From an uncultured bacterium (GTDB lineage: Bacteria; UBP15; UBA6099), in contig CAYPEK010000004.1 in the NCBI GenBank assembly GCA_964409645.1, forward strand, positions 6,135 through 70,134: a stretch of 64,000 nucleotides of DNA, given 5' to 3'. The number at the start of each line of letters is the position of its first letter. Positions within the stretch are counted from its first letter, which is position 1. The notes beneath the pieces were generated by a model. That model was not told the DNA's origin. It did not search any database and saw nothing but the letters and a program-made list of their open reading frames with translations. This document shows, piece by piece, positions 1-64,000 of this stretch. The translations under genes and the position numbers were made by a program.

Positions 1-757
1 GCGGCTCGGCCGAGCGCTCGATTCCTGTATAAGAACATGGATTGAACGGCAAGGCAAAAATCCATCGCGTGGCGGTTAGGCGCGTTAACTTTCACGCCGT
101 CGCGTTTTTCTATGTCCGCCATCAGCTCCGCTATAGGCGGGTGCGGAGGTACAGAATGCCGCTCTATACTTTCCTCGAATATAGCCTTTAACTTGGCATC
201 GTCGATATCATCGCGATCTCTTCTGTAAGTATTTCCCGATAGTGAACTGCCGACGAAGCTTACGTCGCAGCGATACGGCAAGCAGGCGGGATCGTCCGGC
301 GGAACACGCCTGAATCGGGCCGGGTTTGTTCCCAACGGCAGATATTCCGCAATAGCGCAGCCGAGTTCGCGCAACGGCTCCACGAACGCCCGATCCCATG
401 AGAAGGCAAAGAATTTATCGATAATATTGTTGCGGTTCATGGCAAGAAACGGGTCATCGACAAACCACGCCACGACAGGTATGCCGAGAGAGTCGAAAAA
501 TTCCGGCTCATTCCTGACAACTCCCGCGTCCACCGTGAAAATGAAGTCGGGCTCGAAATCGCGAAAGAATTCCACGACTTTGTCTTTTACTCCGGCGAAC
601 TCGCCGTTTTCATCCAAGTATATTCTCAGATCGAACCCTATGACTCCGTTTTTTTCGAGCGCGATGCGGCAGTCCGTCGCTATGAACGGAACCACGAGGC
701 CGCCGCCGTTCAGAACAATTACTCGTTTGAATTCCTTATTTTTATTTACATCTGACA
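1..757 (-). CDS. N-terminal 252 aa of a putative glycosyltransferase-like protein (CgeB/DUF3880-like); the C-terminus lies beyond the window start
   Basis: The minus-strand frame is open from ATG (revcomp of 755-757) to position 1. It translates [30 protein letters not shown]...[20 protein letters not shown]. It is absent from the ORF track because no stop occurs in the window. The + strand ORF 427-813 is low-complexity shadow of this gene. Confidence 0.4.
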
Positions 758-925
758 TTTGCTTCGTCCGTCCGCCGTCCACTCGGACGGTATTTTGGCA
801 TTATAGCACTTAATTCGACACGTGCCACTCGAATGCGGATCGTTTTGCGAAGCGGCGGTTGTTGGCTTATAATGAGTTTCGAATACCGTCGGCAGCCTGT
901 CGGCGGGCGGGAGCGGTTGCGCCGG

Positions 926-2914
926 ATGAGAATCAGCCTGACATCGAGAATGGTGCTCTCTTTCCTTATCGTCGTCGCGGTATCTATCTCAGTGCCCTCC
1001 CTTTACTCTTTCGGGTATCTCTCGCGGATTGTCTATCACGAAGCGCAGTTGAAGATGGAGTCCGACCTCGAGATTGCGAACCTGCTGCTTCGGCAGAAGA
1101 GGCAGTCGCTGCTGATGCCGGCTCGCGTGTTGTCGAACGACATCTCATTCAACAGGATACTCGCCGGGCGCGTCGGCGAACTCGTGAAAGTGCGTGTGAA
1201 GTATTTCGTGCGCGGCCTCTCCGAAAACGATCTGACGTATATGACGGTGACGGACAGCGATGGAGTTGTACTGTTCCGTTCGCAGGCGGCGTACTCGACA
1301 GGGGACAGCCTGCTGAACGATCCGGCGGTGCGTCGCGCGCTCGGCGGCGAGGAAGTGCTGACGTTCAAACGGCTCGAACCGTACGAGTTGTGGCGCGAGG
1401 GACTGCTCGCGGAGCCGCCCGGGCCGGGAAGCCGCGAGGAAGGGCTGGCGATTCTCGCGGTGGTGCCGGTTTTCATGCAGTACGGAGCGGACGAATCGGA
1501 GAGCTTCGCCTCCGAGGGCGGGCGCGAGGTGGTCGGCACGATCATGGTCGGCTACTTGCTGAACAGGGACAAAACACTTCTCAATGAAATACATTCGAGG
1601 ACTCGCGGGACGGCGAGCATATACACGCAGCGCGGGCTCGTTGCGTCGTCCGATAAGAGCTGGAACGGCGAACTTACAAAATCGGTTTTCGAGGAACTCG
1701 GAAAAGAAGGCCGAAGGCAATGGATCGCCGGACGGACACGGCACGGGGAGATCACGGGTTACGTGACGCTGAAAGGGATGAACGGGCGTCCGGAGGCGGC
1801 GTTTGAACTGCGCAACTCGACAACAGGGATCAACCGGGCGCGCGCCATGTCGTTGCGCGACAACTTTTTCTTCATTCTGATCGGGATCGCGGTGGCTGTG
1901 GCGCTCGGCGGCTTCCTCGCGCGGCGGATCACGGACCCGGTGCAGAAGCTGCGCAAGGGCGCGGAAGAGATCGGCCGCGGGAACCTTATGTACAGGATCG
2001 ATCTCCCCGGCGGCGACGAGCTCTCTCAGCTCGCGGACGCGTTCAACGACATGAGCGTTAGGCTGTTCCGTTCGATGGAGGAGATGCGGCTTTCCAAACG
2101 ACAGGTGGAAGACTATTCGCAGCGCCTTAAGTCGGCGCACTCAAGTCTCGAAATGTACTCCCGCGAGCTCGAAAAGGTGAATCAGGAACTCCTTCGCACT
2201 AACATCAGCCTGCGGAAGGCGAACGAGGTCAAAGACACATTTCTTTCGACGGTGTCACACGAACTTAAGACGCCGCTGACGACGATTATCGGGTACATAT
2301 CGATGACATTGGAGGGAGCGCTAGGGCCGGTGACTGAAGATACGCGGCAGGGCCTTGAGGTGGTTCTGCGGCGCGGACGAAACCTTCAGGACCTGATCAG
2401 CGACCTGCTGAGCCTGTCAAGAATCGACGCGGGAAGAGTTGAGTTGCGCAAAAGCTATATCGACATCGCCACGGAGGTGCGCAGCCTCGAAGAAGTGTTT
2501 TCGGAGCGCCTGCGCGAGGCGGAGCTGTCGATCGAGTTGCTTATCGCGGACAACCTGCCGCACGTTTACGCGGACCGCGACCGCATCAATCAGGTGCTTC
2601 TGAACCTCGTCGGCAACGCGGTGAAGTTCACACCCGCCGGAGGGCTTATCACGGTCAGGACGGCGCATGTAAAGGAATCGAACTGCATCGAAGTTTCGGT
2701 CTCGGACACCGGCATCGGCATTCCCGAGAGCGAACTGGTGCACATCTTCGAGCGGTTCTATCAAGTGGACAAGCATGACGGACGCGAGTATGGAGGAACG
2801 GGGCTGGGACTGGCGATTGCAAAAGAACTGGTGGAGCTGCACGGCGGCAGCATATCGGTGGAAAGCCGCACCGGACGAGGCAGCAAATTCACGTTCACAC
2901 TTCCGCTGAAGTGA
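926..2914 (+). CDS. Orphan sensor histidine kinase with TM1, a ~280-aa periplasmic sensor, TM2, HAMP, coiled coil, HisKA and HATPase_c
   Basis: HisKA H-box [21 protein letters not shown]. HATPase motifs [16 protein letters not shown] and [39 protein letters not shown]. Two hydrophobic segments flank a long extracytoplasmic region. The in-frame ATG at 926 gives [19 protein letters not shown]. Confidence 0.85.
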
Positions 2915-3003
2915 AAGCGGACTGGCGCGAATCCACATTTAATAATATAAATCAGCGGCGAAGGACGCCGAATCCGGCGCCGCGCAGCAAAGGAGCGGGC
3001 ATA

Positions 3004-4248
3004 ATGAAAAAAACATTGAAAGTTATTGTTATCGCGATAGCGGCAGCGGCGTTTCTGGCGGCACACGCGGCGGCAATCGAACCGTTCGTAAAGGAACTCA
3101 AGTCACCGACGTTCAGCAGTCCGGCATTCTCGTTGCCGGGCGGCGCGATCCCTGTCGAGTTCGATGTCGCGGCGGACAGCCAAGCAACGGCGGCGACTCT
3201 CACCGGGTCGCTGGACGGTAAACAGGCGGCGGCGGTCACCCTCGATGTCGCATTAAAAACCGGACCTAACAATTTCGATTTCAACCTTCCGGCGGACACA
3301 GCGCCGGGGATGTACGACCTATGCATCAGCTTCACCGGCGCGGACGGCTCAGCGAAACAAAATTGCCAGCCGCATTCGGTGTCGGTCGTGAAGTCGTTCG
3401 ACGCGCCATTCACGTTCGTGCAGATCACCGACTTCCACGTCGGCGACCCGAGAGCCGAGCAGCAATTTCCGGGCATCGACATCGAGCGCGTGCGGATCGC
3501 CGCGATCGAAGAAGCCAATAAGCAAAATCCAGCGTTCATCCTCATGACGGGCGACATCAACTCGTACTCGAACAGTTACGACTCCGACTACCCTCACGGC
3601 GTCAAACTGATTATCGATCACGCAAAGGCCCCGACAGTGATCGTCCCGGGCAACCACGACTTCTACGCTTGGAGCGACAACACGGGAAAGATCATCATCG
3701 ACGGCAGCGATTACTGGCCCCAGTTCTACGGGCCGAAGCACCGCGTGCTCGACTTCGGGCAGTTCAGGTTTATCTGCTTCAATTCGTACGACTGGCCGTC
3801 GGAGCCGCGCAATATGAACAAGGAATATCAGAGCAAGGCGGGCCTCACCCACACGTACAGCGGCACGCTGAGCAAATCGGAATACCAGTGGGTGAAAAAC
3901 GCGCTCGACACGAAGGGCGACCTCACGCCTATCCTCTCCGCGCATCACAGCCCGCAGACGTTCGAATACATGCCGCAGCAATGGTGCAAGGACTGCGCCG
4001 GTCAGACTAAATTTCTCGCGATGATTAATAAATACAAAGTTCCGTATTACATCTACGGCCACATCCACGCCAACTCGGACGTGAAGGTGAAGGACACTGA
4101 GTATATCGCGACAACATCCGCCGGGAGCAGCGTCGAAGGCCCGGAAGGTGAGTTTTGGGGTATCCGCATCGTGAACACAGCGGCGGACAGGACGATCTCG
4201 ACTAAATATATAAGGCTTTTCGACGCGCCGCCGATGAAGGATAAATAA
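3004..4248 (+). CDS. Secreted calcineurin-like metallophosphoesterase
   Basis: N-terminal signal peptide MKKTLKVIVIAIAAAAFLAAHAAA. Phosphoesterase motifs ITDFHVGD, ILMTGDINSY, VIVPGNHDF and YIYGHIHAN. Confidence 0.75.
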   Translation: MKKTLKVIVIAIAAAAFLAAHAAAIEPFVKELKSPTFSSPAFSLPGGAIPVEFDVAADSQATAATLTGSLDGKQAAAVTLDVALKTGPNNFDFNLPADTAPGMYDLCISFTGADGSAKQNCQPHSVSVVKSFDAPFTFVQITDFHVGDPRAEQQFPGIDIERVRIAAIEEANKQNPAFILMTGDINSYSNSYDSDYPHGVKLIIDHAKAPTVIVPGNHDFYAWSDNTGKIIIDGSDYWPQFYGPKHRVLDFGQFRFICFNSYDWPSEPRNMNKEYQSKAGLTHTYSGTLSKSEYQWVKNALDTKGDLTPILSAHHSPQTFEYMPQQWCKDCAGQTKFLAMINKYKVPYYIYGHIHANSDVKVKDTEYIATTSAGSSVEGPEGEFWGIRIVNTAADRTISTKYIRLFDAPPMKDK

Positions 4249-4251
4249 GAA

Positions 4252-5022
4252 ATGATGCTGAAGATATACGCAACGCGGGCGGACGAGCCTGCATGGAACA
4301 TGGCGCTCGACGAGGCGCTGCTGGATGAGGCGGCGGCGGACCGCGCCGCGCCGTTCGTGCGATTCTACACGTGGACACCGCCCGCGATCACGGTCGGCTT
4401 CTCACAGGACCCGTCCGTCGAGACGGACACGGAGGCGTGCCACGCGGCGGGAGTGCCGGTTATAAGGCGCATTACCGGCGGCGGCGCCGTATTCCACGAA
4501 AACGAGTTGACATACAGCATGGTCCTGCCTGCCTCAAGCGCGCCGGGGCCTCTGGAGGCGTCGTACAAGCTGATATGCGGGGCGATCGCGACCGGCCTCA
4601 ATTTTTTGAAAAATGGTTTTGAATTCTCTCCCGTTAATGATATTATCTATCATGGGAAAAAAGTGAGCGGCAGCGCGCAGGTTCGGCGCGGCGGTATGCT
4701 CCTCCAACACGGGACTATCCTTCTCGATCCGGACGCGGAAAGAATGTTCAAGCTGCTGAAGGTGCCGGAAGGAAAATTCAGAAAGCATGGCCACGTGAGC
4801 GCGCGGGAACGCGTGGGCGGCCTGCGGGAGGCGCTGGGAAGAAAAGTTACCGCGGAAGAAACGGAAGAAGCGGTGTTAAAGGGTCTGCGCGGCGCATTCG
4901 GTATCGACAGCAAACCATCGGAGTTCCCGGACGGAGTGATCGAAGCCGCGAAGCGTATCAGGCCGCAATACGAATCGGAAAGCTGGAATATGAGGCGCGA
5001 AAAGCCGGCGCCGAAAATATAA
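4252..5022 (+). CDS. Lipoate-protein ligase / octanoyltransferase family protein (LplA/LipM-like catalytic domain)
   Basis: BPL_LplA_LipB-like sequence: NMALDEALL, RFYTWTPPAITVGFSQ, ITGGGAVFHENELTYS, and a conserved lysine in HGKKVSGSAQ. Confidence 0.7.
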   Translation: MMLKIYATRADEPAWNMALDEALLDEAAADRAAPFVRFYTWTPPAITVGFSQDPSVETDTEACHAAGVPVIRRITGGGAVFHENELTYSMVLPASSAPGPLEASYKLICGAIATGLNFLKNGFEFSPVNDIIYHGKKVSGSAQVRRGGMLLQHGTILLDPDAERMFKLLKVPEGKFRKHGHVSARERVGGLREALGRKVTAEETEEAVLKGLRGAFGIDSKPSEFPDGVIEAAKRIRPQYESESWNMRREKPAPKI

Positions 5023-5052
5023 TCCCCCGTATCAAGGAGGTTTCACCTACTG

Positions 5053-5559
5053 ATGAAATTCAAAGCCGAATACGTTTTCAACGGCCCGATCGACATGGTG
5101 TGGGAAGCGAGAGAAAAAAGGTTCCACACTCCCGACCTGTTCCCCGAACTCCAGAAACATCAGGAGATCGAGCGCCGCGAGGAGGGAAAGAAGATTTTCT
5201 CGAAACGGCTCATCGAAATTTCGTCGAGCATCCCGAAGCCGCTCCAGAAAATTCTTTCCCCGGACATGCTGAACTGCACCGACGAATCGGTGTTCGACAT
5301 GGAAACCAACGTGCATACGTGGAACGTTGTGCCGAACCTCAAAACGAAAGTGTTCAAGTGCGTCGGTTACTCGAAATACACGGAGTTCGACGACGGCGGC
5401 GAGAAGAAAACACGCCGCGAGCTCGAACTGACCGTCACCGTCGATATCCCGCTGCTCGGCAAGATGGCCGAACAGGTAATCCTCGACGGCTACAAGAAGA
5501 ATCTCGAAAAAGACAACCAGACGCTCACAAAGATGATCGAAGTTTTGAAAAAAGGATGA
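5053..5559 (+). CDS. Hypothetical protein, possibly SRPBCC/Bet v1-like fold
   Basis: Clean 168-aa ORF in a gap between annotated genes. I did not recognise a family. Confidence 0.4.
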   Translation: MKFKAEYVFNGPIDMVWEAREKRFHTPDLFPELQKHQEIERREEGKKIFSKRLIEISSSIPKPLQKILSPDMLNCTDESVFDMETNVHTWNVVPNLKTKVFKCVGYSKYTEFDDGGEKKTRRELELTVTVDIPLLGKMAEQVILDGYKKNLEKDNQTLTKMIEVLKKG

Positions 5560-5594
5560 ACGCGGCCGCAGTGTCATCCAAGGGGACTGATTAA

Positions 5595-6173
5595 GTGAAC
5601 GTTTATTCAGCAATACAACGGCGGCGCACGATCCGGCGGTTCAAAGAAACGCCCATCTCGGAGGCGTCGCTTATAAAACTCGTCGATGTCGCCCGGCTTG
5701 CGCCCTCCGCGGGCAACCAGCAGCCGCTCGAATACGTCACGGTCAATTCGAAGGAAAAATGCAGCGCCGTGTTCCCGCTCCTCAAGTGGGCGCGGTTCAT
5801 CAAACCCGACGACACGCCGCCCGAGGGCAAGCGGCCCGGCGCATATATAATCGTTCTGATAAACAGAAGCATCGCGTCGAAAGGCGGTTCGCACGACGCG
5901 GGCGCGGCGGTGCAGAACATCATGCTCGCCGCGCTCGAGGACGATATCGGCTCGTGCTGGCTGCGAACGATCGACCGCTCGGCAATAAAGGAGCTGTTCG
6001 GCATCCCGGACCACGTCGAAGTGGACAGCGTGATCGCGCTCGGCAAGTCCGCCGAATCACCGATGACCGAAACCGCACGCAGCGAAAACATCGAATACTG
6101 GCGCGACGAACGCGGTCTGATGCACGTGCCGAAACGCAAAATCGACAACGTTCTTCACAAGGAAAAATACTGA
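5595..6173 (+). CDS. Nitroreductase family protein
   Basis: Opens with the family hallmark IQRRRTIRRFKETPISEASLIKLVDVARLAPSAGNQQPLEYVTV, followed by GSCWL. Confidence 0.85.
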   Translation: MNVYSAIQRRRTIRRFKETPISEASLIKLVDVARLAPSAGNQQPLEYVTVNSKEKCSAVFPLLKWARFIKPDDTPPEGKRPGAYIIVLINRSIASKGGSHDAGAAVQNIMLAALEDDIGSCWLRTIDRSAIKELFGIPDHVEVDSVIALGKSAESPMTETARSENIEYWRDERGLMHVPKRKIDNVLHKEKY

Positions 6174-6187
6174 CGCGGGACGCAACA

Positions 6188-8185
6188 ATGCCCGACGAAA
6201 ACAAACCGCGCCCGGACTACCCCACCCTTACGACTGTGCATATCGCGACGCCGCAGATCACCTCCGGCGGCGATTTCGTTTACAGGCTCAGACAGCCTGA
6301 CACCGCTCTCGGCCGCATCCCCGGCGTCGCCACCGCGAGCATCACAAACATCTTCTCCCGCAGACGCGCGCTGTGCCTCAATGCCGACATCCTCGTCATA
6401 CAACTCCTCGGCGACCCTGATATGCTCCCGATTATGCTCGCGCGCCGCGCCGCAGGCAGACCGACGATCTTCGAAATCTCGGACAACTTCATGAACTTTC
6501 AGCTTTCGAATCCGGCCGCCGCATATCACGACGTCCCCGAAAACCGCGCATGCATCCTTCAGCTAATCGCGGAGGCGGACGCCGTTCAGACGACAGTTCC
6601 GCAGCTCAAAGAACTCTATTCGAAATACAACCCTCACATTGAGGTGTTTGAAAACCAGATCGAAACACCCGGCAGCACCGAGAAGCCCGACGGGCCTGTC
6701 GTCGTAGGTTGGGGCGGAAGTGTCGGCCACTTCGAGGACATCCGCGCCGCGGCGCCCGAAATTGTCCGCTGGCTCAACAGCCGCGCGGACGTTGTTTTCT
6801 CGCTTATGGCGGACCCGAAATTCAAGTCGTTTTTCAGCAACGCTCCGAAGAACAGGTTCCGATTCACACCTCCCGGCTCGCTTCAGGATTACTACTCGTT
6901 TGTCGGCGGTCTCCATATCGGGATCGCGCCGCTCAGGGACGACCCTTTCAACCTCTGCCGCTCAGACGTCAAATTCATCGAGTACGCATCCCACGGAGTA
7001 GTGCCGGTCTGCTCGGACGTGCCGACGTACAATCGCACGCTTCGCGACGGCGTAACGGGTTTTCTTTTCAGCAATACGGAGCAGATGATAGGAATTCTGG
7101 ACCGGCTCGCGACGGACATCACGCTGCGAAAAAAAATCGCGTCGCAGGCTTATGAATACATTAAAAACGAACGCTCGGAGCAGGCGGCGGCGGAACAACG
7201 ACTCGTATTTTACAAATCGCTGCTTCCGCATAATTACGCGCCCGGCAGTCTCGACGAGAAAAAACTGGAATCCATGCCGGGACTGAAACGCTTCGGCGAT
7301 TCCGCTCATTTCATCCACGAACTCACATTTGCCGAACAGCACATCTATAACGCACTCGTCTATCTGTACAACCAAGGAAATCCGGAAGAGGCGGAGAGGT
7401 CCGCGCGTGCGGCGGTATCCGCGGAACCGGACCATTTCTACGTGAATTATGTTCTCGGTGAATCACTGCTGAAAACCAACCCACACGCGGCGGAGAAATG
7501 CTTCCGAAAAGCTGCGGGGCTGTTTCCCGAATCCTGCGCGTCACGCCTCGCGGCGGCAAGACTGTCGGCGGCGGCAGGCAAATACCCGGAAGCGCGCGCG
7601 GCTCTGCAAAAGATTCAAAAAGATTGCCCGGCTTTCGCGCAGGCTTTCGCTCTCGAAGCGGAAATATCAATTGCGGAAAATGACGCGGCCGGCGCGGAGG
7701 CTCTGCTGCGGCGCGCGCTCGAAGCCAACCGGTTCTACTCTCCCGCATCGCTTCGCCTCGGCGCGATGAAACTCGAATCCGGCGACGCCGAAGAGGCGGA
7801 AATATTCTTCCGCGATGCGGCGGAGACGCTGCCGCGCTCGGCTGATGCACGTTGCGGTATGGCAATCGCGCTCGATACGCTCGGCCGGGAGAACGAAGCA
7901 GCGGAATTGCTCCTCGAAGCTTTGCCGCTCGCGACGGACCCGGCGCCGGTGGCCGGCTCGATCCTTAAGATCGCGCTCGATCGTTACAAATCCGGAAAAT
8001 TCGAGGACGCACTTTCACTGCTCGACCGTCTGCTCGACGGCGTGCCCGATCTGCTCGAAGCTATTTTCTGGGCGGCGCGCATCGCCGAGCGATCGGGCGG
8101 AAAGAAAGCCGCCCTCCCATATCTCAAGCGCCTCGCGGCGGCGGACACAGCGGGGAAATACAAACGTTCTTATCAGGATATGTGA
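6188..8185 (+). CDS. Glycosyltransferase (GT1-like Rossmann C-terminal fold) fused to a C-terminal TPR-repeat domain
   Basis: The track ORF 5759-8185 overlaps the nitroreductase gene. The in-frame ATG at 6188 (MPDENKPRPDY) is the plausible start. The GT-like core is GWGGSVGHFEDI...HIGIAPLRDDPFNLCRSDVKFIEYASHGVVPVCSDVPTYNRTLRDGVTGFLF. The C-terminal ~300 aa is Ala/Leu-rich with TPR-like periodicity. Confidence 0.6.
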   Translation: MPDENKPRPDYPTLTTVHIATPQITSGGDFVYRLRQPDTALGRIPGVATASITNIFSRRRALCLNADILVIQLLGDPDMLPIMLARRAAGRPTIFEISDNFMNFQLSNPAAAYHDVPENRACILQLIAEADAVQTTVPQLKELYSKYNPHIEVFENQIETPGSTEKPDGPVVVGWGGSVGHFEDIRAAAPEIVRWLNSRADVVFSLMADPKFKSFFSNAPKNRFRFTPPGSLQDYYSFVGGLHIGIAPLRDDPFNLCRSDVKFIEYASHGVVPVCSDVPTYNRTLRDGVTGFLFSNTEQMIGILDRLATDITLRKKIASQAYEYIKNERSEQAAAEQRLVFYKSLLPHNYAPGSLDEKKLESMPGLKRFGDSAHFIHELTFAEQHIYNALVYLYNQGNPEEAERSARAAVSAEPDHFYVNYVLGESLLKTNPHAAEKCFRKAAGLFPESCASRLAAARLSAAAGKYPEARAALQKIQKDCPAFAQAFALEAEISIAENDAAGAEALLRRALEANRFYSPASLRLGAMKLESGDAEEAEIFFRDAAETLPRSADARCGMAIALDTLGRENEAAELLLEALPLATDPAPVAGSILKIALDRYKSGKFEDALSLLDRLLDGVPDLLEAIFWAARIAERSGGKKAALPYLKRLAAADTAGKYKRSYQDM

Positions 8186-8236
8186 ATAGATTGACGCGGG
8201 GACGCGCAGCAACGCGCCCCCGCAAGGGTACTATCA

Positions 8237-11089
8237 TCAGAACACAAGATTGTTCCTGTGGTTGGCCTGCTTGAGAATTTCGTCGAAGCTCTCGTCCGGC
8301 GTATTCTCTTTAGCTTCCTTCAGTTTCTTTTCCAGCTTCTTCGAGGGCGGATCACCGGGAATGTATTTGTAAACTTCCTCCAATTTCGCAAGCGACTCGT
8401 CCCACTTCCTCTGGAAATAGAATATGACGGCCTCTTCGTGCAGGCGCAGGCCTTTTTCCAGATCGTCCGGGATGCCGACTTCTTTCTTCTCTATAAGCTC
8501 GTAGATTTTCACCGGCTTTTCATAACCGGCGACCCATATTATGTCGAGCAGACGGGTGATAACGAACTCGTCGCACTCGACTTTCGTGAATTCCGATATC
8601 AACTTCTGCGTGTCGTAGTTTTTGCCGCCGCTTTCGAGGTGTTCCCCGAGTTCGACGGCGGGCCCCATCGCGGTGTAGTTGAACCGCCTGATGGACCCCA
8701 TGTTGCCGCAGATCATATCGCCCGTGTTGACTCCGCAGCGAACCTGAATGTCCGGCTTGCCGCGCTCGGCCCAGCCCACCCTCAATTCGGCGAGTTTCTC
8801 CTGCATTTCTATTGCCGTATAGCAACAGTTTTTTGCGTGTTCGGGGAACGGTATCGGCGCGCCGAAGATGCCCACTATGGCGTCGCCGATGTACTTGTCG
8901 AGTGTGCCGCCGTATTTCATAAGGATGTTCGTCATCGCGGTGAGATATTCGTTGAGAAGTTCGACGAGTTCCTCCGGCGTCATCGATTCCGATATCGTTG
9001 TAAAACCGGCGATATCGGAGAAGAAAACCGTTGCGTGCATCCGTTCGCCGCCGAGCTGCAGCTTGTCCGGGTTTGCGACGAGCGTATCGACGACCTGCGG
9101 GTTTACGTACGTCGAGAACATGCCCTTCATTTTCTTCTTTTCCTGCTCTTCTGTGATGTACCTGAAGAGGAATACGAGGAGGAATGTTCCGACAACGAGA
9201 ATGATCGGCGCGAGCAGCGGCAGATTGTATCTGAACTTGATGAACATGTAGTTGCAGAACACTGCGTAAAGCGCGGCGAAAAAGAACATGAGTGTGGCGT
9301 TGATGAGCGCGACAATAATGGAGGATTTGTGCTTGACCGCGCCGCCCGCTGAACCGAGACCGACCGCGAGCACGAAGAAGATCAGCACCACGAACCATTG
9401 GTTAACGCTGAGAATAAACTGGTTGGTGACGATAGTATTGATTACGTTCGCGTGTAGGCCGAGCACCTTGTAACGCGGTTCGAGCGGTGTCGGGTTAGTG
9501 TCCGCCGCGCCTGTTGCCGTAAGGCCCACAATCAGGATTCTGCCCTTCATATCCTCGACCATTTTTTCCGCCGCGACTGCATCGGATTCCCTGAATGCGG
9601 ATAGATTTTCACTCTCTTCCGGTGTAAGTTCCTGTCCCGATTCCTGCTTCTTTTTAATGGAGTACCACGTCAGGGAGTTGTATAAATTCCTGAAACTCAT
9701 GTGGCGAAAAAGCGACGTGTCCGCCCACATGCCCGTCCAGTTAATGAGCATCATCCCGTTAATGAGAGGAACTTCAACATCTCTTTTCGTCTTCGTCTTC
9801 GGATCGCGCGCATTCTTGAGGACAATTTTGTTCTTGCTGAAAACCACATCCTTCGGCTTCACGCCGAGATACTTCATTGCGACGAGAAGGTCTATATGCG
9901 GATACAGCCTTCCGTCGTACTCCACTACCGGCGCGATCAGCCTCATGGTGCCGTCGCCCTGCGTGAACTCGGCTTTCCTGATACCCTGACCCGCCACCTG
10001 CTCGCCGATCTCAGGCCACACGGGTTTGACTTTCCGCAACTCGACATATACGCCCTTCAATTTCTTGGGAACCGGGAAGGACCACTTGTCGTTTTGCTTG
10101 TGGAACTCGGCGAGTTCGGCAGCCTTTTCCTCTTTATCCTTCTTAATCATTTCAATGACGGACGCTTTGAAAGGTTCGCCCTTCTTTTTGTCCATCAGGT
10201 AGTCGAAATCCTTGATCAGCGCGTTTTCGTAAGCGTCGAAAACCGCGCCCTCGATGGGGTCCTCCGGCCGGTTCTTCGTGGGATAAGTAATGATGCGTTC
10301 GAAAATTTTTCTTATCCTTTTACTCTCTTTCAGATCCCTGATATCGTATGGCGAATCGAGACGATTCTTCGCGTCGTAAGTGAAATAGACGTTTTTCGCG
10401 GTTGTAGCGGCAGTTGCGATCACTTTCTCGCGATTGGGCGCGAGACCGCCTCGCGAACTTTCATTCTCTGCAAATGCGGCCACCTGCTGCATATAGTTCG
10501 AGAACGTCGTCATATTGGGATCGAAAAGAATTTCATCGAGTTTCGCGGCTATCGCCGGAGCGTTGGTCGCGGCATCCTGCTCTCCGAGCAATTCTCCGTA
10601 AAAACCGGCGTTCTGGAGCAACTGCGTCTGAAGCTGGGCGTCCTGAGTCAGGATAGAGCTGACCTGCTGTATCTTTCCGCTCAGGTCCTGAACCGCGATC
10701 GGAATATCGCTGAAGCTCATAGCCGTGTTAAGTTTCCGGCCGTAAGGCCAGTAATAGTTGATAGCAAACACAGTGGCGAGGGCATCGGCGTAATCTTTTC
10801 CAAGCCCTTCGATCAGATTCTGATAATAAACCGGATCATCCGGGAACGTGTTTTCCCATTCGAGGGTCGTCTCCTCGATCTCGACGATGATGACATCCTT
10901 GTTGGTCGGCGCTTTCGAGATCGCCTGCCGCAGCTTGAACTTCATGTCGAGGTCGGTGTTGAACAAATTCTTCAGCGGCCCCGACAGATAGAGAATTGCG
11001 AACAGGAGCGCAACCGCCAGTCCTATGAACGGCGATACAATGCGGCTCCTCTCTTCTGCCTTTGTCGGGAGTTTGAACGGTAACTTCAT
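8237..11089 (-). CDS. Membrane receptor class III adenylate cyclase (N-terminal TM, long CHASE2-like periplasmic domain, TM bundle, cyclase homology domain, C-terminal TPR-like tail). It keeps both metal-binding Asp but lacks the transition-state Asn/Arg (C1-like half).
   Basis: Cyclase homology domain motifs: VFFSDIAGFT (metal Asp1), LDKYIGDAIVGIFGAP (Lys + metal Asp2), RCGVNTGDMICGNMG. The distal motif reads YTAMGPAVELGEHLES instead of Y(D/T)xxGDxVNxAxR. A degenerate CHASE2-like signature VIIVEIEETTLEWENTFPDDP follows TM1. Confidence 0.85.
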   Translation of the reverse strand: MKLPFKLPTKAEERSRIVSPFIGLAVALLFAILYLSGPLKNLFNTDLDMKFKLRQAISKAPTNKDVIIVEIEETTLEWENTFPDDPVYYQNLIEGLGKDYADALATVFAINYYWPYGRKLNTAMSFSDIPIAVQDLSGKIQQVSSILTQDAQLQTQLLQNAGFYGELLGEQDAATNAPAIAAKLDEILFDPNMTTFSNYMQQVAAFAENESSRGGLAPNREKVIATAATTAKNVYFTYDAKNRLDSPYDIRDLKESKRIRKIFERIITYPTKNRPEDPIEGAVFDAYENALIKDFDYLMDKKKGEPFKASVIEMIKKDKEEKAAELAEFHKQNDKWSFPVPKKLKGVYVELRKVKPVWPEIGEQVAGQGIRKAEFTQGDGTMRLIAPVVEYDGRLYPHIDLLVAMKYLGVKPKDVVFSKNKIVLKNARDPKTKTKRDVEVPLINGMMLINWTGMWADTSLFRHMSFRNLYNSLTWYSIKKKQESGQELTPEESENLSAFRESDAVAAEKMVEDMKGRILIVGLTATGAADTNPTPLEPRYKVLGLHANVINTIVTNQFILSVNQWFVVLIFFVLAVGLGSAGGAVKHKSSIIVALINATLMFFFAALYAVFCNYMFIKFRYNLPLLAPIILVVGTFLLVFLFRYITEEQEKKKMKGMFSTYVNPQVVDTLVANPDKLQLGGERMHATVFFSDIAGFTTISESMTPEELVELLNEYLTAMTNILMKYGGTLDKYIGDAIVGIFGAPIPFPEHAKNCCYTAIEMQEKLAELRVGWAERGKPDIQVRCGVNTGDMICGNMGSIRRFNYTAMGPAVELGEHLESGGKNYDTQKLISEFTKVECDEFVITRLLDIIWVAGYEKPVKIYELIEKKEVGIPDDLEKGLRLHEEAVIFYFQRKWDESLAKLEEVYKYIPGDPPSKKLEKKLKEAKENTPDESFDEILKQANHRNNLVF

Positions 11090-11129
11090 GAGTATTCTCC
11101 TTGCGAAAGGCCGCGCGCGGCGGCGGTCG

Positions 11130-13982
11130 TTATTTCGTCGTCATCGTGTAAACGCCGTCCCAATTTTCGCCGGGCGGGTTGATCTTGTACTCCTCGCACC
11201 TGCCTAGGAAGATTCTGCTCGGACCGTCGTTCGGTTCGGCTTCGAGCGCCAGCTTGAACTGAGCGATCGCGTCGTCCCACTTCTGCGCGAGGTAGAGTTG
11301 CGTTCCGGTTACAAAATGCTTGCGGCAGGCTTCGAGGGTGGCCGTAAGTCCCTCGTCCGTGCGGCCCATCAGCTCGAACACTTCGACCGGTTCGTCGCGG
11401 CCCTTCACCCGTATCTTGTCTATCGAGCGGGCGATTATCTTGTCCTTCGCTTTCGCATACGTGAATTCGCTTATCATCAGGCTGGTCTTGTATTGCTTGT
11501 TGGCGCCGAGAATACGGGACGCGAGGTTTACGGCGTCGCCCATGATCGTGTAGTTGAACCGCGTCTCGGAGCCCATGTTCCCGGCGATCATCATGCCGGA
11601 GTTGATGCCCACACTCGTGTGGATCGGCTTCTTTCCCTCGGCTTCCCATTTCTTGTAAAGTTCGAGAGTGGCCTTGCGCATCTCGAGCGCGGCGTAACAG
11701 TTCTTGACGGCGTTGTCCTCGTAGTAAATCGGTGCGCCGAAAACGGCCATTATTATGCTTCCCTCGTATTTGTCTAACATTCCGCTGTTATCGAAGATCG
11801 GATCGGTCATCGCTGTGAAGTATTCGTTGAGGCGGTCAACAAGTTCCTCCGGCGTCTCGGCGTCCTCGAGGCCCGGTCCGGACGCGAGCGCGAACATCGC
11901 CGACAGGTCCATCTTCTCGCCGCCGAGCTGCAACTTCTCCGGGTTTTGTATCAGCGTATCGACGACCTCCGGGTTCACGTACGTCGAGAACATCGCCTTC
12001 ATCCGTTTCGCTTCCTGTCCCTCCGTCATGAACCTGTATATAACTACGAATAGATACGTGAAAACAAGCGAAAGGATGATCGGAAACACGATGATCCAGA
12101 GCCGTGCATACGCAAAAAGAAGATACGCGATTATCGTGTAGGCCAGTATTATTCCGAACGTGACCGCAGCGCCCTTTGCCTGTTTGTACATGCCGCCGGA
12201 GTAACCCGCGACAACCGAAAGAGCAATAATCGTAAGGAAGAAAAACCAGAACGGCGTAGTGCGGATAAACAACTGATTTACGATGGTGTTCACAAGGTTG
12301 CCGTGCATTCCGACGAGCGGGTAGCGCGGGTGGAACGGCATCGGGTTCAGGTCGTGCGTATCGGAAGCGGTTACGCCGGTGAGCGTGATTTTATTGTTGA
12401 AGAATTTCATTCGTTTCTTAACAGCGTCTATTTCCTTGTCCGAAAGGCCCCCCACCTGTTTCTGTTCCGCCTGCGTGAGCGTTTCCCCGCGGTCGAACTT
12501 ATTCATAATGTTGTATATCACGGCATCGTCGTGAACGCGCCTGAAACTGCGGTGGACGAATGTGTTCGGCTGCATGTATGTGCCGGACCAGTTCACAAGC
12601 ACCGTCCCGTCGTCGAGAAGCGGTATCGTCACATCGAATTTTTTCTTATCTCCCGGTTTTGTGCAGTTCTTCAGGACAATTTTGTTCTCGTAGAAAACAA
12701 CGTCTTTCTTTTTAACGTCGAGATATCTCATCGCCAGCATCAGGTCGATATGAGGATAGAGCCTACCCTCGAACACGACCACCGGCGCCGCCGCGCGTAT
12801 GATTTCCGTGTACCATTTCAGTTCCGGCATGACGTATCCGTCGCCCGCCGAGAATTCGCCCACGGATTTGATCGGCGACTCCATCGTCACTATGTTGACG
12901 TATTTCTTGAACAGCTTTTCCTTGGAAACTGGAGCATCCTTTCCTATATCGAATCCGAACGGGTAATTTGCCTCTATGATGTTCTGATTGTATGCGTGCA
13001 ACTTATCCCGTTCGTTTTTTATTGCTTCCCTTTCGACATCTGTAAACGGGAGAGCTTTTCTTCCGCCTTTCTCTTTCGCCTGCTCTAAAAGCCTGTCGTA
13101 ATCCTCGACCTTCATGTTGCGGAGAGCGTAGTTGACGGCGACTTCTTCCTTGTTTTTCGTCTTCGCCCTGTCCGCCATGACAATCAGCTTCTGGAAAATT
13201 CCGTGGTAATGCGGATCGTACATTATCTGGCCGATCGTCACTGTCGTCCGTTCCGGCTTCGTCACAGTCTGCGCGAGATACACATTGCCAGCGTACTGGA
13301 TCGCGTCGTGGAGTATCTTGTCCCTGTCGGGCGCGATTCCGGACGGATCTGAACTTTCGAACAAAGATATTCCTTGTGAATTGAATTGATCGATCTGCGT
13401 CTGCATCGTTTTGTTGCCGGCGACTCCGAGCAGCTTGTTCTTCGCCGAATCGAGCGTCGGCAGTGTCGGCGGCAGCCTCAGTTCCTCACCCGCCTCGTAA
13501 AGTCCGTTCTTCACTTCGTCTATCGTCGCCTGATTTTCCTGAATCTGAGACGGCAGCTTATCGAACGTGCCCGCTATTTCATTGTTTAGGATCGGCCCCG
13601 AAGGATCGAAGAAGAATATATCGAAGAATGTCCCCTTTGCTTTTGAGCCCGGCGTGCCGAGGCCGCGGATAATTTCCGCGTACAGCCTGCGGTCGAACGG
13701 CCACGGCTTCCATTCCCAGCTCTCGTCGTCGATGTCGAGCAGAACGAGATTCTGCGAGATGTTCTTCTGCGGCATCGCTCCCCTGATCCGGAAGCGCACG
13801 TCGTACGTCCAGTATTCCATCTTGTTGTAGAAGTCGTTGACAATCGAAAGCGTGCTGTTGGCCTTCATCGTCTTGGTGTTGAACATAAGCCCGAAAATCA
13901 CGGCCACCACTAAGCCTATCAACACGCCCATGATCGGGTTTCGTTTCTCAGGGCTTTTCGGGAGTCCCAGCGAAAATTTCAT
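11130..13982 (-). CDS. Paralogous membrane CHASE2 class III cyclase, also 950 aa. Both metal-binding Asp are substituted, but Lys/Thr/Asn/Arg are retained (C2-like half).
   Basis: CHASE2 signature NLVLLDIDDESWEWKPWPFDRRLYAEII...FFDIFFFDP. Cyclase domain has AMFALASGPG in place of FFSDIAGFT and LDKYEGSIIMAVFGAP with Ser in place of the second Asp. It keeps VGINSGMMIAGNMG and YTIMGDAVNLASRIL. Confidence 0.85.
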   Translation of the reverse strand: MKFSLGLPKSPEKRNPIMGVLIGLVVAVIFGLMFNTKTMKANSTLSIVNDFYNKMEYWTYDVRFRIRGAMPQKNISQNLVLLDIDDESWEWKPWPFDRRLYAEIIRGLGTPGSKAKGTFFDIFFFDPSGPILNNEIAGTFDKLPSQIQENQATIDEVKNGLYEAGEELRLPPTLPTLDSAKNKLLGVAGNKTMQTQIDQFNSQGISLFESSDPSGIAPDRDKILHDAIQYAGNVYLAQTVTKPERTTVTIGQIMYDPHYHGIFQKLIVMADRAKTKNKEEVAVNYALRNMKVEDYDRLLEQAKEKGGRKALPFTDVEREAIKNERDKLHAYNQNIIEANYPFGFDIGKDAPVSKEKLFKKYVNIVTMESPIKSVGEFSAGDGYVMPELKWYTEIIRAAAPVVVFEGRLYPHIDLMLAMRYLDVKKKDVVFYENKIVLKNCTKPGDKKKFDVTIPLLDDGTVLVNWSGTYMQPNTFVHRSFRRVHDDAVIYNIMNKFDRGETLTQAEQKQVGGLSDKEIDAVKKRMKFFNNKITLTGVTASDTHDLNPMPFHPRYPLVGMHGNLVNTIVNQLFIRTTPFWFFFLTIIALSVVAGYSGGMYKQAKGAAVTFGIILAYTIIAYLLFAYARLWIIVFPIILSLVFTYLFVVIYRFMTEGQEAKRMKAMFSTYVNPEVVDTLIQNPEKLQLGGEKMDLSAMFALASGPGLEDAETPEELVDRLNEYFTAMTDPIFDNSGMLDKYEGSIIMAVFGAPIYYEDNAVKNCYAALEMRKATLELYKKWEAEGKKPIHTSVGINSGMMIAGNMGSETRFNYTIMGDAVNLASRILGANKQYKTSLMISEFTYAKAKDKIIARSIDKIRVKGRDEPVEVFELMGRTDEGLTATLEACRKHFVTGTQLYLAQKWDDAIAQFKLALEAEPNDGPSRIFLGRCEEYKINPPGENWDGVYTMTTK

Positions 13983-14176
13983 TCCGAAATCCTCCTGCGC
14001 GGCAACCCGTTACGGCTACCGCCGCGCCGGGCCCCCACGAAATTTTCCGTCCAGTTCAATTCCGTATCAGTATTATTTTCGAACCGGCTTTTATTATCAC
14101 ATAGAACACAGAATTTCCGCAATATAGAGAGGTTAAACTAAAGATGTGATTTAAGATTGGTTTTATGATAACAGTT

Positions 14177-16261
14177 CTATCGATTCCTTACAAACAGATA
14201 AATAACTGGTGAATCGCCGACCTTTTCATTTCGATAACCTTCGAGCGGCAGGTTTTTCTTTTCGAACACATCCGCGTCGTCCATCGCGACCACGAAAAAA
14301 CTGTCGCCGAGCCAGCCCGCCGCCGGAGTCTCGATCTTTCCGCTCATCGAATAAAAACGTCCGATCCTGTCAACGAATCCGCCGCCCGCCGCCGGATGAG
14401 ATATCTCCGCGTCCAAGGTGTCCCTGTCTCTCCTGTCGAAAGCATCCCACCCGTTCGCATCAAATACAAACGGCAGATAATAAGAATACGGATAGATCAC
14501 CACCGGGGTGTCGCGCAACTCCTGACTCGACACCACATCCCGCGCAACGGCGAACTGTTTTTTTGCGCGGCTCTCGCGGCTTTCCCTCAACACATCCCCG
14601 CCACTCCTGTTCAACACGAACAACGCCGCCGCTATCACTGCAACAGACACAGCCAACCGAACCGCGCGGCCGGAAATCCCGGAGCCCCCACGTTCCGCGC
14701 TCTTCAACACCGCCTCCGTCACAATCCCGGCAGAGACGAATACACACGGCAATGCAAAGAAAAAATAATGGTCAATGTTTTTCAACACCCCTGCAAACAT
14801 CAGTCCGGCCGTGGCGGACACCCCACACGCTGCGGATAAAATTATCGCGCCCCTGAAATCCTTTCTAAAAACAAATGCCGCCGCAAACAAAACACACGCC
14901 CCGGCCGCGTAAGCCCCCAGCGCTCCTGCCGATCCGGACGCCGGCAGCTCCGTTAAATGCCAGACCGCGGCTCGCAGCCCTAACGCCGAAGGAAGAATCA
15001 GCGCCGCCGCGAAAAGAATAAACCGCGCCATACCCGCCGCACCGCGCTTTTCGCGTATCAGCAAAACCTCGTTCACCGCTGGACCGGCGAGAAGCGTCAC
15101 GGTCAGCGGATTCGACAACACCATGCACGACGCGAACAAGTCGAATAGGAAATACCTGCCGGGCTTCGGGTCGCGGGCTATCCCGTCATACAGCAGAAGA
15201 GCTCCCGAGGATAAGAACATGAACAGCGCATACCCCCTGATGTCCTGAATCGAATAATTTACATAAATCATCGAAGGTATGATCGCCGCTATCCACGCAA
15301 CGCTCTTTCTCACATGCTTCGCAAGAAGCGCGTAAGTGAAACACGCCGCGAGCGCCGCGAACACCAGCGAGATGCCGCGAATGACAGCGAAGCTTTTTGC
15401 TTTAACGAGAAAAAGAAGGAGCGTGCGATTGAGCAGCGCCGGCATCCCCGGGTCTCCGAAGATGTACACGGCCTTCAGGTCGAAATTCTCCACCGGCCAC
15501 TTGGCAAACCCGGGGAGAACCGCCAGATCGTCCAACGAACAGAAAGACCACAGAGTACTTTTATACATGCCCGCGAACACAAGCAACATAAAAGCCGCGA
15601 ACAAAAAATCGTACAAGCGGCCCTTTCCGCCTCCCGGGACGGGAAGCATCCGTACTCCCGCGATGCCTTTTGAATCGTTTTTCGGCTTATTGAACAGATG
15701 CGCCAAATCCATCGCAAGCAGCAAAACGATAAAGAAAATAATTATCGAAACCAGCCACCTGAAATTCGCCGCAAGAAATGAGGCTGCCTCGGCTGTCCAC
15801 TTTTTCGACCCCGAGAAATTCTCCTGCTGTGCCTCAATTCCCTTAACATATCCGATTATTCCTCTAAGGATTTTCTCATTTCGGGAACTGATGTCTCCAC
15901 TGGCGCGATACGAAATATTATATTTCTTCGTCCGTTCGTAGCACGGCTTTTCTGCATCCGCCGGCATGAAATTCACCACCAGCGAATCGCCGCCGGGACC
16001 TGACAGCGACATCTCCTCCGCGCCGTCTTCATACTTTTTCTCCTCGGACAAACGCCATCCATCCGCCCCGCCCGTGCCAAGATACTCCTTCACCATATCC
16101 GCAGCTTCCGGCATGCGGCCGGACGCACTCCCGGCCTCCGGAAAAACCGGCAGCTTTGTCGCGCACGCATACAAAACTAGAAGCGCCGCCGCAACCACAA
16201 TAATAAAACCGACGCCTCCCGGCCTCTTTCCACTCTTTCCGCTTCTTCCGGAACTCGCCAT
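14177..16261 (-). CDS. Polytopic membrane protein, putative GT-C-type glycosyltransferase (ArnT/PMT-like)
   Basis: 694 aa with at least 10 predicted TM helices and long hydrophobic stretches, plus a ~120-aa C-terminal soluble domain. No sharp motif was recognised; the assignment rests on architecture and glycosylation gene context. Confidence 0.35.
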   Translation of the reverse strand: MASSGRSGKSGKRPGGVGFIIVVAAALLVLYACATKLPVFPEAGSASGRMPEAADMVKEYLGTGGADGWRLSEEKKYEDGAEEMSLSGPGGDSLVVNFMPADAEKPCYERTKKYNISYRASGDISSRNEKILRGIIGYVKGIEAQQENFSGSKKWTAEAASFLAANFRWLVSIIIFFIVLLLAMDLAHLFNKPKNDSKGIAGVRMLPVPGGGKGRLYDFLFAAFMLLVFAGMYKSTLWSFCSLDDLAVLPGFAKWPVENFDLKAVYIFGDPGMPALLNRTLLLFLVKAKSFAVIRGISLVFAALAACFTYALLAKHVRKSVAWIAAIIPSMIYVNYSIQDIRGYALFMFLSSGALLLYDGIARDPKPGRYFLFDLFASCMVLSNPLTVTLLAGPAVNEVLLIREKRGAAGMARFILFAAALILPSALGLRAAVWHLTELPASGSAGALGAYAAGACVLFAAAFVFRKDFRGAIILSAACGVSATAGLMFAGVLKNIDHYFFFALPCVFVSAGIVTEAVLKSAERGGSGISGRAVRLAVSVAVIAAALFVLNRSGGDVLRESRESRAKKQFAVARDVVSSQELRDTPVVIYPYSYYLPFVFDANGWDAFDRRDRDTLDAEISHPAAGGGFVDRIGRFYSMSGKIETPAAGWLGDSFFVVAMDDADVFEKKNLPLEGYRNEKVGDSPVIYLFVRNR

Positions 16262-16425
16262 TCATTCCCCTCAAAACCGCTTTATTATACATTATTTGAC
16301 TCCGGGTTTGCAGAATCGGCGCCGTGCGAAGAACGGCCATTTCAGCCTCAGGCCTTGTCTGCCGCAGCCCGCGCGGTAGAATCTTATTCATACACGGCAC
16401 GGAGGCCATTACCGTTGGAGGCGAC

Positions 16426-17508
16426 ATGAGTTACATTCACGACAGAAACTGGGGATGCAGAATATCCGCTGATCACACTTTCCGAGGACTGCGCACCCTC
16501 GTCATGGAAAACGAGCTGTTGCGCATCAGCATACTGCTCGATAAAGGCACGGACGTTTACGAATTCCTGTACAAGCCCTACGACATCGACTTTATGTGGC
16601 GCGGACCTCAGCAGCTTCGCGACCCGAGGACATTCGTCTCCACCGGCCCGCGCGACAACGGTTACTTTCAGGACTTCTACCACGGCGGATGGCAGGAGAT
16701 ATTTCCCAACGGCGGCGTTCACCTCACCTACAAGGGCGCCGAACTCGGCCAGCACGGCGAAGTGTCCCTCATGCCGTGGGAATGCGCTATCGTCGCCGAC
16801 CGCGAGGACGAAGTTGCCGCAAAGATGTGGGTGCGCACCTGCCGCACTCCTTTCTACCTCGAAAAAACGCTGCGCCTGAAATCCGGCACGGCCGCGCTGT
16901 TCATCGAGGAACGGGTCGTCAACGAGGGCGACGAGGAGATGGAATTCATGTGGGGCCACCACCCCGCGTTCGGGGCGAATATCCTCGACTCCTCATGCCG
17001 CATCGACATCCCGGCTACCCGCGTCGAAGTGCAGGAGCCGCTGTTCTGCGAAACAAGCCGCCTCACGCCCGGCGCATCGTTCGATTCGTTTCCGATTATT
17101 AAGGACTCGGAAGGCCGCGACTTCGACCTCTCCGCCGTCCCGCCCCCGGAGGCGAAAACAAGCGAGATGTGCTACCTCCTCGGACTGAAGGAAGGCTGGT
17201 ACGGCTTGACAAACGGCAACCGCAAGGTCGGCGTCGGAATGTGTTGGGACAAAAAGGTTTTCCCGGTGGTCTGGCTGTGGGAGGTATTTCGCGGCAACCA
17301 CGGATACCCTTGGTACGGCAGGACTTACAACCTCGCGCTCGAACCGTGGACGAGCTGGCCCGGCGGGATGTCCAACGCGCTCGCCAGAGGAACAACGGCG
17401 AAACTCGGCCCGCGACAGTCGGTGGAAACCTCGCTTCTGATGACGGCGTACGACGGAATCTCGCGTGTCACGAAAATACACCCCGACGGGAAGGTCGAAG
17501 GCAAATAG
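16426..17508 (+). CDS. Aldose-1-epimerase-like (DUF4432-type) protein
   Basis: The in-frame ATG at 16426 gives MSYIHDRNWGCRISADHTFRGLRTLVMENELLRISILLDKGTDVYEF. The interior carries FMWGHHPAFG and NLALEPWTS, which resemble the mutarotase-like fold family. Confidence 0.45.
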   Translation: MSYIHDRNWGCRISADHTFRGLRTLVMENELLRISILLDKGTDVYEFLYKPYDIDFMWRGPQQLRDPRTFVSTGPRDNGYFQDFYHGGWQEIFPNGGVHLTYKGAELGQHGEVSLMPWECAIVADREDEVAAKMWVRTCRTPFYLEKTLRLKSGTAALFIEERVVNEGDEEMEFMWGHHPAFGANILDSSCRIDIPATRVEVQEPLFCETSRLTPGASFDSFPIIKDSEGRDFDLSAVPPPEAKTSEMCYLLGLKEGWYGLTNGNRKVGVGMCWDKKVFPVVWLWEVFRGNHGYPWYGRTYNLALEPWTSWPGGMSNALARGTTAKLGPRQSVETSLLMTAYDGISRVTKIHPDGKVEGK

Positions 17509-17553
17509 GCCGCGGCCGGACTTTGTCGGGCGCAACGACCGGATTTCTCTGCT

Positions 17554-18303
17554 ATGGACGAACCGAAACCCGGATATCGTGAATTCAAACAACTCGCGGA
17601 CCGCACAACTGTTGTGCTGGTCAGCACCCGGTATGGCGGCAACATCGGCGCCGTGGCGCGCGCGATGCACAACTTCGGGTTCGCCCGCCTTCGGCTGGTC
17701 TCGCCCCGAGGAGGCATCGACGAGGACGCCCGCAGGCTCGCCGTATATTCCGGAGAAATCCTCGACCGCACGGAGATATACGATACGTTCGAAACCGCGA
17801 TCGCCGGAGCGGACATCATCGCCGGCACGACACGCCGGATGGGCAGGCGACGCGGGCGCTTCTTCAGGCCGCCGCAATTCGCCGGCGAGATGCTCGGCCT
17901 GCCGTCCGATAAAAACGTAGCGCTTGTATTCGGCGCGGAGGACACTGGCCTCACAAACGAGCAGCTCGACCTCTGTAACCGCCTCGTCACTATCCCAACC
18001 GCTTCGGAATTCGATTCGCTGAACCTCTCCCACGCAGCCGCAGTCGTCCTGTATGAAATCAGCCGTTGCTTCGATTTCTCGCCTCGTGAAAAAGCGGAGC
18101 GCGAGCGCGGTGTGGAGGAGTTGCTGATACACTTTGAACAGTCGCTGAGAGCGGCGCGTTTCCTGCCGCCGGAAGGTGACCCTCTGCGGGTCATGCTGAG
18201 TCTGCGCGGGATGCTCTCTCAGGCGGGATGGTCCCGGCGCGAAACAGAACTCATGCACGCCATTCTCCAACGCTTCGAGCGGGCTATGGATGAAAACAAA
18301 TAG
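17554..18303 (+). CDS. SpoU/TrmH-family RNA 2'-O-methyltransferase (TrmJ-like)
   Basis: SPOUT motifs VVLVSTRYGGNIGAVARAMHNFGF, ALVFGAEDTGLTNEQL and SLNLSHAAAVVLYEI. Confidence 0.8.
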   Translation: MDEPKPGYREFKQLADRTTVVLVSTRYGGNIGAVARAMHNFGFARLRLVSPRGGIDEDARRLAVYSGEILDRTEIYDTFETAIAGADIIAGTTRRMGRRRGRFFRPPQFAGEMLGLPSDKNVALVFGAEDTGLTNEQLDLCNRLVTIPTASEFDSLNLSHAAAVVLYEISRCFDFSPREKAERERGVEELLIHFEQSLRAARFLPPEGDPLRVMLSLRGMLSQAGWSRRETELMHAILQRFERAMDENK

Positions 18304-18353
18304 CTTCGCCTGAACCGGCGATCGATCCCTACTATTTTCAGATACAGTTTTTA

Positions 18354-20144
18354 TTAACGGAAATTAGAAGCTACGTCGAAGAAGAAATCGTTGCCTTCAG
18401 TCATCCAGCCGAGATTCACCTGCGTCCCGTACACCATATATGTCATGTTGAAATTTTTGTTGTCGAAACGCTGGTCTTCCGTGTCATAAATGAGGCTGGA
18501 CCATAAGCGGCACTTCTTGCTGAACGTGTAGTCGAGCGTCGTGTTGAGTTCGCCGATTTTCGATGTGCGCAGACTATACGCCGACCCGACGCTCATGTTC
18601 CAGCGCGACGAATGGGACATCGAAACCGAAGCGGAAAGCGACTGGTCCGCGCTCGCGCTTCCGGCGCTGCGCCCCGCGCGCGTGTTGTAACTGAAGTTGA
18701 ACAGCTTCCCTCTGCCCATTTTGTAGTTGTAACGCACCGACACGCTGTTCGATATGCGCGCTGTGCCCTCGGAGGCCATTCCGATACCTGACGAAACCGA
18801 CAGGTTGACCATCGACTTATTGGTTATGTTTATCCCGGACCTGAACGCGCTCACTCCAACGAAAGCGCTGTTCTCCGAATCCTGATACTTGTTATTGGTC
18901 AGATCCGCATGTGCGTTCATATTCCAGCCGAGCTTGCGGCTTTTCCCTATGTAGCGCGTTCCCCTGTCGAGACTCACTATCGCGTTCACGTTCGAGATGC
19001 CGCTCGAACTCAGGCGGCTCGTGTGCAGGTATCCGCGTATTGAATTCTTGTTCCACCTCGTGTTGCCGCTGAGCTGAAAATCAAGCTGCCCCGTGTGGGA
19101 GAAAGACATGTTGGCCATCGTGGACCGCGCGGTGCCGCTGTGTCTCGAAAGCGACAGCGCGTAGCCGGCCGTCCCTGAAAGCAGGTTTGATATCGACAAC
19201 CCTCCGCCGACTCTTTCTCCGAGCTTGAACGCTTGCTTTACGCTCGCCTTGTACTGGCTCGGCGAATCCGCGTCATAAACAACGTCGAAGAACCCCTGTT
19301 TGCCTTTCGTCTCTTTATATCTGACGCTGGTGCCTATGCCCCAGTTCGTGTTGGAGCTGTATCTTATGTTCGTCAGACGCCAGTTGCCGGGCGTCACCTT
19401 TTTGCTCGTGTTCGTATAGTACGGCAGGCTGATAACCTTGTTCCCCTTGACCCAGAGTTTCGCCTGCCACGCTTCGTATTGGTCCGCGGGCGACACCCTA
19501 AGCCTCGTCGCCGTCACCGCGTTCGTCGTTATCTCCGGCTCGTCGTAGAGGAACGTTCCCTCGCCTATCACCGGTAAGTCCGACATCTCCTGCAGAGCCT
19601 CGCCCTGAAGGTAAATGCGCTTTGTGGCCTTCCGCGTCTGAATCAGTTCGCCCGCCATCCGTTCGATGTCAAATCGCAACTGATCTCCCTCGAACGTCCT
19701 GATCCCGGAATTCTCCCGGCTCTTTATCTCCTCTTTCAGCCGTTCGTCTGCTTCTTCGGCCATCGTCTGCTCCGTGCCGCCCACCCCGAGCACCTGCGTC
19801 GAACTCGTCGTCGTGCTCTCGGAAGTCGCCATCGTCGTCATTATCACGCTGCTTTCCGCGTACAGAATATGGCTCTTCACATCCACACGAATCGTTTTCG
19901 CCTGAAAACGAATTTTCTTATACATGAATTCGGACTGGCCTTCGCAATAAACAATCTTCTTATCAATATCCAGCAGGATGTAATTCGAATTAAGTGTGTA
20001 CGGGGTGTTGATCGCATCCGCCCGGCAGGCACAGAAAAGCACCGCTGCACATACGAATACAAGCAGCCTTGCCGCCGCGCCCGCCCCCGCGGTTGTTATT
20101 CTTTTTCTGTTCGCTCTTCCGGCCATTCGTCTATTTCTGTGCAT
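18354..20144 (-). CDS. Outer-membrane beta-barrel protein with an OstA/LptD-like N-terminal domain
   Basis: Signal peptide. N-terminal YILLDIDKKIVYCEGQSEFMYKKIRFQAKTIRVDVKSHILYAES resembles the OstA-like domain. The C-terminal ~400 aa is Ser/Thr/Asn/Gly-rich with alternating beta-strand character. At 596 aa it is shorter than canonical LptD. Confidence 0.5.
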   Translation of the reverse strand: MHRNRRMAGRANRKRITTAGAGAAARLLVFVCAAVLFCACRADAINTPYTLNSNYILLDIDKKIVYCEGQSEFMYKKIRFQAKTIRVDVKSHILYAESSVIMTTMATSESTTTSSTQVLGVGGTEQTMAEEADERLKEEIKSRENSGIRTFEGDQLRFDIERMAGELIQTRKATKRIYLQGEALQEMSDLPVIGEGTFLYDEPEITTNAVTATRLRVSPADQYEAWQAKLWVKGNKVISLPYYTNTSKKVTPGNWRLTNIRYSSNTNWGIGTSVRYKETKGKQGFFDVVYDADSPSQYKASVKQAFKLGERVGGGLSISNLLSGTAGYALSLSRHSGTARSTMANMSFSHTGQLDFQLSGNTRWNKNSIRGYLHTSRLSSSGISNVNAIVSLDRGTRYIGKSRKLGWNMNAHADLTNNKYQDSENSAFVGVSAFRSGINITNKSMVNLSVSSGIGMASEGTARISNSVSVRYNYKMGRGKLFNFSYNTRAGRSAGSASADQSLSASVSMSHSSRWNMSVGSAYSLRTSKIGELNTTLDYTFSKKCRLWSSLIYDTEDQRFDNKNFNMTYMVYGTQVNLGWMTEGNDFFFDVASNFR

Positions 20145-20195
20145 ACAACATAAACTAACGGTTTTTCCGGCTCATTTATATTGTACCCGAAACAC

Positions 20196-20218
20196 AGCAC
20201 GGCTAATCGCGCCGTGCT
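20196..20218. terminator. Stem-loop AGCACGGC-taatcgc-GCCGTGCT
   Basis: A perfect 8-bp stem lying 104 nt downstream of the minus-strand GH115 stop and followed (minus strand) by GUGUUUCGGG. The U-tract is weak. Confidence 0.3.
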
Positions 20219-20321
20219 CCTTCCGGCCCCTGAATTTTATCATAAACAACCGCTTCTTACTATTATTTTAAATTTAAATGTGTATATATGGCCCCGGACA
20301 GACGGAGCTCTTTCCACCAAT

Positions 20322-23300
20322 TCAATATGACCGGCTCCGCGTCTCTTCCGGCCCGAGATACGACTTCTTCAGGCCGCCGAAATCTATAATTATCTTGTCC
20401 AGAATCACGCTCGGATCAACTCCCCACACTTTGAGCATGTGCGGCCCGCGATCTATCTTCATCTTTATTGATCCTTCCATCATGTTCCGGAAAACATTCT
20501 TTTTGCCTGTTTCATTAACCTCGTCGTGCGCCTGTGCGAATTCCACAAGAACCGGCGTTCCTTCATCTATCGAAACGCCAACCTTCAGCACCCGACCCGC
20601 GTTTATCTCATGCGTGGGAATCGCCTCGAAGTTCACCTTCGCCTCGCCCGCATCGAAAACATAAATAAATGCCTCCACCCCGGCCGCTTTCTTTACGATC
20701 TCCGCCGGGTCCAGCAGTGTCGGCGCGGACAGCGGCGTCACCGTTATCGACGCGCCCGTCCTTCCGAGCCCCGGAATTCGATTCCAGAATTCGCTTTCAA
20801 TGTCGTCGAGAGTCGGCTGAATGTTCATCTTCTCGCTCTCATACATAATCGGCGATACCATCTTCCTCAGATTCGTCGCGTTTATCGAAATCACGCCGTT
20901 GTCCTGAACGAAATCCGCGCCTTTAATATCGAGACTTCCGGGATTGAAAACACTCAGCTTAACCTCATACTCACTCCCCGCGCCGGCGATCTTCACCGTC
21001 CCTTCAACATTGTCTCCCTTCGGCGCCTTGTCGAAGTCCACATCGACATAAATCCGTTCGTCCGGCCCGAGCTTGCCCGATGTTTTACTCAGCAGAATCC
21101 AGTCCGCGACCGGCACGGCCTTCCACTCCGCGGGTTGCGAACTCCTGTTGAAAATATCTATGAAATACGACTTCTTCGTGAACTTGTTGAACTGCGGGAG
21201 CACACTCGCCTTCGCTCCGCTGTTCGCCACCGGCTCCACCGGCGTGCCGGCGCCCTCGATCGCAACACCTATCGCCGACGAATCCGACGGCTTGGCCTTC
21301 CCCGTCTTAACATCCCGGAACACCGGCAGATCGTTCGGATGATCCGACATCATGTGCCGCCACTTTCCGCCCGCAAGCGTTTCGTTGTAATATTCGGTTT
21401 CCCCGTTGAGTTGCTTTTGCGCATCAGCCGCCATGACTGCATACGTATCGGCCGAAGCTCGCCCCTGCCGCGTGTATCTCCGGCTCTTGTACGCGTACAA
21501 ATGCTTCTTGTTCATCAGCGACGTCCCGCGCACCGGATAGAGCACGAGCTCGTAGTACGCGTCCTTTTTCTCCGCGGGCAGCTTCTCGTAAATCACCGAC
21601 GCCTTTTTCTCGATGCCGTCGAATGCATCGATCCGTTTCTGAGCCTCGTCGCCGTAAGTGTAGAGCGAAAATTCCGGGTCCGAGTTCTGCGCGCCGATCT
21701 GATACTTGTCGTAGAAGCCCATGTGCTCCGGCTTCCTCTGATAGTTCAGCGTGTAATATTCATTCATTAAATCCGCAATGTCGCCGGCGTACTCCGCGCC
21801 GAATTCGCGGGCGGCCCATTCTTTGAGAAATTTGTCTATGTTGAAAATATTCCTGCTGCCGATGTCCCACGCCATCTGCAGGAAGAGCTCGGTGCCGATC
21901 TCGCCCGGTTTCAGGTCGCCCACGTTCAGCACCCACAGCCGTTGCGCGCCGTACGCATAAGCCTTGTTCATTTCCTCCCAGATCAGCGCGGGCGGCGTCG
22001 TGTTCAGCCAGAGGTAATCGTGCGGCGGCCCCCAGTACGAAATGTGATAATACACTCCGTTGCCGCCCGGCCGTTTCCGCTCTTCCTCCGTCGGCAACCG
22101 CCGGATGTATCCGAAGTTGTCGTCCGGCCACACTATCGTCACATCCTCCGGAACCTTCAGCCCACCCCAGTAGATGTCGAGCACTTCCTTGTACGGCACG
22201 AAAATCTGCGGAACCTTCGTCACGTCGGGATTCACATGCTTCGCAAGCATCTCGCGCTGGTCCTTAATGATTCTGTCGAGCAACGCAACCCGTTCCTCGG
22301 TCGTCTTCCCGTCCGGCATCGCGCTGTCGTGTATCGCCCGCATTCCTATCGTGTACACGTTTTCGAACTGCCCGTTGACCCTCACCCGTTCGTCCCAATA
22401 TCCGAGCAGGTTCTCCTTGTTGTTCACGTATGACCACTCGCCGTATTTCGCGAAATCCCATTCGTCCACATTGTTGCGCAGCATCTGCTCGCAGTGCGAA
22501 GAACCCATTACTATCGCGTAGTCGTCCGCGACAAACTTGTCCTTGTCGTAATAGTTGAACGCCTTCGTGCATTTGTGCATCGCCGGCCACATATAATTCG
22601 CCTTAAGTCGCAAGAGCAGCTCGAACATCTTCGCGTAAGTCTTCGGGCCTATGTCTCCTGTTTCCGGCTCGTAAGTCTTCGCCGCCCACGGTTTCAGTCC
22701 GAAGTCCTCGTCGTTCAGGAATATCCCGCGGTATTTCACAGACGGCGGGCCAAACACTGTCGCTCCGCCTTTGATTACCAAAGAGGCCTTCTTCGACGGC
22801 GCAACGTCCGCCCACCACACCCACGGCGACACACCCGCCGCCGCGGACAACTCGAACGCGCCGAACACCGCCCCGCGCCGGTCGCTCCCGGCCACAACAA
22901 GCCCCGTTTCCACTCCCGGCATCGGCTTGTCCACAACCGCTATAAGGTACATCTCCCAGCCGCCATCGATCTTCGAAACGTCGAGTTTCTTATCCGCAAC
23001 CAGCTTCTTTATCGCGCCGCATTTTTCGAGTGTACCGATGATGACCACGTTCTTCCCGAGGCCGGACGCCGAATCAGACACGCGCGGTTTCACGCCCGAC
23101 ACGGCCTCCAAGTCGCCCGCGAGCGCATCCGCCGCGATCCGCACAACCTTATAGTCCGCCGCGTCGATGTAGATGTCCGCCACTTTGCCGCCGGCGGCAA
23201 GCTCGAAATCGCCTTTTGCGTATTTCTCCGCAAGCAGATCGGACGCAAAGCCGCGCGCGACGACTAAAAATGTAAAAAGAATCGCCGCCGAAAAAACAAC

Positions 23301-23330
23301 CGAAAATTTTCTCATATCTTTTCTCCGCAA
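20322..23330 (-). CDS. Secreted glycoside hydrolase family 115 protein (xylan alpha-glucuronidase-like)
   Basis: Signal peptide. 1002 aa whose conserved blocks are YRGIFLNDEDFGLKPWAAKTY, LLLRLKANYMWPAMH and VNPDVTKVPQIFVPYKEVL. Their arrangement and the protein length match GH115. Confidence 0.65.
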   Translation of the reverse strand: MRRKDMRKFSVVFSAAILFTFLVVARGFASDLLAEKYAKGDFELAAGGKVADIYIDAADYKVVRIAADALAGDLEAVSGVKPRVSDSASGLGKNVVIIGTLEKCGAIKKLVADKKLDVSKIDGGWEMYLIAVVDKPMPGVETGLVVAGSDRRGAVFGAFELSAAAGVSPWVWWADVAPSKKASLVIKGGATVFGPPSVKYRGIFLNDEDFGLKPWAAKTYEPETGDIGPKTYAKMFELLLRLKANYMWPAMHKCTKAFNYYDKDKFVADDYAIVMGSSHCEQMLRNNVDEWDFAKYGEWSYVNNKENLLGYWDERVRVNGQFENVYTIGMRAIHDSAMPDGKTTEERVALLDRIIKDQREMLAKHVNPDVTKVPQIFVPYKEVLDIYWGGLKVPEDVTIVWPDDNFGYIRRLPTEEERKRPGGNGVYYHISYWGPPHDYLWLNTTPPALIWEEMNKAYAYGAQRLWVLNVGDLKPGEIGTELFLQMAWDIGSRNIFNIDKFLKEWAAREFGAEYAGDIADLMNEYYTLNYQRKPEHMGFYDKYQIGAQNSDPEFSLYTYGDEAQKRIDAFDGIEKKASVIYEKLPAEKKDAYYELVLYPVRGTSLMNKKHLYAYKSRRYTRQGRASADTYAVMAADAQKQLNGETEYYNETLAGGKWRHMMSDHPNDLPVFRDVKTGKAKPSDSSAIGVAIEGAGTPVEPVANSGAKASVLPQFNKFTKKSYFIDIFNRSSQPAEWKAVPVADWILLSKTSGKLGPDERIYVDVDFDKAPKGDNVEGTVKIAGAGSEYEVKLSVFNPGSLDIKGADFVQDNGVISINATNLRKMVSPIMYESEKMNIQPTLDDIESEFWNRIPGLGRTGASITVTPLSAPTLLDPAEIVKKAAGVEAFIYVFDAGEAKVNFEAIPTHEINAGRVLKVGVSIDEGTPVLVEFAQAHDEVNETGKKNVFRNMMEGSIKMKIDRGPHMLKVWGVDPSVILDKIIIDFGGLKKSYLGPEETRSRSY

Positions 23331-23435
23331 AAAAATCTCAAACCTAACTGCAATTATAGATTATCATTGTTTCAACTCAAACCCTGTGGGATAACATGAC
23401 CTCAATACGATAATTGATAAATTCAACAGCGAGTA

Positions 23436-23451
23436 GTACAATTAATTGTAC
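23436..23451. promoter_or_regulatory. Perfect 16-bp palindrome GTACAATTAATTGTAC, a candidate TA operator/promoter
   Basis: Located 19 bp upstream of the antitoxin start. It contains a TACAAT -10-like hexamer. Type II TA complexes typically autoregulate through such palindromes. Confidence 0.55.
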
Positions 23452-23469
23452 AATAAAGGGGGCAATTAT

Positions 23470-23739
23470 ATGTTGAAGGATATAACGATATCCAAGGCGC
23501 GTGACGAGCTCACCTCCCTGCCGAAGAAATTGTCGAAGAACCATGAAACGGTTGCCGTAACCCGGCGAGGCAAACCGGTGCTCGCGATTATGCCGTGGGA
23601 ATTGTACGAATCGGTTGTCGAAACTCTTGAGATTATGGGCGACGAAAAACTCATGACGTCGCTACGCGAGAGCATAAAGGATATAAAAGCCGAAAGACTA
23701 TATACCTCCGAAGAAGTCAAAAAGGAACTCGGCCTGTGA
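23470..23739 (+). CDS. Phd/YefM-family type II antitoxin
   Basis: MLKDITISKARDELTSLPKKL...VAVTRRGKPVLAIMPWELYESVVETLEIMGDEKLMTSLRESIKD. Strong SD AAAGGGGG sits 8 nt upstream of ATG 23470. The stop TGA overlaps the GTG start of the downstream toxin reading frame (GTGA). Confidence 0.8.
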   Translation: MLKDITISKARDELTSLPKKLSKNHETVAVTRRGKPVLAIMPWELYESVVETLEIMGDEKLMTSLRESIKDIKAERLYTSEEVKKELGL

Positions 23740-24058
23740 GCAGTACGAAATATGATGTGATGTGGACCGCGAGTGCGAAAAAAATGCTCGCCGCGACCGG
23801 CGCATCATGGGCAAGATATTCGAGCGCGCTTGCGAGCTTTCCGTGGAGCCGGAAAAACAGGGAAAGCCGCTTACGAACGAACTTTCGGGCTACCGGAGCG
23901 TCCGCGCTGTCGGCCAGAGATACCGCATAATTTACAACGTCGAAAAAAAGAAGGTTGTTGTATATATTGTAGCCGCAGGACTTAGAAGAGGCGACCAGAA
24001 AAAAGACATATACGAGCTTGCGAAGAAGCTCATCCGCACGGGGTTGATCGACAGATAA
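23736..24058 (+). pseudogene. RelE/ParE-family toxin gene disrupted by a -1 frameshift at an A7 homopolymer (23778-23784)
   Basis: N-terminal MSSTKYDVMWTASAKK is in frame 0, starting at GTG 23736. The remaining 90 aa are in the -1 frame (ORF 23762-24058): RRDRRIMGKIFERACELSVEPEKQGKPLTNELSGYRSVRAVGQRYRIIYNVEKKKVVVYIVAAGLRRGDQKKDIY. Adding one A to the A7 run gives a continuous 107-aa RelE-like protein. Confidence 0.75.
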
Positions 24059-24086
24059 TCCGGAAACTTATTGGTGTATTTTGAGT

Positions 24087-24794
24087 TTATTTCACGAATC
24101 CGTATTTGATAATACACCAGAGCGCCGTGACAGCGTCCTTGAACCCGATTTTCTTGCCTTCCTCGTATGTGCGGCCGCTGTATGAAATGCCAACCTCATA
24201 CACGCGGCAGCCGAGCCGGGCAACCTTTGCCGTAACCTCGGGCTCGAAGCCGAACCGGTTCTGTTCGAGCTTGATATTTTGAATAATTTCCGTGCGGAAA
24301 ACCTTGTAGCACGTCTCCATGTCCGTAAGGTTTAGATTCGTGAAGATGTTCGACATTAATGTAAACAGCCTGTTACCCACATAGTGCCAGAAATAGAGAA
24401 CGCGGTGCGCGCCCTCGCCCATGAACCGCGAGCCGAACACAACGTCCGCGCGGCCGTCCAACAGCGGTTCGAGCAGCCGCGGATACTCGGCCGGATTGTA
24501 TTCGAGGTCCGCGTCCTGCACGATTACGTAATCGCCGGTTGCGTGCTGAAAACCGGTGCGGAGCGCGGCGCCCTTGCCCATGTTCTTTTCGTGGAACACG
24601 ACTTTCGCGACCTCGCTTTCGAGGCCGTTGCGGATCAGATCCCGCGTGCCGTCTGTCGAGTAGTCATCGACAATCACAATCTCAAGGCCGATCCCGTCCG
24701 GGCGCGCCGCTTTCACACGCCGCACGATCTCCGTCAGCGTGTCTTTCTCGTTGTAAACCGGTATCACTACCGTAAGGACTTTGCCGTCACTCAT
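24087..24794 (-). CDS. GT2-family glycosyltransferase (polyprenol-phosphate sugar synthase-like, soluble)
   Basis: [34 protein letters not shown] and [12 protein letters not shown] (DxD). Confidence 0.85.
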
Positions 24795-24987
24795 TATCGA
24801 AACATTTTATCACGGGCTGCGATTATTCGCATCTGTTTAGTCTGCATTTTTCACCAGTGCAGGTGGAAATCGAAAAAAGGGATGAGATACAAGACGAATC
24901 GAGCGAGAACGAGGGAGCATACTGTTCCGTATGTGACCGAGTTCGAGCCGATGATTCAACGCGGTAGATCGCCCTTTCTTCGATTTC

Positions 24988-25013
24988 CCGGATTTTTCTT
25001 GTGAAAAATCCGG
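24988..25013. terminator. Stem-loop CCGGATTTTT-cttgtg-AAAAATCCGG
   Basis: A 10-bp perfect inverted repeat with A/T tracts readable on either strand. It lies 30 bp downstream of the minus-strand metallophosphoesterase stop (25043). Confidence 0.35.
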
Positions 25014-25042
25014 ATTAGAATATGATTCCGCCCGCAACATTT

Positions 25043-26089
25043 CTATTTGTCGGCCACGTTAGACATTTTCACCTCGGCCACCGCGTTGTCCTTGATCTTT
25101 ATCGTCTCGTAGAACCCGTCCACCGACGCTTTATCTATCAGATAGTACAGCGGCAGGCTGCCGATCTTCTCTTCGCCACCCGCGTGATAGTGGCCGGAAA
25201 GAAACAAATTCACTTTCTGCGGAAGCAGCACCTGCGAAATGATAAATCTCAAATCGGAGTCCTCGCGGTGCGAGAACAGGACCTTGAACGGCGCTTCCTT
25301 GTGTGCGCGCGTCTCTCGCTTGATCCATTCCATGTTTTTGTCCGGATCAGGCGTCGGGAACTGATACTGTGTGTCGAACCCGAGATAGAAATGGTCGCCG
25401 TACATGAACCAGAATCTTCCGGGGCCGAGGTACTTGTCCGCATCCGAATTATTGCGGTCATGGTTTCCGGCCACAACTACCGTCGGGGAGTTTATCGTGT
25501 CCGTGATATCGAGAAAAGCTTTGAACTGCGCCGGGTCACTGAAATCCGTTACGTCGCCGGTGATGATAACCATGTCCGGTTTGATCTCATTCGCGCGCGC
25601 CGCGATTTTAGTGTAGAAGTCTTTCCCTCGCTCGTAGTCGCCCTCGATGCGGCCAATGTGTACGTCTGAGATGTGCATTATCGTATATTCTGTCGGGAAC
25701 TTATCCAACACCATGATCGAGTGTCTGCTTACATCGTCATTTCCGCCCTTATGCGCGGCGACTCCGTATAGACCGGCCGCGGTGTCCGCCGGGATTGCTA
25801 CCGTGAATCTGTACGTACCCGTCGCCGGCCCCTCCATCTTTTCCGACGGTTCGAGCCGCATCCGCGAACCGCCCTTTTCGAGAAAAACGCTGAACACGCA
25901 CGAGCAGCTCTCGTAAACCGATTTTGCCACATCGACATTTATTTTCTCTCCGGGATGCACGAACACCGGCCGCGTCGATATCGGGTTCAATATGAAACTG
26001 AGTTTGCCTCCGGCGTCCCGCGCCGCCGCCGCCCCGCCGATTCCGATTATGATTGCAAGTGCGATTATAATTCCGGTTGCTTTTCTCAC
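25043..26089 (-). CDS. Secreted calcineurin-like metallophosphoesterase, paralogue of 3004-4248
   Basis: Motifs ISDVHIGR, VIITGDVTDF, VVVAGNHD and SGHYH. A GGAGG SD sits 6 nt before the in-frame GTG at 26089, giving VRKATGIIIALAIIIGIGGAAAA (signal peptide). The track ORF extends to 26245 without signal-like sequence. Confidence 0.7.
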   Translation of the reverse strand: MRKATGIIIALAIIIGIGGAAAARDAGGKLSFILNPISTRPVFVHPGEKINVDVAKSVYESCSCVFSVFLEKGGSRMRLEPSEKMEGPATGTYRFTVAIPADTAAGLYGVAAHKGGNDDVSRHSIMVLDKFPTEYTIMHISDVHIGRIEGDYERGKDFYTKIAARANEIKPDMVIITGDVTDFSDPAQFKAFLDITDTINSPTVVVAGNHDRNNSDADKYLGPGRFWFMYGDHFYLGFDTQYQFPTPDPDKNMEWIKRETRAHKEAPFKVLFSHREDSDLRFIISQVLLPQKVNLFLSGHYHAGGEEKIGSLPLYYLIDKASVDGFYETIKIKDNAVAEVKMSNVADK

Positions 26090-26181
26090 TTCCCGCCTCC
26101 GCGCATTTGTCCCGCATATTTTAATAGCACTGGTATTAATTTGTCCTTGAATTTGAAATCTTGCGAGTGGAAAAATTTGCT

Positions 26182-29028
26182 TCAATACTGGCTGAACCGG
26201 ATGTTCGCAAACGGATAAAAGTCTAAAACCAGAATTGCCGCACACGAGTTTTTCTGCGCTTCACGCGGAATTGTGGCGTGTATTTCCGTCAGTATTCCCG
26301 ACTCGCCGGTCACAACGTCCTCCCGGCTGCCGCCGATGATTTCGCCGGTCACGATGTCGAGCAAAATGAACTGTATGAGATGATCTTCCGCTTTGTATTC
26401 GCCCGCCGTGACGCGCGCGGAGATGCGGTCGAATCCGGTTTCGATCTGAATCTCCAGTCCCTCCGGCCGCCTGAACGCGGGGTTGTCATACGGCACAGTG
26501 TCGAACGCGAGAAACGCCGCGAGCTCATCCCTTTCGTCGGCGACTCGCATGACTCTGAGCAAGTCGGCATACTCCGGCATATTGTGAATCGACGTGCACG
26601 CGTAAGCCGCGCCGTTCTCGACCGACCGCGCCGACGTGAAGCGGCCGCTCAGCCGGAAAAGATCGAACGGGATGTTCGCCCCGAGCGTTGACATACGAAA
26701 TGAGCCGGATGTTTTGAAGCAGCCGCCCCTGAAAACACCCGACGCGAGAAACCTGTTCGCCGTCCTCGGCGAGAGCTGGAAAGAGCCGCCCGCTTCGAGC
26801 ACGGACCATCCCGTGAGTACGATTATCCCGCGCTCCCGGTCGATATGTATGGGCGCGATCGCGAAATTGTGCGCGTCTATCGCGGCCTGAGCCAGCGCGT
26901 CGATCTCCTTCGGCCTGCTGAGCTGGAATCCCTTGATAACAATGCCGGGCGTCTCCGCTTCGCTGATGCTCAACGGCAACACTTCCCCACATGGCGCTGT
27001 CGTGAACGTTATCGTCCTGTCGAATACGCCCGCCTCGCCGCCCGCTATGTAACGACCACTCGCGCTCACTGTGTATTCCGCGCCGCCTTCGAGCAGCCCG
27101 GATGGTATGATGTTGATCCCGCGCCCCATCGGATCGATGCGGCACGTGTAACCCGTTTCGGGCGTAATCTCGACGGCCACCGTGCGCGGGTCGATCTCCG
27201 CGGCGACTATGTTCAAATCCGCATCAGCCGCAAGCAGCGCGAGACTGATGTTTTCCGTAATCTCTATCCCGAACGGCGGCGAGAACCGCGGAGTTCCGAA
27301 GCGGTCGAGCGGCACAAGCACGGCCCCGCCCGGCGGAATGTCCGGCCGCGCGCCGTCGTTCCCGGGCTCGATGCACACACGCTCATCCGCATGATTATCA
27401 AAGTAGAAATTGCGCGACACGGAAAATATCTCGCCGGTGGTGGACCCTACATGGATCGTTCCATCCGCGTCGATCGCGGGCGACGAATTGAGATCGTTTG
27501 CCGGGCCGGGAGCCGTCAGCAGCGACCACACGCGGCGGCCTTCCGGGCTGATGCAATAGAGCTTTCCGTTTTCGTTCCCGGCGTAAATCAGCCCTTCCGG
27601 ATCGATCGCGGGCGAGCTTTTCACCGGGCCGTCCGTGTAGTACGTCCATCGCTTTTTGCCGAAGCGGTCCACGCAGTGAATGCCGCCGTCGCACGAGCCG
27701 ACTACAACCGAACCGTCCTCCGTGACCGCCGGCGACGAATGAATCAGTCCGAGCGTCTGATGCGACCAGAATATAGTACCGTCCTCTGGCGCCAGAGCGT
27801 AAAGTTTGCCGTCGAACGCGCCGAAGAAGATTTCTCCGTACTGTCCCCATGCGGGCGTTGATGCGATCGCGCCGCCGACGCGTGTCATCCAGCGCCGCAG
27901 ACCGGACGACGCTTCGACCGCGTGCAGCCCGCCGCTCAGCGTGCCGATGTACACCGTGCCGCCGTCCGGGCTGATCAGCGGTTTCGTCCAGATCACCCCG
28001 CTCGGGTAGCTGTTCGTGTCGTATTCCCAGACGAGATTTCCGTCGGTGTCGATCTTGTAGAGCCGGTTGTCGTTGCTGCCGGCGTATATGTAGAGTTTGC
28101 CGCCCTCTTCGTTGATCGCGAGGCCGCCCTCGAAGAACGAGGAAAGCTGTGCGTGCGGGTCTTTCGACGGAGTCTCGTAGTGGAGTCCGCTGAACGTCCA
28201 CAACACCTCGCCCGTCTCGGGGTCGATCTTCCAGACGCGGCCCCGATTCCGGTTGCCGTCCTCGTCGCAGTCGTTGGATGCCATATAGAGAAAACCGTCC
28301 GCGCCGAATGCTCCCGTCGCGGCGATGTACATCACACGTTCGTCCCGCAGCCGCCATTTCACGGAGCCGTCCGGGTGCAGAGCGACAAACTCTCCGTCCG
28401 CATGCCCGATATATATGTCGCCGCCGGGTCCGACGATGCAGGACGGCCATATCAGCGCGCCGATTTTGGTTGCTTTGAAGCTACTCACATCCGGTTCGGG
28501 GCGGAAAAACTCGGGCACCCGCCCGCGGTTCGCCGCAGAGAACCGGAAGCTCGGAAACGGAGCCTCTTCACTCAGCCCTCGGAAATAGTCGTGCGTCTCC
28601 GGCCGGTGCACGAGACTGAGCTGCTCCACAATGATCTTGTTCAGAACCTCGAAGAGTTCCAGCGTCGGCGCGAGAATCTCCGCCTGATCGATTGCCGGCA
28701 GTGAGCGCGGCGCCGCCTGCATTACATCCTGAAAACTCTTGTGCATCTCCTTAATCGCGGCGTCGATTTCGGGGCCGAGCGGGCTGTCCGTTGTCTTCGG
28801 ATGCCGCGCGACCGGTATCATCTCGCTCCACACGAGACCGGCCATGTTCATGGACGCGATGACCGCGCCGGGAAGCGCCTTCGAGCCGCCGTCTTTCAGC
28901 CGGTTGATCGACTCCATGTTTTTAAGGAACTGTTTCTTGAGCGCCTGCGTGCGCGCGGTCAACTCCGCCTCGCTGCCCTTGCGCGCGTTTGCGGAAAAAC
29001 GCTCGAGCCAGTCCATTAATTTCGCCAA
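26182..29028 (-). CDS. Large (948 aa) protein with PQQ-like/BamB-like beta-propeller repeats; no N-terminal signal peptide
   Basis: Repeated blades of the pattern Y-x-G-x-x-D-G-x-L-Y-A, including DGKLYALAPEDGTIFW, NGKLYCISPEGRRVW, GGKLYIYAGSNDNRLYKID and DGTVYIGTLSGGLHAVE. The N-terminal 170 aa are hydrophilic. Confidence 0.55.
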   Translation of the reverse strand: MAKLMDWLERFSANARKGSEAELTARTQALKKQFLKNMESINRLKDGGSKALPGAVIASMNMAGLVWSEMIPVARHPKTTDSPLGPEIDAAIKEMHKSFQDVMQAAPRSLPAIDQAEILAPTLELFEVLNKIIVEQLSLVHRPETHDYFRGLSEEAPFPSFRFSAANRGRVPEFFRPEPDVSSFKATKIGALIWPSCIVGPGGDIYIGHADGEFVALHPDGSVKWRLRDERVMYIAATGAFGADGFLYMASNDCDEDGNRNRGRVWKIDPETGEVLWTFSGLHYETPSKDPHAQLSSFFEGGLAINEEGGKLYIYAGSNDNRLYKIDTDGNLVWEYDTNSYPSGVIWTKPLISPDGGTVYIGTLSGGLHAVEASSGLRRWMTRVGGAIASTPAWGQYGEIFFGAFDGKLYALAPEDGTIFWSHQTLGLIHSSPAVTEDGSVVVGSCDGGIHCVDRFGKKRWTYYTDGPVKSSPAIDPEGLIYAGNENGKLYCISPEGRRVWSLLTAPGPANDLNSSPAIDADGTIHVGSTTGEIFSVSRNFYFDNHADERVCIEPGNDGARPDIPPGGAVLVPLDRFGTPRFSPPFGIEITENISLALLAADADLNIVAAEIDPRTVAVEITPETGYTCRIDPMGRGINIIPSGLLEGGAEYTVSASGRYIAGGEAGVFDRTITFTTAPCGEVLPLSISEAETPGIVIKGFQLSRPKEIDALAQAAIDAHNFAIAPIHIDRERGIIVLTGWSVLEAGGSFQLSPRTANRFLASGVFRGGCFKTSGSFRMSTLGANIPFDLFRLSGRFTSARSVENGAAYACTSIHNMPEYADLLRVMRVADERDELAAFLAFDTVPYDNPAFRRPEGLEIQIETGFDRISARVTAGEYKAEDHLIQFILLDIVTGEIIGGSREDVVTGESGILTEIHATIPREAQKNSCAAILVLDFYPFANIRFSQY

Positions 29029-29183
29029 GACTCAACCCCCCGGCGGGAGCGCGCCGCCCCCACTTTCAAAAATGCAGACATATTATAACGAAAGCACGAA
29101 AAGATGCGATAAAAAAGTGACCGAGAAAAGCAAAACCGGCCTGAGATGACAATCATTTTTTTTATTGCGGAAATTGTTAAAAG

Positions 29184-29378
29184 TTATAAATACTCGTCAA
29201 CTTTTCGGGGAGGTTCAGGACTTATCCGCGGCGTCGTCCTCGGGTCCGGCGCCCGCTGGACAGCCGGTTCCACCCGCGGAGTGGACGGCGGCAGTACCCG
29301 CTCACTCGATGCAACCGGCGCCGGACGGCTTGTCGGCGGTATCGACATCTCGGATGTTACAACCTGTACGCCTGCCAT
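29184..29378 (-). CDS. Candidate small Pro/Ser/Thr-rich protein (64 aa)
   Basis: A strong SD AAGGAG 6 nt upstream of ATG (revcomp of 29376-29400) sits in a 410-bp gap that is otherwise gene-free. The protein is low-complexity, so it may be spurious. Confidence 0.25.
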   Translation of the reverse strand: MAGVQVVTSEMSIPPTSRPAPVASSERVLPPSTPRVEPAVQRAPDPRTTPRISPEPPRKVDEYL

Positions 29379-29439
29379 AAATAACTCCTTATATTTCTAT
29401 TATCCACTTTCCGCCCGTTTACGCAACCTCGCCCGAAAT

Positions 29440-29880
29440 TCATTTTTTGTGATCCGGTAAAAATGCGCCGATCCCGGCGTCGTGAACCTTCTCAAGCCCT
29501 CCGAAATCGACCTCGAAAAGCACGGCCTCCACGACAATGTGCACCTTGCCGCCCTCCCGCAGACAGCCCAACAGCGTCTCGCCGCCGCGCCCGGCAGCAA
29601 TATGGATATGCGGCTTTGGCGCGCCTTCCGCCCACATCACCGACCCCGCGCCAAGAAGCTCGCGCCCGTCCGAAAACTCGCTCCACACCGGCGCCGCCGG
29701 CAGCGTTAGGTCCTTCGGCCCCGTCACGATTCGGCCCGTCTCCATCGCCCCGAGCATAAATATGTACGCGTTCCGCACATTCTTTTCCCTCACGAACTCG
29801 ACCAGCCGCTCGATAAATAAGTCGCCGTGCTCGAAAGTAAGCGCAAAAACGCGCCCGATTGTTCCTTCTGTATATTTCAT
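29440..29880 (-). CDS. PPC (DUF296) domain protein
   Basis: 146 aa with LGAMETGRIVTG, PHIHIAAGRGGETLLGCLREGGKVHIVVEAVLFEV. Confidence 0.55.
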   Translation of the reverse strand: MKYTEGTIGRVFALTFEHGDLFIERLVEFVREKNVRNAYIFMLGAMETGRIVTGPKDLTLPAAPVWSEFSDGRELLGAGSVMWAEGAPKPHIHIAAGRGGETLLGCLREGGKVHIVVEAVLFEVDFGGLEKVHDAGIGAFLPDHKK

Positions 29881-29954
29881 CGAAACCTCCGCCGGACAGC
29901 CTCATCTAAACATCAAACCCATTAATTGTTATAATAATACCGCGACAAGCGCAT

Positions 29955-30182
29955 TTGAAGGGATATATGGAACAGTTCGACAAATTCAAAGCAACCCACC
30001 TGCTCTGCCCGAAGTGCAACGTCGCCACGCCCGTGCGCGAGCGGCTTCTACTCGTGTTGCCGGACGGAGAATTGTACGAATACATCTGCTCGCGGTGCGG
30101 GGCCTCGCTCGGAAAAAGAAAAGTCACCGGCCCCGCTGCCGGATACATCCCGCCGCCGCCCGGCCGCCCGCAGTATATGTAA
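29955..30182 (+). CDS. Small zinc-ribbon protein
   Basis: CPKC...19 aa...CSRC four-cysteine arrangement in 75 aa. Confidence 0.4.
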   Translation: MKGYMEQFDKFKATHLLCPKCNVATPVRERLLLVLPDGELYEYICSRCGASLGKRKVTGPAAGYIPPPPGRPQYM

Positions 30183-30244
30183 AATTCAAAAGCAAACAAA
30201 ACCCGTCACGGGTCATAATACATCACAACAGTTTTATCTGATAT

Positions 30245-30598
30245 TTACAGATACTTCGCGGCCTTTTCCATCAGTTCCGAGAGGTCGGACGACTTCACAA
30301 CATACTCCTCGGCCGCCCACGTGGAAAAATCCTGCTTGAATGTCGGATACGCCGAAAGCAGTATCACCGGCAGATTCTTATTTTTCGTTTTGATCTGATT
30401 GAGAACTTCGAGCCCGTCAACATCGGGCATCTTGATGTCGAGGATCACAAGGTCAACCGCGTAGCTCATCTCCGAAAGCATGCTGATCGCCTCGCGGCCG
30501 CCCTGCGCCAAGATTACTTTGTAACCTTCGTCCTCAAATTCAGCCTGCACCAAATCCCTGATTTGAGGCTTGTCATCCACCACCAGTATCTTTTTCAT
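30245..30598 (-). CDS. Single-domain CheY-like response regulator receiver
   Basis: MKKILVVDDKPQIRDL...VDLVILDIKMPDVDGLEVLNQIK...PVILLSAY, containing the conserved Asp, the phospho-acceptor Asp and Lys. There is no output domain. Confidence 0.85.
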   Translation of the reverse strand: MKKILVVDDKPQIRDLVQAEFEDEGYKVILAQGGREAISMLSEMSYAVDLVILDIKMPDVDGLEVLNQIKTKNKNLPVILLSAYPTFKQDFSTWAAEEYVVKSSDLSELMEKAAKYL

Positions 30599-30944
30599 GA
30601 CGCTCGCCACCTTCAGGGTTCTTAATATAAATTATACCTATTACTTTTAAAATAACAAACTTCGATTTGCCTGATTCCGAAAAATATTCGCCGCCGTCAT
30701 CACCGACGTGCCGAATCCCGCAAACTCTCCCCCGCAACCGCATTTATGCTCTTCGTGCAGTCCGCCATTTCCCCATCTTTCCTTCAGAACTCATTCATGC
30801 CTCTCAATCCGGGAAAGAAAATCATAGCATAAAAACACCGCGCCCGGTCAACAAAACCGGCTTAAAATCCGCCAAACATGGAATTCCGCACCTATATAAT
30901 CTAAAATATATGCGGCATCTTTAAGGAACGGAGCTAAACCAACC

Positions 30945-32105
30945 ATGCAAACGATCAAACCCCACGGCGGCGCCCTCATCAACCGTATGGCCGAAGGCGA
31001 CCTGCTCAAAGACCTGACCTCCCGCGCCCCCGGGATGGTCAAAATAAACATCAATAATAAGGAACTTTCCGACCTGCTGATGATCGCCATCGGCGGATTC
31101 AGCCCGTTGACCGGCTTCATGCGGAAAGCCGACTACGACAGCGTCGTCGATACGAAACACCTCTCGAACGGGCTGCCGTGGACGATCCCGATCACGCTTT
31201 CCTGCGACGATGCAACCGCGTCGAAACTGAAACCCGGCGACGACGCGGCACTGTACGACGGCGACGGCGTCCTTCGCGGCGTGCTGCACATCGACGAGAA
31301 ATACACTTACGACAAAAAGAGAGAAGCGACGAAAGTCTATAGAACCGACGACGGAGCACACCCCGGCGTCGCATTTGTTTACGCGCAGGGCGACACCCTC
31401 CTCGGCGGCGACGTGTGGATGGTCGAGCGGCCGCAGCCACCCGAGTTCCCGCAGTACTGGCGCGACCCGGCGGAGACGCGCCGCATCTTCGAGGAGCGCA
31501 ACTGGAAACGCGTCGTCGCGTTCCAGACGCGGAACCCCGTGCACCGCGCGCACGAGTATATCCAGAAAGTCGCGATGGAAATCTGCGACGGGCTCCTGCT
31601 CCACCCGCTCGTCGGCGAAACGAAAAAGGGCGACATCCCGGCGGACGTCCGCATGAAATGCTACGAAGTGCTGCTTGACAACTACTACCCGAAAGACCGC
31701 ACGCTGTTGAGCGTGCTGCCCGCCGCGATGCGCTACGCAGGCCCGGCGGAAGCCATATTCCACGCCATCATGCGCAAGAACTACGGCTGCACCCACTTCA
31801 TCGTCGGCCGCGACCACGCCGGTGTCGGCAACTACTACGGCTCGTTCGACGCGCATTACATCTTCGATGAATTCGACCCTGCCGCGATCGGCATCACGCC
31901 GCTCTTCTTCGACTACACGTTCTTCTGCTCGAAGTGCGGCGGCATGGCATCGAACAAAACATGCCCGCACGACGCGTCGCACCACATCTCGCTCTCCGGC
32001 ACCAAAGTGCGCGAGATGCTGGCGAACGGCGAAATCCCGCCTGTCGAGTTCACGCGCCCCGAAGTCGCCGAAGTGCTCATCGAATCGATGAAAAACAACG
32101 GCTGA
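30945..32105 (+). CDS. sat: Sulfate adenylyltransferase (ATP sulfurylase)
   Basis: [23 protein letters not shown], and PUA-like N-terminal domain [14 protein letters not shown]. Confidence 0.9.
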
Positions 32106-32167
32106 CAGGCCTACAACGATTTGTTGTTTTAAAATCAGAAATTCTAATCATGGAATATTACAGCTAT

Positions 32168-32192
32168 ATCCGTGTCTATCTGTGGTTCTTGC
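32168..32192. repeat. 25-bp direct repeat copy 1, ATCCGTGTCTATCTGTGGTTCTTGC
   Basis: It is an exact duplicate of 33208-33232. The two copies bracket an AT-rich 1015-bp segment. The repeat contains the heptads ATCCGTG and ATCTGTG spaced 10 bp apart. Confidence 0.9.
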
Positions 32193-32216
32193 AATGATAT
32201 AATATAACTATACAAT
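32189..32216 (+). promoter_or_regulatory. Putative sigma70-type promoter for the island gene: TTGCAA, 16-bp spacer, TACAAT
   Basis: The -35 element overlaps the end of repeat copy 1. The -10 element lies 22 nt upstream of ATG 32239. Confidence 0.35.
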
Positions 32217-32238
32217 TTCATATTGTGAGATTAGTAAA

Positions 32239-33168
32239 ATGACTGATGAAGAATTGATTAAAGAGATAAAAAGATTATTCGGGTCCAAGAGAATAACGCT
32301 CTTAAAAGCACTTCATGAATGTGCAGATAAAATACCCGTACAAGCAATGATTGAGCAAGAATTACAAAAAACAACGGGGCTGCATGTAAAATCATGTGTT
32401 GCGCTATCTGATGATACCCTGAAATGGATGTCTCAAAAGTCCAGTGACATTAAGAAGCTGAATTTCGATCCCGAAGACCGTTCCGAACTAATAGGAGATC
32501 CGAGTTTCTGGTTCCTTTTACTATTGAATAAGAATATAAAAGACCCTCTCGATTTCGATGAGAAGTTGGCGGAACGACACAACACTTTATTCTTTTGTGA
32601 AATCTGGGCAAGTATTCTTTTTCCTCTGTACACCTACGACATCTATTATTGGAAATATTCGAAAAAAGATAATATTCAGGAATTTGGCCCTTATAAGCCC
32701 CAAAAAAAGCACGAAGCAATTGCCGTTAATGACATGAAGAAGGCAATGAAAACATTCGGTTATAAATTAATATCGAAGAAAACAGCAAAAACAATAATCA
32801 GACAAGCTATAACGGATTGCGCGGAAAAAGGCGAGGCTACAGTTTTCGATTGTATCTTCAGCGATATGACATTTTATACGGAAACAAAATCACGGATGAA
32901 CATAGAAAGGAATGTTTATCCTGAGCTTGGAATGGAATGCAACTGGAGAGAATATTACGACAAAAAACATAAACTATATGAAAAAAAGATTTACATGCAA
33001 TTTTATGAAAGAGATGACGAGACCATCGTTATTGATTCTGAAGGCAGAATTAAAAAATTTGAGATAGGCTCAGGAAGTCACGCAAACATACCTTCCCAAT
33101 GGATCACTTACGATACCGATAAAAAGACCGGTTATCTTACCAGAAAAAAAGAAAAACACAAGGGATAA
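32239..33168 (+). CDS. Orphan hypothetical protein (309 aa, Lys-rich) on an AT-rich island
   Basis: The ORF is complete but its AT-rich composition clashes with the flanking genes. No family was recognised. Confidence 0.6.
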   Translation: MTDEELIKEIKRLFGSKRITLLKALHECADKIPVQAMIEQELQKTTGLHVKSCVALSDDTLKWMSQKSSDIKKLNFDPEDRSELIGDPSFWFLLLLNKNIKDPLDFDEKLAERHNTLFFCEIWASILFPLYTYDIYYWKYSKKDNIQEFGPYKPQKKHEAIAVNDMKKAMKTFGYKLISKKTAKTIIRQAITDCAEKGEATVFDCIFSDMTFYTETKSRMNIERNVYPELGMECNWREYYDKKHKLYEKKIYMQFYERDDETIVIDSEGRIKKFEIGSGSHANIPSQWITYDTDKKTGYLTRKKEKHKG

Positions 33169-33207
33169 ATCTGGATATAGTTTTCCCGAAATAGTAAGTG
33201 CTATTGA

Positions 33208-33232
33208 ATCCGTGTCTATCTGTGGTTCTTGC
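33208..33232. repeat. 25-bp direct repeat copy 2 (identical to 32168-32192)
   Basis: Exact match. It ends 8 nt from the glmM stop codon (33241-33243). Confidence 0.9.
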
Positions 33233-33240
33233 TTTGCTGG

Positions 33241-34614
33241 TCAGTTGACTTTGAGTTCTTTTTTGACTGTATTGAGGATTTCGTCGGTGCTGGCTTCGGC
33301 GATTTCTCGATCCCACGTTTCAACCATGACGCGTATCAGCGGTTCCGTGCCGGAGGGCCGCACGACAACGCGGCCGTTTTCGCCGAGGCGCTTTTCTATC
33401 TCCGCAACCTTTTTCTGTATCTTCGCGTTTTCGTAAAACGCTTCCCTGTTCGGGACTCTTATGTTCTTTAGAAACTGCGCCGAGCGCTTCATCTTCGTGA
33501 GTTCGGAGAACGGCTTTTTCAGCGCGGCGAAGTATTTCACCGTCTGAGCGGCGGTGATGAGCCCGTCGCCGGTTGTTGACAGGTCGAGAAAGATTATATG
33601 GCCGGACTGCTCGCCGCCGAGGTTGTAGCCGCCTGCGACCATCTCACGCATGACAAACTTGTCGCCTACCGCGGCGCGTATCATTTTACCACCGAGCTTC
33701 TTCAGCCCGAGCTCGAACCCCATGTTCGTCATCACCGTTGTGACAACCGTTTTCTTAGGCAGCCGGTTTTCCTTTATCATCTGTCCGGCGCAGAGAAGCA
33801 TTATCTGGTCGCCATCGACTATATTGCCTTTTTCGTCTATAAAAATCACGCGGTCGGCGTCGCCGTCGAAGGCGAATCCGAGCGCCGCGCCGTGCTTGAG
33901 CACCTTCTTCGCGAGTTTGTCCGGCCGCGTCGATCCGCAGTCAACGTTGATCTTCCTGCCGTCTTCATCCGCGTTGACGAACATGACGTCTTCCGCGACT
34001 TCTCTGAAGACACGCTTAGCGTATCTGGACGCCGCGCCGTTCGCGCAATCGATTATGATCCGGCCGTCGATGAACACGCCGCGCAGCAGCCGCCGTACGT
34101 ACGCGATGTAATTTGTCGCCATGTTGCCTTTGTCGAGCGAGGAGCCGACTTTGTCGCCGGACGGCAACTCAAGCGCATACGGCCCCTGCGCGATCAGCTT
34201 CTCGATCGCCCGCTCGTCTTCGTCTTCGAGCTTGCCGCCCTCGCCTGAGAAAACCTTAATGCCGTTGTCCTCGACCGGGTTGTGTGAGGCGGAGATCATG
34301 ATCCCGCAGTCGCAGCCGAGATTCGCCGTCAGGTACGCGAGTCCGGGCGTCGGGACGATGCCTATGCAAAGCGCGTCGCACCCGGCGGACGTGATACCCG
34401 CTACGAGCGCTGTTTCTATCATGTCGCCGGACACCCGCGTGTCCTTGCCGACAAGCACCCGTCCCGGCGTACCCTTCTTCACCGTGCACAGATGATGCGC
34501 GGCGCAGCGTCCGACCGCCAGAGCTATCTCCGCCGTGAGTTCCACATTCGCCACGCCACGTATGCCGTCGGTGCCGAACCGCACCGTATTTTTATTCTTT
34601 CCGTAAGTCGCCAT
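33241..34614 (-). CDS. glmM: Phosphoglucosamine mutase
   Basis: MATYGKNKNTVRFGTDGIRGVAN, active-site SASHNPVEDNGIKVF, GIVPTPG. Confidence 0.9.
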   Translation of the reverse strand: MATYGKNKNTVRFGTDGIRGVANVELTAEIALAVGRCAAHHLCTVKKGTPGRVLVGKDTRVSGDMIETALVAGITSAGCDALCIGIVPTPGLAYLTANLGCDCGIMISASHNPVEDNGIKVFSGEGGKLEDEDERAIEKLIAQGPYALELPSGDKVGSSLDKGNMATNYIAYVRRLLRGVFIDGRIIIDCANGAASRYAKRVFREVAEDVMFVNADEDGRKINVDCGSTRPDKLAKKVLKHGAALGFAFDGDADRVIFIDEKGNIVDGDQIMLLCAGQMIKENRLPKKTVVTTVMTNMGFELGLKKLGGKMIRAAVGDKFVMREMVAGGYNLGGEQSGHIIFLDLSTTGDGLITAAQTVKYFAALKKPFSELTKMKRSAQFLKNIRVPNREAFYENAKIQKKVAEIEKRLGENGRVVVRPSGTEPLIRVMVETWDREIAEASTDEILNTVKKELKVN

Positions 34615-34618
34615 CTTT

Positions 34619-35809
34619 TCAGTCACCTGTTCTTGCAATTAACGTTTTCACCGGGCTGGTATCATATTCGAGCTTCACCTGCTCATGAACCTTGTTAAGA
34701 TGCACGTCCGGTCTAATCTCGTATTCGCCGGGTTTAAGGCCGAGCAGGTCCACCTTTGCCGCCACCTCGGTCGCATCGATCCGTGAAACAACGTCCGCTG
34801 GCCCCGTAAGAACGACATCCACGTTCGCGGGACTGAAGTTAACACTGCATCCATCACACAAATTGAGTCCGCGTACCATTACGGTAATTGTCTTCTTTTC
34901 CGCTTTCTGCGGCTCGCAACTGAACGTCACCGTCGGCGGGTCGGCCATAACACCTTCGGGCAGCTTCATTTTCAACTGATACGCTCCACCGCCTTCGCAC
35001 ACACTGACGTCGAACGGCTCCGTCGTCGCCGCCTTTATCTTCTTTATCTTCGCTTCGTCGCCGCTCAGCGACACTTCCTCGGGCAGGTAATACGCATCCG
35101 GATACCCTTTCTCGTCACCCGGATTCTTGAACACCACCTTCACGGGAACCGTCGCCGTCTGCTTCGACACAATCTGAATGCTCACGGAAATCTTTTCCGG
35201 CACTATATGCACCGATGTTACGTCATTTCCTTCCGGGTCCTGCGCCGATATGCGATAATTACCTCTGAACGAGCGCTTCTTTCCCTCGATGCTCAATTTC
35301 ACGACCAGCCTCGATACCGATTTCAGGTCCTCTCGATCGCCGTATGCGCGCGCCGACATCGGCCTGTATTCCGACTGCCCCTGCATGTAACCTTCCGGAA
35401 GCAGGCCGGACAGCCTCAGCTCGACCGGCAGCTCGATCTTTTTGAGCGGTTTGAGGACAACCTCGATGTCGCGCGTCATGAGCCGCGCCCTCAGACCGGT
35501 TTTGTTGACCAGTTTCACCCCGACTCTGTGAGAGCCTTCCTTGAGCCCCGACAGATTCGCCACCGCATACAGTTTCTCGCCGCTGATATTGTCCATCAGC
35601 TTCGTGTTGCCGGTCAGCTCGACCCGCACCGATTCGTCTTTCGAATCGCCGAAACCACATTCAGGCACGAGATTTACGTACTTAACTTTCGCGGGATACG
35701 TGATGCTCGTCCTCGGATTCTGGCTGGCGTTTATGAACCACCATAGCCCGCACGCGAGCAGAACCGAGATTATCTTTATCTTGTAATTGTTCAGTATCAG
35801 CTTCTTCAT
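34619..35809 (-). CDS. cdaR: YbbR-domain protein CdaR, regulator of diadenylate cyclase
   Basis: Single N-terminal TM (MKKLILNNYKIKIISVLLACGLWWF) followed by repeated YbbR-like beta domains. It sits in the canonical position between cdaA and glmM. Confidence 0.7.
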   Translation of the reverse strand: MKKLILNNYKIKIISVLLACGLWWFINASQNPRTSITYPAKVKYVNLVPECGFGDSKDESVRVELTGNTKLMDNISGEKLYAVANLSGLKEGSHRVGVKLVNKTGLRARLMTRDIEVVLKPLKKIELPVELRLSGLLPEGYMQGQSEYRPMSARAYGDREDLKSVSRLVVKLSIEGKKRSFRGNYRISAQDPEGNDVTSVHIVPEKISVSIQIVSKQTATVPVKVVFKNPGDEKGYPDAYYLPEEVSLSGDEAKIKKIKAATTEPFDVSVCEGGGAYQLKMKLPEGVMADPPTVTFSCEPQKAEKKTITVMVRGLNLCDGCSVNFSPANVDVVLTGPADVVSRIDATEVAAKVDLLGLKPGEYEIRPDVHLNKVHEQVKLEYDTSPVKTLIARTGD

Positions 35810-35846
35810 AATTTGCTTTCCGGCAATCAACGCCGGCCGCGCGGCC

Positions 35847-36680
35847 TCACTTCTTCTCCGAGCCGAGGAACGACGAGAACCCGGTTCCGGTCGGCACGAA
35901 AAGCGAATACAGCAACTCGCGGAGCGCATCCGGTTTAATGTCGCGGATCAGCTTGCCGCTGTGCGCGAGCGAAATGTAGCCTGTTTCCTCGGAGACGACG
36001 AGCGAGACGGCGTCCGTCACCTCGGATATTCCAAGCGCGGCGCGATGCCGCGACCCGACGTCCTGCGGCAGCGACGGGTTCTCCGACAGCGGCAGAAAAC
36101 ATCCCGCGGCCAGCACCCGGTTACCGCGCACCAGCACCGCCCCGTCGTGCAGGAACGTATGCGGAAAGAATATCGTTTTGAGCAACTCGGGCGACAGCAC
36201 GCCGTCCATAAACGTCCCGGAACGCGTGTAGTCCTCGAGGCTTGTTTCCTGCTCGACCACTATGAGCGCGCCCATCTTCACGATGGACAGGTCCTCCAAT
36301 GTGACAATCAGCGAATGAATGAGTTTTATGATGTCTTCTTTTTCGAGGCCGGCGAACCTGCGCTGCCAGAACCCGCGCTGCCCCATCGACTCGAGCGCGC
36401 GCCGCAACTCCGGCTGGAACACTATCAGCAGCGCCACCACAATCACCGCACTGAGGCTCTTGATTATGAAAAAGATCGTGTCCAGTTTGAAGATGCCGGC
36501 CACCAGCGCGAACAGAATGAATACGCCCAGCCCTCGAAGGATGGACACCGCGCGGGTCTTCTGCAGATTTATGATGATGTAGTAAAACACCACCGATATA
36601 ACAATGATCTCCACCGCCGCCTTGATTATGTCCACCGGCGTCGTCGGGATCGGTATGTTGAAGATCGACTGTATGTCCAT
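35847..36680 (-). CDS. cdaA: Diadenylate cyclase CdaA (DisA_N domain) with three N-terminal TM helices
   Basis: DGAVLVRGNRVLAAGCFLPLS and RHRAALGISEVTDAVSLVVSEETGYISLAHSG. Confidence 0.9.
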   Translation of the reverse strand: MDIQSIFNIPIPTTPVDIIKAAVEIIVISVVFYYIIINLQKTRAVSILRGLGVFILFALVAGIFKLDTIFFIIKSLSAVIVVALLIVFQPELRRALESMGQRGFWQRRFAGLEKEDIIKLIHSLIVTLEDLSIVKMGALIVVEQETSLEDYTRSGTFMDGVLSPELLKTIFFPHTFLHDGAVLVRGNRVLAAGCFLPLSENPSLPQDVGSRHRAALGISEVTDAVSLVVSEETGYISLAHSGKLIRDIKPDALRELLYSLFVPTGTGFSSFLGSEKK

Positions 36681-36683
36681 CGG

Positions 36684-38093
36684 TTATCCCGTTGTGAGAA
36701 TCCGTTTCGCCTTCTTGATTTGCGCTCGGACGGACGCCGGAGACGCCGCCCCCGGCCCGGTGCGCTTCGTCAGTCCGGCCGCCGGTTCGAGGAACTTCGC
36801 CGCGTCCGGCCCGAACAGCGGCGACGCCGCCGTCAATTCGGCGGGTGTCAGGCCCTTGAATTCGATCCCGCGCTCGACGCAGCTCCGCACGAGCCGCCCC
36901 ACAACAGAGTGCGCCTCCCGAAACGGCATCCCTTTCAGCACGAGGTAGTCGGTCAGGTCCACCGCGTTGAGCAGCCCCGTGCCCGCCGCGGCCGCCATGC
37001 GGTCCGTGTTAAACGTCGCGCCGTCTATCAATTTCGCGAAAAGCCGTAGTGATGCGGCAACCGTTTTCGCCGCGTCGAACACCGGCTCCTTGTCTTCCTG
37101 CATGTCCCGGTTGTACGTCAGCGGGAGCGATTTCATCACCATCAGGAGCGCCACCAGATCGCCCGCCACGCGGCCGTTCTTGCCCCTGATAAGCTCCGCG
37201 ACGTCCGGGTTCTTCTTCTGCGGCATTATGCTGCTGCCCGTGCAGAGCGCATCCGGCAGCGACACAAAACCGAACTCCGGTGACATCCACATAACAAGCT
37301 CTTCGCACGCGCGGCCGAGGTGGTTCATGCAGATCGCCGCCGCCGCGAGAAATTCGATTGCAAAGTCCCGGTCGGCCACCGCGTCCATGCTGTTATCCGC
37401 CGGAGCGTCGAACCCGAGCGTCCGCGCCGTCAGCTTCGGATCGGTCGGCAGCGCCGTGCCCGCGAGCGCGCCCGCCCCCAGCGGGAGCGTGCCCATCCGC
37501 GCCGCGCAATCCGCGAACCGCCCGGCGTCCCGGTCCAGCATGAAAAAGTACGCCATGAGGTGATGCCCCAGCGGAACCGGCTGCGCGTGCTGCGTGTGCG
37601 TGAAACCGGGCATGAGTGTCTCAGCGTGCTTCTCGGCCTGAGAGACGAGCGCCGCCTGCGCCGCCCGTATGCCGCACCTGATGTCACCCGACGCCGCCCG
37701 CAGATAAAGCTTCAGATCGGTTGCCACCTGATCGTTCCGCGAGCGCGCGGTGTGCAGCCGCCCGGCCGCCGGCCCGATCAGCTCCGCCAGCCGCGACTCG
37801 ATGTTCATGTGCACGTCTTCAAGGCAGACTTTGAACTTGAAGCTGCCGCTCTCGATATCTTCGCGGATCTGCTTGAGCCCGGCATGTATTTTCTTTACGT
37901 CGGATTTCGATATGATCCCGCAGGCGGCGAGCATTGCCGAATGCGCCAACGACTGCTCGATGTCGAATTCCGCAAGCTCGCGGTCGAAGCTCACCGACTC
38001 GGTGAACCGCTCGACATCGGCGTCCGTGCCGCCGCTGAACCGGCCGCCCCACGGCTTCTTCGCGACCTCTTTTTTATCGTTTTTCTTTGGCAT
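36684..38093 (-). CDS. argH: Argininosuccinate lyase
   Basis: WGGRFSGGTD, TARSRNDQVATDLKLY, GSSIMPQKKNPDVAELIRGK (fumarate lyase signature). Confidence 0.9.
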   Translation of the reverse strand: MPKKNDKKEVAKKPWGGRFSGGTDADVERFTESVSFDRELAEFDIEQSLAHSAMLAACGIISKSDVKKIHAGLKQIREDIESGSFKFKVCLEDVHMNIESRLAELIGPAAGRLHTARSRNDQVATDLKLYLRAASGDIRCGIRAAQAALVSQAEKHAETLMPGFTHTQHAQPVPLGHHLMAYFFMLDRDAGRFADCAARMGTLPLGAGALAGTALPTDPKLTARTLGFDAPADNSMDAVADRDFAIEFLAAAAICMNHLGRACEELVMWMSPEFGFVSLPDALCTGSSIMPQKKNPDVAELIRGKNGRVAGDLVALLMVMKSLPLTYNRDMQEDKEPVFDAAKTVAASLRLFAKLIDGATFNTDRMAAAAGTGLLNAVDLTDYLVLKGMPFREAHSVVGRLVRSCVERGIEFKGLTPAELTAASPLFGPDAAKFLEPAAGLTKRTGPGAASPASVRAQIKKAKRILTTG

Positions 38094-38236
38094 AGCAAAA
38101 ACTACCGAAAAGTATTCTATATTTTAATATCCATATATTTAACACTTTTTGAATATATATATTCAATTTAACATATCTTAATTTTTTTCGATTGTTTTTC
38201 GATCAGAAATAACGATGCCCGCATCAATTTTTTTCT

Positions 38237-40048
38237 TCATTTTTCAGCGTTTTTTAACCGCCAGACTTCGAACTCGCCTATCGTTCTCACCTTTGTGTAG
38301 TTCCGGCACACAAATGCGTTTATCGGGTCCTTCGCGGGGTCGTCGGAATAAAAATACGGTTTCGATCCGGCCTTCATCCCGATAAACTCCGCAGGTCGCT
38401 TTATCCGTATCGCGTACTCCGGAGTTCTTCCGTGCTTAACCATGTCGCGGATCATCCGCTCGCGCAGGCTCACCGGCCACTGCCGCACCACCCACATCGT
38501 TTCAAGCGCCGGCGTTGTACCCGTCAGATAGTGAATCATCGGAATTTTCTCGTATGCGAGCAGCCGGTCACCGCGCTTCAGCCTCGGCGACATATACTTC
38601 AACAGGTCCTCGACCATTTTGACTCTTGTTTTCGTCGAATAGACTCCGTCGAGTTTTCCGTATGTGAAACGCGTGTCCAGCCGCGTCAAATCCCCGTCCC
38701 GATAGCTCGATTTCACGTTCCCCGCGATCAGGCACACGCCGACCGCCGCCAGAATACACACGAAAGCCGCCTTTGCGGCAAATGCTCCCTCCGCTTTGTC
38801 TTTCATGACCGCGCGATATCCGAATAAAACGCCGAACAGCAACAGCGCCGGAAGGATGTTCGACGCGCTCGTCCAGCCCGTCGTTGACACGAATCCCGCT
38901 ATGAGCCAGCACGCTAAAGCAATGACGAATGCGAGCGCATGGAGGTTCCGGCCGTCTTTCTTTTCAGCACACGCCAGCCCCGCCACGGCCGCCATAACCG
39001 ACACGGCACACAACTCCTCACACATCGCCGCAAAATCCCTGCGCGAAAGATAGAAGCAGTAAGCTGCCGCAACCGCGGCGGTGAAGACCGCCGCTCCGAC
39101 TTTTCCAGCCGGAATCGGCCGCTTTACGATTGCGGGCAGAAAAGCGAGTCCGATGAAAACAACCTGCGGAAGACTCCGCACGAATATTTTCAAAAGCCAT
39201 ATCGAGAGCGACAAATGCCGGCTTTCCATTCCGTTCGCATACAAACTGTTCGAAAGCACGTCCCGGCAGTCCCTGATGAAGTACGGCGTCAATCCCGATA
39301 GATGAACCACCGCCGCCGCGCAAACCATAAGCACTGTCGCCGTCGCGAAGAACCACGCCGCCGCCACCGCCCCGCTTTTCCATCTTTCTGAGCGAAACAT
39401 CACCGGTAGAAAGATAACGAACGCCGGCACGACCGCGAAAAGTGGCAGATAACAGAACGCCGCGAGAAAGAAAGCCGTCCCGCCGAAAATACCCCAAAGC
39501 CTCCTGCCGGAAACCTTTTTCGCCTCCGCGCCGCGAATGAACCCGCCGATGCTCACAAAAACAAACGCGACCGCCATCGACGAATATCCGGGTGTCCACA
39601 GGTGAAATACGTTAGACATTATTACCACCGCGCACGCAACATTGAGAACCGCGGCATCGACATGCTTTTTCACCGACGAATAAAGGAAAACAACTCCGAA
39701 TATGTGAAGCGCGAAACCGAGATATCTGAACGCAAGCACGCCGCCGTCGCCGGGAAGCAGCTTCATCACCGGCCAGAGAAGTATGTCGAAGCACCGCACG
39801 ACATTATGAATCTCGTCTCTGAACGGAAGGTCTCCGAGAATGTACCTCAACGGCGATGTGAGATAGATACCCTCGTCCGTCAGGTCCAGTCCGAACCTGA
39901 GCCGCCACAATCCGATCACCGCGACCGCAACCGGCAGAAGAAACAAAAAATTGAATTTTCTCCCCGTTACACCGCTCATCTCGTAGCCGGAAACTCCCCG
40001 CGAAAGATTAGAAGATGTATGATAACACAAATCAATATAGGTCGCCAT
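38237..40048 (-). CDS. Polytopic membrane protein, putative GT-C-fold glycosyltransferase
   Basis: About 12 TM helices. A DEG motif (LTDEGIYLTSP) sits in the first extracytoplasmic loop, as in ArnT/PMT-like GT-C enzymes. There is a C-terminal soluble domain. The gene sits beside a flippase and a membrane-anchored GT2. Confidence 0.4.
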   Translation of the reverse strand: MATYIDLCYHTSSNLSRGVSGYEMSGVTGRKFNFLFLLPVAVAVIGLWRLRFGLDLTDEGIYLTSPLRYILGDLPFRDEIHNVVRCFDILLWPVMKLLPGDGGVLAFRYLGFALHIFGVVFLYSSVKKHVDAAVLNVACAVVIMSNVFHLWTPGYSSMAVAFVFVSIGGFIRGAEAKKVSGRRLWGIFGGTAFFLAAFCYLPLFAVVPAFVIFLPVMFRSERWKSGAVAAAWFFATATVLMVCAAAVVHLSGLTPYFIRDCRDVLSNSLYANGMESRHLSLSIWLLKIFVRSLPQVVFIGLAFLPAIVKRPIPAGKVGAAVFTAAVAAAYCFYLSRRDFAAMCEELCAVSVMAAVAGLACAEKKDGRNLHALAFVIALACWLIAGFVSTTGWTSASNILPALLLFGVLFGYRAVMKDKAEGAFAAKAAFVCILAAVGVCLIAGNVKSSYRDGDLTRLDTRFTYGKLDGVYSTKTRVKMVEDLLKYMSPRLKRGDRLLAYEKIPMIHYLTGTTPALETMWVVRQWPVSLRERMIRDMVKHGRTPEYAIRIKRPAEFIGMKAGSKPYFYSDDPAKDPINAFVCRNYTKVRTIGEFEVWRLKNAEK

Positions 40049-40101
40049 TAACCCCGCCGCCGTTTCATATACGCCCGCAATTATGCTACACTTCCAAAAC
40101 T

Positions 40102-41670
40102 ATGGAAGCCGACACCGGCAGACACGACGGCGACAAGGCGGCTCATTTTCTATCGGGCAGCACGGCGCTACTCGCGGCATCCCTTCTTTCGGGGACACTG
40201 TCTTTCGCGTGGACGGTTCTCATGTCGCGTCTGCTCGGCCCGGAGGGATACGGATTCGTCGGCCCGTTCCTGAACGCATTCTGGATGCTGACCGCCGCGC
40301 TCACTCTCGGCATTCCGCACGCCATGGCGACGTTCATATCGGACCGCCATCACGAGGACCCCGCCGAGGCGAAGCGGGTTATGGCGCAGGGGATGTGGTT
40401 GCTGTTCGTCATTGCGGGTCTTTTCACCGCCGCGGCCGTCGCGGGAATCCTCACGGCCGTCGCCGCCCACAGGATCAGCCGCCTGATGGCCGCCCTCTCG
40501 CTGGTCATGCTCGCCGCCCTCCTCGGTCGCCAGTTCTATATGGGCATGTTCGCCGTCATGGCCGGCCTGCAGAAATACACCGTGCTCGCAATCAGTAACA
40601 GTTCCTACTCCATCCTGATGCTGTCGTGCTCGATAGTTTTCGTGATCGCGGCGCGGCGCTACTACCCGGGCAGCACGGACGCCTGTATCATCGCGGGCGC
40701 GGCCGGCATCGGCGCGGCCGCCGTCATTCAGTACATTCTTTCACTTTTCATAGTCAAGTTCGCGGGCGTGAGCGCATCCAGCCTGTTCGCGTGGAAATCC
40801 GCCGGAGGCGGCGCGCGACGCCTGTTGCTGTTCGGACTCCCCTCCGCAATCGCAATGATCGCGGGCTCGAACCTCTCGTACATCCCGCCGGTCGCGGTTT
40901 CCTTCTTCGCGCACAAATTCGGCGTCTTCGGCGCGACGCAGGCGCAGAACGCAGTCCACGCTGGCTGGTTCAGCGGCGGGTTCACTTACGCGCTCGCGCC
41001 GATGCTCATCGTCGGGATGGTGTTCGCGATCGTGCCAGCGGTTTCGGAGGCGGAATCGCAGGGCAACCACGCGCTCATGCAGCGGTACTTCGATCTCGCT
41101 GTCAAATACTGCGTCACAATCATGCTCTATGTAATGTCCGTGTACGTCGTGTTCGCGGGCCGTATAGTCGAGCTTTTCAGCGGCGGCAAATTCCCGGAAG
41201 CAACTATGGGGCCGCTGACGACGACTCTCGCGGCGGGCATGTGCATTTGCATGATGATTATGCTGATGTGTAACATCCTGATCGGCACCAAGAGGCCGGT
41301 GGCGCCGGCCGTCGCGACTACGGTTATTCTTGTGGCGGAAGTGGCGGCCCTCGCCGCCGCGGGCGTCGGGCGCGGCTCGATCTTCATCGCCGCCGCCGCC
41401 TTTGATGCAACCGTGCTTATCGGGTTCGCGTTTCTCGCCGTATATCTGAAGGTGAAGGTCGGCCTGAGCTGGTCGTGGTCGGCGCTGCCGAGACCTCTCG
41501 CGGCGGGCGCGGCCACCGCGCTGCTGACAAAACTTATACCACTTCACGGCAACCTGTTCATGATCGCCGCGGCGGCCTCGCTGCCTTGCTATTTCGCAAT
41601 CCTTTATCTGATCGGCGGTATTAAGAAAGAGGAACTGAAAATGTTCCGTGGCGGTAAAGCGCAGTCGTAA
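40102..41670 (+). CDS. Wzx-like polysaccharide/oligosaccharide flippase (MOP superfamily)
   Basis: About 12-14 TM helices. The N-terminal region LLGPEGYGFVGPFLNAFWMLTAALTLGIP is typical of polysaccharide biosynthesis (PST) family proteins. The in-frame ATG at 40102 gives MEADTGRHDG. Confidence 0.6.
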   Translation: MEADTGRHDGDKAAHFLSGSTALLAASLLSGTLSFAWTVLMSRLLGPEGYGFVGPFLNAFWMLTAALTLGIPHAMATFISDRHHEDPAEAKRVMAQGMWLLFVIAGLFTAAAVAGILTAVAAHRISRLMAALSLVMLAALLGRQFYMGMFAVMAGLQKYTVLAISNSSYSILMLSCSIVFVIAARRYYPGSTDACIIAGAAGIGAAAVIQYILSLFIVKFAGVSASSLFAWKSAGGGARRLLLFGLPSAIAMIAGSNLSYIPPVAVSFFAHKFGVFGATQAQNAVHAGWFSGGFTYALAPMLIVGMVFAIVPAVSEAESQGNHALMQRYFDLAVKYCVTIMLYVMSVYVVFAGRIVELFSGGKFPEATMGPLTTTLAAGMCICMMIMLMCNILIGTKRPVAPAVATTVILVAEVAALAAAGVGRGSIFIAAAAFDATVLIGFAFLAVYLKVKVGLSWSWSALPRPLAAGAATALLTKLIPLHGNLFMIAAAASLPCYFAILYLIGGIKKEELKMFRGGKAQS

Positions 41671-41683
41671 AAAGCCTCACGCG

Positions 41684-42670
41684 CTACTTCTCTTCTTCCT
41701 TCTTTGAGTCACGTTCGAGCAACCGCTCAATCCTGCGCGTACGCATCTGCACACGGTACGTTTCCTTGCGCAACGCGGCGATTTGCAGCGAAATTATGCC
41801 GAGCGTGACAATCTGTATGCCCGCAAGAACGAGCAGCACCATAAGAGTCATCAGCGGTCGCGTCGGGTTCAGCGTCCCGAGATACCGCATGGCGGCGATG
41901 CCCACGCCGGCCGTCAGCCCCAAGAAAAGAAGGATGAACCCTATCGTCCCGAAAATCATCATCGGCCGTTCCGAGAACGAAAACAGGAGATGTGTGAGCG
42001 ACGTCGCCCGCATTTTGAACTTCGAGCGTCCGGCCTTGCGGCCTCGCAGGTGCGCCGGAATCTCGTGGATGCGCAGCCCGAGCGCCGTCGCCTTCGAGAG
42101 TATTTCGAGATGTATTTCCTTCTTATCTTCGTAGAGGTCGAGCGATTCGAGCGCCTCGCGCCTGTACGCGCGCAGTACCGAACTGAGCGTCGTGAACCGG
42201 CCGCCCATCGCGAAACTCAGCACCACGTTTCCTGCGCGGCTGACGAAGTGCCTCAGCGGCGGCACATCCTTCACCGTCCCGCCGGGCATGTACGGCGAGC
42301 CGAGAACAATGTCCGCCTCCGGGTACGCCCGCAGATAGTCGTACATCCTGCGGAGGTGGTCCGGGCTGTAGCTGAGATCGAAGTCGGTCGTTGCGATTAT
42401 CTCGCCGCGTGCGGCCTCGAAACCGGTTCGCAGCGCCTTCCCACGGCCCGCGTTGCGCGGGTACGACACGACGCGCAGCCACGGCCTGTCCACTTCGAGC
42501 GCGCGCGCCGCCGCAAGCGTGCCGTCCGTGCTCCCGTCGTTGACAATTATCAACTCCCACGGCTCCGGCATCCCGTCCATCGCCTCGGCGATCATCGTCA
42601 CCGTCCGGCTGACGTTGGCCTCTTCGTTGTACATCGGACTGACTATGCTCAGTCCGATTCTCTCTTCCAT
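41684..42670 (-). CDS. Membrane-anchored GT2 glycosyltransferase (polyprenol-phosphate hexose synthase, GtrB/DPM1-like)
   Basis: LSIVSPMYNEEANV, LIIVNDGSTDGT, NAGRGKALRTG and TDFDLSYSP, plus two C-terminal TM helices. The probable start is MEERIGL. Confidence 0.8.
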   Translation of the reverse strand: MEERIGLSIVSPMYNEEANVSRTVTMIAEAMDGMPEPWELIIVNDGSTDGTLAAARALEVDRPWLRVVSYPRNAGRGKALRTGFEAARGEIIATTDFDLSYSPDHLRRMYDYLRAYPEADIVLGSPYMPGGTVKDVPPLRHFVSRAGNVVLSFAMGGRFTTLSSVLRAYRREALESLDLYEDKKEIHLEILSKATALGLRIHEIPAHLRGRKAGRSKFKMRATSLTHLLFSFSERPMMIFGTIGFILLFLGLTAGVGIAAMRYLGTLNPTRPLMTLMVLLVLAGIQIVTLGIISLQIAALRKETYRVQMRTRRIERLLERDSKKEEEK

Positions 42671-42782
42671 TGCGCGTGCCTCTCTCCGTTTCGCATTTCG
42701 AATTATAGCCCATTCCGGCCCGGACATGAATACGTCGCGTGACGTCTGCACGCTTGATCGACCCCGCCGCACGGATTAGAAT

Positions 42783-43754
42783 TTGATTATGAAAAAGATA
42801 ACCCGAACAATTTCAATATTTTTCGTTGCGCTTGCGGCTCTCACCGCGCCCGCTTTCGCTTTCAGCGATCAGCCGGAGCAGTTCGACCCGACATCACTCT
42901 ACGAAATCAAGGAAAGCCCATCGACAGGCTTCTTCCAGTATGTGATCTCGGCGTCGGTCGAGGAAAACACGGACAACCTTTTCGTCATAGCGGGGCCGCC
43001 CGACGGCATCGAGGTCTATTACAGGATGGACGGACTTTTCAAACGGCAGATTTCGCTTCCGGCAAGCGTCGGCGCGAAAGACCGCGTCGTTCCATGCGCG
43101 GGCAGAATATGGCTCCTCTCAAGCGGCAAACTTCTAGAAATCGACCGAAAGAACAAAGTCGTGACGCCGTCCAACCTACCCTCGCCTCTCCCGGAACGCA
43201 TCGGCGAAATCCTCTGCGACTCGTCCGAAAGACTCATCGTTACCGACGGCGACGGGAAGGAAATCCGCCGGTACGACAAGAAGGGCGCGCAGGACCTCCA
43301 GATAGGCGGCTCGCAGACATCGGTTGTCGATAAGCAAACTGAAAAGCAGGCGCCCGTACCGATGCCGTACAAAAAAATCTCATACATAACGACGGATCAG
43401 TTCGGAAGAATATTCATCTTCGACGCTGTGAAGTGCGCCGTGTTCCCGTTCGACCAGAAAGCGCGCGCGTTGCCTTCGCTGCCGAAATCGGATTTTCAGG
43501 ACGTTTCGTTTCCGTGCGATTCACCTTCGTTCGCGGTGGACGCCGACCGCAATCTGTGGTTCATAAACTCGCTTCAGAACTCGATCGACGGCTACGATTC
43601 GTTCGGGACGTTGAAGAAAAGAATATACGCAAACACCGACAACGGGCCGAGGTTCATAACCCCGTCGCGCATCTTCATCGACTCGAAAAACAGACTGTAC
43701 GTGATCGACCGCGCGTCGGCGTCCATTAAAGTTTTCGACCTCAACCGGAAGTAA
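42783..43754 (+). CDS. Secreted beta-propeller-like hypothetical protein (NHL-like repeats)
   Basis: Signal peptide MKKITRTISIFFVALAALTAPAFAFS. It has repeated hydrophobic-D-x-x-x-R-I/L-F/Y-V-x-D segments such as RIFIFDAV and RLYVIDRAS. Confidence 0.45.
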   Translation: MIMKKITRTISIFFVALAALTAPAFAFSDQPEQFDPTSLYEIKESPSTGFFQYVISASVEENTDNLFVIAGPPDGIEVYYRMDGLFKRQISLPASVGAKDRVVPCAGRIWLLSSGKLLEIDRKNKVVTPSNLPSPLPERIGEILCDSSERLIVTDGDGKEIRRYDKKGAQDLQIGGSQTSVVDKQTEKQAPVPMPYKKISYITTDQFGRIFIFDAVKCAVFPFDQKARALPSLPKSDFQDVSFPCDSPSFAVDADRNLWFINSLQNSIDGYDSFGTLKKRIYANTDNGPRFITPSRIFIDSKNRLYVIDRASASIKVFDLNRK

Positions 43755-43889
43755 TGTTGAGCGGCAACCTAAAAAAATTGGCCGCATCCGCGGTTTGTGG
43801 TTTATAATAATGTTCTGTATCAAAAGTTCCGATACGTAGGGGCACGTTGCACGTGTTCCCTTTAAGCAAATGGCCTGTTACCTTCAGGC

Positions 43890-44870
43890 ATGTTTGAGGA
43901 AACGCTGAAAATGCACAGCAAAGGTCAGACAGACCCGTCCAAATTCGAAGGCTGCCTGTTGGGGCTCGCGATCGGCGATGCGCTCGGCATGCCGTTCGAG
44001 GGCTGGCGCGCGTCGTCCATACGCAGTCGCCTCGGGCATGGCGTGGACGACTTCATGTCCAGCACCGAGCACGGCCTGCGCGCCGGACAGTGGACGGACG
44101 ACACGAAGATGGCGCTGCAACTTGCTCGCAGCATTATCCGCAGCAGCGGCCGTGTCGATCCTGAGGACATCGCCCGCGCGTACCTCGAATGGTTCGACTC
44201 CGGCGACCTGCGCGGCATCGGCCGCACGACCGCGGAATCCATACTGCGCCTGAAAAAGGGCGTCCCGTGGAGCGAGAGCGGCAAAGCAGGAGAGTATGCT
44301 GCCGGTAACGGAACCGCCATGCGCGTTGCGCCGATCGGGTTGCTGCATTGCAACAACTATGAAAAGATGCTCGAAGACGCGCGCGCGGACGCCGTCATCA
44401 CCCACAACAACCCGGAGGCGGTCGCGGGCAGCCAAGCGGTGGCGTTCTTCATCGCGCGCGGAGTCAACCAGCCAGACACCGGCGAGGCGCGGATCGACCT
44501 GATCGACGAGTGTGTAAAACTCATCGGGCCGTGCAAAGTTGCCGATAAGCTAATCCAAGCGGGCAAGATGCTGAAGGAAGGGCTCCCCGCCGGCACCGCC
44601 ATCGGCGCGCTCGGCACGGGAGGTTACGTCGTCGAGACAGTAGCGAGCGCCGTCTTCTGCTTCCTCAAGACGCCGGACAACTTCGAGGCCACCGTCACCG
44701 CCGCAGTGATGGGCGGCGACGACTCCGACACCACGGGCGCCGTCGCGGGCGCGATCTCGGGCGCGTGGAACGGCACGTGGGGCATCCCCCGCCGATGGAT
44801 CGAGCGCGTCGAGGACTCCGAAGAAATCCGCAGTATCGCCGGACGCCTCTTCAGCTTCCTTCAGAGCTGA
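43890..44870 (+). CDS. ADP-ribosylglycohydrolase family protein (DraG/ARH-like)
   Basis: GCLLGLAIGDALGMPFEG, QWTDDTKMALQLA, GNGTAMRVAPIG, GGDDSDTTGAVAGAISGAWNG (metal-binding Asp-rich motif). Confidence 0.85.
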   Translation: MFEETLKMHSKGQTDPSKFEGCLLGLAIGDALGMPFEGWRASSIRSRLGHGVDDFMSSTEHGLRAGQWTDDTKMALQLARSIIRSSGRVDPEDIARAYLEWFDSGDLRGIGRTTAESILRLKKGVPWSESGKAGEYAAGNGTAMRVAPIGLLHCNNYEKMLEDARADAVITHNNPEAVAGSQAVAFFIARGVNQPDTGEARIDLIDECVKLIGPCKVADKLIQAGKMLKEGLPAGTAIGALGTGGYVVETVASAVFCFLKTPDNFEATVTAAVMGGDDSDTTGAVAGAISGAWNGTWGIPRRWIERVEDSEEIRSIAGRLFSFLQS

Positions 44871-44911
44871 GAAACCACACTTTTATCCAAATCGCAATTT
44901 CGAATGGAAAC

Positions 44912-46285
44912 TTACTCGTCTTCGAGCATTCCATAGCGCTTCATTTTGTTATAGAGGGTGATGCGGGTAATGCCGAGGCGTTGCGCGGTCTTGTCGCGGC
45001 TGCCGTTGAATTCGCCGAGCACCGCACGGATGACTCGCGCCTCGTACTCCTCGACAGCCGTCTTGAGCGTAACCGTCTGCGGCAGGAAGTTCTTGAACTG
45101 CACCGGCGCGTCCGGCCGCGCGATCTTCGTCGGCAGGTTGCTTACCTGTATCTCTTTGCCGTGTGTCAGGATTACGACACGTTCGATGGTGTTTTCGAGT
45201 TCGCGCACATTGCCCGGCCAGTGGTACGCACATAGTTTCTCCATCGCCTCGTCGCTGATCACCGTGATGTCCCGCCGGTTTTCGCGCGCGTAACGTTCGA
45301 GAAACGCGTTCGCGAGAATCGGAACATCCTCCGGGCGCTCGCGCAGCGGCGGCAGGTGGATCGGTATGACGTTGATGCGGAAATAGAGATCGTCTCTGAA
45401 CTTGCCGGCCGCCACCGCTTTCTCCAGATCGACGTTAGTGGCGCAAATCAGCCGGATGTCCACGCTGATCCGTTTGTCGCCGCCGAGCCGCGTTATCTCG
45501 CGGTCCTGTATGACATTGAGCAATTTAGCCTGTGTTGCGAGCGAGAGGTTGCCCACCTCGTCGAGAAAAAGCACGCCGCCGCCTGCCTGCTCGAAGCGAC
45601 CGGCCTGACTGCTCGTCGCGCCCGTATAAGCGCCCTTCTCGTGGCCGAACAGTTCGCTTTCCAGCAACGTCTCCGGAAGCGCCGCGCAGTCAACTTTGAC
45701 GAACGGCTTGTCCTTCCGCGGGCTGCGCCGGTGCAGCGCGCGCGCGACGAGGTCCTTGCCGGTGCCCGTCTCGCCCTCTATCATCACGTTGGCTTCCGCG
45801 TCCGACACCGCCTCGATCCGCTCGAACACTTTACGCATCGCGAAGCTGCGCCCGATTATGTTGTCGAGTTCGTATTGTTTATTGAGCTGCCGCCGCAACT
45901 CTATGTTTTCGTCGAGCAGTTCGAGCCGGTTCGCTATCCGGTTCAGAACGATCTTCAACTCTTCCATCGAGCACGGCTTGAGTAGGTAATCCTCCGCGCC
46001 ACGCTTCATCGCCTCGACGGCATCCTCGACGGTGCCGTACCCGGTGAGGATGACCACGCCCGTGGACGGCGAAGCCTTCTTAATGCCGTTAAGCAACTCC
46101 ATTCCGCTCTCGCCGGGCAGGTTGACGTCCAGAACGGCTATGTCCGCGCCGTGCCGCGATAGAAGCTGCATCGCCTCCGCCGCGTCCGTCGCGGGAAGCA
46201 CCTCGTACCCCTCGTTCGCGAGGCACTCCGTCAGCGAATTGCGGACGAACGGATCGTCGTCCACCACGAGCACGGAACGCTTCAT
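44912..46285 (-). CDS. Sigma54-dependent response regulator (NtrC family: receiver, AAA+ domain, Fis-type HTH)
   Basis: VLVVDDDPFVRN, Walker A GETGTGKDLVARALH, sigma54-contact loop ESELFGHEKGAYTGA, and C-terminal HTH RDKTAQRLGITRITLYNKMKRYG. Confidence 0.9.
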   Translation of the reverse strand: MKRSVLVVDDDPFVRNSLTECLANEGYEVLPATDAAEAMQLLSRHGADIAVLDVNLPGESGMELLNGIKKASPSTGVVILTGYGTVEDAVEAMKRGAEDYLLKPCSMEELKIVLNRIANRLELLDENIELRRQLNKQYELDNIIGRSFAMRKVFERIEAVSDAEANVMIEGETGTGKDLVARALHRRSPRKDKPFVKVDCAALPETLLESELFGHEKGAYTGATSSQAGRFEQAGGGVLFLDEVGNLSLATQAKLLNVIQDREITRLGGDKRISVDIRLICATNVDLEKAVAAGKFRDDLYFRINVIPIHLPPLRERPEDVPILANAFLERYARENRRDITVISDEAMEKLCAYHWPGNVRELENTIERVVILTHGKEIQVSNLPTKIARPDAPVQFKNFLPQTVTLKTAVEEYEARVIRAVLGEFNGSRDKTAQRLGITRITLYNKMKRYGMLEDE

Positions 46286-47325
46286 GAGTCACCTCCGCCG
46301 TTCCCGCGGAGCGGCACCGAAACGGTGAAAACTGAACCTTCGCCGGTCTTGCTGGCAACCGAGATGCGGCCGCCGTGGTTCTCGACGACGCGGCGCGCGG
46401 TGTAAAGCCCGATGCCTGTGCCGAGGCCCTTCTTTTTCTTCGAGAAAAACATATCGAAAACGCGATGCAGGTCAGCCGCCGCGATGCCGTGGCCCGTGTC
46501 CCGCACCTCGATCTCCGCGTTGTCGCCCGCTAACCGGGTGCGCACCGTCAGCACACCGCCGTCCGGCATAGAGTCGAGCGCGTTTATCATCAGATTCAGA
46601 AACACCTCGTGAAGCCCCTCGCGGTCGAATCTCATGCTTTTCAGCAACGGATCGTACTCGCGGCGCACCTCGATGCGGAACTTCGCAGCTCGCGGTTCGA
46701 GCAGAGTGAGCGCCTTGTCGAGCTCGGTGTGGAGCGCGAGATCCGCCGGCTGCGGCGCTCGCGGCCGCGCGAGCTCGAGCAGTCCCGCCGTCACGCTCCG
46801 TATCTGTTTCACCGCGTCTTTTATCACACCGCAGTATTCCGCGGTCTTCGCGTCCCCTCCGGAACGCGCCATTATCAGATCGACATAGTTCGAGATGCCG
46901 AACAGCGGATTGTTCACGTCGTGCGCGATGCTCGCGGCGAGTTTGCCGGTTGTCACCAGCCGCTCCATCTCGACCATCCGGCTCTGCGTCCGCTCGATCA
47001 GGTGCATCATGTTATTGAACGTCTCGCCTATCTCGGTCATCGGATCACCCGCGAGGCTCTCCCTGTAAACGTCGCATGTCCGGCAGTCGAGCACCTCCTG
47101 CAGGCGGCAGCAGCCACCCTCCTCGGAAAACGTCCCCAGAAGCTGCCAGCACCGCACCCTCTCCTTGCCGTAGAGCGGGCATTTCTCTTTCTTCGCGCAC
47201 TCGGTCATCATCCAGCACGTTTTAATGTCGCGGTTTTCAAACCGCACGTCGGTGCCGCCCGCGAACGCCTTCTTCATCAGCGATGCGAGTTTCTCGTTGA
47301 CTTCGGTTATCTTCCGCGATTCCAT
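46282..47325 (-). CDS. Cytoplasmic histidine kinase with an N-terminal 8-Cys domain
   Basis: HisKA AASIAHDVNNPLFGISNYV and HATPase_c NLMINALDSM, DTGHGI, GLGTGIGLYTARRVVENHGG. N-terminal CWMMTECAKKEKCPLYGKERVRCWQLLGTFSEEGGCCRLQEVLDCRTC. No TM helices. It overlaps the regulator gene by 4 nt. Confidence 0.85.
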   Translation of the reverse strand: MESRKITEVNEKLASLMKKAFAGGTDVRFENRDIKTCWMMTECAKKEKCPLYGKERVRCWQLLGTFSEEGGCCRLQEVLDCRTCDVYRESLAGDPMTEIGETFNNMMHLIERTQSRMVEMERLVTTGKLAASIAHDVNNPLFGISNYVDLIMARSGGDAKTAEYCGVIKDAVKQIRSVTAGLLELARPRAPQPADLALHTELDKALTLLEPRAAKFRIEVRREYDPLLKSMRFDREGLHEVFLNLMINALDSMPDGGVLTVRTRLAGDNAEIEVRDTGHGIAAADLHRVFDMFFSKKKKGLGTGIGLYTARRVVENHGGRISVASKTGEGSVFTVSVPLRGNGGGDS

Positions 47326-47348
47326 CTTACCCTTGAATGCTTTCGTCG

Positions 47349-49682
47349 CTACTCAGCGGCCAAGCGGTTGAGCCTCAGCGTCATTGTCTCCGCGCCGCCG
47401 CCCGTTTGCGGCAACGCCTGTATCTCTTCCGTTTCAAGTTTATACGACACTCCGCCGTCAGGCGATTCTTTTTTCGAAAACTTTTTTTCCGCCATAATCC
47501 TGTCGAGCACGGCCGGCGCTTCAGCCGCCGCTTTCGTATCCGCGAACCGTACCGTCAGGCAAGTCGCCGCGCCGCACACGTAAATCAGTCCGCGCGATCC
47601 GCTTTTGAACCCGGCCCAATCCGCTTCGCCGAACGGATAGAAGTTGCGCGCCGTCAACGGGCCGGACACCAGCATCACCTTCTCGCGGTCAGCGCCCGCC
47701 GGTAAAACGGACAGTATCTCCGGACTGCCGCCTTCCCTCCCCGCCAGCTTCGAAATCCTGCGTGCGAAATCCTTCAGCACCGGCTTGTCCTCCGACTCGC
47801 CGCTGTATGTCAATTTTATGTAATACACCTTCTGCCACATCACGAGCTGCCCCTGCGAAGCCGTGCATCCGTCGCCGTAAGCGCACCGCTCGCCCTCCGG
47901 GTCGCGCTCGTACGAGAATATCCCGAACGCCGACTCGGGCGACGCCATCTCGAACACGTCCAGCGTGACCGACTCGTCGCCTTTCTCATAGTCGCGCGTC
48001 GCCGCCTGCGCGAATCCGTACTCGTAATAAATCTCCGCGCCGCCGTCGATGAACTCGAACAGCTTGTCCTGCGCGAACGTCATCGCCGCGCCCGCCGCCT
48101 TCCAGTCGCCGATTCTGTCGGGCAACAATCCTTTGAAGCCGTTCGTCGGGCCGGACGGAGTCTTTTTCGTCTGCGGCATCACTCCATCCACACGTATCGC
48201 CGCCGGGCCGGGCACCGGGCATTTCGATTCGCAAATCCCGCAGCCGATGCACTCACTTTTCACAACGTACGGCCGCTTGACCTGCACGTCGTTTCCGTTT
48301 TCGTCCTTCACCGTCTCCGTCTGCAAGCGGATCGCTTTCTCCGGCACAGGGCAATGCTCCTCGCAGACGATACAGTTCTCGGCGCGCGTCCACGGTATGC
48401 AGCGGTTGCGGTCCACCGTCGCGAGGCCGATCACAGTGAGATTCTTCGCCGCTTCATCGAGTTGCTTTATCGCACCCGATGGGCAGACGCTGCCGCAGAT
48501 CGTGCATCCGTAATCGCAATATCCGATTCGCGGAATCAGTTCGGGCGACCACAGCCCCTCGACGCCGTTGTCAAACCACGACGGTTGCAGTCCGTTCGTC
48601 GGGCACGCCCTCAGGCACAGCCCGCAGCGCACGCATGTCTGCATGAAGCGGTCCTCGTCGCCCGCGCCGGGCGGTCTGATGATGCCGCGCCGCCGCAGGC
48701 CGGTCGATATCCGCACGAACGGCACAGCCGCGAGGCCGAGAATCGCCGACGCGATGAACCCGCGCCTCGAAACGCTCACACCCATCTTCGCGGCGGCCGC
48801 GCTTCTCTTCACCGGACGGAAACTCACCGCGCTTTTCGGGCAGACACTCTTGCACGTGAAGCACTCTATGCACTCTCCGCGGTAGTCCTGCGTGCCGCCT
48901 TCGAGTATCGCTCCCATCCGGCAGTTGCGGACACACTTGTTGCAGTTGATGCACTTGTCGGTGTCCACGACCCGCTTGAAGACCGAGAACCGCGAAAAAA
49001 TCGCGAGTACCGCCCCGAGCGGGCACAAGTACCGACACCAGAAGCGCCGGTTTATATAGACGAGCAAGGCGATCCCGGCGAAGATGAGCGCCGTCGCCGC
49101 CAAGCCGTGAAATTGCTGTTGCTGAGGAGCAAATATAGTTGTTTTCAAGAAAGAATGCGCGCGCTCGGCAAGCGGGCCGACACCGCCGACCGGGTACAAA
49201 CCGCGAAAGATGAGATGCGCGACAAACTCGAACGACGGCAGTACGACCTGCGCGTAGAGCCGTGTCACGAACGAAAGCGGATCGAGCCAGCCAGCGAGGT
49301 TCGCCTCGAAGTAGGCGGCGACCAATGTGACGATCAGCAAACCGTATTTCAGGCTCTTCAGTCGAACCGGCCCGCGTGAATCGTCGCCCGGCCTCGGCCT
49401 CAGCGCCTTGTCGGTCGCGTCGAACGTGATGCCCATCGGGCATATCCAGCCGCAGAAGAAGCGGCCGAACACAAGAGTAAGCAGAAGCAAGACCCCTGAG
49501 ATTGCAAACGCGTGGATGAACCTGCCGGTATTAAGCCACGTCGCAACCGCCTGAAACGGACTGAGCTGCACGTAAGTATTCAGCAGCTCCGGCGGCAGCA
49601 GCAGCGGATAAACTGTCAGAGATAAAAGCGCGACGAAAAACAAAAGAGAAACTATCTGAATAATCCTTCTGAGTAAAATCAT
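47349..49682 (-). CDS. Membrane-anchored polyferredoxin (NapH/MauN-like N-terminal TM domain, six 4Fe-4S motifs, ~260-aa C-terminal domain of unknown function)
   Basis: FCGWICP and WCRYLCP motifs in the TM region. Cys clusters CINCNKCVRNC, CIECFTCKSVCP, CVRCGLCLRACP, CTICGSVCP, CIVCEEHCP and CIGCGICESKCP. Confidence 0.75.
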   Translation of the reverse strand: MILLRRIIQIVSLLFFVALLSLTVYPLLLPPELLNTYVQLSPFQAVATWLNTGRFIHAFAISGVLLLLTLVFGRFFCGWICPMGITFDATDKALRPRPGDDSRGPVRLKSLKYGLLIVTLVAAYFEANLAGWLDPLSFVTRLYAQVVLPSFEFVAHLIFRGLYPVGGVGPLAERAHSFLKTTIFAPQQQQFHGLAATALIFAGIALLVYINRRFWCRYLCPLGAVLAIFSRFSVFKRVVDTDKCINCNKCVRNCRMGAILEGGTQDYRGECIECFTCKSVCPKSAVSFRPVKRSAAAAKMGVSVSRRGFIASAILGLAAVPFVRISTGLRRRGIIRPPGAGDEDRFMQTCVRCGLCLRACPTNGLQPSWFDNGVEGLWSPELIPRIGYCDYGCTICGSVCPSGAIKQLDEAAKNLTVIGLATVDRNRCIPWTRAENCIVCEEHCPVPEKAIRLQTETVKDENGNDVQVKRPYVVKSECIGCGICESKCPVPGPAAIRVDGVMPQTKKTPSGPTNGFKGLLPDRIGDWKAAGAAMTFAQDKLFEFIDGGAEIYYEYGFAQAATRDYEKGDESVTLDVFEMASPESAFGIFSYERDPEGERCAYGDGCTASQGQLVMWQKVYYIKLTYSGESEDKPVLKDFARRISKLAGREGGSPEILSVLPAGADREKVMLVSGPLTARNFYPFGEADWAGFKSGSRGLIYVCGAATCLTVRFADTKAAAEAPAVLDRIMAEKKFSKKESPDGGVSYKLETEEIQALPQTGGGAETMTLRLNRLAAE

Positions 49683-49707
49683 CCGCCCGCCCTTTTCGCC
49701 TTATCGT

Positions 49708-49748
49708 ATCCGTGTTTATCTGTGTCCATCCGTGATTCCACGTTCTTG
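49708..49748. repeat. Third, expanded copy of the ATCYGTG phased-heptad element (ATCCGTG/ATCTGTG/ATCCGTG at exact 10-bp spacing, ending GTTCTTG)
   Basis: Deleting 17 bp (49725-49741) gives a 24/25 match to the 25-bp island repeat. It lies 25-65 bp upstream of the polyferredoxin start codon, on the opposite strand. Confidence 0.7.
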
Positions 49749-49759
49749 TTTCTATGTTT

Positions 49760-50713
49760 TCACACGTTGATTTCTTTCAGCGCCGCCGGCTCGATTTTTC
49801 CGAGCCCCATCCCGGCGGCAATCGTTATGTGTGCAATGTCATTCAGGTCGGCGCCGAACAGCTTCGCGGCGTACGCATCCGCCGAAACGATGTCGGTGGA
49901 CACCGCGACAGTTTTCGCCTCCCGGACATCAGCGGCGCTGCCGCCCTGCGGGCCGTGCGCTTTCAGAATGCGGAACGCGTCTATCACAACGAGGTCCGGC
50001 TTGATCGCAAGCTGCACGTCCGCGATGCGCTGATCGAGCTGGCCGACATGCCATGCGCCCCTGTCGCCGCCCGCTATCCCCATCAGATTCTTCATTCCCG
50101 CCGTTATACCCGTCGCACTGTGATGTTTCAAAATCGGCACGTTTATAAACACGTCGCACTCCAGCGCGTCTTTGTACAGCATCCACTCCTTCAGCGCCTT
50201 CGCTCCGGGGACGTCCACGTTGATATATCGGGCCTCGTCCATGAACGATACCTTCGCGCCCGCCTTCTCCGCCGCGGCGGCAATTCCGCTCCGCTTGTAC
50301 GTGCGCCGCTCGGGGTTGCACGGCCGGTCGAAAACGCGAACCTCCTTCGCGCCCGCCTCGATCGCCATCGCCACCAGCGCGGCCACAACCGCCGGGTTCG
50401 TGTTCGCCGCCTGTTCCGGCGTGCGGTCCCAGCCGATATTCGGTTTCACCACGACGATGTCGCCTTTTTTGACGAGCTTCTTCATACCACCCGCCGCGTC
50501 AACCGCCGCACGCGTCAGCTTCGCCGGATCGTCCGACCCGCGCGCGACGAACACGCCCTTCTTCAATCCGTTCGCCCGTTTCTCCCTTGGTCCGCTCTTC
50601 AGCGTCCGCGAAAAACCGCGCTTGCAGCCGGCGGTCAGCCCCAGTCCGTAAAAAGCAAGCCCCGCAGCGGCAGCGCGTCCGAAAAATTCCCGTCTTGTTA
50701 TCCTATCATTCAT
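49760..50713 (-). CDS. Tat-signal DUF362-family protein
   Basis: Twin-arginine motif TRREFFGRAAAAGLAF. DUF362-like core KKGDIVVVKPNIGWD...PILKHHSATGITAGMKNLMG. Confidence 0.65.
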   Translation of the reverse strand: MNDRITRREFFGRAAAAGLAFYGLGLTAGCKRGFSRTLKSGPREKRANGLKKGVFVARGSDDPAKLTRAAVDAAGGMKKLVKKGDIVVVKPNIGWDRTPEQAANTNPAVVAALVAMAIEAGAKEVRVFDRPCNPERRTYKRSGIAAAAEKAGAKVSFMDEARYINVDVPGAKALKEWMLYKDALECDVFINVPILKHHSATGITAGMKNLMGIAGGDRGAWHVGQLDQRIADVQLAIKPDLVVIDAFRILKAHGPQGGSAADVREAKTVAVSTDIVSADAYAAKLFGADLNDIAHITIAAGMGLGKIEPAALKEINV

Positions 50714-50805
50714 AGCAGTAACCTCTATTCAGACTTTTAACAATTATAATAATAAATACCGTCCAACACTCAAAGGTTCATTTTTTATCCTTATGCTTTT
50801 GAAAG

Positions 50806-52251
50806 TTAAGCCCATTCCGCGCGAATACCGATGCGGCGCGCGGCGGCCGCGAGGTCTTCGGCGCTCAGCCGCGACTCGACCGGATCGGCGTTCATCTCGC
50901 TGAACGAGCGCACACGGCGTCCGAAATCCGTTATGTAGCTCATATCGCAGGGAAAACGATCGGGGTCGATGCCGAACAAAACAGGTTTCGCGCCTCGCGT
51001 CATCAGCTCCGTCCATTTGCCGAGCGGCACCATGTCGAACGGGTCGGCGAGCGACGGGTGCAGAGTGAGCAGGCACCGGATATCCTTCGGCAGCTTCGCA
51101 AGCATGCGGGCGGCGAAATCGAACGACCGGTCGCAGTAGTACGGCAGCCAGAGAGGCAGCCAGCGCGAGCGGAGGTTAGCCCACGGATCGAGCTGGTTGA
51201 AACAGTCCGCGAACACATACGACGGCTCGACGCCGTCCCGCCGCGACGCATCAATATGCAACTCCAGCGCGAGCTCGCTGAACTTCTCCGGATGATCCGC
51301 TGTTAGCGTCAGTAGTGGTATTCCCTTCCGGGCCGCGTACTCCCGCACCGCTTCCGAAAACTCAGGCATCGCGCCCCATTCCGACTCCGGCATTTTTTCG
51401 AGCGGATAGCGCGCACCCTTCAAACGCCAGCCGCCCGTGCGCGTTCGCGCGCCTCCCTGCCGCAGCCTGTACTCCCGCAGCCGTTCGCTGCCTTCGAGAT
51501 ACTCCTCGTCCGGAATTCCGCCGAGGCCGCCGATCTGGAACGACACGCGCGGCCGCACCCTGTATTGCAGCCACGAATATTCGCAGTTGATGAGCACGAT
51601 CACGCCGTCGTGCGACAGGTTCCGCGCGACGAACGATTCGTACGCGCGCGGCATCGAGATCAGCTTCGCGCGCACGTGGTTGATGAATAGCAACACCGGC
51701 CTGTCGTGCACGGGATCGTAGTGCACCACCGCGTGGACGCCGGGGTTGTTGCGGGCGATCTCGGAAGCGAGCCGCCGCGCGCGCATCGCCGTCGTGTAAA
51801 CATCGTCCACGTTACGCAGATCGTTGAAGCAGATCAGGAAATGTGTCGTGAGGAAAGGCGCGTCGAGAACGGAGCCGATGTGGCTCACGCCGCCGCTCGG
51901 CGCGCCCAATATTATCGTTTTGTATTCCCTCTGCGGAAAAAGCGACGCGGCCCACGCGGCCATGTCATCCGCATCGACGGCGCCCGCGGACGCCTGCGGC
52001 GTTCCGATGCGGCCCTCCGCGAACCGGATGGCGGCCCGCGCCGCGCCGTGCGGAACCCAAGAAAGAAAGCGCGACACGCTCCGCTCGAAAAAGCCGAGCC
52101 GGAACATGTCGAAATGCTCGCCGCGCAAAGCGGACGCCAGCGCCCTCATCTGCGCCGCTGAGGAATCCGACTTCTCGACGTAGAACGGCATATAAACAGC
52201 ATGGGTCAGGCCATGAATTGGGAATTGAGTTGGTTCATTTCGCAGTCTCAC
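50806..52251 (-). CDS. Hypothetical protein (481 aa)
   Basis: The long ORF has codon composition like its neighbours. No family was recognised. The start is either GTG 52251 or ATG 52192 (MPFYVEK). Confidence 0.5.
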   Translation of the reverse strand: MRLRNEPTQFPIHGLTHAVYMPFYVEKSDSSAAQMRALASALRGEHFDMFRLGFFERSVSRFLSWVPHGAARAAIRFAEGRIGTPQASAGAVDADDMAAWAASLFPQREYKTIILGAPSGGVSHIGSVLDAPFLTTHFLICFNDLRNVDDVYTTAMRARRLASEIARNNPGVHAVVHYDPVHDRPVLLFINHVRAKLISMPRAYESFVARNLSHDGVIVLINCEYSWLQYRVRPRVSFQIGGLGGIPDEEYLEGSERLREYRLRQGGARTRTGGWRLKGARYPLEKMPESEWGAMPEFSEAVREYAARKGIPLLTLTADHPEKFSELALELHIDASRRDGVEPSYVFADCFNQLDPWANLRSRWLPLWLPYYCDRSFDFAARMLAKLPKDIRCLLTLHPSLADPFDMVPLGKWTELMTRGAKPVLFGIDPDRFPCDMSYITDFGRRVRSFSEMNADPVESRLSAEDLAAAARRIGIRAEWA

Positions 52252-52307
52252 GCCGAAAACAACACACGTGCTCGGATCAAATCCCGCTCAATTCCCAATT
52301 CACGGCC
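52209..52307. repeat. 21-bp inverted repeat pair (GGCCATGAATTGGGAATTGAG ... CTCAATTCCCAATTCACGGCC, 20/21) separated by 57 bp
   Basis: It spans the start region of the 50806-52251 gene. This is either a long stem-loop in the leader or a MITE-like element of about 99 bp. Confidence 0.6.
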
Positions 52308-52336
52308 CGACCCCTTCCTCCATTAGAATGTCCTCT

Positions 52337-53074
52337 TTATAAATATTTCCTAAGCAGAAAATAGGCGGCGATGCCCGCCGCGTGAACCGCGAGCGGGAGT
52401 CTCAGCGACTCACGCTTCCGCTGCAGCGAGTGGAAAAGCATCATCGAGAAAAACTGCACCGCGATGAACGACAGCCAGTCGCGTCCCGATCCGCAGAGAT
52501 ACGAAATGGCGAATCCCGATGCCGCGCCGAGAGGCGGCTCCGTTATTATCATCGGCCACCTCGGAACCTGCGTCGCCCAGAAACCGAGCACCGCCACGAC
52601 AATCATTCCGATCGACGCCATTTCCTTCCAGTGCGCGTGCCACCAGACCGCGCTCGGAATCGCCTTTATGAAAGGCGGGATCATCAGGTAGCCGGCCGAC
52701 ACGAGCGACCCGATGCTGACCACCAGCACCGCCGCCGCCGCCGTATCTTTCGCAATTTTCGCCTTCTCGTGGTACGTCGGCATCACGATGTCCGTGAATG
52801 CCTCGATGCACGTGTTAAGCACTTCCATCGAAAACACGAACGTGATGACTATGAAAAGATACGCCTTCTCGAAACCCGTGAGGCGCAAGATAATCGCCAA
52901 GCACATTACCCAGATCGCCATGCAGAAATGGAAGCGCATGTTGCGCTGGGTGAGCAGTACATAAGAAAGTCCGGCGAAAGCGTAGCGGAAGCTCGCGATC
53001 ACCTTCAGAAGCATCTTGGTCGGGTGGCGGCTTTCCTCCGGCCCGTTTCCGTTTATCTGATTGCGCATACGCAA
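52337..53074 (-). CDS. dgkA: Diacylglycerol kinase (DgkA/UDPK-like) with an extra ~110-aa C-terminal multi-TM domain
   Basis: The DgkA core is SMEVLNTCIEAFTDIV...AKIAKDTAAAAVLV. It lies immediately downstream of ybeY, as in Firmicute phoH-pgpH-ybeY-dgkA clusters. Confidence 0.65.
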   Translation of the reverse strand: MRMRNQINGNGPEESRHPTKMLLKVIASFRYAFAGLSYVLLTQRNMRFHFCMAIWVMCLAIILRLTGFEKAYLFIVITFVFSMEVLNTCIEAFTDIVMPTYHEKAKIAKDTAAAAVLVVSIGSLVSAGYLMIPPFIKAIPSAVWWHAHWKEMASIGMIVVAVLGFWATQVPRWPMIITEPPLGAASGFAISYLCGSGRDWLSFIAVQFFSMMLFHSLQRKRESLRLPLAVHAAGIAAYFLLRKYL

Positions 53075-53515
53075 TTACTCCGCCGCGAGCTTTTTAAGGA
53101 TTCCGAGCCGTTTCCGCTCCATCTTCTTGGCGTCGGCGGGCGTCTCGTGGTCGTACCCCATAAGGTGCAGGATGCTGTGGAGGATGAGCTCGCGGAATTT
53201 TGCGTCCGCCGAAACGCTCTCCTCGCGCGCGTCCGACAGCGCCTGATTCGGCGCGATCACTATGTCGCCCATCAGCAACTCGCCGCCGCAATCCTCCCCT
53301 GTTTCGTCCATCGGGAAGCTGAGCACGTCCGTCGGCCGCGGCTTACCACGCCACTTCTCGTTCAGCGTCTGGATCGCGCGGTCTCCGATGAACGTGATCG
53401 AGAGTTCCGCGCCGCGCCAAGCGCGGTCCGTTTCGAGGACGCGCGCGGCGTACTTCCGCAGCGGTTCCATTCTTATTTTTTTGCGTGTTCGATTGGTTAT
53501 ATTAACTGTTGCCAT
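53075..53515 (-). CDS. ybeY: Endoribonuclease YbeY
   Basis: Metal-binding H-box HSILHLMGYDH. 146 aa. Confidence 0.9.
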   Translation of the reverse strand: MATVNITNRTRKKIRMEPLRKYAARVLETDRAWRGAELSITFIGDRAIQTLNEKWRGKPRPTDVLSFPMDETGEDCGGELLMGDIVIAPNQALSDAREESVSADAKFRELILHSILHLMGYDHETPADAKKMERKRLGILKKLAAE

Positions 53516-53552
53516 CTGTATCCACCCGGTCGCGCCCGTCGAGGCTCGCGTT

Positions 53553-55721
53553 TCATTTATCGCCGTTGCGCCGCGCGGGCTGCTCGCGATGGAGTTGCTT
53601 GAGCTCTTCGAGATCAGGGTACTCGATCCGCGAGTGGTACACGCGCGCGAGCGTCTTGGTGATCGCTATTTTTATCTCGCCGAGCTGCTTCAGCGTCACG
53701 TTGCAGCCGTCGAACTGCCCGTCGCGGAGCCGCGCCTCGAACAGGTTGTTCACCGTGCTCTCGATCGATCTGGGCGTAGGCGTCTTCTGCGAGCGCACGG
53801 CCGCTTCGCACGAATCCGCGAGCATCAGGATTGCCGACTCGATCCGCATCGGCCTCGGTCCCGGATAGCGGAACCGCTCCTCCGTCACCGCCGAGCCCTC
53901 CTTCGCCTCCGATTGCGCCTGCTGGTAGAAGAACGATATCAGACATGTGCCGTGATGCTGCGAGATAATCTCGACGATATCGTCCGGCAGGCCGCTATCC
54001 TGCGCCATCTCGACTCCGTCTTTAACGTGCGACGAGATGACCAGCGCGGCGAGAGTCGGCGCCATATCGACGTGCCTGTCCTCCTCGACGATCTGGTTCT
54101 CAGTGAAGAAGTACGGGCGTTTGAGCTTGCCGACGTCATGGTAATAGCACGCGATTCGGACAAGCAGCGCGTCCGCGCCGACCGCCTCGGCCGCCGATTC
54201 GGCAATGTTGCCGACCAGCAACGAATGGTGATACGTGCCGGGCGCTTCGATAAGCAACCGTTTCAGCAGCGGCTCCTCCGGGTTCGACAGTTCGAGCAGT
54301 CTGCGCGGCGTGGTCACGCTGAACAGCCGCTCGAACACCGGCAGCAGCCCGGTCGCGAGCACGAACGACAGCAGCCCGTTCATGCCACCGAATACGAATA
54401 TGTCCAAGAAAGCGGCCTTGTAGAAAGCCGTGTTGGAACCTTTGAACTTCATCAGCGTCATCACGAGGATCACGAGCGCGGACGCCGCGGCGATCGACAC
54501 GCCCGCCTTGAGCAGACTGTCGCGGTCCTGCGTGCGGACCGAGTGGTAGTACGCCGCGAGAAAGCAGAACAGCGCCACGATGAAATGCCCGGTGTCGAGC
54601 CCGAGCACGAGCGAAACCGTCAGCAGAAGAACCGGCACGGCGAACATCGCCACCGACGCGTTCAGCAGCAGACATGTAAGGATCGTCATCATCCCAGCCG
54701 ACACGCCGATCAGGTATTTCTGATCGAGCATCCGGTCCACAAGCACGCCCCACAGCACCGATATCAGCACGATGATGAAGAATATGAGCAGCCTTTTTTC
54801 GTCGCGGTAAATGTTTGTTACGAACGTCTTGAGGAAAATGCCGACGATCAGAAATGACATTCCGATCAGCAACACATAACCCGCGAGCCCCGGCCACGAA
54901 AGACCGGCTTTCGTAAGTCCGATCTCGCGCATGATGTCGATGTGGCGCTGAGTGGCTTTCTCGCCCTTGCGGATCACCATCTCGTTTTCCTGAATGCGGG
55001 TCATCACCGGGCGCACCGAGTCCATGGCCTCTTTCCGCCGGAAATCCGTCGCTTCCTTATCCAGTTCGAGTTCGCCCGCGGACTTTTTGATAATCTCAGT
55101 AACAACCGGAACCAGCCCGGAATCGATGCCCTCGTCCTTCGCGTAACCGGCCAGTATGTCGTCGAGCTCGCGCTTCTCGGTTTCGGTTATCATCCCGTCG
55201 CCGGTCAGCCCCTCGACGATTCTGCTCGTGCGGAGCCTGAGCTTCGAGGGCTCGTCGATTCTCAGATTGAGAAGCGTTCGTATCGAGTACGACGAAAGAC
55301 CTGCCGCCGCGAGCTTCTCCTCCGCCCGGTCGCGCTCCTTCGCGTCGCGCCCCGAGCCGAGATATTCGAGAGTCGTCGAAAAAATCCCGTCCACTTTCTT
55401 CTGGAAATCGTCGGGCAGCTTGTACACTGATCCGACCCGCGACGCAGCCCGTTCACGCGCTGCAGCCGTCGCCGCGCGGTCAACAAAGCTCACCGTCGCG
55501 GGCGAGGCCACGTCCTCCCTCGAAATATCGCCGGGTTTGAGAACCACGCCGCCGAAAAACCGCGACATCAGCGCCGCGCAGACGACGACATACAGCACCA
55601 GCGTCGTTATAATGCGCGGGTTCCGCGCGCGCCTCAGCATCCGCAGCACGAAAAACACCCGGTCGTCCATCCGTTTCTCGGCCAGCTTCGGCAGCTTGAC
55701 TTTTTGTTTGCTGTCGGGCAA
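53553..55721 (-). CDS. pgpH: 7TM receptor with intracellular HD hydrolase (PgpH-type c-di-AMP phosphodiesterase)
   Basis: N-terminal extracellular domain, seven TM helices, and HD domain HHSLLVGNIAESAAEAVGADALLVRIACYYHDVGK. Confidence 0.8.
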   Translation of the reverse strand: MPDSKQKVKLPKLAEKRMDDRVFFVLRMLRRARNPRIITTLVLYVVVCAALMSRFFGGVVLKPGDISREDVASPATVSFVDRAATAAARERAASRVGSVYKLPDDFQKKVDGIFSTTLEYLGSGRDAKERDRAEEKLAAAGLSSYSIRTLLNLRIDEPSKLRLRTSRIVEGLTGDGMITETEKRELDDILAGYAKDEGIDSGLVPVVTEIIKKSAGELELDKEATDFRRKEAMDSVRPVMTRIQENEMVIRKGEKATQRHIDIMREIGLTKAGLSWPGLAGYVLLIGMSFLIVGIFLKTFVTNIYRDEKRLLIFFIIVLISVLWGVLVDRMLDQKYLIGVSAGMMTILTCLLLNASVAMFAVPVLLLTVSLVLGLDTGHFIVALFCFLAAYYHSVRTQDRDSLLKAGVSIAAASALVILVMTLMKFKGSNTAFYKAAFLDIFVFGGMNGLLSFVLATGLLPVFERLFSVTTPRRLLELSNPEEPLLKRLLIEAPGTYHHSLLVGNIAESAAEAVGADALLVRIACYYHDVGKLKRPYFFTENQIVEEDRHVDMAPTLAALVISSHVKDGVEMAQDSGLPDDIVEIISQHHGTCLISFFYQQAQSEAKEGSAVTEERFRYPGPRPMRIESAILMLADSCEAAVRSQKTPTPRSIESTVNNLFEARLRDGQFDGCNVTLKQLGEIKIAITKTLARVYHSRIEYPDLEELKQLHREQPARRNGDK

Positions 55722-55722
55722 T

Positions 55723-56709
55723 TTATTCGCCTTCTTCTGTGTTCTTTTTATTTTCCTCGCCGTCGTACGCCTTGATTATCTTAGCGACAAGGTCGTGCCT
55801 CACGACATCCTGCCTCGTGAAGCGTATGAATTTGATCTCCTTTATCCCCTGCAGCCGCTCGGCCGCATCGATCAGCCCGGACAACTTGTCCGGCGGCAGG
55901 TCTATCTGTGTGATGTCCCCCGTCACGGCGGCCCTCGAATGCGGGCCTAACCGCGTCAGGAACATCTTCATCTGCTCCACCGTCGTGTTCTGCGCCTCGT
56001 CCATGATGACGAACGCGTCGTCCAGCGTGCGCCCTCGCATGTACGCAAGCGGCGCAACCTCGATTATACCCCTTTCGAGCATCCGCGCGCACCTGTCCGA
56101 CGCCATCATCCCGAACAGCGCGTCGTAGATCGGCCTCAGATACGGGTCCACCTTCTGCTGCAAATCGCCCGGCAGGAACCCGAGCTTCTCGCCCGCCTCC
56201 ACCGCCGGACGGCATATCACTATCCGCCTCACCGACTCCTCGAGCAGCCGCCTCACCGCCATCGCAACCGCGAGATACGTCTTGCCCGTTCCCGCCGGCC
56301 CTATCGCGAACACCATGTCGTGCTTCACCAGCGCTTCGAGATAATCCCGCTGCCTCGGCGACCGCGGCTTGATCGCGCGCCCGGAGCCGTCCATCAGCTT
56401 TATGTCGAGGTCGGCCCTCAGATCGCGGCCGCCGCCATCCTCCTTCAACAGCATCAATCCGTACTTTATGTCCGATTTCGTCACCTTGCGGCCGCGCCGG
56501 TAGCTGTCCAGCAGGTGGCGGAGCAGTTCCACAATCCCGTCCGCCTGCGGCCCGGCAACAACCACTTCCCCGTTGCGGTACGTCAACCTGACGTCCATTT
56601 CCTTCTCGATGTACTTCAGATTCTCGTCGCGGTGCCCGAACAGTCCGAGAGCCTCTTCCTGACTCCCCACCTCCAGCACAGCCGTCGTTTTCTTGTCTGC
56701 CATTCGCAC
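55723..56709 (-). CDS. phoH: PhoH-like ATPase
   Basis: Walker A FAIGPAGTGKTYLAV, IVICRPAVEAGEKLGFLPGD. Confidence 0.9.
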   Translation of the reverse strand: MRMADKKTTAVLEVGSQEEALGLFGHRDENLKYIEKEMDVRLTYRNGEVVVAGPQADGIVELLRHLLDSYRRGRKVTKSDIKYGLMLLKEDGGGRDLRADLDIKLMDGSGRAIKPRSPRQRDYLEALVKHDMVFAIGPAGTGKTYLAVAMAVRRLLEESVRRIVICRPAVEAGEKLGFLPGDLQQKVDPYLRPIYDALFGMMASDRCARMLERGIIEVAPLAYMRGRTLDDAFVIMDEAQNTTVEQMKMFLTRLGPHSRAAVTGDITQIDLPPDKLSGLIDAAERLQGIKEIKFIRFTRQDVVRHDLVAKIIKAYDGEENKKNTEEGE

Positions 56710-56768
56710 TTACCCTTTTATGTAGAGCGAGATTTTTATATCCCGTCGCTTTTAATCATCTTATGTAG

Positions 56769-56826
56769 GGCGGGGTCACCGCACCCCGCCGCTTCTTTGT
56801 GCCACCCTCAAACTCGTTTGAGGGTG
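56769..56826. terminator. Two adjacent stem-loops: GGCGGGG-tcaccgca-CCCCGCC, then CACCCTCAAA-ctcg-TTTGAGGGTG
   Basis: They lie between the rsmE stop (56840) and the phoH start (56709) on the minus strand. The second has a perfect 10-bp stem. Neither has a clean U-tract. Confidence 0.35.
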
Positions 56827-56839
56827 CAACTTTCTCCAA

Positions 56840-57550
56840 TCACAAAACGCTCGCCGCCACAGCGGCGGCGGCAATCGCCGCCGTCTCAGCCCTCAAGATC
56901 AAACGGCCAAGCGAGGCCGCCCTGAAACCGGCTTCGGAAGCAGCGCAGGCTTCCGCATCCGTCCAGTCGCCCTCCGGGCCGACGAGTATCATTATCCGCC
57001 CTTCGCCCGCGCCGCGCAACAAATCGACAAGCGGCGCCGACTCCGGCCCCTTTAATAATATTATCCGTCCGGAGAACCCGTCTCCGACTTCCGCCACGAG
57101 TTGCTTCATCGAAACCGGCCCGCAAATCGCCGGCGCGCGGCCCGCGCATTGCGCCGCCGCCCCGCCGAGAATCCGACGCCACCGCGCGAGTTTCCCCTCC
57201 GCATCCGCCGCGTCGGCCCGCACAACGCACCGCTCCGCGACAACCGGGATTATCTCGCCGACTCCAAGCTCCGCCGATTTTTCGAGCAGCATGTCCCACC
57301 GCGGCCCCTTGATCATCGACGCCGCAAGTGTCACACGCCCGCACGGCGCCTCCGGAAGTTCGCGCTCGCTCTCGACCGCGACTTCCACCTCCGCGCCGCG
57401 AAACGACTCCACCTTAAGCACGAACTCGCGCGCGCCGTCGTAGCCCGCGAAAACGTCGCCGGCCTTCAGCCGCAGAACCTTTTTAATGTGTCCCGCCGCC
57501 GCGCCGCCCACAACACCGCCGCTGAATTCGTCTAAATAAACGCGTTCCAT
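56840..57550 (-). CDS. rsmE: 16S rRNA (uracil1498-N3)-methyltransferase RsmE
   Basis: PUA-like N-terminus; conserved GPEGDWTDAE and LGRLILRAETAAIAA. Confidence 0.8.
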   Translation of the reverse strand: MERVYLDEFSGGVVGGAAAGHIKKVLRLKAGDVFAGYDGAREFVLKVESFRGAEVEVAVESERELPEAPCGRVTLAASMIKGPRWDMLLEKSAELGVGEIIPVVAERCVVRADAADAEGKLARWRRILGGAAAQCAGRAPAICGPVSMKQLVAEVGDGFSGRIILLKGPESAPLVDLLRGAGEGRIMILVGPEGDWTDAEACAASEAGFRAASLGRLILRAETAAIAAAAVAASVL

Positions 57551-57739
57551 TGTTCCTTTTTAGCAACAAAGCCATTTTTTCGTAAAATTTATTTAGTAAT
57601 GATCGGCGGAGTGCGGCCAGCCGAACGGCGACCCCGCCCTGCATATTTTGAATGTTGTTTTTTGTCTTTTGCTATATTCTATATTCTTGTTTTTATTTTC
57701 CGTTTTTTTTACTGCCTTCTGCCTGCTTCCCTCTGCCTG

Positions 57740-58852
57740 TCATTTAAATATTTCCTTCAGTTTCTTAAACACCCTTTTCTGCGGGTGCGAGAGGTCCTCG
57801 CCGCCCTCCTCTGCAAACTGCTTGAGGAGCTTCTTCTGATTCGCCGTCAGCTTCTCCGGCACCATAACCTTCACAACTACATGCTGGTCGCCTTTGTGCG
57901 AACCGCGCAGATTCGGGAAACCCGCGCCGCGCATCCGGAATATCGCCCCCGTCTGCGTGCCCGCCGGTATCTTTATCGCCTGCTTGCCGTAGAGCGTCGG
58001 CACCTCGATCTCGTCGCCGAGCGCCGCCTGCGTGAAGCTGATCGGCACCTCGCAGTAAACATCCTGACCGTCACGCTTGAAAAACTCGTGCTCCATCACA
58101 TGGATGACAATGAACAGATCGCCTCGCGGGCCGCCGCGCTCGCCATACTCCCCCTCGCTGCTCAACCGCAGCCGCTGGCCCGTTTCAACACCCGGCGGCA
58201 CCGAAATCTGCAGCTTGCGCGAGCCGCGCACGCGGCCCATTCCCCGGCATTCGCCGCACGGGTCCGCAACCTCCACGCCGGTGCCCCGGCACGACGGGCA
58301 CGTCTGCACGTTCACCATCTGACCGAACAGCGTCTGCTTCGTCTGCCTGAACTCGCCCGTGCCGCCGCAGCGCGAGCATTTCACCGGCGGCGCGCCCGAC
58401 TTCGAGCCCGTGCCGCCGCATTTCTCGCACTTCACCTGCGACGGGATTTCAATCTCCGCGTTCTTTCCGAACGCCGCGTCGAAGAAAGAGATTTCGATAT
58501 CGTATCGAAGATCGGCGCCGCGCGCGGGCCCGCGGCTTGCTCCGCGTCCGCCACCGCCGCCGCCGAAAAACATGTCGAAGATGTCACCGAAACCGCCGAA
58601 TCCGAAATCGTCCGCCTGCCCGCGCCCGGACAGCCCTTCGTGCCCGTACCGGTCGTAAACCGAGCGCTTCTGATCGTCACTCAGCACCTGATACGCCTCG
58701 GAGACTTCCTTGAACTTCTCCTCGGCCTGCGCGTCGTTCGGGTTAACATCCGGGTGGAGCTTCCTCGCGAGCTGCCTGTACGCCTTCTTGAGTTCGTCCT
58801 GCGTGGCGCCGCGGGAGACGCCGAGAACCTCGTAGTAATCGCGTTTTGCCAT
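57740..58852 (-). CDS. dnaJ: Chaperone DnaJ
   Basis: J-domain [35 protein letters not shown]. Gly-rich linker. Four CxxCxGxG repeats ([32 protein letters not shown]). Confidence 0.95.
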
Positions 58853-58907
58853 GTTGCGTTTTGCCAACCTCTCAAATGCGCGCAAGCGCCCCGTCCGGCG
58901 GAGCGCG

Positions 58908-59933
58908 TCACACGCACGAATATTTCTTCAGAACTTCCGTCAGCGCGCTCGACACCTCGCGCACCATCCCTATCAGCCTCGCGTAATTCATCCGCCTCGG
59001 CCCAAGCAGCCCCACCGTCCCGACCGTCCTGTCGCCGAACCTGAACTGGCTCTTGATGATGCTGCAGTCGTGCAGAGACTCGATCGCGTTCTCGCGGCCG
59101 ATTATCACCTTCGCCACGCCGGTGTCGCCGCGCAGCGTGAATATCCCCGATTCGTTCTCCGGGCTTTCGAGCGCCTCGAGCACCGGGCCGAGCCTGCCCG
59201 CCTCCTGAAACTCCGGATGCCGTATCAGCCGCGTCGAACCCTGCACGAAAACACGGCTGCCCACCCCCACAATCAGCTCCTCGAAAAATCCCATCAGATA
59301 CTGATACAAGGAATCGTGCTGCATCCTGATGTCCCTGAATATTTCCGTGAGGCCGGCCGCCGTCACATCCTCGATCTTCTTGCCCGAAAGCCGGTTGTTG
59401 AGCTGCCTCGTGATCCACTCCACCGGGAACTTGTCCACCGGCATCGGCAGTTCCACCAGCTTGTTCTCGACATGTCCATTGCTCAACACGAGAATAATCA
59501 GCAGCGTGCGCTCGGAGACGCCCGTCAGTTCCATCCGCCGGATCTCGCTCCGCGTCTCCTCCGGCACCGCCACGAACGAAACGCAGTCGCTCCACGACGC
59601 CAGAAGCGCCGAAACCTGCCTCATGAGCTGGTCGAGCTTGAACTGGATCGTATCGATCGAACGGCGCACCGCGATGCCGTCTTCCTCCGCCGACTGATAC
59701 TCCTCGCGGAGCGCATCGACGAAAAAACGGTAGCCGAGGTCGGCCGGTATGCGGCCCGCGGACGTGTGCGGCTGTTCGAGATAACCGGCGTCGAGCAGAT
59801 CGTGCATCTCGTTGCGGGCCGTTGCCGGGCTAACGCCGAGCTTCTCGGCGATCCGCTTAGATCCGACAGGCAAGCACGTATCGACGTACTCCGTCACAAC
59901 GTGCTTGATGATTTTCGACTTTCGTTCGTCCAA
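58908..59933 (-). CDS. hrcA: Heat-inducible transcriptional repressor HrcA
   Basis: [73 protein letters not shown]. The start is uncertain: the track ORF runs to 60014 and TTG at 59933 is plausible. Confidence 0.8.
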
Positions 59934-60140
59934 CCTTAACCACCGCTCAGATGTCCGCACCGGACATCGCCATTCCAATCCGAATATTATATTGAATGAG
60001 GCGGCGGAAAGCAAAAAAGTAAGTCCGCATTCAAATCAAACAGACATCAAAATGGCTTTCCGGCGCTCGCAAAGCATATTCGCGATGTGCCGCCCGGCAA
60101 AAAAAGCTCCGTCAAAAACAAATTTATTTTTAAAACTGCT

Positions 60141-60166
60141 TAAGTTTTTCTCCTACCCGCCGATTC
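60141..60166 (+). promoter_or_regulatory. Sigma28 (FliA)-type promoter candidate: TTAAGTTT, 11 nt spacer, GCCGATTC
   Basis: This fits the consensus TAAAGTTT-N11-GCCGATAA with a perfect GCCGAT core and exact spacing. It lies ~70 nt upstream of ATG 60236. Confidence 0.45.
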
Positions 60167-60235
60167 CATATAACATAGTATTTATTATTATCATTGATTG
60201 TATTTTACCAACAAATTAATTGAGGAGTGAACGCC

Positions 60236-62698
60236 ATGTCGATACTTAATAGTCTGTCCGGCCTTTCAACAAACAGTCTTCTGATTTCGAATAAAAACTC
60301 GGCGGCTTCAAGCAAAAAAAACGGACTTTTCAGCAAATCAGCGGCCGCCAAGACAAATGCAAGCTACAAAGCAACCATTTCATCCAACGTGGATTCACTT
60401 AGCACGCTCATCGGTCAGGTGGACAGCGAACTCTCCGTTTTCACTGCGACAAGCTCCCTGACGAAAAACATCAACTTCAGCTCAGCATTCAAAAGCGCGT
60501 TTTCCAACTCGGCGTTCAACCAATCCTCATTTTCTCTAACGCCTCAAACCGCCTCACAGAAGATCACAAGTCTCGCAAAGAATATCGTCGATACCGCATC
60601 GAGCACCAACAACCTCCCGTCGTCTCAGAAAATCAAACTACTGCTCGCTGTCATGAACCTGATCGACAAAGCCTTCACAAGCACGAAAGATATCTACAAT
60701 TCGATGAACCTTTATTCCGGCTATAACGCACAAAGCCTCCAGCAGACGCAATCACTCACCTCTCAAAATCTGACCAGCTACCTGAACTCTCTAACAACAT
60801 CCACCTCGTCCGGCACGGCTACCGGAACGACTACGGGCGCCACAACCGGAACAGCCGGTACAACAACAGGAACAACTCCCACGCAGCCCCCCAATACACA
60901 AACAACAACACAATCAACACCCTCCTCGATCCTCAGCGATCCGAATGCTCAGAAAGCACTCGAAACGCTCAAAAACAGCGATTATTTCTATTTTGGGTCG
61001 GGAACAATGGCCTTACAATATCCAATAGATGGGATAATTGACAATATTCATTTTAGTAACCAATTACAAACCGATATAAATGGTATCCAGCATGTTATTT
61101 CCGTATCGCTTGAAACCAATACAGTAATGCTCGATTACGGGACACAAACATTCGGTAATTTTTTCGGTAATTTAACTGAAGCAAGTAAATATATTGATAC
61201 CGCACAGCAAGCAACTATTTTAGATTCATCCGGTCAAACACATACAATACAGGGCGTATTTGCAAATGGAACAGTGACCGACACTGTTGTTGACGGTGTT
61301 ACAATGAACTCGCAGGAACTCGTGAATTGGGCTTCGAGTGCAGGTTTGGCGGCCAATACCTATACAATCTCTTCCGGCCAACAAATAACCGAGTACCACG
61401 CAACAACTCAGTCGCCTTATGGAAGTTCTGATGCAATTATCGCAGCGACTGTGGACGGACAGGCGCTTAACCGCCAAGAGTATCTTATAGACCACAGAAG
61501 ATATAGTAACGCTCCTAATTGGCCCGCCGTTTCCGGTTATGTTGAAACTCCTTCCGGTAATTATGTTTATTTAGACGAAAATATGGTTGCCGGCCAAGCA
61601 ACGATTAACGGAACTTCGGTAACCGATCAGCAGCTTGTCAACTGGGCAAAACAGGAAGGCCTTGAGACAAAATCTTATGACATCGCCGGGAATCAAGTTA
61701 ACGAATATTATGCCAGTTTTGTCACATCATTAGGTACAAAGAAAATCCGAATCGCAGCAGAAGTGAACGGAATCGTTTGCAACAGCCTAAATTGGGTCAA
61801 CTCTTCTGGATCGCAATTATTTTTTTCTGAAAACACCGCAACTATCGAAGATGCTTCGGGCAATTACATTACAACCGGCCTCTGGAAAACATGGTACGAC
61901 GTACAGACGGCCCAAGTAGAAGAAAGCTTGTTTTCAATTAATGGAATGGTCCTTACTAATGAGCAGGATAATATCGACTGGGCTAAAAATAACAATCTTT
62001 ACAACAGAACCCTTACTGTAAACGGCAAAAATGTAACAGAATATTACATCTATGACACAAGTCAAACTGACAAAAACATATTAAATTTATTTGCGGTTGA
62101 AGTTGATGGAACTGCTTATTCTATCAGTGATTATGTAAATTCGGCATACAAAGCGCCGGATTTGACCTTAACAGCCAGCCCGATTGTGCTTGATCTCACG
62201 GGGAATGGAATCGAATCGGTCAGTGCGGAACAGGGAGTTCAGTTCGACCTCCTCGGGACGGGCCAAAAGGTGCAGACCGGCTGGGTGAGCCCGGGCGCGG
62301 CCTTCCTCGCCCTCGACAAGGACAACAGCGGCTCGATCGAGAGCGGCAAGGAGCTGTTCGGCAACCAGAGCGGCGCCGCCAACGGCTACGAGGAACTCGC
62401 AAAATACGACGAGAATAACGACGGCGTCATAAACGCCTCCGACTCCATCTACAACAAGCTCCTTCTGTGGCAGGATACCAACATGAACGGCGTGAGCGAC
62501 ACCGGCGAACTAAGCAGCCTCGCCGACACCGGCGTCTCATCCATCAACGTCAACTACAATACCGTCTCCGAAACGGTGACGGGCGGCAACCAGATACGCC
62601 AACGCTCGTTCTTCACTTTTGAAAACGGCACAACGGGCAACACCGCCGATATCTGGTTCCGCTACAACGCGTTTTCGGCATATGTCAACGTCGCCTGA
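60236..62698 (+). CDS. Ser/Thr/Asn-rich 820-aa mosaic protein: no signal peptide, Thr-rich linker, three ~55-aa internal repeats, C-terminal module with three DxDxDG-type Ca2+-binding loops
   Basis: SD GAGGAG 11 nt before ATG 60236. Coding DNA 60236-62200 is AT-rich, and the last ~500 bp are native high-GC. Repeats VTDQQLVNWAKQEGLETKSYDIAGNQVNEYY, MNSQELVNWASSAGLAANTYTISSGQQITEYH and LTNEQDNIDWAKNNNLYNRTLTVNGKNVTEYY. Ca2+-loop motifs DKDNSGSIE, DENNDGVINASD and DTNMNGVSDTGE. Confidence 0.65.
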   Translation: MSILNSLSGLSTNSLLISNKNSAASSKKNGLFSKSAAAKTNASYKATISSNVDSLSTLIGQVDSELSVFTATSSLTKNINFSSAFKSAFSNSAFNQSSFSLTPQTASQKITSLAKNIVDTASSTNNLPSSQKIKLLLAVMNLIDKAFTSTKDIYNSMNLYSGYNAQSLQQTQSLTSQNLTSYLNSLTTSTSSGTATGTTTGATTGTAGTTTGTTPTQPPNTQTTTQSTPSSILSDPNAQKALETLKNSDYFYFGSGTMALQYPIDGIIDNIHFSNQLQTDINGIQHVISVSLETNTVMLDYGTQTFGNFFGNLTEASKYIDTAQQATILDSSGQTHTIQGVFANGTVTDTVVDGVTMNSQELVNWASSAGLAANTYTISSGQQITEYHATTQSPYGSSDAIIAATVDGQALNRQEYLIDHRRYSNAPNWPAVSGYVETPSGNYVYLDENMVAGQATINGTSVTDQQLVNWAKQEGLETKSYDIAGNQVNEYYASFVTSLGTKKIRIAAEVNGIVCNSLNWVNSSGSQLFFSENTATIEDASGNYITTGLWKTWYDVQTAQVEESLFSINGMVLTNEQDNIDWAKNNNLYNRTLTVNGKNVTEYYIYDTSQTDKNILNLFAVEVDGTAYSISDYVNSAYKAPDLTLTASPIVLDLTGNGIESVSAEQGVQFDLLGTGQKVQTGWVSPGAAFLALDKDNSGSIESGKELFGNQSGAANGYEELAKYDENNDGVINASDSIYNKLLLWQDTNMNGVSDTGELSSLADTGVSSINVNYNTVSETVTGGNQIRQRSFFTFENGTTGNTADIWFRYNAFSAYVNVA

Positions 62699-62726
62699 GA
62701 CGACTCTCTGTGCAAGATTTGGGTCG

Positions 62727-63548
62727 TTATCTTGAATATACTTGTAAAAAACCCGCAAGCGGCATTCCTGTGATGTTATCCGAGTAGAGCATCCCGCCCT
62801 CTGTGCAGTTGAACGCCTCGAAACCGCGTTCCTCCCGCCTCCGGTGGGCGACATATCCGTCTATCCATTCCAAAGAGAGCAGAAAACTTTTGAGCGTATG
62901 AAACCGGCGGCCGTCCGTCAGTTCGAGCAGAAGGTAGTTCTCAGAATCTTTCCAGCCCGGTTCCGGCTCCGGCGCGCTCAAGTCCACACCCGCGAAACAG
63001 ACAGGCCGACAGCCCATCAGATCCGCGAGCGCGAACGCGAAATTTGAAACAATGAACCCGCCGGGGATGAACGCCGCCCGGCCGCATATCCGGCGTGCCT
63101 CCGCCATATAGTCGGGGTCTTTGTCCTGTGTGTTGTAGAAAACCACCTGTTTCCACGGCAGAGCGAGCGTTTCCTTCGGGGTGTACGTCGAGGCGAGCAG
63201 CGTGTCGCGTTCGATACCCGGCCCGGCGAAAAAAGACGCCGTTGCCGCGCTTGGGTCTGTGGTCACAACAAAGTCGGGGGTTACGCCGAGGCTCACGAGC
63301 CTGTCGCGCCCGCGGTCGCACACGAACACGACCGCATCGCCGTGTTCCCGCAGCAGCGCGCAATTCCTTTCGATTCCGGGCCCCGCGCCGACGACAATTC
63401 CCGCCCTGCCCGCGCACGACCCCTTATACTCACCCGCATGAGGATGCTTTTCGACAACAGGCGCGTTCTTCCTCATGTTCGCGAGCATCAGATCCAATCG
63501 TATGTGGCGCGATTCGTCCAAAGCTGCTCCGATGTTTACAGCCTGCAT
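62727..63548 (-). CDS. DUF115-family protein (MptE-like / Maf motility-accessory-factor-like)
   Basis: Gly-rich nucleotide-binding-like IVVGAGPGIERN. 273 aa. Family assignment is from overall similarity recall only. Confidence 0.4.
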   Translation of the reverse strand: MQAVNIGAALDESRHIRLDLMLANMRKNAPVVEKHPHAGEYKGSCAGRAGIVVGAGPGIERNCALLREHGDAVVFVCDRGRDRLVSLGVTPDFVVTTDPSAATASFFAGPGIERDTLLASTYTPKETLALPWKQVVFYNTQDKDPDYMAEARRICGRAAFIPGGFIVSNFAFALADLMGCRPVCFAGVDLSAPEPEPGWKDSENYLLLELTDGRRFHTLKSFLLSLEWIDGYVAHRRREERGFEAFNCTEGGMLYSDNITGMPLAGFLQVYSR

Positions 63549-63604
63549 TTATAGAGAAAACGAATTATATCGTTCAAAAGCAAACGCGTAAAAAAACCTT
63601 AAAC

Positions 63605-64000
63605 TCAGACCGTGCGGCGGCTGGTGGCGGAGGCGGCCTTCTCGATCTCCGCGCGCTTTTTCTCGTATCCGGGGCGGCCCATCAGCGCGTACGTCGCGAT
63701 CTTGCCCTGCTCAACGCCCGGCTGGTCGAACGGGTCGATCCCGTAGAACGAACCGGCGTAAACGGTCTCCAGTTCGAGCATGAAGATGATCTGGCCGACC
63801 GTGCCCGGTGTGATCTCCGGCACGAGTATGGTGCTGTTCGGCCGCTTCGCCGCAGTCACCGCGATCTCGGTCGCAAGCTGCTCGGCGTTCAGAAGCTCGC
63901 CCACCTCGCGCCCGCCGAGATACGCCAAGTCCGGCACATTCTTGTACGCGACGGGTATCTTCACCGTGCGGCGGAATTTTTCCACGCGCAGGAATGTGAT
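63605..64000 (-). CDS. pgi: Glucose-6-phosphate isomerase, C-terminal part; the 5' end lies beyond the window
   Basis: ELETVYAGSFYGIDPFDQPGVEQGK is the PGI C-terminal signature. Confidence 0.85.
   Translation of the reverse strand: MTFLRVEKFRRTVKIPVAYKNVPDLAYLGGREVGELLNAEQLATEIAVTAAKRPNSTILVPEITPGTVGQIIFMLELETVYAGSFYGIDPFDQPGVEQGKIATYALMGRPGYEKKRAEIEKAASATSRRTV

Follow-up and report, generated by a model that had tools for sequence, protein, structure and literature searches.

An AT-rich single-gene segment between sat and glmM, bounded by an exact 25-bp direct repeat, as a possible recombinase-less cassette

Results

Organization of the sat-glmM interval

The window, that is, the whole 64-kb stretch of DNA that was analysed, carries an AT-rich island with one gene in the space between sat and glmM (Table 1). 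PUA_2 and ATP-sulfurylase domains are present in a protein identical to Sat from another assembly (L006), and PGM_PMM domains I-IV were found on the same glmM gene in a further one (L001). The C-terminus of GlmM is intact despite the insertion, its C-terminal length being equal to that in a relative (L007).

Table 1. Features of the sat-glmM interval, in window positions
Feature	Position	Strand	Remarks
sat (sulfate adenylyltransferase)	30945..32105	+	Left chromosomal neighbour, convergent with glmM; from the ORF list
Left arm, presumed chromosomal intergenic DNA	32106..32167		About 31% GC by hand count; presumed chromosomal origin
Left 25-bp direct repeat copy, attL-like core	32168..32192		Exact match
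Promoter-like site TTGCAA-16-TACAAT	32189..32216	+	9/12 matches; -35 straddles the inner edge of the repeat
Inserted segment proper	32193..33207	+	1015 bp; 1040 bp with one repeat copy included
Single gene, 309 aa	32239..33168	+	Only ORF of the segment
3' non-coding end of the insert	33169..33207		First ~17 nt homologous to the end of the L004 coding sequence
Right 25-bp direct repeat copy, attR-like core	33208..33232		Exact match
glmM (phosphoglucosamine mutase)	33241..34614	-	Last gene of the argH-cdaA-cdaR-glmM string

The segment is bracketed by two copies of the 25-mer ATCCGTGTCTATCTGTGGTTCTTGC, in direct orientation and with a spacing of 1040. When both strands of the window were searched with up to 3 mismatches, these two copies were the only ones, and 100 shuffles gave 0; the best flanking repeat of 300 random gene-sized intervals of the window never exceeded 12 nt, barring one interval that fell on the island itself. 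Sequence matching thus bears out the exact repeats that had been reported from the first reading, and the coordinates agree with the claim that the second copy ends 8 nt from the glmM stop codon (33241-33243). The CTAT that was said to be shared further out is real but offset, since GCTAT abuts the left copy (32163-32167), which it may extend, whereas GCTAT+TGA abuts the right one; similarity does not reach beyond these letters. Within the 25-mer there is neither a dyad (the best arrangement gives 3/6 matches) nor a hairpin, and the flanks fold no better than their shuffles (z = 0.18 and 0.01). Terminal inverted repeats are absent, with 12/40 identical in-register positions between the segment ends, which is the chance level.

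Concerning transcription signals, the original prediction had placed a sigma70-like promoter in front of the gene. The site is present, but such sites are not enriched over shuffles, 4 having been found in the region where 3.4 +/- 1.9 are expected. It overlaps an extended -10 element, TGATATAAT, read by eye at 32195-32203, and the TAATATA..CTA..TAC block of this promoter region is conserved with the islet of the nearest relative, L004; the island may be transcribed from a predicted promoter of its own. Folding of the left arm revealed a small hairpin at 32113-32127; a T-run comes after it, and the two may form the sat terminator. No intrinsic terminator was found in 33169-33207 by sequence or folding. 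The insert has no match in Rfam. A non-coding RNA was accordingly rejected, and the non-coding arms, of 46 and 39 nt, are too short for a guide similar to a bridge RNA.

Base composition and junctions of the segment

The GC content of the inserted segment is 35.2%, compared with 57.0 +/- 4.3% in the other 1015-bp windows (minimum 41.8%; z = -5.05), in full agreement with the AT-richness first noticed by eye. The accompanying estimate that the flanks exceed 60% GC was roughly right, as it holds for sat (61%) but not for glmM (58%). The difference is sharper in GC3, which is 37% in the island ORF and 83%, 75%, 69%, 80% and 83% in sat, glmM, cdaR, cdaA and argH, respectively. Composition and GC3 both support the idea of foreign DNA, and the segment is very probably a foreign insertion.

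Could the island have been created during assembly? L001 and L002, two independent assemblies, have both junctions in identical form, and L006 has the left one. Counting that of the window, the comparison covers four assemblies and at least three samples, with other samples and assemblers represented. Because the junctions recur in three other metagenome assemblies, the island is no assembly artefact. The suspicion of a chimera, in which the gene of a low-GC organism would have been joined to the chromosome at a common 25-mer, could draw on the metagenomic origin of the window and on a strain switch inside sat in L001, about 300 nt upstream of the island. Nevertheless, with junctions that are identical across the four assemblies and with contig names (k141_...) implying k = 141, a value unable to bridge contigs via a 25-nt overlap, the chance of such a chimera is practically nil.

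The insertion site in the same population and in a relative

Exact-protein look-ups of the window's Sat and GlmM returned the same population only, and the island was always present. A scan of species representatives identified one relative, L007, with a GlmM 82% identical. It keeps the argH-cdaA-cdaR-glmM string, has different low-GC genes downstream of glmM and lacks an adjacent sat; its rearranged glmM flank has no intergenic similarity to the window. The comparison of the sat-glmM region that had been proposed as a check therefore supports the view that the region downstream of glmM is variable, but it yielded no empty site with a single repeat copy among the same-population assemblies and L007. 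No circular junction of the island was seen.

The 309-aa protein and its family

The product of the island gene contains 42 lysines, ends in a basic tail and has a pI of 8.5, consistent with the one Lys-rich orphan gene of the original description. Pfam, NCBIfam, PHROGs and PADLOC were run on this protein and on 85 family members, and, as had been anticipated, no recognisable family emerged in any of the four. For the island protein, PADLOC gave 0 families at E<=10 and PHROGs only chance-level matches, so that no model of a known anti-phage defence system was matched. Apart from a GNAT domain in the fusion protein P0052, the libraries gave the family only a sub-threshold cryptochrome match, which is regarded as spurious. 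An HMM search of PDB sequences returned nothing, and a word-indexed search with the profile of 85 sequences contributed hardly anything new. The family comprises 113 clusters at E<=1e-3, and 30 at E<=1e-30, among 1.84 billion representatives, and it is conserved along its full length; on sequence grounds it is real but rare, and unannotated. A phage or plasmid origin was also considered and rejected, since IMG/VR, INPHARED and PLSDB contain no homologue.

Structure prediction, another of the checks that had been suggested, gave a confident AlphaFold (AF2) model (pLDDT 94.2, pTM 0.90) for which Foldseek found no match at E<1e-3 in PDB or BFVD. In the model, an N-terminal helical domain (residues 1-65) is followed by a central alpha/beta core (86-215), which closes with the motif ATVFDCIFSD; a C-terminal beta-meander (216-303) and the basic tail complete the chain. 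Conserved acidic residues are D87, D105, D134, E148, E159, D193, D204, D209 and E238. Shorter relatives of about 200 aa carry the core domain alone, and a tandem fusion of such core-only proteins is encoded in L031.

Loci of the relatives and extent of the shared unit

The nearest relative, L004, whose protein is 61% identical, lies in an islet of its own. DNA similarity between the window and that islet is confined to positions ~32197 to ~33185; it begins about 5 nt inwards of the left repeat, breaks off some 22 nt short of the right one, and is absent from the left arm (32106-32167). The unit common to both is thus the gene with about 45 nt of upstream and about 20 nt of downstream sequence. 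Because this homology ends 5-22 nt from the inner edges of the repeats, the repeat-bounded segment can be taken as the transferred unit, and the comparison supports the interpretation of the repeats as the likely edges of the foreign segment.

The closest relatives are likewise solitary: in other genomes and at unrelated loci, each occupies a low-GC islet of about 1 kb. In L003 the gene has 38% GC between flanks of 58-59% and sits right at the 3' end of a tRNA-Arg gene, the homologue in L025/L026 has 37% GC in flanks of 50-60%, and L004, L023, L033 and L036 present further unrelated settings. Across about ten loci no conserved partner gene was seen.

In L005, too, a direct repeat (65 nt, 82% identical, spacing 1020) encloses the homologue; it extends over the stretch immediately upstream of the gene, and its downstream copy forms a hairpin. 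Flanking repeats of at least 9 nt are absent from L003, L025/L026, L027, L033 and L035, and L004, L034 and L036 show only 9-nt matches, which is chance level. An 11-nt flanking repeat in L023/L024 was discarded because it falls within the null distribution. To judge from these alignments, flanking repeats are not a family trait. The 25-mer itself is not conserved near any other homologue: its resemblance to the L003 promoter region failed the shuffle test, and a weak match in L033 was not significant after multiple testing. No further copies were found in the window, the fetched loci or IMG/VR.

Discussion

A model of how the segment may have arrived is as follows. A foreign single-gene cassette would have entered the short intergenic space between the convergent sat and glmM genes. 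The intermediate would be a circle of about 1040 bp carrying one 25-bp core, which would recombine with the same core located 8 nt downstream of glmM in a conservative site-specific (Campbell-type) reaction catalysed by a recombinase that is presumably encoded elsewhere and acts in trans. The product would be attL (32168-32192) and attR (33208-33232). This reading, a recently acquired cassette with a predicted promoter of its own and no recombinase, inserted at an att-like 25-bp site, is the one we tentatively favour, although we hold it at a little under even chances. Its parts do not stand equally firm. That the insertion created the repeat is probable, and that the repeat is of the att type rather than a staggered-cut duplication is hardly better than an even bet. 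The island contains neither integrase nor transposase, as the original prediction had noted, its single ORF being a non-recombinase, and no integrase was detected among ten large ORFs of the window that were scanned. Many recombinase sites contain a dyad or a hairpin, and the lack of both in the 25-mer seems to count against an att-type site. Its absence near the other homologues, together with the lack of repeats in most family islets, has also to be counted against the cassette explanation, as has the fact that neither an empty site nor a circular junction was seen.

The original prediction had left two options, a cassette mobilised in trans or the remnant of a larger element. According to the second, the 25-bp site downstream of glmM once received an island with its own integrase, of which later internal deletions spared only attL, attR and one cargo gene. 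CIMEs are att-flanked elements that derive from ICEs or IMEs and have no integrase of their own (PMC5704250), a definition that suits direct repeats 3' of a conserved gene when the DNA in between encodes no integrase, and the L003 homologue adjoins the 3' end of a tRNA gene, a classic integrase target. However, the unit held in common with the independent L004 islet is little more than the gene and ends at the repeats, the cassette contains no pseudogene debris, its GC3 is not ameliorated, and the same extreme decay would be needed repeatedly. Solitary islets of similar size (about 1 kb) also house other family members at unrelated loci; this tips the balance towards the cassette, and we consider a decayed, CIME-like remnant unlikely.

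Should the repeat instead be a target-site duplication, a trans-acting transposase or casposase-like integrase would have inserted the linear 1015-bp DNA with cuts staggered by 25 (or ~30) nt, and the filling of the gaps would have doubled the target. The identity of the two copies, as expected of a fresh duplication, agrees with this, as does the fact that the repeat abuts the homology unit on both sides, and a 25-mer that is not conserved near homologues would suit target rather than element sequence. Yet known transposases and casposases typically produce 2-15 bp, so that 25 bp lies far beyond their range. The earlier remark that the repeat is too long for a typical IS duplication is fair, and terminal inverted repeats or other recognisable element ends are lacking. 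There is, in addition, no second element copy in the window, other family islets carry no duplications, and the GCTAT and GCTAT+TGA adjacency fits imperfect att homology somewhat better. This explanation appears distinctly improbable. Still less can be said for a minimal element that mobilises itself, the 309-aa protein being a new recombinase or transposase that inserts its own gene. A minimal IS would look like this, with a duplication on either side of a single gene of about 1 kb, the helical N-terminal domain, the core with many conserved acidic residues and the basic tail could suit such an enzyme, and the family is found at scattered loci. Against it, the protein matches no transposase or recombinase family, Foldseek gave no RNase-H-like, tyrosine- or serine-recombinase fold, the element has no terminal repeats and is present in a single copy, most islets lack a flanking duplication, and core-only relatives of about 200 aa in small-gene arrays, as well as the tandem fusion in L031, are untypical of transposases; we regard the idea as very improbable. 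Equally slight is the probability that the repeat has nothing to do with the insertion, being a duplicated cis-regulatory site (an operator or part of a promoter) or a later local duplication. The left copy does overlap the -35 of the promoter-like site and the L005 repeat also covers the region just upstream of its gene, its downstream copy forming a hairpin, but in the window there is no -10 element or gene for the right copy to act on, the 25-mer is conserved neither in the closest islet (L004) nor in any other, and its inner edges coincide with those of the foreign DNA.

How does the proposed cassette compare with known systems? Its likeness to CIMEs lies in attL/attR-like direct repeats around foreign DNA without integration genes, on the 3' side of a conserved housekeeping gene, and in the lack of a recombinase, so that mobility would need an enzyme in trans. 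CIMEs usually span several kb of a decayed ICE or IME, whereas the island is one intact gene of 1 kb with no debris and no known parent element, and the relatives of this gene occur as similar one-gene islets elsewhere. With integron cassettes, which are thought to move as small circles, it shares the size of about 1 kb, the single gene, the absence of its own recombinase and, on the favoured model, site-specific insertion. In contrast, no attC is present: RYYYAAC/GTTRRRY is absent from 32100-32240 and 33160-33250, and there is no hairpin. The neighbours are sat and glmM, with no adjacent IntI or attI and no cassette array (two repeat copies in 64 kb), and integron cassettes are usually promoterless whereas this one has a promoter-like site. 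The rAID-1 clusters of Bacteroidales consist of a 5' XerD-like recombinase gene followed by at least two co-oriented low-GC genes, which are horizontally acquired, of the orphan immunity type and separated by repetitive, integron-reminiscent intergenic sequences (bioRxiv 10.1101/471110). Low GC is the only trait in common with the island, which has a single gene, sat as its upstream gene, no adjacent recombinase, a host outside the Bacteroidales and an immunity function that is hypothetical. Insertion sequences and pdif modules resemble it in their small size and in a duplication or repeated site at both ends. Nevertheless, an IS would bring a transposase, terminal inverted repeats and a far shorter duplication. 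A pdif site is taken here as 28 bp, with two 11-bp arms in dyad around a 6-bp spacer, and pdif sites flank their modules in inverted orientation, whereas the 25-mer has no 11-6-11 dyad and its copies are direct. Features of attC, Xer/dif and terminal inverted repeats were looked for in the island, and all are absent.

If the cassette reading is right, the sat-glmM island represents a very small mobile unit outside the framework of integrons, consisting of a gene, a promoter and one att-like site, and it adjoins a conserved operon where excision and reintegration are directly testable. Its cargo belongs to a conserved, wholly unannotated family whose confidently predicted fold has no counterpart among solved or viral structures. 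Should the reading be wrong, the island is one more orphan gene in a small genomic islet. A broader proposal, which we think rather unlikely, is that the family as a whole constitutes an undescribed mobile unit: a promoter-bearing cassette of about 1 kb, with a single gene and no recombinase, would spread a protective new fold by hopping between distant, compositionally different genomes, sometimes leaving direct repeats of 25-65 bp, and the protection would be orphan immunity against interbacterial toxins or another single-protein defence.

What the protein does is a separate matter. The suggestion that a solitary cargo gene might serve defence, abortive infection or addiction gained no direct support, given the lack of a PADLOC match, of a partner gene and of phage or plasmid homologues. 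An immunity or defence-type function is possible but doubtful, and genomic context points only weakly to an immunity-type role against interbacterial toxins; a link of this kind, if true, would add a new family and explain the lone occurrence of the gene in unrelated genomes. Several traits set the protein apart from known immunity proteins: the protein and its family have no Imm match by sequence or fold, no toxin gene lies next to the island, additional N- and C-terminal domains are present in the full-length form, and its basic tail is unusual for immunity proteins. The guess of a protective role is made because of three contexts reminiscent of polymorphic toxins and orphan immunity genes. 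The short homologue of L034 is located in a same-strand array of small genes together with a DUF1963 fragment, a weak Imm30 match and DUF7336, with CdiI_3 4 kb away; DUF1963, Imm30 and CdiI_3 are known immunity families. In L029 a short homologue (4785-5372) lies behind a small basic ORF (4445-4717), in a two-gene module that is bounded by an exact 17-nt repeat (spacing 1029) and that may be of the toxin-immunity kind. The conserved 60-aa end of this basic ORF is joined to variable N-termini in other records, and the homologues of this putative toxin tip range from 65 to 128 aa, none of them being a long toxin. Finally, L027 has an ORF that closes with NPVNYTDPTGH, which we take to be an Rhs-type motif, and a variable tip, and the full-length homologue is found 1.4 kb downstream of it; two ORFs separate this end from the homologue, one of them with an hflX-like N-terminal domain (a fragment).

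A foreign single-gene islet between sat and glmM

The AT-rich segment between sat and glmM is foreign and unameliorated in composition, because the 1015 bp between the repeats contain 35.2% GC (other 1015-bp windows: mean 57.0 ± 4.3%, minimum 41.8%; z = −5.05) and the third codon position (GC3) of its ORF contains 37% GC, versus 69-83% in sat, glmM, cdaR, cdaA and argH. The original prediction had described an AT-rich island with one lysine-rich 309-aa ORF, edged by exact 25-bp direct repeats, the second ending 8 nt from the glmM stop codon, and all of this was confirmed (see the table). The 25-mer ATCCGTGTCTATCTGTGGTTCTTGC matches only at its two exact copies in the 64 kb when both strands are searched with up to 3 mismatches, and shuffles gave no match. 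Outside it, the sole shared sequence is GCTAT, with no further extension in the flanks of either copy; the CTAT previously noted further out is thus present at both copies but offset at the right one, where TGA intervenes, while at the left one GCTAT abuts the repeat.

A promoter of its own had also been proposed for the gene. The promoter-like TTGCAA-16-TACAAT was found again at 32189-32216, but the region is not enriched in matches of this kind over shuffles; a putative extended -10, TGATATAAT, can be seen at 32195-32203. There is no intrinsic terminator at 33169-33243, between the convergent glmM and island gene, and transcripts of each gene could extend in antisense into its neighbour.

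The island is not an assembly artefact. Contigs L001 and L002, built by MEGAHIT from other samples, encode an identical protein and each contain both repeat copies; the left junction is also found on the NCBI metagenome contig L006, the island sequences being 99.7-100% identical across assemblies. In L001, positions 1-130 (window 31668-31797) carry a sat allele that differs strongly from the window's as far as about 31797, some 300 nt upstream of the island: it has 17 differences in 31733-31796, is unalignable before that, and becomes nearly identical to the window after about 31797. The change reflects either recombination between strains at this point or a switch in the assembly. The divergent allele shows that related strains coexist, yet L001 gives no empty site.

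Features of the window and of loci encoding homologues of the 309-aa protein
Locus	Feature	Position	Strand	Details
Window	sat, left of island			PUA_2 and ATP-sulfurylase domains
Window	Left 25-bp repeat copy	32168-32192		Exact match
Window	Single ORF	32239-33168	+	309 aa, 42 lysines, pI 8.5; sole substantial reading frame in segment
Window	Right 25-bp repeat copy	33208-33232		Exact match; ends 8 nt from glmM stop codon (33241-33243)
Window	argH-cdaA-cdaR-glmM, right of island		opposite	Lyase_1, DAC, YbbR, PGM_PMM I-IV
L007 (nearest relative)	Genes directly 3′ of glmM	6375-8700		Alpha/beta-hydrolase + SH3-like gene; a PHP-like gene follows this stretch
L003 (3.17-Mb contig)	Homologue			Gene 38% GC, flanks 58-59%; large surface-protein gene on one side, tRNA-Arg 3′ end on the other
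L004	Homologue			After DUF4160/DUF2442 pair
L023/L024	Homologue			Between pilM-like gene and thiolase gene
L025/L026	Homologue			Gene 37% GC, flanks 50-60%; between nucleotidyltransferase-like gene and HAD-like gene
L027	Homologue			1.4 kb 3′ of ORF ending in Rhs-type motif NPVNYTDPTGH and variable tip
L029 (core-only)	Homologue			After 90-aa ORF, in module edged by exact 17-nt repeat (spacing 1029)
L033	Homologue			After Asp/Arg-hydroxylase gene, beside HaeII restriction-modification pair
L034 (core-only)	Homologue			Same-strand small-gene run: DUF1963 fragment, weak Imm30 match, DUF7336; CdiI_3 4 kb off
L036 (short contig)	Homologue			Between two partial genes without identification

Boundaries and mode of insertion

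The window was aligned against L004, the islet with the closest homologue. DNA similarity starts at about 32197, 5 nt inside the inner edge of the left repeat and within the promoter block, and stops at about 33185, 22 nt short of the right repeat. Since these limits lie near the inner edges of the repeats, the repeat-bounded interval is the unit common to independent insertions. Together with the composition, this largely supports the proposed insertion of foreign DNA. The 25-mer itself is outside the sequence common to both islets and is not conserved beside any other homologue.

As a null model, 300 gene-sized intervals were placed at random in the window; their best flanking repeats were at most 12 nt long, except in one interval that coincided with the island. 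Against this null, two repeats are significant: the 25-nt repeat of the window and a 65-nt imperfect repeat in L005 (82% identical, spacing 1020), unrelated to it in sequence. The latter, a palindromic direct repeat (31-95 and 1051-1115) around a 41%-identical homologue, has a partial third copy at 9-24, and its downstream copy forms a stable hairpin (z = −3.65). An 11-nt flanking repeat in L023 was rejected as within the null; L004, L034 and L036 have only 9-nt flanking matches, at chance level, and no flanking repeat of at least 9 nt was found at L003, L025/L026, L027, L033 or L035. Of about ten loci with full-length members, two have long flanking repeats, which are therefore not a hallmark of the family.

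How did the islet enter? The 25-mer has no dyad symmetry, the island flanks contain neither attC cores nor a hairpin, and the insert lacks terminal inverted repeats, which excludes an integron cassette, a Xer/pdif module and an ordinary IS. What remains is to read the 25-mer as an att-type identity block: a circular DNA of about 1040 bp with a single 25-mer copy would recombine with the same 25-mer just past glmM, the recombining enzyme being supplied in trans. The main mechanistic rival is a staggered cut that duplicated 25-30 nt; the extension by GCTAT(TGA), being imperfect, is slightly more in keeping with imperfect att homology than with a newly made duplication. As to history, the main alternative is that the islet is what is left of a larger element, like the cis-mobilizable elements (CIMEs) defined in PMC5704250; this loses weight because the same one-gene unit recurs at other loci. 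That the 309-aa protein mobilises itself is unlikely, because it has no recombinase-like sequence or fold and because of the behaviour of its core-only relatives. On the att reading, the feature is an att-flanked islet that has no recombinase and carries a new protein family.

A protein family with full-length and core-only members

Nothing meaningful matched the 309-aa protein in Pfam, PADLOC, PHROGs or NCBIfam. Among 5.8 billion proteins, a word-indexed search returned only three relatives (61%, 41% and 39% identity), and a full HMMER search with a profile against 1.84 billion representatives gave 113 clusters at E≤1e-3, 30 of them at E≤1e-30. The family has two forms. Full-length members (about 300 aa) can be aligned end to end, with L96, P129, F207, D209 and W236 invariant and D87, N97, D105, D134, E148, E159, D193, G198, D204 and E238 nearly so, and with the signature motif (A)TVFDCLFSD. 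Many members of about 200 aa match the core alone (profile positions ~85-210) and stop just past this motif. Pfam and NCBIfam assigned no family to 85 members, save for one fusion to a GNAT acetyltransferase (P0052, L035 6001-7449; Acetyltransf_3), located on a 148-kb contig among secreted-protein genes. In L031, one ORF (36-1013) contains the core domain twice, in tandem. A profile search of PDB sequences was empty, and no homologues were found in IMG/VR, INPHARED phages or PLSDB plasmids.

Genomic contexts and possible function

Low-GC contigs, some with toxin or immunity features, are the native setting of the family, which is sporadic in GC-rich genomes and occurs there as an unameliorated islet. 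Full-length relatives occupy unrelated loci, mostly alone (see the table; the nucleotidyltransferase-like label in L025/L026 was judged from sequence, with no domain scan). We infer that the 309-aa protein acts alone, because no partner gene recurs across about ten loci.

In L027, an hflX-like fragment separates the homologue from the toxin end, whose NPVNYTDPTGH we take to be an Rhs motif. In L029 the 17-nt repeat sits inside the small ORFs themselves. Small-ORF pairs follow one another in series at 4445-6963; between them stands the exact 17-mer GCCCCGAGGGAACTAGT, whose translation in the small ORFs is (C/G)PEGTS. This layout resembles orphan toxin-tip and immunity modules, but none matched a Pfam toxin family; at 3508-4083 there is a fragment of an IS110-family transposase. 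The basic C-terminal part (about 60 aa) of the 90-aa ORF (4445-4717) recurs on variable N-termini or alone in P0121-P0127, never attached to a long toxin. This conserved module (TAGEIIGQEKKG...KAKKLLKDKRFDKKDNRK) is unannotated; it could be a small toxin or a nucleic-acid-binding domain.

The contexts of L027 and of the core-only loci suggest an immunity-type role. Horizontally acquired orphan immunity genes are an established phenomenon. Because of this, and of the toxin or immunity contexts of relatives, we consider protection by a single protein, as orphan immunity or otherwise, the most likely function, though still doubtful. The basic tail and extra domains of the full-length protein are caveats, as is the lack of a toxin near the window gene. 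The more specific suggestion of a defence or abortive-infection gene was not supported, with no match in PADLOC. Bacteroidales recombinase-associated clusters have both skewed GC and repeats between their genes that recall integrons (bioRxiv 10.1101/471110); low GC is the one trait that the window islet has in common with these orphan-immunity clusters.

The glmM 3′ flank and other features of the window

Among the window's large ORFs, the scanned subset comprises chromosomal genes of ordinary kinds and includes neither an integrase nor a transposase; the window has no tRNA genes, and Rfam matched nothing in the island region. The proposed comparison of the sat-glmM region in relatives could be made with L007, the sole relative in the species-representative collection (GlmM 82% identical, with a C-terminus of equal length). 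L007 retains argH-cdaA-cdaR-glmM; 3′ of glmM it carries about 2.3 kb of mostly lower GC (30-50%) with genes different from those of the window and no flanking repeat, sat is absent from this flank, and the intergenic DNA has no sequence similarity to the window's. The glmM 3′ flank is therefore variable in this lineage and appears to be a foreign-DNA hotspot, but the comparison yielded no clean empty site.

The stretch with the second-lowest GC in the window (42-47% in 1-kb windows) is a single 823-aa ORF at 60227-62698 (+), with 47% GC, 52% GC3 and no Pfam family, which may be another foreign orphan gene. Two adjacent 950-aa genes (8237-11089 and 11130-13982, − strand), both with a CHASE2 sensor and an adenylate/guanylate cyclase domain, are probably paralogues.

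Follow-up and report, generated by a model that had tools for sequence, protein, structure and literature searches.

A conserved DUF6599–DUF362 gene pair and a candidate periplasm-facing electron-delivery module built on a dual Sec/Tat-type polyferredoxin

The main new result of this analysis is a conserved gene pair that combines DUF6599 with a DUF362 protein bearing a Tat signal, a pairing for which no description was found in the searchable literature. In the 64-kb stretch of DNA analysed (henceforth the window) the DUF6599 domain forms the C-terminal part of a membrane polyferredoxin encoded next to DUF362. We read the conserved unit, two genes encoding three modules of what would be an extracytoplasmic redox system, as a periplasm-facing electron-delivery module that serves DUF362 and whose regulatory part is lineage-specific; to this reading we give a probability of roughly 0.5.

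The cluster consists of four co-directional open reading frames on the minus strand (Table 1): DUF362, the polyferredoxin (777 aa, 47349-49682), a histidine kinase and a response regulator. The DUF362 and polyferredoxin genes are separated by 77 bp and the polyferredoxin and kinase genes by 23 bp, the kinase and regulator genes overlap by ATGA, and no strong terminator was seen between any of the four. The cluster is real, and coordinates and junctions alike match the first-pass annotation, which had described four consecutive minus-strand genes with short or overlapping junctions. Upstream of DUF362 lies a further co-directional gene encoding a 461-aa protein with no match in Pfam, NCBIfam or the PDB. 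It adjoins the cluster only in the closest clade and is missing in L005, L010 and L011; its membership of the module is doubtful.

Table 1. Positions in the window of the genes, domains and motifs discussed in the text.
Feature	Position	Strand	Evidence
DUF362 protein, 317 aa	49760..50713	-	PF04015; Tat signal TRREFF, lipobox Cys30, LarA-like fold (model)
NapH-like anchor of polyferredoxin, aa 1-230	48993..49682	-	hydropathy, Cys positions, Fer4_5, TIGR02163
Two cytoplasmic [4Fe-4S] motifs, polyferredoxin C244-C254 and C271-C281	48828..48971	-	Pfam, Cys map
Internal twin-arginine motif SRRGFIAS, TMD5, RISTGLRRRG patch	48678..48776	-	hydropathy, homologue conservation
NapG-like periplasmic domain, four [4Fe-4S] motifs	48198..48665	-	NF007012, Cys map
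DUF6599 domain and second alpha/beta subdomain, aa 520-777	47352..48125	-	PF20244, AF2
Soluble histidine kinase, 347 aa	46282..47325	-	HisKA (H135), HATPase_c, N-terminal Cys-rich domain
Kinase two-CW-like domain, aa 26-110	46996-47250	-	Cys pattern, phmmer relatives
NtrC/AtoC-type sigma54 activator, 457 aa	44912..46285	-	receiver, AAA+, Fis-type HTH
Sigma70-like promoter candidate 5' of DUF362, TTGAGT-16-TATTAT	50746..50773	-	motif read
461-aa co-directional protein upstream of DUF362, no family match	50806..52191	-	ORF

The C-terminal domain of the polyferredoxin (~260 aa) had at first been taken to belong to no recognised family. It is in fact Pfam PF20244, DUF6599: residues 525-682 score 110.4 bits against a threshold of 27 (E 1e-31), and homologues carry the annotation 'DUF6599 family protein'. 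The region has no conserved Cys or His. The structure prediction suggested earlier for this domain gave an AF2 model with pLDDT 86 and pTM 0.83, but only weak matches to PDB folds (TM about 0.3): TP0453, the PknH sensor domain and TiME, which are envelope-associated ligand-binding proteins.

Standalone DUF6599 homologues bear N-terminal signal peptides, and in 37 of 43 loci, from at least ten phyla, the gene is followed directly by DUF362. The gene upstream is DUF362 at 1 of 40 loci, and the upstream neighbours are mutually unrelated. Of the 24 informative loci where DUF6599 is fused to the polyferredoxin, 10 have DUF362 directly upstream, those of Scalindua-type Planctomycetota among them; the 14 fused loci with no adjacent DUF362 are mostly of Brocadiaceae type. 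The commonest polyferredoxin homologues (~520-545 aa) lack DUF6599. Two groups far apart from each other have the fusion, and the three modules are also found as separate neighbours, in the orders DUF6599-DUF362-PFD (L015) and DUF6599-PFD-DUF6599-DUF362-DUF362 (L008); together, recurrent fusion and separate adjacency argue for functional coupling. On the strength of the cross-phylum adjacency to DUF362, and of the fusion and fission of the modules, we propose that DUF6599 may serve DUF362 as a docking or adaptor module. For most standalone DUF6599-DUF362 pairs no polyferredoxin lies within 10 kb, so electron supply may not be generally required.

The polyferredoxin itself, a NapH-NapG fusion, belongs to the dual Sec/Tat-inserted type. 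Hydropathy places four N-terminal transmembrane segments at residues 1-34, 52-85, 115-133 and 190-212, and the anchor motifs CGWICP (C77/C81) and CRYLCP (C216/C220), both noted previously, are indeed present at the cytoplasmic ends of transmembrane segments, with Fer4_5 matches. The NapH/MauN model TIGR02163 matches with E 2.8e-24 and the NapG model NF007012 with E 3.6e-27, each under the model's cut-off; a MauM/NapG model matches with E 3.4e-22. Six four-Cys motifs are found, four of them in the NapG-like domain (C350-360, C389-400, C428-444 and C478-488). The earlier count of six thus stands, but the spacing then given for all of them, CxxCxxCxxxCP, does not: CxxCxxCxxxC is present in only four, one of which has R in place of P, and the remaining two are Cx3Cx2Cx3CP and Cx8Cx2Cx3CP, a NapG-like spacing.

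Directly before a fifth transmembrane segment (TMD5) lies an internal twin-arginine motif, SRRGF; the first-pass annotation had mentioned neither. The motif, the weak TMD5 and the positive patch read SRRGFIASAILGLAAVPFV followed by RISTGLRRRG; TMD5 is weakly hydrophobic (hydropathy 1.78, compared with 2.42 for TMD1), and [RK]R before it is kept among polyferredoxin homologues. Passages of Tooke et al. (2017, eLife; PMC5449189) describe a dual Sec/Tat-inserted polyferredoxin family that has been established experimentally. The sequence features given for that family recur here: four transmembrane segments and a pair of CX3CP motifs, two cytoplasmic clusters, the succession of RR, TMD5 and positive charges, and a periplasmic domain with four motifs. 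By analogy, SRRGF, the weak TMD5 and the positive patch are the signature of a Sec-to-Tat handover, from which we infer that the region past TMD5 would be translocated by Tat. A membrane-spanning electron-transfer unit, as proposed in the first-pass annotation, is also our best reading of this protein, given its kinship with the family described in those passages.

DUF362 matches PF04015 over the whole profile (positions 1-200 of 200; 183.5 bits against a threshold of 24, E 6e-54). The Tat signal previously read at its N-terminus is borne out: the sequence is T-R-R-E-F-F, and RR is invariant in 20 homologues. A conserved lipobox Cys30 suggests that in the source clade the protein is probably a Tat-exported lipoprotein. 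Also invariant are K90-P-N92, H198, K208-N209, H222 and D279. The AF2 model (pLDDT 91) returned 19 Foldseek matches in the PDB at E <= 0.001 (E 9e-8 to 1e-5, probability 1.0, TM about 0.45-0.50), every one a LarA-superfamily or LarA-like structure: 18 are named LarA, Mar2 or LarA-like and the other is 4nar. DUF362 models as the fold of LarA, a nickel-pincer racemase. Against LarA, whose motif positions were checked in PDB 5HUQ, three hhalign runs placed H198 on H174 and K208 on K184 (P 0.047, 9e-4 and 0.0066), with a probability of only 1-23%. LarA His108 falls on the invariant Tyr139, in a low-confidence stretch; H222 lies outside all hhalign alignments, 14 residues past K208, compared with 16 for His200 in LarA. 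Neither a DUF362 motif profile nor the full DUF362 profile retrieved LarA from the PDB, and neither the window nor the fetched loci contain the lar cofactor-biosynthesis genes larB, larC or larE. DUF362 and LarA (DUF2088) belong to one Pfam clan (PMC11770544), and elsewhere DUF362 often occurs in fusions with Fe-S domains (PMC5742341).

The kinase contains HisKA and HATPase_c domains (Pfam), preceded by an N-terminal helix and then a two-CW-like domain that ends in a HAMP-like IGETFNNMM helix. No hydrophobic segment was seen, in agreement with its earlier description as a kinase without membrane segments. Eight cysteines are present as first reported, although they span 48 residues (37 to 84) and not 45; three relatives (63-100% identity) keep every one of them. 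Against this kinase the NCBIfam two-CW model NF045718 scores 13.5 bits (E 0.069, residues 36-89), below its curated cut-off of 35 bits. However, a phmmer search with the N-domain returned 498 relatives (E down to 1e-35), NF045718 matches 61 of the best 69, and C37, C43, C49, C59, W60 and C84 show no change in alignments of 69-80 relatives. Judged by these patterns the eight cysteines lie in a divergent relative of the two-CW domain, for which the literature search found no paper. The eight cysteines had been interpreted as sufficient for an Fe-S, metal or disulfide sensing centre; as a divergent two-CW they represent a widespread signalling domain, not one peculiar to the locus.

On its domains the regulator is an NtrC-family sigma54 enhancer-binding response regulator (Response_reg 103 bits, Sigma54_activat 240 bits, HTH_8 46 bits), with GETGTGKD and GAYTGA readable in its AAA+ domain. 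A scan of the 64-kb window returned no -24/-12 promoter (GG-N10-GC) scoring at least 11 of 12, and GG-N10-GC matches number 33 compared with 54 expected from shuffles, that is, fewer than chance; this agrees with the initial failure to see a clear -24/-12 promoter in the locus. Nor is any GG-N10-GC match conserved near the module in relatives. What is conserved 5' of DUF362 is a TATAAT-like box, and an intergenic alignment shows that a TTATAATTG box adjoining the sigma70-like promoter candidate is kept in relatives.

The kinase and regulator genes are found beside the pair only where polyferredoxin identity is 59% or more, and the relatives concerned have the same gene order; at 49% identity and below both are gone, and the DUF362-polyferredoxin pair occurs without them at all the more distant pair loci (L005, L010, L011, L061, L070, L076 and L077). 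Of the refuting conditions set beforehand, a lack of co-occurrence in related genomes applies to the complete four-gene module, which is confined to the closest clade and so fails; the DUF362/polyferredoxin core, which extends to distant lineages, passes. It is possible, as in the first-pass annotation, to see in the four genes a dedicated module, in which the 8-Cys kinase is the sensor of the unit's redox or Fe-S state and acts through the sigma54 activator on expression of the unit or of its substrate pathway. The close packing of the genes (23 bp in the window, a 4-bp polyferredoxin/kinase overlap in L002, the ATGA overlap), gene order kept down to 59% polyferredoxin identity and the invariant kinase cysteines would all be consistent with this. 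In those same relatives, however, synteny extends to the flanking housekeeping genes; because the whole neighbourhood is shared, the conserved order is uninformative and the linkage could be simple inheritance. Given also the absence of both genes at every more distant locus with the pair, the lack of a -24/-12 promoter in or near the cluster, the conserved sigma70-like box before DUF362, and the presence of two-CW in hundreds of unrelated signalling proteins, we regard a dedicated module as unlikely. The best reading is that kinase and regulator are a lineage-specific regulatory add-on.

Two further explanations concern the core. NosR is thought to re-reduce or activate NosZ, and NapH-like RdhC to do likewise for reductive dehalogenases. 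DUF362 could be a LarA-like enzyme that isomerises or epimerises an extracytoplasmic hydroxy-acid or sugar-acid in a redox-neutral reaction, and by the same logic the polyferredoxin would only re-reduce or activate its oxidation-sensitive cofactor. The LarA-like fold and the weak His/Lys register point this way, as do the racemisation and epimerisation of 2-hydroxy acids by the LarA superfamily (PMC11770544), the CBM9 and dockerin fusions of extracellular DUF362 known from lignocellulose-degrading consortia (PMC5742341) and a GH115 glucuronidase-family enzyme encoded in the window. Moreover, because most DUF6599-DUF362 pairs have no polyferredoxin nearby, an accessory donor fits better than an obligatory one. 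We nonetheless consider this rather unlikely: substrate-related genes are not regular neighbours (the genes upstream are random and the flanks housekeeping), a membrane anchor with six clusters is costly for occasional repair, and there is no DUF362 protein with an established cofactor. The same scarcity of polyferredoxins, together with a DUF6599 that has no cofactor ligands and weakly resembles envelope-associated ligand-binding proteins, would also suit an adjacency that serves export, assembly or envelope binding, the polyferredoxin fusion being an incidental accretion that passes no electrons to DUF362. This is very unlikely in view of the fusion in two distant groups, the separate adjacent modules of L008 and L015, and the frequency of Fe-S fusions in the DUF362 family; DUF362 is, furthermore, Tat-exported, and use of Tat is usually the mark of a folded, cofactor-containing protein.

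Under the electron-delivery reading, the four-helix anchor and two cytoplasmic [4Fe-4S] clusters of the polyferredoxin would be inserted by Sec, after which the internal twin-arginine motif and TMD5 would pass the pre-folded four-cluster NapG-like domain, and then DUF6599, to Tat; this route is inferred because passages of PMC5449189 report experiments that showed it for a family member. The six-cluster chain would lead from the cytoplasmic face or a quinol site to the periplasm. There DUF6599, without cofactor ligands of its own, would dock or adapt to DUF362, itself folded and probably cofactor-loaded in the cytoplasm, exported by Tat and, in the source clade, lipid-anchored. DUF362 would be the catalytic end-point. 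The NapG-like clusters would supply it with electrons, which it would use as a terminal reductase or to activate its own cofactor reductively, and the weak alignment puts H198 and K208 in the register of the catalytic His174 and the cofactor-tethering Lys184 of LarA. The two-CW kinase and sigma54 activator, appended downstream in the source clade only, are probably co-transcribed from a sigma70-type promoter, and their sigma54 target would lie elsewhere.

Among the closest known systems is PFD Q1NSB0 (delta proteobacterium MLMS-1, PMC5449189). Like the window protein it has, according to passages of that paper, five transmembrane segments, a pair of CX3CP motifs, six [4Fe-4S] motifs (two cytoplasmic, four periplasmic), and RR directly before a weak TMD5 with positive charges after it. 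Compared with the protein described there, the window polyferredoxin has in addition DUF6599, as a periplasmic domain of ~260 aa, and a partner gene encoding DUF362; the passages on PFD mention neither partner nor function. DUF362 shares with LarA (PDB 5HUQ) the modelled fold, the Pfam clan and, in a weak alignment, a His-x9-Lys in the His174/Lys184 register. It differs in length (317 aa compared with about 425), in being Tat-exported and probably lipid-anchored, in having Tyr139 at His108 and its second His 14 rather than 16 residues after Lys, in not matching the LarA model DUF2088 and in the absence of lar genes from the window. The kinase shares with NF045718 the two-CW pattern CW...C...CP...RCWQ..GT...C..C before a HAMP-like FNNMM helix, but the GTFC cysteine is Ser and a CC pair is found instead at residues 72-73.

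NapGH of E. coli and Wolinella succinogenes has a homologous anchor and Fe-S domains, and probably the same logic, in which a periplasmic enzyme draws its electrons from quinol. In the window the subunits are fused, scores fall far below the equivalog cut-offs (NapG 95 compared with 269 bits, NapH 85 compared with 234 bits), and near the polyferredoxin there is no nap operon context (no napA, napB, napC, molybdoenzyme or cytochrome genes); assignment as a NapG/NapH equivalog was rejected. In MsrPQ (YedYZ) a membrane subunit that oxidises quinol supplies a periplasmic repair reductase. Its haem b and molybdopterin cofactors and its folds are unrelated, making the likeness one of analogy only, but the principle is the same: a Sec-inserted membrane donor combined with a Tat-exported cofactor enzyme. 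Passages of Tooke et al. (PMC5449189) cite MsrPQ as the analogue, in split form, of the second dual-targeted family described there.

The four consecutive minus-strand genes that the first-pass annotation read as a single electron-transfer and redox-sensing module are present as open reading frames with exactly the boundaries it had proposed. The first two junctions are gaps of 77 and 23 bp; at the third, the kinase stop and regulator start do overlap in ATGA. Pfam and NCBIfam uphold the identities of the DUF362 protein, the histidine kinase and the sigma54 regulator. Conversely, the C-terminal domain of the polyferredoxin, at first assigned to no recognised family, is Pfam PF20244, DUF6599 (E 1e-31, residues 525–682). 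The original observation is real, with corrections, and its interpretation is supported in part: the linkage of DUF6599, DUF362 and polyferredoxin is more interesting than the four-gene module as proposed.

Features of the four-gene cluster and of other parts of the window (window coordinates)
Feature	Position	Strand	Length	Remarks
Cyclase paralogue	8237–11089	minus	950 aa	CHASE2 sensor + adenylate/guanylate cyclase domain; tandem with next
Cyclase paralogue	11130–13982	minus	950 aa	CHASE2 sensor + adenylate/guanylate cyclase domain
GH115 family glycoside hydrolase	20322–23330	minus
PQQ-like beta-propeller protein	26182–29028	minus
Low-GC island	about 32000–34000			GC 0.44 (rest of window 0.53–0.63)
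ADP-ribosylglycohydrolase	43890–44870	plus		convergent with regulator gene
sigma54 regulator	44912–46285	minus	457 aa	NtrC/AtoC-type: Response_reg + Sigma54_activat + HTH_8 (Pfam/NCBIfam)
Histidine kinase	46282–47325	minus	347 aa	HisKA + HATPase_c (Pfam/NCBIfam)
Polyferredoxin	47349–49682	minus	777 aa	NapH/NapG-like matches + DUF6599
DUF362	49760–50713	minus	317 aa	Pfam 183 bits
461-aa protein	50806–52191	minus	461 aa	481 aa if from upstream GTG; 92 bp upstream of DUF362
TGGCGTCCGCTTTGC (sigma54-like site)	52125–52139	minus		rejected as promoter
Low-GC island	about 60000–62000			GC 0.44 (rest of window 0.53–0.63)
ORF	60227–62698	plus	823 aa	no Pfam match

Hydropathy and cysteine mapping place four transmembrane segments in the membrane part of the polyferredoxin, with CGWICP and CRYLCP at cytoplasmic ends. 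Cysteine mapping further locates two [4Fe-4S] motifs at residues 244–281 and four more cluster motifs at residues 350–488, followed by DUF6599; between the two sets lies an internal stretch, SRRGFIASAILGLAAVPFV followed by RISTGLRRRG. The six four-cysteine motifs first reported are all there, but the CxxCxxCxxxC spacing holds for four of them alone, the other two being NapG-type variants (Cx3Cx2Cx3CP and Cx8Cx2Cx3CP). In NCBIfam the first half of the protein matches NapH/MauN and the second half NapG/MauM, every score lying well below the equivalog cut-offs. An [RK]R pair before the fifth transmembrane segment (TMD5) is kept among homologues, as RR in the window's clade and in most short forms. 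Brocadiaceae-type polyferredoxin–DUF6599 proteins (homologues P0018, P0020 and P0051) carry KR at this position, and the KR-bearing lineages (loci such as L053, L058 and L068) have no adjacent DUF362 gene.

DUF6599 itself is confidently predicted to form two alpha/beta subdomains (model pLDDT 86, pTM 0.83). Its conserved residues are aromatic or glycine (LP..W, NGGAE.Y..Y, AFG); conserved cysteine or histidine is absent, and hence the domain is not a redox one. Fold matches in the PDB (TP0453, TiME, the PknH ectodomain) are weak, and a sequence-profile search against the PDB returned nothing relevant.

A DUF6599 profile scan of one genome per species gave 80 loci, distributed over Bacteroidota, Calditrichota, KSB1, Aminicenantes/Acidobacteriota, Nitrospirota, Latescibacterota, Fidelibacterota, WOR-3, Sumerlaeota, Gemmatimonadota, NC10 and Planctomycetota, and their neighbourhoods were read with locally built HMMs on six-frame ORFs. 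Standalone DUF6599 genes encode proteins of about 300 aa that carry a signal peptide at the N-terminus. At 37 of 43 such loci the same-strand gene directly downstream belongs to Pfam DUF362. The proteins encoded there keep a nearly invariant twin-arginine motif, and 13 of the 43 match Pfam TAT_signal. Genes on the upstream side belong to unrelated families (DUF362 in 1 of 40). Where DUF6599 is fused to the polyferredoxin, DUF362 lies directly upstream in 10 of 24 non-redundant loci with enough upstream sequence, the remaining 14 being mostly Brocadiaceae-type. The three components also occur as separate neighbours: in locus L015 a DUF6599 gene is followed by DUF362 and then by a 523-aa polyferredoxin, and L008 has DUF6599, a short polyferredoxin, a second DUF6599 with a lipoprotein signal, and two DUF362 genes. 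Beside the pair in distant lineages no further conserved partner was found, the flanks being housekeeping genes. From these counts the robust unit is DUF6599 plus Tat-DUF362; a third module, the polyferredoxin, recurs with it, either fused or as a neighbouring gene. The tandem DUF362 paralogues of L008 (8545–9531, 9591–10499), like those of L011 (6358–7386, 7408–8349), are divergent and adjoin polyferredoxin or DUF6599 genes.

Polyferredoxin homologues fall into two size classes: those with DUF6599 (about 770–830 aa) are found in the window's clade and in Planctomycetota, anammox members included, while those lacking it (about 510–545 aa) are the more numerous. Public homologues of the window protein are annotated as DUF6599 proteins. 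The order 461-aa gene, DUF362, polyferredoxin, kinase, regulator is complete in relatives at 98%, 67% and 59% polyferredoxin identity. The same contigs also keep the flanking housekeeping genes (PhoH, 7TM-HD, YbeY and DAGK upstream, ADP-ribosylglycohydrolase downstream), so the five-gene order may reflect close relatedness alone. At 49% identity the DUF362–polyferredoxin pair remains without the kinase and regulator. The 461-aa protein, which has no match in Pfam, NCBIfam or the PDB, was considered as a core member and rejected: its gene is kept beside DUF362 in the closest clade only and is absent from DUF362–polyferredoxin pair loci outside it.

The kinase and regulator, which are probably co-transcribed, are an addition specific to this lineage. 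When 1.84 billion representatives were searched exhaustively by phmmer with the kinase N-domain (residues 1–125), 498 relatives reached E ≤ 1e-3, comprising histidine kinases and GGDEF, HD, PAS and GAF proteins; 61 of the best 69 match NCBIfam NF045718, the 'two-CW domain'. The window kinase, at only 13.5 bits, falls short of the cut-off of 35, in part because the family's GTFC cysteine is serine here, a CC pair at residues 72–73 being present instead. The family shows no variation at C37, C43, C49, C59, W60 and C84, and the two-CW-like domain finishes in a HAMP-like IGExFNNMM helix. The eight cysteines counted at first are confirmed, although they span 48 residues rather than 45. Among the DUF6599 loci, the HMM scan finds the two-CW kinase confined to the window's own clade. 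We found no literature on this domain, an uncharacterised Cys-rich sensor in hundreds of signalling proteins, for which the window kinase, having a single sensor domain and lacking membrane segments, offers a tractable minimal example.

The regulator is complete as a sigma54 activator (GETGTGKD, GAYTGA, Fis HTH). Scans for promoters (consensus with up to two mismatches; a GG-N10-GC scoring scan, repeated in relatives) returned no credible -24/-12 site in the cluster, the window or relatives' loci, in agreement with the first-pass annotation, and the regulator's sigma54 target would lie elsewhere. The near-consensus site TGGCGTCCGCTTTGC has a counterpart, TGGCATCCGCTTTGCA, at 5629–5644 of L004, a locus of the 59%-identity relatives; it was rejected because it falls within the coding region of the 461-aa gene, and its conservation is probably coding constraint. 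Upstream of DUF362 are a sigma70-like site and a TTATAATTG box that is conserved in relatives. A sigma54 activator also stands ~4 kb downstream of the polyferredoxin–DUF6599 gene at 11 Planctomycetota loci (L006, L058, L060, L061, L064, L068, L070, L076, L077, L085, L088). A link to the module was rejected: rpsO, pnp, a cold-shock gene and a histidine kinase intervene in L006, the kinase beside the activator is not a two-CW kinase, and the association is probably conserved local gene order (rpsO-pnp-csp-HK-RR) and not a functional link.

For DUF362 the structural model (pLDDT 91) has 19 PDB matches at E ≤ 0.001, all LarA-superfamily or LarA-like (E 9e-8 to 1e-5, probability 1.0), in agreement with the Pfam clan that DUF362 shares with LarA, the nickel-pincer lactate racemase (PMC11770544). 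Invariant residues among 35 homologues include K90-P-N92, H198, K208-N209, H222 and D279. The LarA motif IESH(174)FFAGFSGGRK(184)...H(200) was confirmed from PDB 5HUQ, and a LarA profile built from six full larA genes (plasmids) replaced an uninformative hhalign comparison with a 31-aa LarA fragment. All three profile–profile alignments set H198 on LarA H174 and K208 on K184, which is modest support; with the most diverse DUF362 alignment the His/Lys motif comes out as the top local match (P 9e-4, probability 23%). The alignments end before H222/H200, and LarA H108 aligns to Tyr139 of DUF362. Profile–sequence searches of the PDB with DUF362 or its motif region retrieved neither LarA nor anything else relevant, and no larA, larB or larC homologue lies within the 64-kb window.

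Going beyond this anatomy and gene linkage, we infer a mechanism in which the polyferredoxin would take up electrons at the cytoplasmic face or from the quinol pool and pass them through the membrane, and its tethered DUF6599 domain would recruit DUF362. The latter, Tat-exported and, in the window's clade, putatively lipid-anchored, would act on a periplasmic substrate through a LarA-like pocket, possibly with a Lys-tethered cofactor. We regard this as the most likely mechanism, with a probability of about 0.5. A close rival holds that the electrons only activate or repair the DUF362 cofactor, and the many DUF6599–DUF362 pairs without a nearby polyferredoxin fit that role. A more specific reading, in which DUF362 is a periplasmic, Tat-exported enzyme that carries a Lys-tethered nickel-pincer-type or related cofactor, docks on DUF6599 and is connected to the quinone pool by the six-cluster polyferredoxin, seems to us improbable.

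The large DUF362 family and DUF6599, which is spread over many phyla, both lack a known function in the literature searched: the papers found on DUF362 assign none, and no mention of DUF6599 was found. The gene-neighbourhood result joins both, in a single system, to the dual Sec/Tat polyferredoxins, which came to notice as a curiosity of membrane biogenesis (Tooke et al., eLife 2017, PMC5449189). As described in passages of that paper, the family is a NapH–NapG fusion in which a twin-arginine motif precedes a weakly hydrophobic TMD5 and positive charges follow it, and reporters placed after the five transmembrane segments are Tat-exported; those passages name no physiological partner. The window polyferredoxin has all of the family's sequence features. 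Were the pincer-cofactor reading true, three orphan families would gain a function at once, organometallic nickel-pincer chemistry would reach the periplasm and electron-transfer chains, and the LarA superfamily would have its first electron-coupled branch in the periplasm, DUF362.

Follow-up and report, generated by a model that had tools for sequence, protein, structure and literature searches.

A Ser-Pro self-processing module joined to a rare repeat passenger across an intragenic codon-usage boundary

Genomic context and organisation of the gene

The stretch of DNA analysed here, referred to as the window, comprises 64 kb of a contig from an uncultured bacterium. It contains an uninterrupted reading frame of 820 codons which constitutes a genuine gene and is the lone plus-strand gene amid housekeeping genes encoded on the minus strand (Table 1). 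Its product is recorded in a public assembly as P0029, and five or more independent assemblies of metagenome type recover the gene together with its flanks (GCA_020047475.1, three Logan runs and the window record). In a strain with 96% identity, the gene is likewise placed between hrcA-dnaJ on one side and an MptE-like gene and pgi on the other. The AT-rich stretch separating it from the divergent hrcA is presumed to be its promoter region, the promoter-like matches found there being of consensus level only.

No T1SS genes (ABC transporter, membrane-fusion protein, TolC) were found within 10 kb on either side among the called genes of the 96% strain, nor among the 20 larger ORFs of the window in a Pfam scan, and flagellar genes were also absent from the neighbouring genes of this strain and from the larger window ORFs. 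The polar N-terminus of the protein and a Maf-like neighbour led us to weigh flagellar or type III export, which was rejected: the protein gave no flagellin, hook or rod N-terminal Pfam match even at E up to 10. The Maf-like neighbour scored 25 bits against the PseD model, far under the cut-off of 670. No immunity-like gene or orphan cassette adjoins the gene, no FrpD-like partner gene was found upstream of it, and no second gene with the same C-terminal part behind another N-terminal part occurs in the 64 kb window. Another codon-atypical orphan gene of the window lies at 32239-33168.

Table 1. Features of the 820-aa gene and its upstream region, in window positions
Feature	Position (nt)	Strand	Remarks
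AT-rich intergenic stretch, divergent hrcA (-) / 820-aa ORF	60015..60235	.	G+C 0.37-0.42
Alternative GTG start of the ORF	60227	+	would give 823 aa
820-aa ORF, start ATG	60236..62698	+	uninterrupted frame
Zone 1, Ser/Thr/Asn/Leu-rich, aa 1-187	60236..60796	+	S 22%, T 13%, N 10%; GC3 0.60
Thr/Gly/Gln/Pro-rich low-complexity linker, aa 188-230	60797..60925	+	holds first GC3 change point (nt 60848)
Pre-repeat segment, aa 231-324	60926..61207	+	opens with conserved 'SILxDP...' helix; L020 alignment begins here
Passenger repeat unit A, aa 325-430	61208..61525	+	from unit alignments
Passenger repeat unit B, aa 431-520	61526..61795	+	unit modelled singly
Passenger repeat unit C, aa 521-648	61796..62179	+	~30-aa insertion; truncated, runs straight into SPM
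Ser648-Pro649 (AGC CCG)	62177..62182	+	at FrpC scissile Asp414-Pro415; HMMER 6sjw/6sjx and family alignment
Self-processing module (SPM, PF26745), Ser-Pro subtype, aa 649-808	62180..62659	+	homology to PDB 6sjw
Codon-usage junction (second change point)	62186..62260	+	best nt 62240 = codon 668; likelihood profile
EF-hand-like Ca2+ loop 1, D694-E706	62315..62353	+	equivalent to FrpC D462-E474
EF-hand-like Ca2+ loop 2, D725-D736	62408..62443	+	equivalent to FrpC D499-D511
EF-hand-like Ca2+ loop 3, D747-E758	62474..62509	+	equivalent to FrpC D521-E533
'DIWF' strand, aa 805-808	62648..62659	+	equivalent to FrpC D579-L582 ('narrow port'); Ser/Thr-Pro signature
12-residue tail RYNAFSAYVNVA after SPM	62660..62695	+	ends protein

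The C-terminal end is a FrpC-type self-processing module

An earlier note made from the sequence alone had described the C-terminal end as a dockerin/EF-hand-like or anchoring module with three DxDxDG-like loops and a beta-rich end. Both the loops and such an end exist, but the module proves to be the FrpC self-processing module (SPM, PF26745), which spans residues 415-591 of FrpC. At the Ca2+ level of the cytosol the SPM of FrpC stays unfolded; outside the cell it folds around four or five Ca2+ ions, which puts strain on the peptide bond at its N-terminal proline. Homology extends over the entire module of ~165-177 residues: a phmmer search against the PDB aligned 160 residues with 6sjw_A (E 3.8e-29, query 9-168 on chain 1-168), and PF26745 is precomputed on P0001, 99% identical to the window protein. 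Residues 650-810 were modelled by AlphaFold with a pLDDT of 81-96 and Foldseek retrieved 6sjw (E 1.6e-14, TM (target) 0.79) and 6sjx (E 3.3e-13) with this model, from which the module is predicted to share the Ca-SPM fold. A dockerin (chain 2y3n_B, E 0.96) and a canonical EF-hand pair (Pfam EF-hand_1, EF-hand_5 and EF-hand_6 at 14.7-16.5 bits for cut-offs of 25-25.9) were rejected.

According to the Ca2+ loop and residue definitions of the FrpC SPM (PMC7078468), the window module keeps W451, L475, G477, G491, W519 and D579, the W451/W519 pair aligning with the Trp of 'TGWV' and the Trp of 'LLLWQD'. D414 is replaced by Ser and D478 by Asn, so that the fifth-site residues D478/D579 are Asn and a retained Asp, and the incomplete fourth Ca2+ site D419/D421/D423/G424 reads D653, T655, N657 and G658. 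In FrpC, D414A abolishes both cleavage and ligation (PMC7846742), while cleavage is only moderately slowed by D478N and not significantly altered by D579N (PMC7078468). Since Ser-Pro replaces the cleaved Asp-Pro, the Asp-anhydride “clip-and-link” chemistry of FrpC cannot occur here. No RTX repeats stand behind the module (no HemolysinCabind match, PF00353, at E up to 1), and the tail, which has 'SAY' in common with that of the distant homologue L020, was modelled as a short helix of low confidence.

Ser/Thr-Pro modules across the SPM family

The residue preceding the proline could be read in 96 of 103 sampled SPM sequences, and was Asp in 44, Ser in 42, Thr in 9 and Leu in one, Ser or Thr thus accounting for 51 of the 52 non-Asp cases. 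Nearest neighbours were of the same type (Asp versus Ser/Thr) in 78 of 84 comparisons. In the Ser/Thr type, the proline is kept in 44/44, N478 in 32/44 and, on the last strand, D579 in 42/44, W581 in 33/44 and F582 in 37/44, while the last two strand positions of the Asp type are N/D/L and L/F. Ser/Thr-Pro SPMs form a coherent subtype making up about half of the sampled family, of which the searched literature naming the SPM holds no description. Many SPMs are terminal, with no more than 35 residues behind them in 44 of the 83 domains sampled, and at the family level the SPM stands behind very different N-terminal regions.

N-terminal region and repeat passenger

No domain was recognised in residues 1-187, where Pfam gave sub-threshold matches only (DUF5610, E 7e-4; EcsC, E 7.5e-5) and no PDB sequence matched. 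AlphaFold pLDDT is below 50 throughout residues 1-324 except short stretches at 112-138, with low-confidence helices, which is compatible with the disordered Ser/Asn-rich N-terminus proposed earlier. A signal peptide seems to be lacking, as the note had stated, the N-terminus showing by eye neither a charged n-region nor a continuous hydrophobic core. The DNA of the linker displays a weak 12-nt periodicity, and a Pro/Ser/Ala linker occupies its place in L020. The pre-repeat segment, also without a confident AlphaFold model, opens the region aligned by blastp with L020 (window 229-626, L020 210-614).

Three repeats had been noticed in this part; both their number and their W-A-K...TEYY core are real, but the full unit measures ~105 residues and not 55. 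In the full-length model, the stretch 326-424 of unit A is made up of strands and a helix. The tail of unit A carries a compensated-frameshift polymorphism (61496-61524), and the last unit of L020 is truncated in the same manner as unit C. Eleven passenger units align with one another. The passenger holds three ~105-residue alpha/beta units, and the model of a single unit (pLDDT 85.6) found no fold match among solved structures. An exhaustive HMMER search over 1.84 billion representatives matched only the cluster of the gene itself and P0032, and no further passenger homologue was found among about 15 billion proteins; the family of this protein is very rare.

Codon usage along the gene

Sliding G+C, GC3 and change points agree on the abrupt switch, previously noticed, from AT-rich to host-like composition inside one 820-aa ORF. 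G+C amounts to 0.37-0.48 over 60100-62200 and 0.58-0.61 over 62100-62500, with 0.60-0.67 in the flanks, and the contrast is carried by the third codon position, with a GC3 of 0.24-0.48 for codons 226-650 and 0.78-0.94 for codons 651-823. Zone borders placed at the maximum-likelihood change points of GC3 along the ORF delimit three zones with a GC3 of 0.60 (codons 1-204), 0.38 (codons 205-668) and 0.85 (codons 669-820). The description of the 5' part as AT-rich consequently holds overall but not uniformly, its first 204 codons being intermediate. The second junction sits inside the SPM, 19 codons after its proline, and thus coincides within ~20 codons with the start of the Ca2+-binding module, as had been stated; codons 640-669 are mixed, and nearly all codons from 670 onward end in G or C. 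The host genes of the window have a GC3 of 0.77, with 0.60 in their lowest 150-codon stretch. Zones 1 and 2 fall outside the host range in GC3 and CAI (0.47 for zone 1) and zone 3 is host-typical: the mosaic of a foreign-looking passenger and a host-typical SPM is real. Codon choice differs for every amino acid, so that the GC3 bias is not driven by amino-acid content, a fallback explanation which was therefore wrong.

Distant homologue and strain comparisons

P0032/L020 is the only relative of the passenger, with 36-39% identity and the same full-length architecture. Along L020, GC3 ranges over 0.48-0.78 for the N-part, 0.36-0.70 for the repeat region and 0.78-0.90 for the SPM, and its change point (codon 1297) lies 22 codons after the SPM proline, against 19 in the window gene; GC3 before the change point is 0.55, against 0.38 for zone 2 of the window gene. 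The two SPMs are 53% identical and the third base agrees at 61% of the identical residues, a value which we estimate to lie around chance level at the given GC3, and synonymous sites are about saturated between the two genes. A distant relative thus presents the same protein with the same composition pattern and junction position, an outcome that the earlier note had named as speaking against its own reading. The boundary shared across saturated synonymous sites speaks against the 5' cargo having been exchanged recently in the window lineage, and the junction either predates the split of the two genes or arose twice at the same codon; as the family counts two lineages only, its conservation is that of a single comparison. 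No such GC3 contrast between N-part and SPM is seen in the 15 further SPM genes that were retrieved.

Compared with the 96% strain, third positions differ by 3.0% in zone 2, by 8.6% in the SPM and by 11.0% in the flanks, a 3.7-fold difference between zone 2 and flanks (p 5e-9). The corresponding values for positions 1+2 are 1.7% in zone 2 and 0.2-2.1% in flanking genes (pooled 63/4778 sites, 1.3%), so that zone 2 has a low third-position divergence although its protein evolves faster than its neighbours. Divergence is patchy along the region and is also low in hrcA (4.8%). Every difference from a 99.5% strain falls within 60709-61715, and all strain variants as well as L020 carry one and the same passenger. 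The low third-position divergence of zone 2 and the clustering of these differences would also fit a younger or more mobile passenger.

Discussion

We consider, with a probability of about 0.6, that the gene encodes a three-part protein whose Ser-Pro SPM junction is functional and whose mosaic is an old feature of the family rather than the result of a recent cargo swap. Residues 1-230 would form a poorly ordered, Ser/Thr/Asn-rich region closing with the Thr/Gly linker, residues 231-648 a passenger of three ~105-residue units and residues 649-808 a Ca2+ switch, by extension from FrpC. That half of the sampled family conserves Ser/Thr here, along with N478, W581 and F582, leads us to infer that the Ser-Pro junction is still functional. 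Most likely, it would either undergo Ca2+-dependent autoprocessing via the hydroxyl (N-to-O acyl shift at Ala647-Ser648) or act as a folding lock that depends on Ca2+; in both cases the passenger would be set free or fixed outside the cell. The protein is probably exported, against which stands the lack of signal peptide, RTX repeats, T1SS or flagellar genes in the window or 10 kb downstream. The mosaic appears to be old and of family level because the only distant homologue has its boundary at the same aligned position. It could originate from an ancient chimeric fusion whose halves were kept compositionally apart or from a region-specific constraint on synonymous sites. The GC3 contrast of an old fusion is expected to be lost through amelioration, which counts against the first origin.

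As a hydroxyl cannot form the five-membered anhydride, Ser/Thr-Pro SPMs may simply not cleave. The module might then be a Ca2+-dependent folding domain (a terminal cap, an export ratchet or a Ca2+-stabilised anchor) of a surface or secreted repeat protein that works intact and has lost clip-and-link, a reading which we hold as tentative but the most credible of the alternatives. The need of FrpC for Asp414 points in this direction, as do the intact Ca2+ loops and Trp pair that drive Ca2+-induced folding and the weakening of the first incomplete loop (D-x-T-x-N-G for D-x-D-x-D-G). However, a residue without chemical role should drift, whereas Ser or Thr occupies the position in nearly all non-Asp modules, behind it the proline is invariant, and the strand packing over the junction bears a subtype-specific Trp/Phe pair.

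Another view, that selection on synonymous sites holds the boundary and neither half is foreign, seems doubtful. The passenger could for example be decoded slowly and the Ca2+ switch fast, or an AT-rich property of the DNA or RNA could serve regulation. Such selection would agree with a boundary common to two anciently diverged homologues and with the unusually low third-position divergence of zone 2 despite its faster-evolving protein, but the contrast is missing from the other SPM genes fetched, GC3 before the boundary is unequal between the two homologues, and we know of no mechanism capable of maintaining AT-ending codons over 1.4 kb of a gene.

It is rather improbable that Ser/Thr-Pro SPMs, of which the window gene has a minimal, terminal form free of RTX repeats, perform an undescribed Ca2+-triggered autoprocessing with a hydroxyl nucleophile and that the boundary reflects a functional programme of translation or, linked to the switch, a landmark of recombination. 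The reaction could go through an ester formed as intermediate in an N-to-O acyl shift, or through a lactone, and would make a second, chemically distinct clip-and-link switch; a boundary 20 codons into the SPM would then not be a fossil of gene transfer.

The earlier note had favoured a recent recombinational replacement or acquisition. In such an event, a low-GC 5' segment spanning promoter, N-part and passenger would have become attached to a resident SPM 3' end, with the crossover in the conserved first ~20 SPM codons. This now appears unlikely, more so than the preceding readings, since L020 has the same architecture and junction at saturated synonymous divergence. The host-atypical zones 1 and 2 before a host-typical zone 3, the isolated position of the gene on the opposite strand amid housekeeping genes, the second codon-atypical orphan gene of the window, the 3.7-fold deficit of third-position divergence in zone 2, the clustered differences from the closest strain and the polymorphic arrays formed by SPM-terminal genes elsewhere would all fit an import. 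Conversely, no donor was found among about 15 billion proteins, the window contains no SPM paralogue, and the patchy divergence extends to hrcA. An artefact of amino-acid composition or of chimeric assembly inside the ORF can practically be dismissed despite the metagenomic nature of the data, given the codon choice differing for each amino acid, the same gene and flanks in at least five independent assemblies and the continuity of frame and SPM domain across the junction.

In the literature consulted, the SPM is Asp-Pro-specific and found only inside large RTX toxins, and it already serves protein engineering in self-excising tags and NeissLock. The present survey indicates that it often ends a protein without RTX repeats behind it, that about half of the sampled modules have Ser or Thr for the catalytic Asp with a conserved signature of their own and, with the window gene, that it can carry a passenger of repeat fold matching no solved structure. 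If active, the Ser/Thr form would represent a new Ca2+-inducible protein chemistry; if inactive, a self-cleaving switch reused as a Ca2+-dependent folding unit. Standard amelioration can hardly account for a sharp synonymous boundary that two anciently diverged genes have at the same codon, and such a boundary allows region-specific forces on codon usage to be tested on a compact example.

Comparison with known systems

The clip-and-link RTX proteins FrpC/FrpA of Neisseria meningitidis and ApxIVA of Actinobacillus pleuropneumoniae contain an internal SPM (PDB 6SJW, 6SJX). The C-terminal 160 residues of the window protein are homologous to FrpC over the whole module, with a fold predicted alike (TM 0.79), three EF-hand-like loops and W451/W519, L475, G477, G491 and D579 kept; its N-terminal passenger, like that of FrpC, is without relation to anything known. 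Unlike FrpC and ApxIVA, it has Ser-Pro for the scissile Asp-Pro, Asn at D478 and 'DIWF' for 'DLLL', carries its SPM at the very C-terminus of 820 residues (versus >1000), and lacks RTX nonapeptide repeats, a recognisable T1SS signal, nearby T1SS genes and an FrpD-like upstream gene.

Ser/Thr-Pro SPMs also occur in large RTX/calcium-binding proteins, for example of Salmonella enterica (P0034-36), Citrobacter (P0038), Pseudomonas (P0033/P0039) and Massilia/Pseudoduganella (L003, L005, L008, L009). They share with the window the Ser/Thr-Pro junction, N478 and the W/F pair of the last strand, with an SPM identity to the window of 40-47% where listed (L003 and L005 0.46; P0033-P0039 42-46%, BLASTP), but are mostly internal, with RTX repeats behind. 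The proteins that contain them measure 600-2700 residues, differ in their N-terminal parts and in no case have the window's repeat units. A further group is formed by short SPM-terminal proteins from metagenome genomes of Planctomycetota, Wallbacteria and Campylobacterales (L002, L004, L006, L007, L012, P0003, P0005, P0010, P0043), with a polar low-complexity N-part, no obvious signal peptide, the SPM last, no RTX and, where context was read, a lone position among housekeeping genes as in the window. They differ by their 300-420 residues, a mostly Asp-Pro junction and the absence of repeat passenger and codon contrast.

Inteins, Hedgehog/Hint, SEA and GPS domains and Ntn-hydrolases, all autoprocessing with Ser/Thr/Cys nucleophiles, would resemble the Ser-Pro junction in having a strained peptide bond beside a conserved hydroxyl residue, an analogy drawn from established chemistry and inference only; they have no sequence or fold relation to the SPM.

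Polymorphic toxin and effector loci such as Rhs and CdiA-CT show a shift in composition where a conserved part meets a swapped one, and the window gene has a comparably sharp intragenic junction at a domain boundary. The proposal of a conserved C-terminal module serving many N-terminal parts holds at the family level, where the SPM has many partners, but not in the 64 kb window, which has no paralogue. Unlike in Rhs and CdiA-CT, the conserved part is C-terminal and neither immunity-like gene nor orphan cassettes adjoin. A polymorphic cassette was rejected for the window gene, which has no window paralogue, shares its passenger with strain variants and L020, and neighbours hrcA and an MptE-like gene. 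Such a layout is nevertheless present in other SPM lineages, as in L023 from an AT-rich organism, a tandem array of three SPM-terminal, toxin-like proteins, each preceded by a ~260-aa multi-TM partner protein.

Identity of the C-terminal module

[quoted passage not shown] The identification of the module rests on a sequence search of the PDB and on precomputed annotations, including PF26745 “SPM” on the near-identical record P0001. Pfam and NCBIfam searches with the whole protein returned sub-threshold matches only (EcsC, DUF5610, EF-hand), and a word-indexed search, dominated by low-complexity words, gave two matches and was rerun on the separate parts. In a model built from 23 sequences, the SPM part has a pLDDT of 81-96, and its superposition on 6sjw and 6sjx yields a TM-score of 0.79. 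Following the loop and residue definitions of PMC7078468 (FrpC numbering), the tryptophan pair W451/W519, L475, G477, G491 and D579 are kept, and the three DxDxDG-like loops pointed out in the earlier note correspond to the EF-hand-like loops, also three, that the SPM is known to have. The dockerin-like arrangement proposed for them is unsupported, 2y3n being matched at E 0.96 and the EF-hand models below threshold. The best matches of the window SPM among the scanned genome contigs were 48-49% identical and came from Planctomycetota MAGs and Pseudoduganella.

The Ser/Asn-rich N-terminus and T/G-rich linker described previously were also found: residues 1-230 are Ser/Thr/Asn-rich, end in a Thr/Gly linker, yield sub-threshold family matches only and, except for short stretches, have a pLDDT below 50. 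The full-length model is uninformative over residues 1-324. Flagellar export of the protein was discarded, as no flagellar family was matched.

Departures from FrpC-type proteins and the Ser/Thr-Pro subtype

The SPM has been described as an internal domain exclusive to RTX proteins longer than 1000 residues, in which Ca2+ binding leads to the cut of a specific Asp-Pro bond, the formation of an Asp anhydride and its linkage to lysines (PMC7078468). In FrpC, the D414A substitution abolishes both cleavage and ligation (PMC7846742), whereas D478N only slows the reaction (PMC7078468). In contrast to FrpC, the window protein has Ser648 (AGC) followed by Pro649 in place of the scissile Asp-Pro, an Asn at D478, and a terminal module followed by only 12 residues; it lacks RTX repeats, and type I secretion genes were found neither in the window nor in the next 10 kb of a sister strain. 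This combination places the protein within the SPM domain family but outside the clip-and-link class, whose defining feature it lacks. We infer, rather than observe, its export route, Ca2+ switching and any Ser-Pro processing.

The residue preceding the SPM proline was readable in 96 of the 103 SPM-bearing sequences gathered, and was Asp in 44, Ser in 42, Thr in nine and Leu in one. The nearest neighbour was of the same type (D versus S/T) for 78 of 84 non-identical domains, and the S/T-type modules share the Pro (44/44) and a consensus near the junction composed of N478 (32/44), W581 (33/44) and F582 (37/44). The motif of the last strand is “DIWF” in the window SPM and “DLLL” in FrpC. These sequence patterns indicate that the Ser/Thr-Pro SPM is a subtype and not a product of decay, and, as the pre-Pro position is confined to side chains of three kinds, all nucleophilic, the junction is probably still chemically active. 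A five-membered anhydride cannot form from a hydroxyl; of the alternatives, an N-to-O acyl shift at the bond before it would be the most plausible, by analogy with other Ser/Thr autoprocessing domains.

SPMs that are terminal and lack RTX repeats are likewise common, at 44 of 83 in the sample, and include Planctomycetota proteins of 300-420 residues. Neither these nor the Ser/Thr-Pro form is mentioned by the 14 papers found to name the SPM in the searchable library. Five Planctomycetota and Wallbacteria contigs (L002, L004, L006, L007 and L012) encode proteins of 390-410 aa in which a polar low-complexity N-part is joined to an Asp-Pro SPM as the last domain, an RTX-free architecture that contrasts with the published restriction of the SPM to large RTX proteins.

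A conserved codon-usage boundary

The window gene is, as noted earlier, a single uninterrupted ORF, AT-rich in its 5' part and abruptly host-like at its 3' end (see table). Its 820-aa product is recorded from a public assembly (P0029), and an 822-aa version 99% identical to it (P0001, P0030) is present in four other assemblies. Between 60100 and about 62200 the G+C content is 0.37-0.48; over 62100-62500 it is 0.58-0.61, and in the flanking genes 0.60-0.67. By codon position, the contrast lies at the third (GC3 of 0.24-0.48 over codons 226-650 versus 0.78-0.94 over codons 651-823), and it holds in the codon adaptation index (CAI) suggested in the earlier note, which was trained on the window's own genes (host median 0.68, minimum 0.51). 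The zones were set by likelihood change-point analysis of GC3. Mean GC3 is 0.77 in the window's 27 host genes, and each of the 397 150-codon stretches in them has at least 0.60. Since G/C-ending codons are rarer in zone 2 than in zone 3 for all 16 tabulated amino acids, the mosaic is not due to amino-acid content, which excludes the alternative of an amino-acid-driven bias; the codon mosaic is real and its 3' part host-typical.

Location, codon usage and strain divergence of the features. Divergence is that at third positions between the window and the ~96%-identity strain; p, test against the flanking genes. Coordinates are those of the window unless a contig is named.
Feature	Location	GC3	CAI	Divergence	Remarks
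Window gene	60227 (GTG) or 60236 (ATG)-62698 (+)				823 or 820 aa
Zone 1	codons 1-204	0.60	0.47	11/204, 5.4% (p 0.012)	
Zone 2	codons 205-668	0.38	0.37	14/464, 3.0% (p 5e-9)	
Zone 3	codons 669-820	0.85	0.69	13/152, 8.6% (p 0.42)	
Zone 2/zone 3 boundary	62240				support about 62186-62260
Flanking genes				262/2390, 11.0%	
Differences from L001	60709-61715				passenger and N-part
Frameshift polymorphism	61496-61524				5-nt and 1-nt indels
MptE-like gene	62727-63548 (-)				PF01973, E 3e-22
Orphan gene	32239-33168 (+)	0.37	0.42		309 aa; G+C 0.36
Cyclase paralogues	8237-11089 (-); 11130-13982 (-)				950 aa each
Extra segment of ~96% strain	L017:6828-7509 versus window 57550-57740				~487 bases
Distant relative	L020:179-4534	N-part 0.48-0.78; repeats 0.36-0.70; SPM 0.78-0.90			1451 aa
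Antisense gene call	L020:97-816 (-)				
Asp-Pro SPM genes	L002:9350-10534; L007:9281-10510				
Paired array	L023:408-9007				ENA ERZ27269910; 29% G+C

When 1.84 billion cluster representatives were searched exhaustively with HMMER for relatives of residues 226-650, only the protein's own cluster and P0032 (E 1e-63, eight matched stretches) came up, and a profile search of a 5.8-billion set added no protein with the passenger. On the contig encoding P0032 (L020), the reading frame has no stop from nt 122 on and contains an ATG at 179, so that the product has 1451 and not 1226 residues. Its architecture is that of the window protein, namely a Ser/Gly-rich N-terminus, a Pro/Ser/Ala low-complexity linker, a “SILxDP” helix and at least nine units, the truncated last one continuing into the SPM, which ends the protein and has “TSPIALDLTGEG”. 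A gene called antisense to the linker, with a Gly/Glu/Ala low-complexity product, is probably spurious. The 178 nt available upstream of the L020 gene have no similarity to the window.

The GC3 change point lies 22 codons after the SPM proline in L020 and 19 in the window gene. The two SPMs are 53% identical and, at identical residues, their third bases agree in 61% of cases, which is about chance at this GC3 (an estimate, not a computed value), so that the two genes separated long ago. No consistent contrast between N-part and SPM was found in 15 other fetched SPM genes, which makes the GC3 pattern a property of this small family; GC3 is not generally higher in SPM regions than in the N-parts before them, and in some genes (L011, L013) the contrast is reversed. 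The earlier note took the junction to fit a replacement of the 5' cargo. By its own criterion, the finding of the same architecture, composition pattern and boundary position in such a distant relative speaks against a recent replacement. Each explanation considered for the conserved boundary meets a difficulty: it could be an old fusion, although plain amelioration would be expected to erase the contrast; it could be renewed through recurrent import, but no donor is visible; or it could be kept by selection on synonymous sites, for which a mechanism is lacking.

Variation between strains

The ~96%-identity strain (L017-L019) has the window gene at the same place. The low divergence of zone 2 could mean that the passenger DNA has a younger common ancestor or that its synonymous sites are under constraint, and is not taken as decisive because divergence along the locus is patchy, hrcA being low too (4.8%). 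No single clean low-divergence recombination block was found between the strains, the best two-rate segment lying in hrcA, outside the window gene. Between rsmE and dnaJ, the extra segment of this strain harbours a 122-aa gene, absent from the window, with 23S_rRNA_IVP and weak bAvd matches.

Compared with the 99.5%-identical strain (L001), all differences, about ten independent events by our count, are confined to a single cluster, and none occurs in the surrounding 3.7 kb, SPM included, which makes the passenger the variable spot of the locus. Such clustering points to a short tract of recombination, to diversifying selection or to a mixed-strain consensus. The cluster contains a compensated frameshift polymorphism in a loop of repeat unit A, reading “HRRYSNAPNWPAV” in the window and record P0031 and “HGYSDKGIAPNWYTV” in L001, L017 and L019, each version occurring in at least two assemblies.

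Locus context and other genes of the window

The window gene is the sole plus-strand gene between hrcA-dnaJ and the MptE-like gene with pgi. Two other SPM-terminal genes examined (L021, L022) are likewise lone among housekeeping genes, with no conserved partner or secretion genes around them. An SPM homologue with a different N-part, suggested as a check in the earlier note, was sought in the 64-kb window, where zone 3 has neither a paralogue nor a DNA copy. On the contig L023, three gene pairs lie in tandem, each encoding first a multi-TM protein of ~260 aa and then an RTX/SPM-terminal one. The three RTX/SPM-terminal proteins (869, 570 and 556 aa) have glycine-rich N-parts related to one another, and Asp-Pro and Ser-Pro junctions stand side by side among these paralogues. 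As this layout resembles a polymorphic toxin/immunity locus, the logic of polymorphic effectors exists in the wider SPM family, though the window gene itself may not follow it. Rfam detected no RNA in the window, PADLOC gave no match, and nothing informative came from scans for promoters, terminators and tandem repeats.

The MptE-like gene is convergent with the window gene, 28 nt from its stop codon, and has a weak similarity to Maf/PseD flagellin glycosylation proteins (25 bits versus a cut-off of 670); a glycosylation link to the adjoining Ser/Thr-rich protein is conceivable. The orphan is a second codon-atypical gene, probably acquired horizontally, with no Pfam or PADLOC match; its sole similarity, to DASH cryptochromes, is weak, involves their N-part and scores far below the cut-off (E 2.7e-5). 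Two adjoining paralogues each combine a CHASE2 sensor with an adenylate/guanylate cyclase domain.
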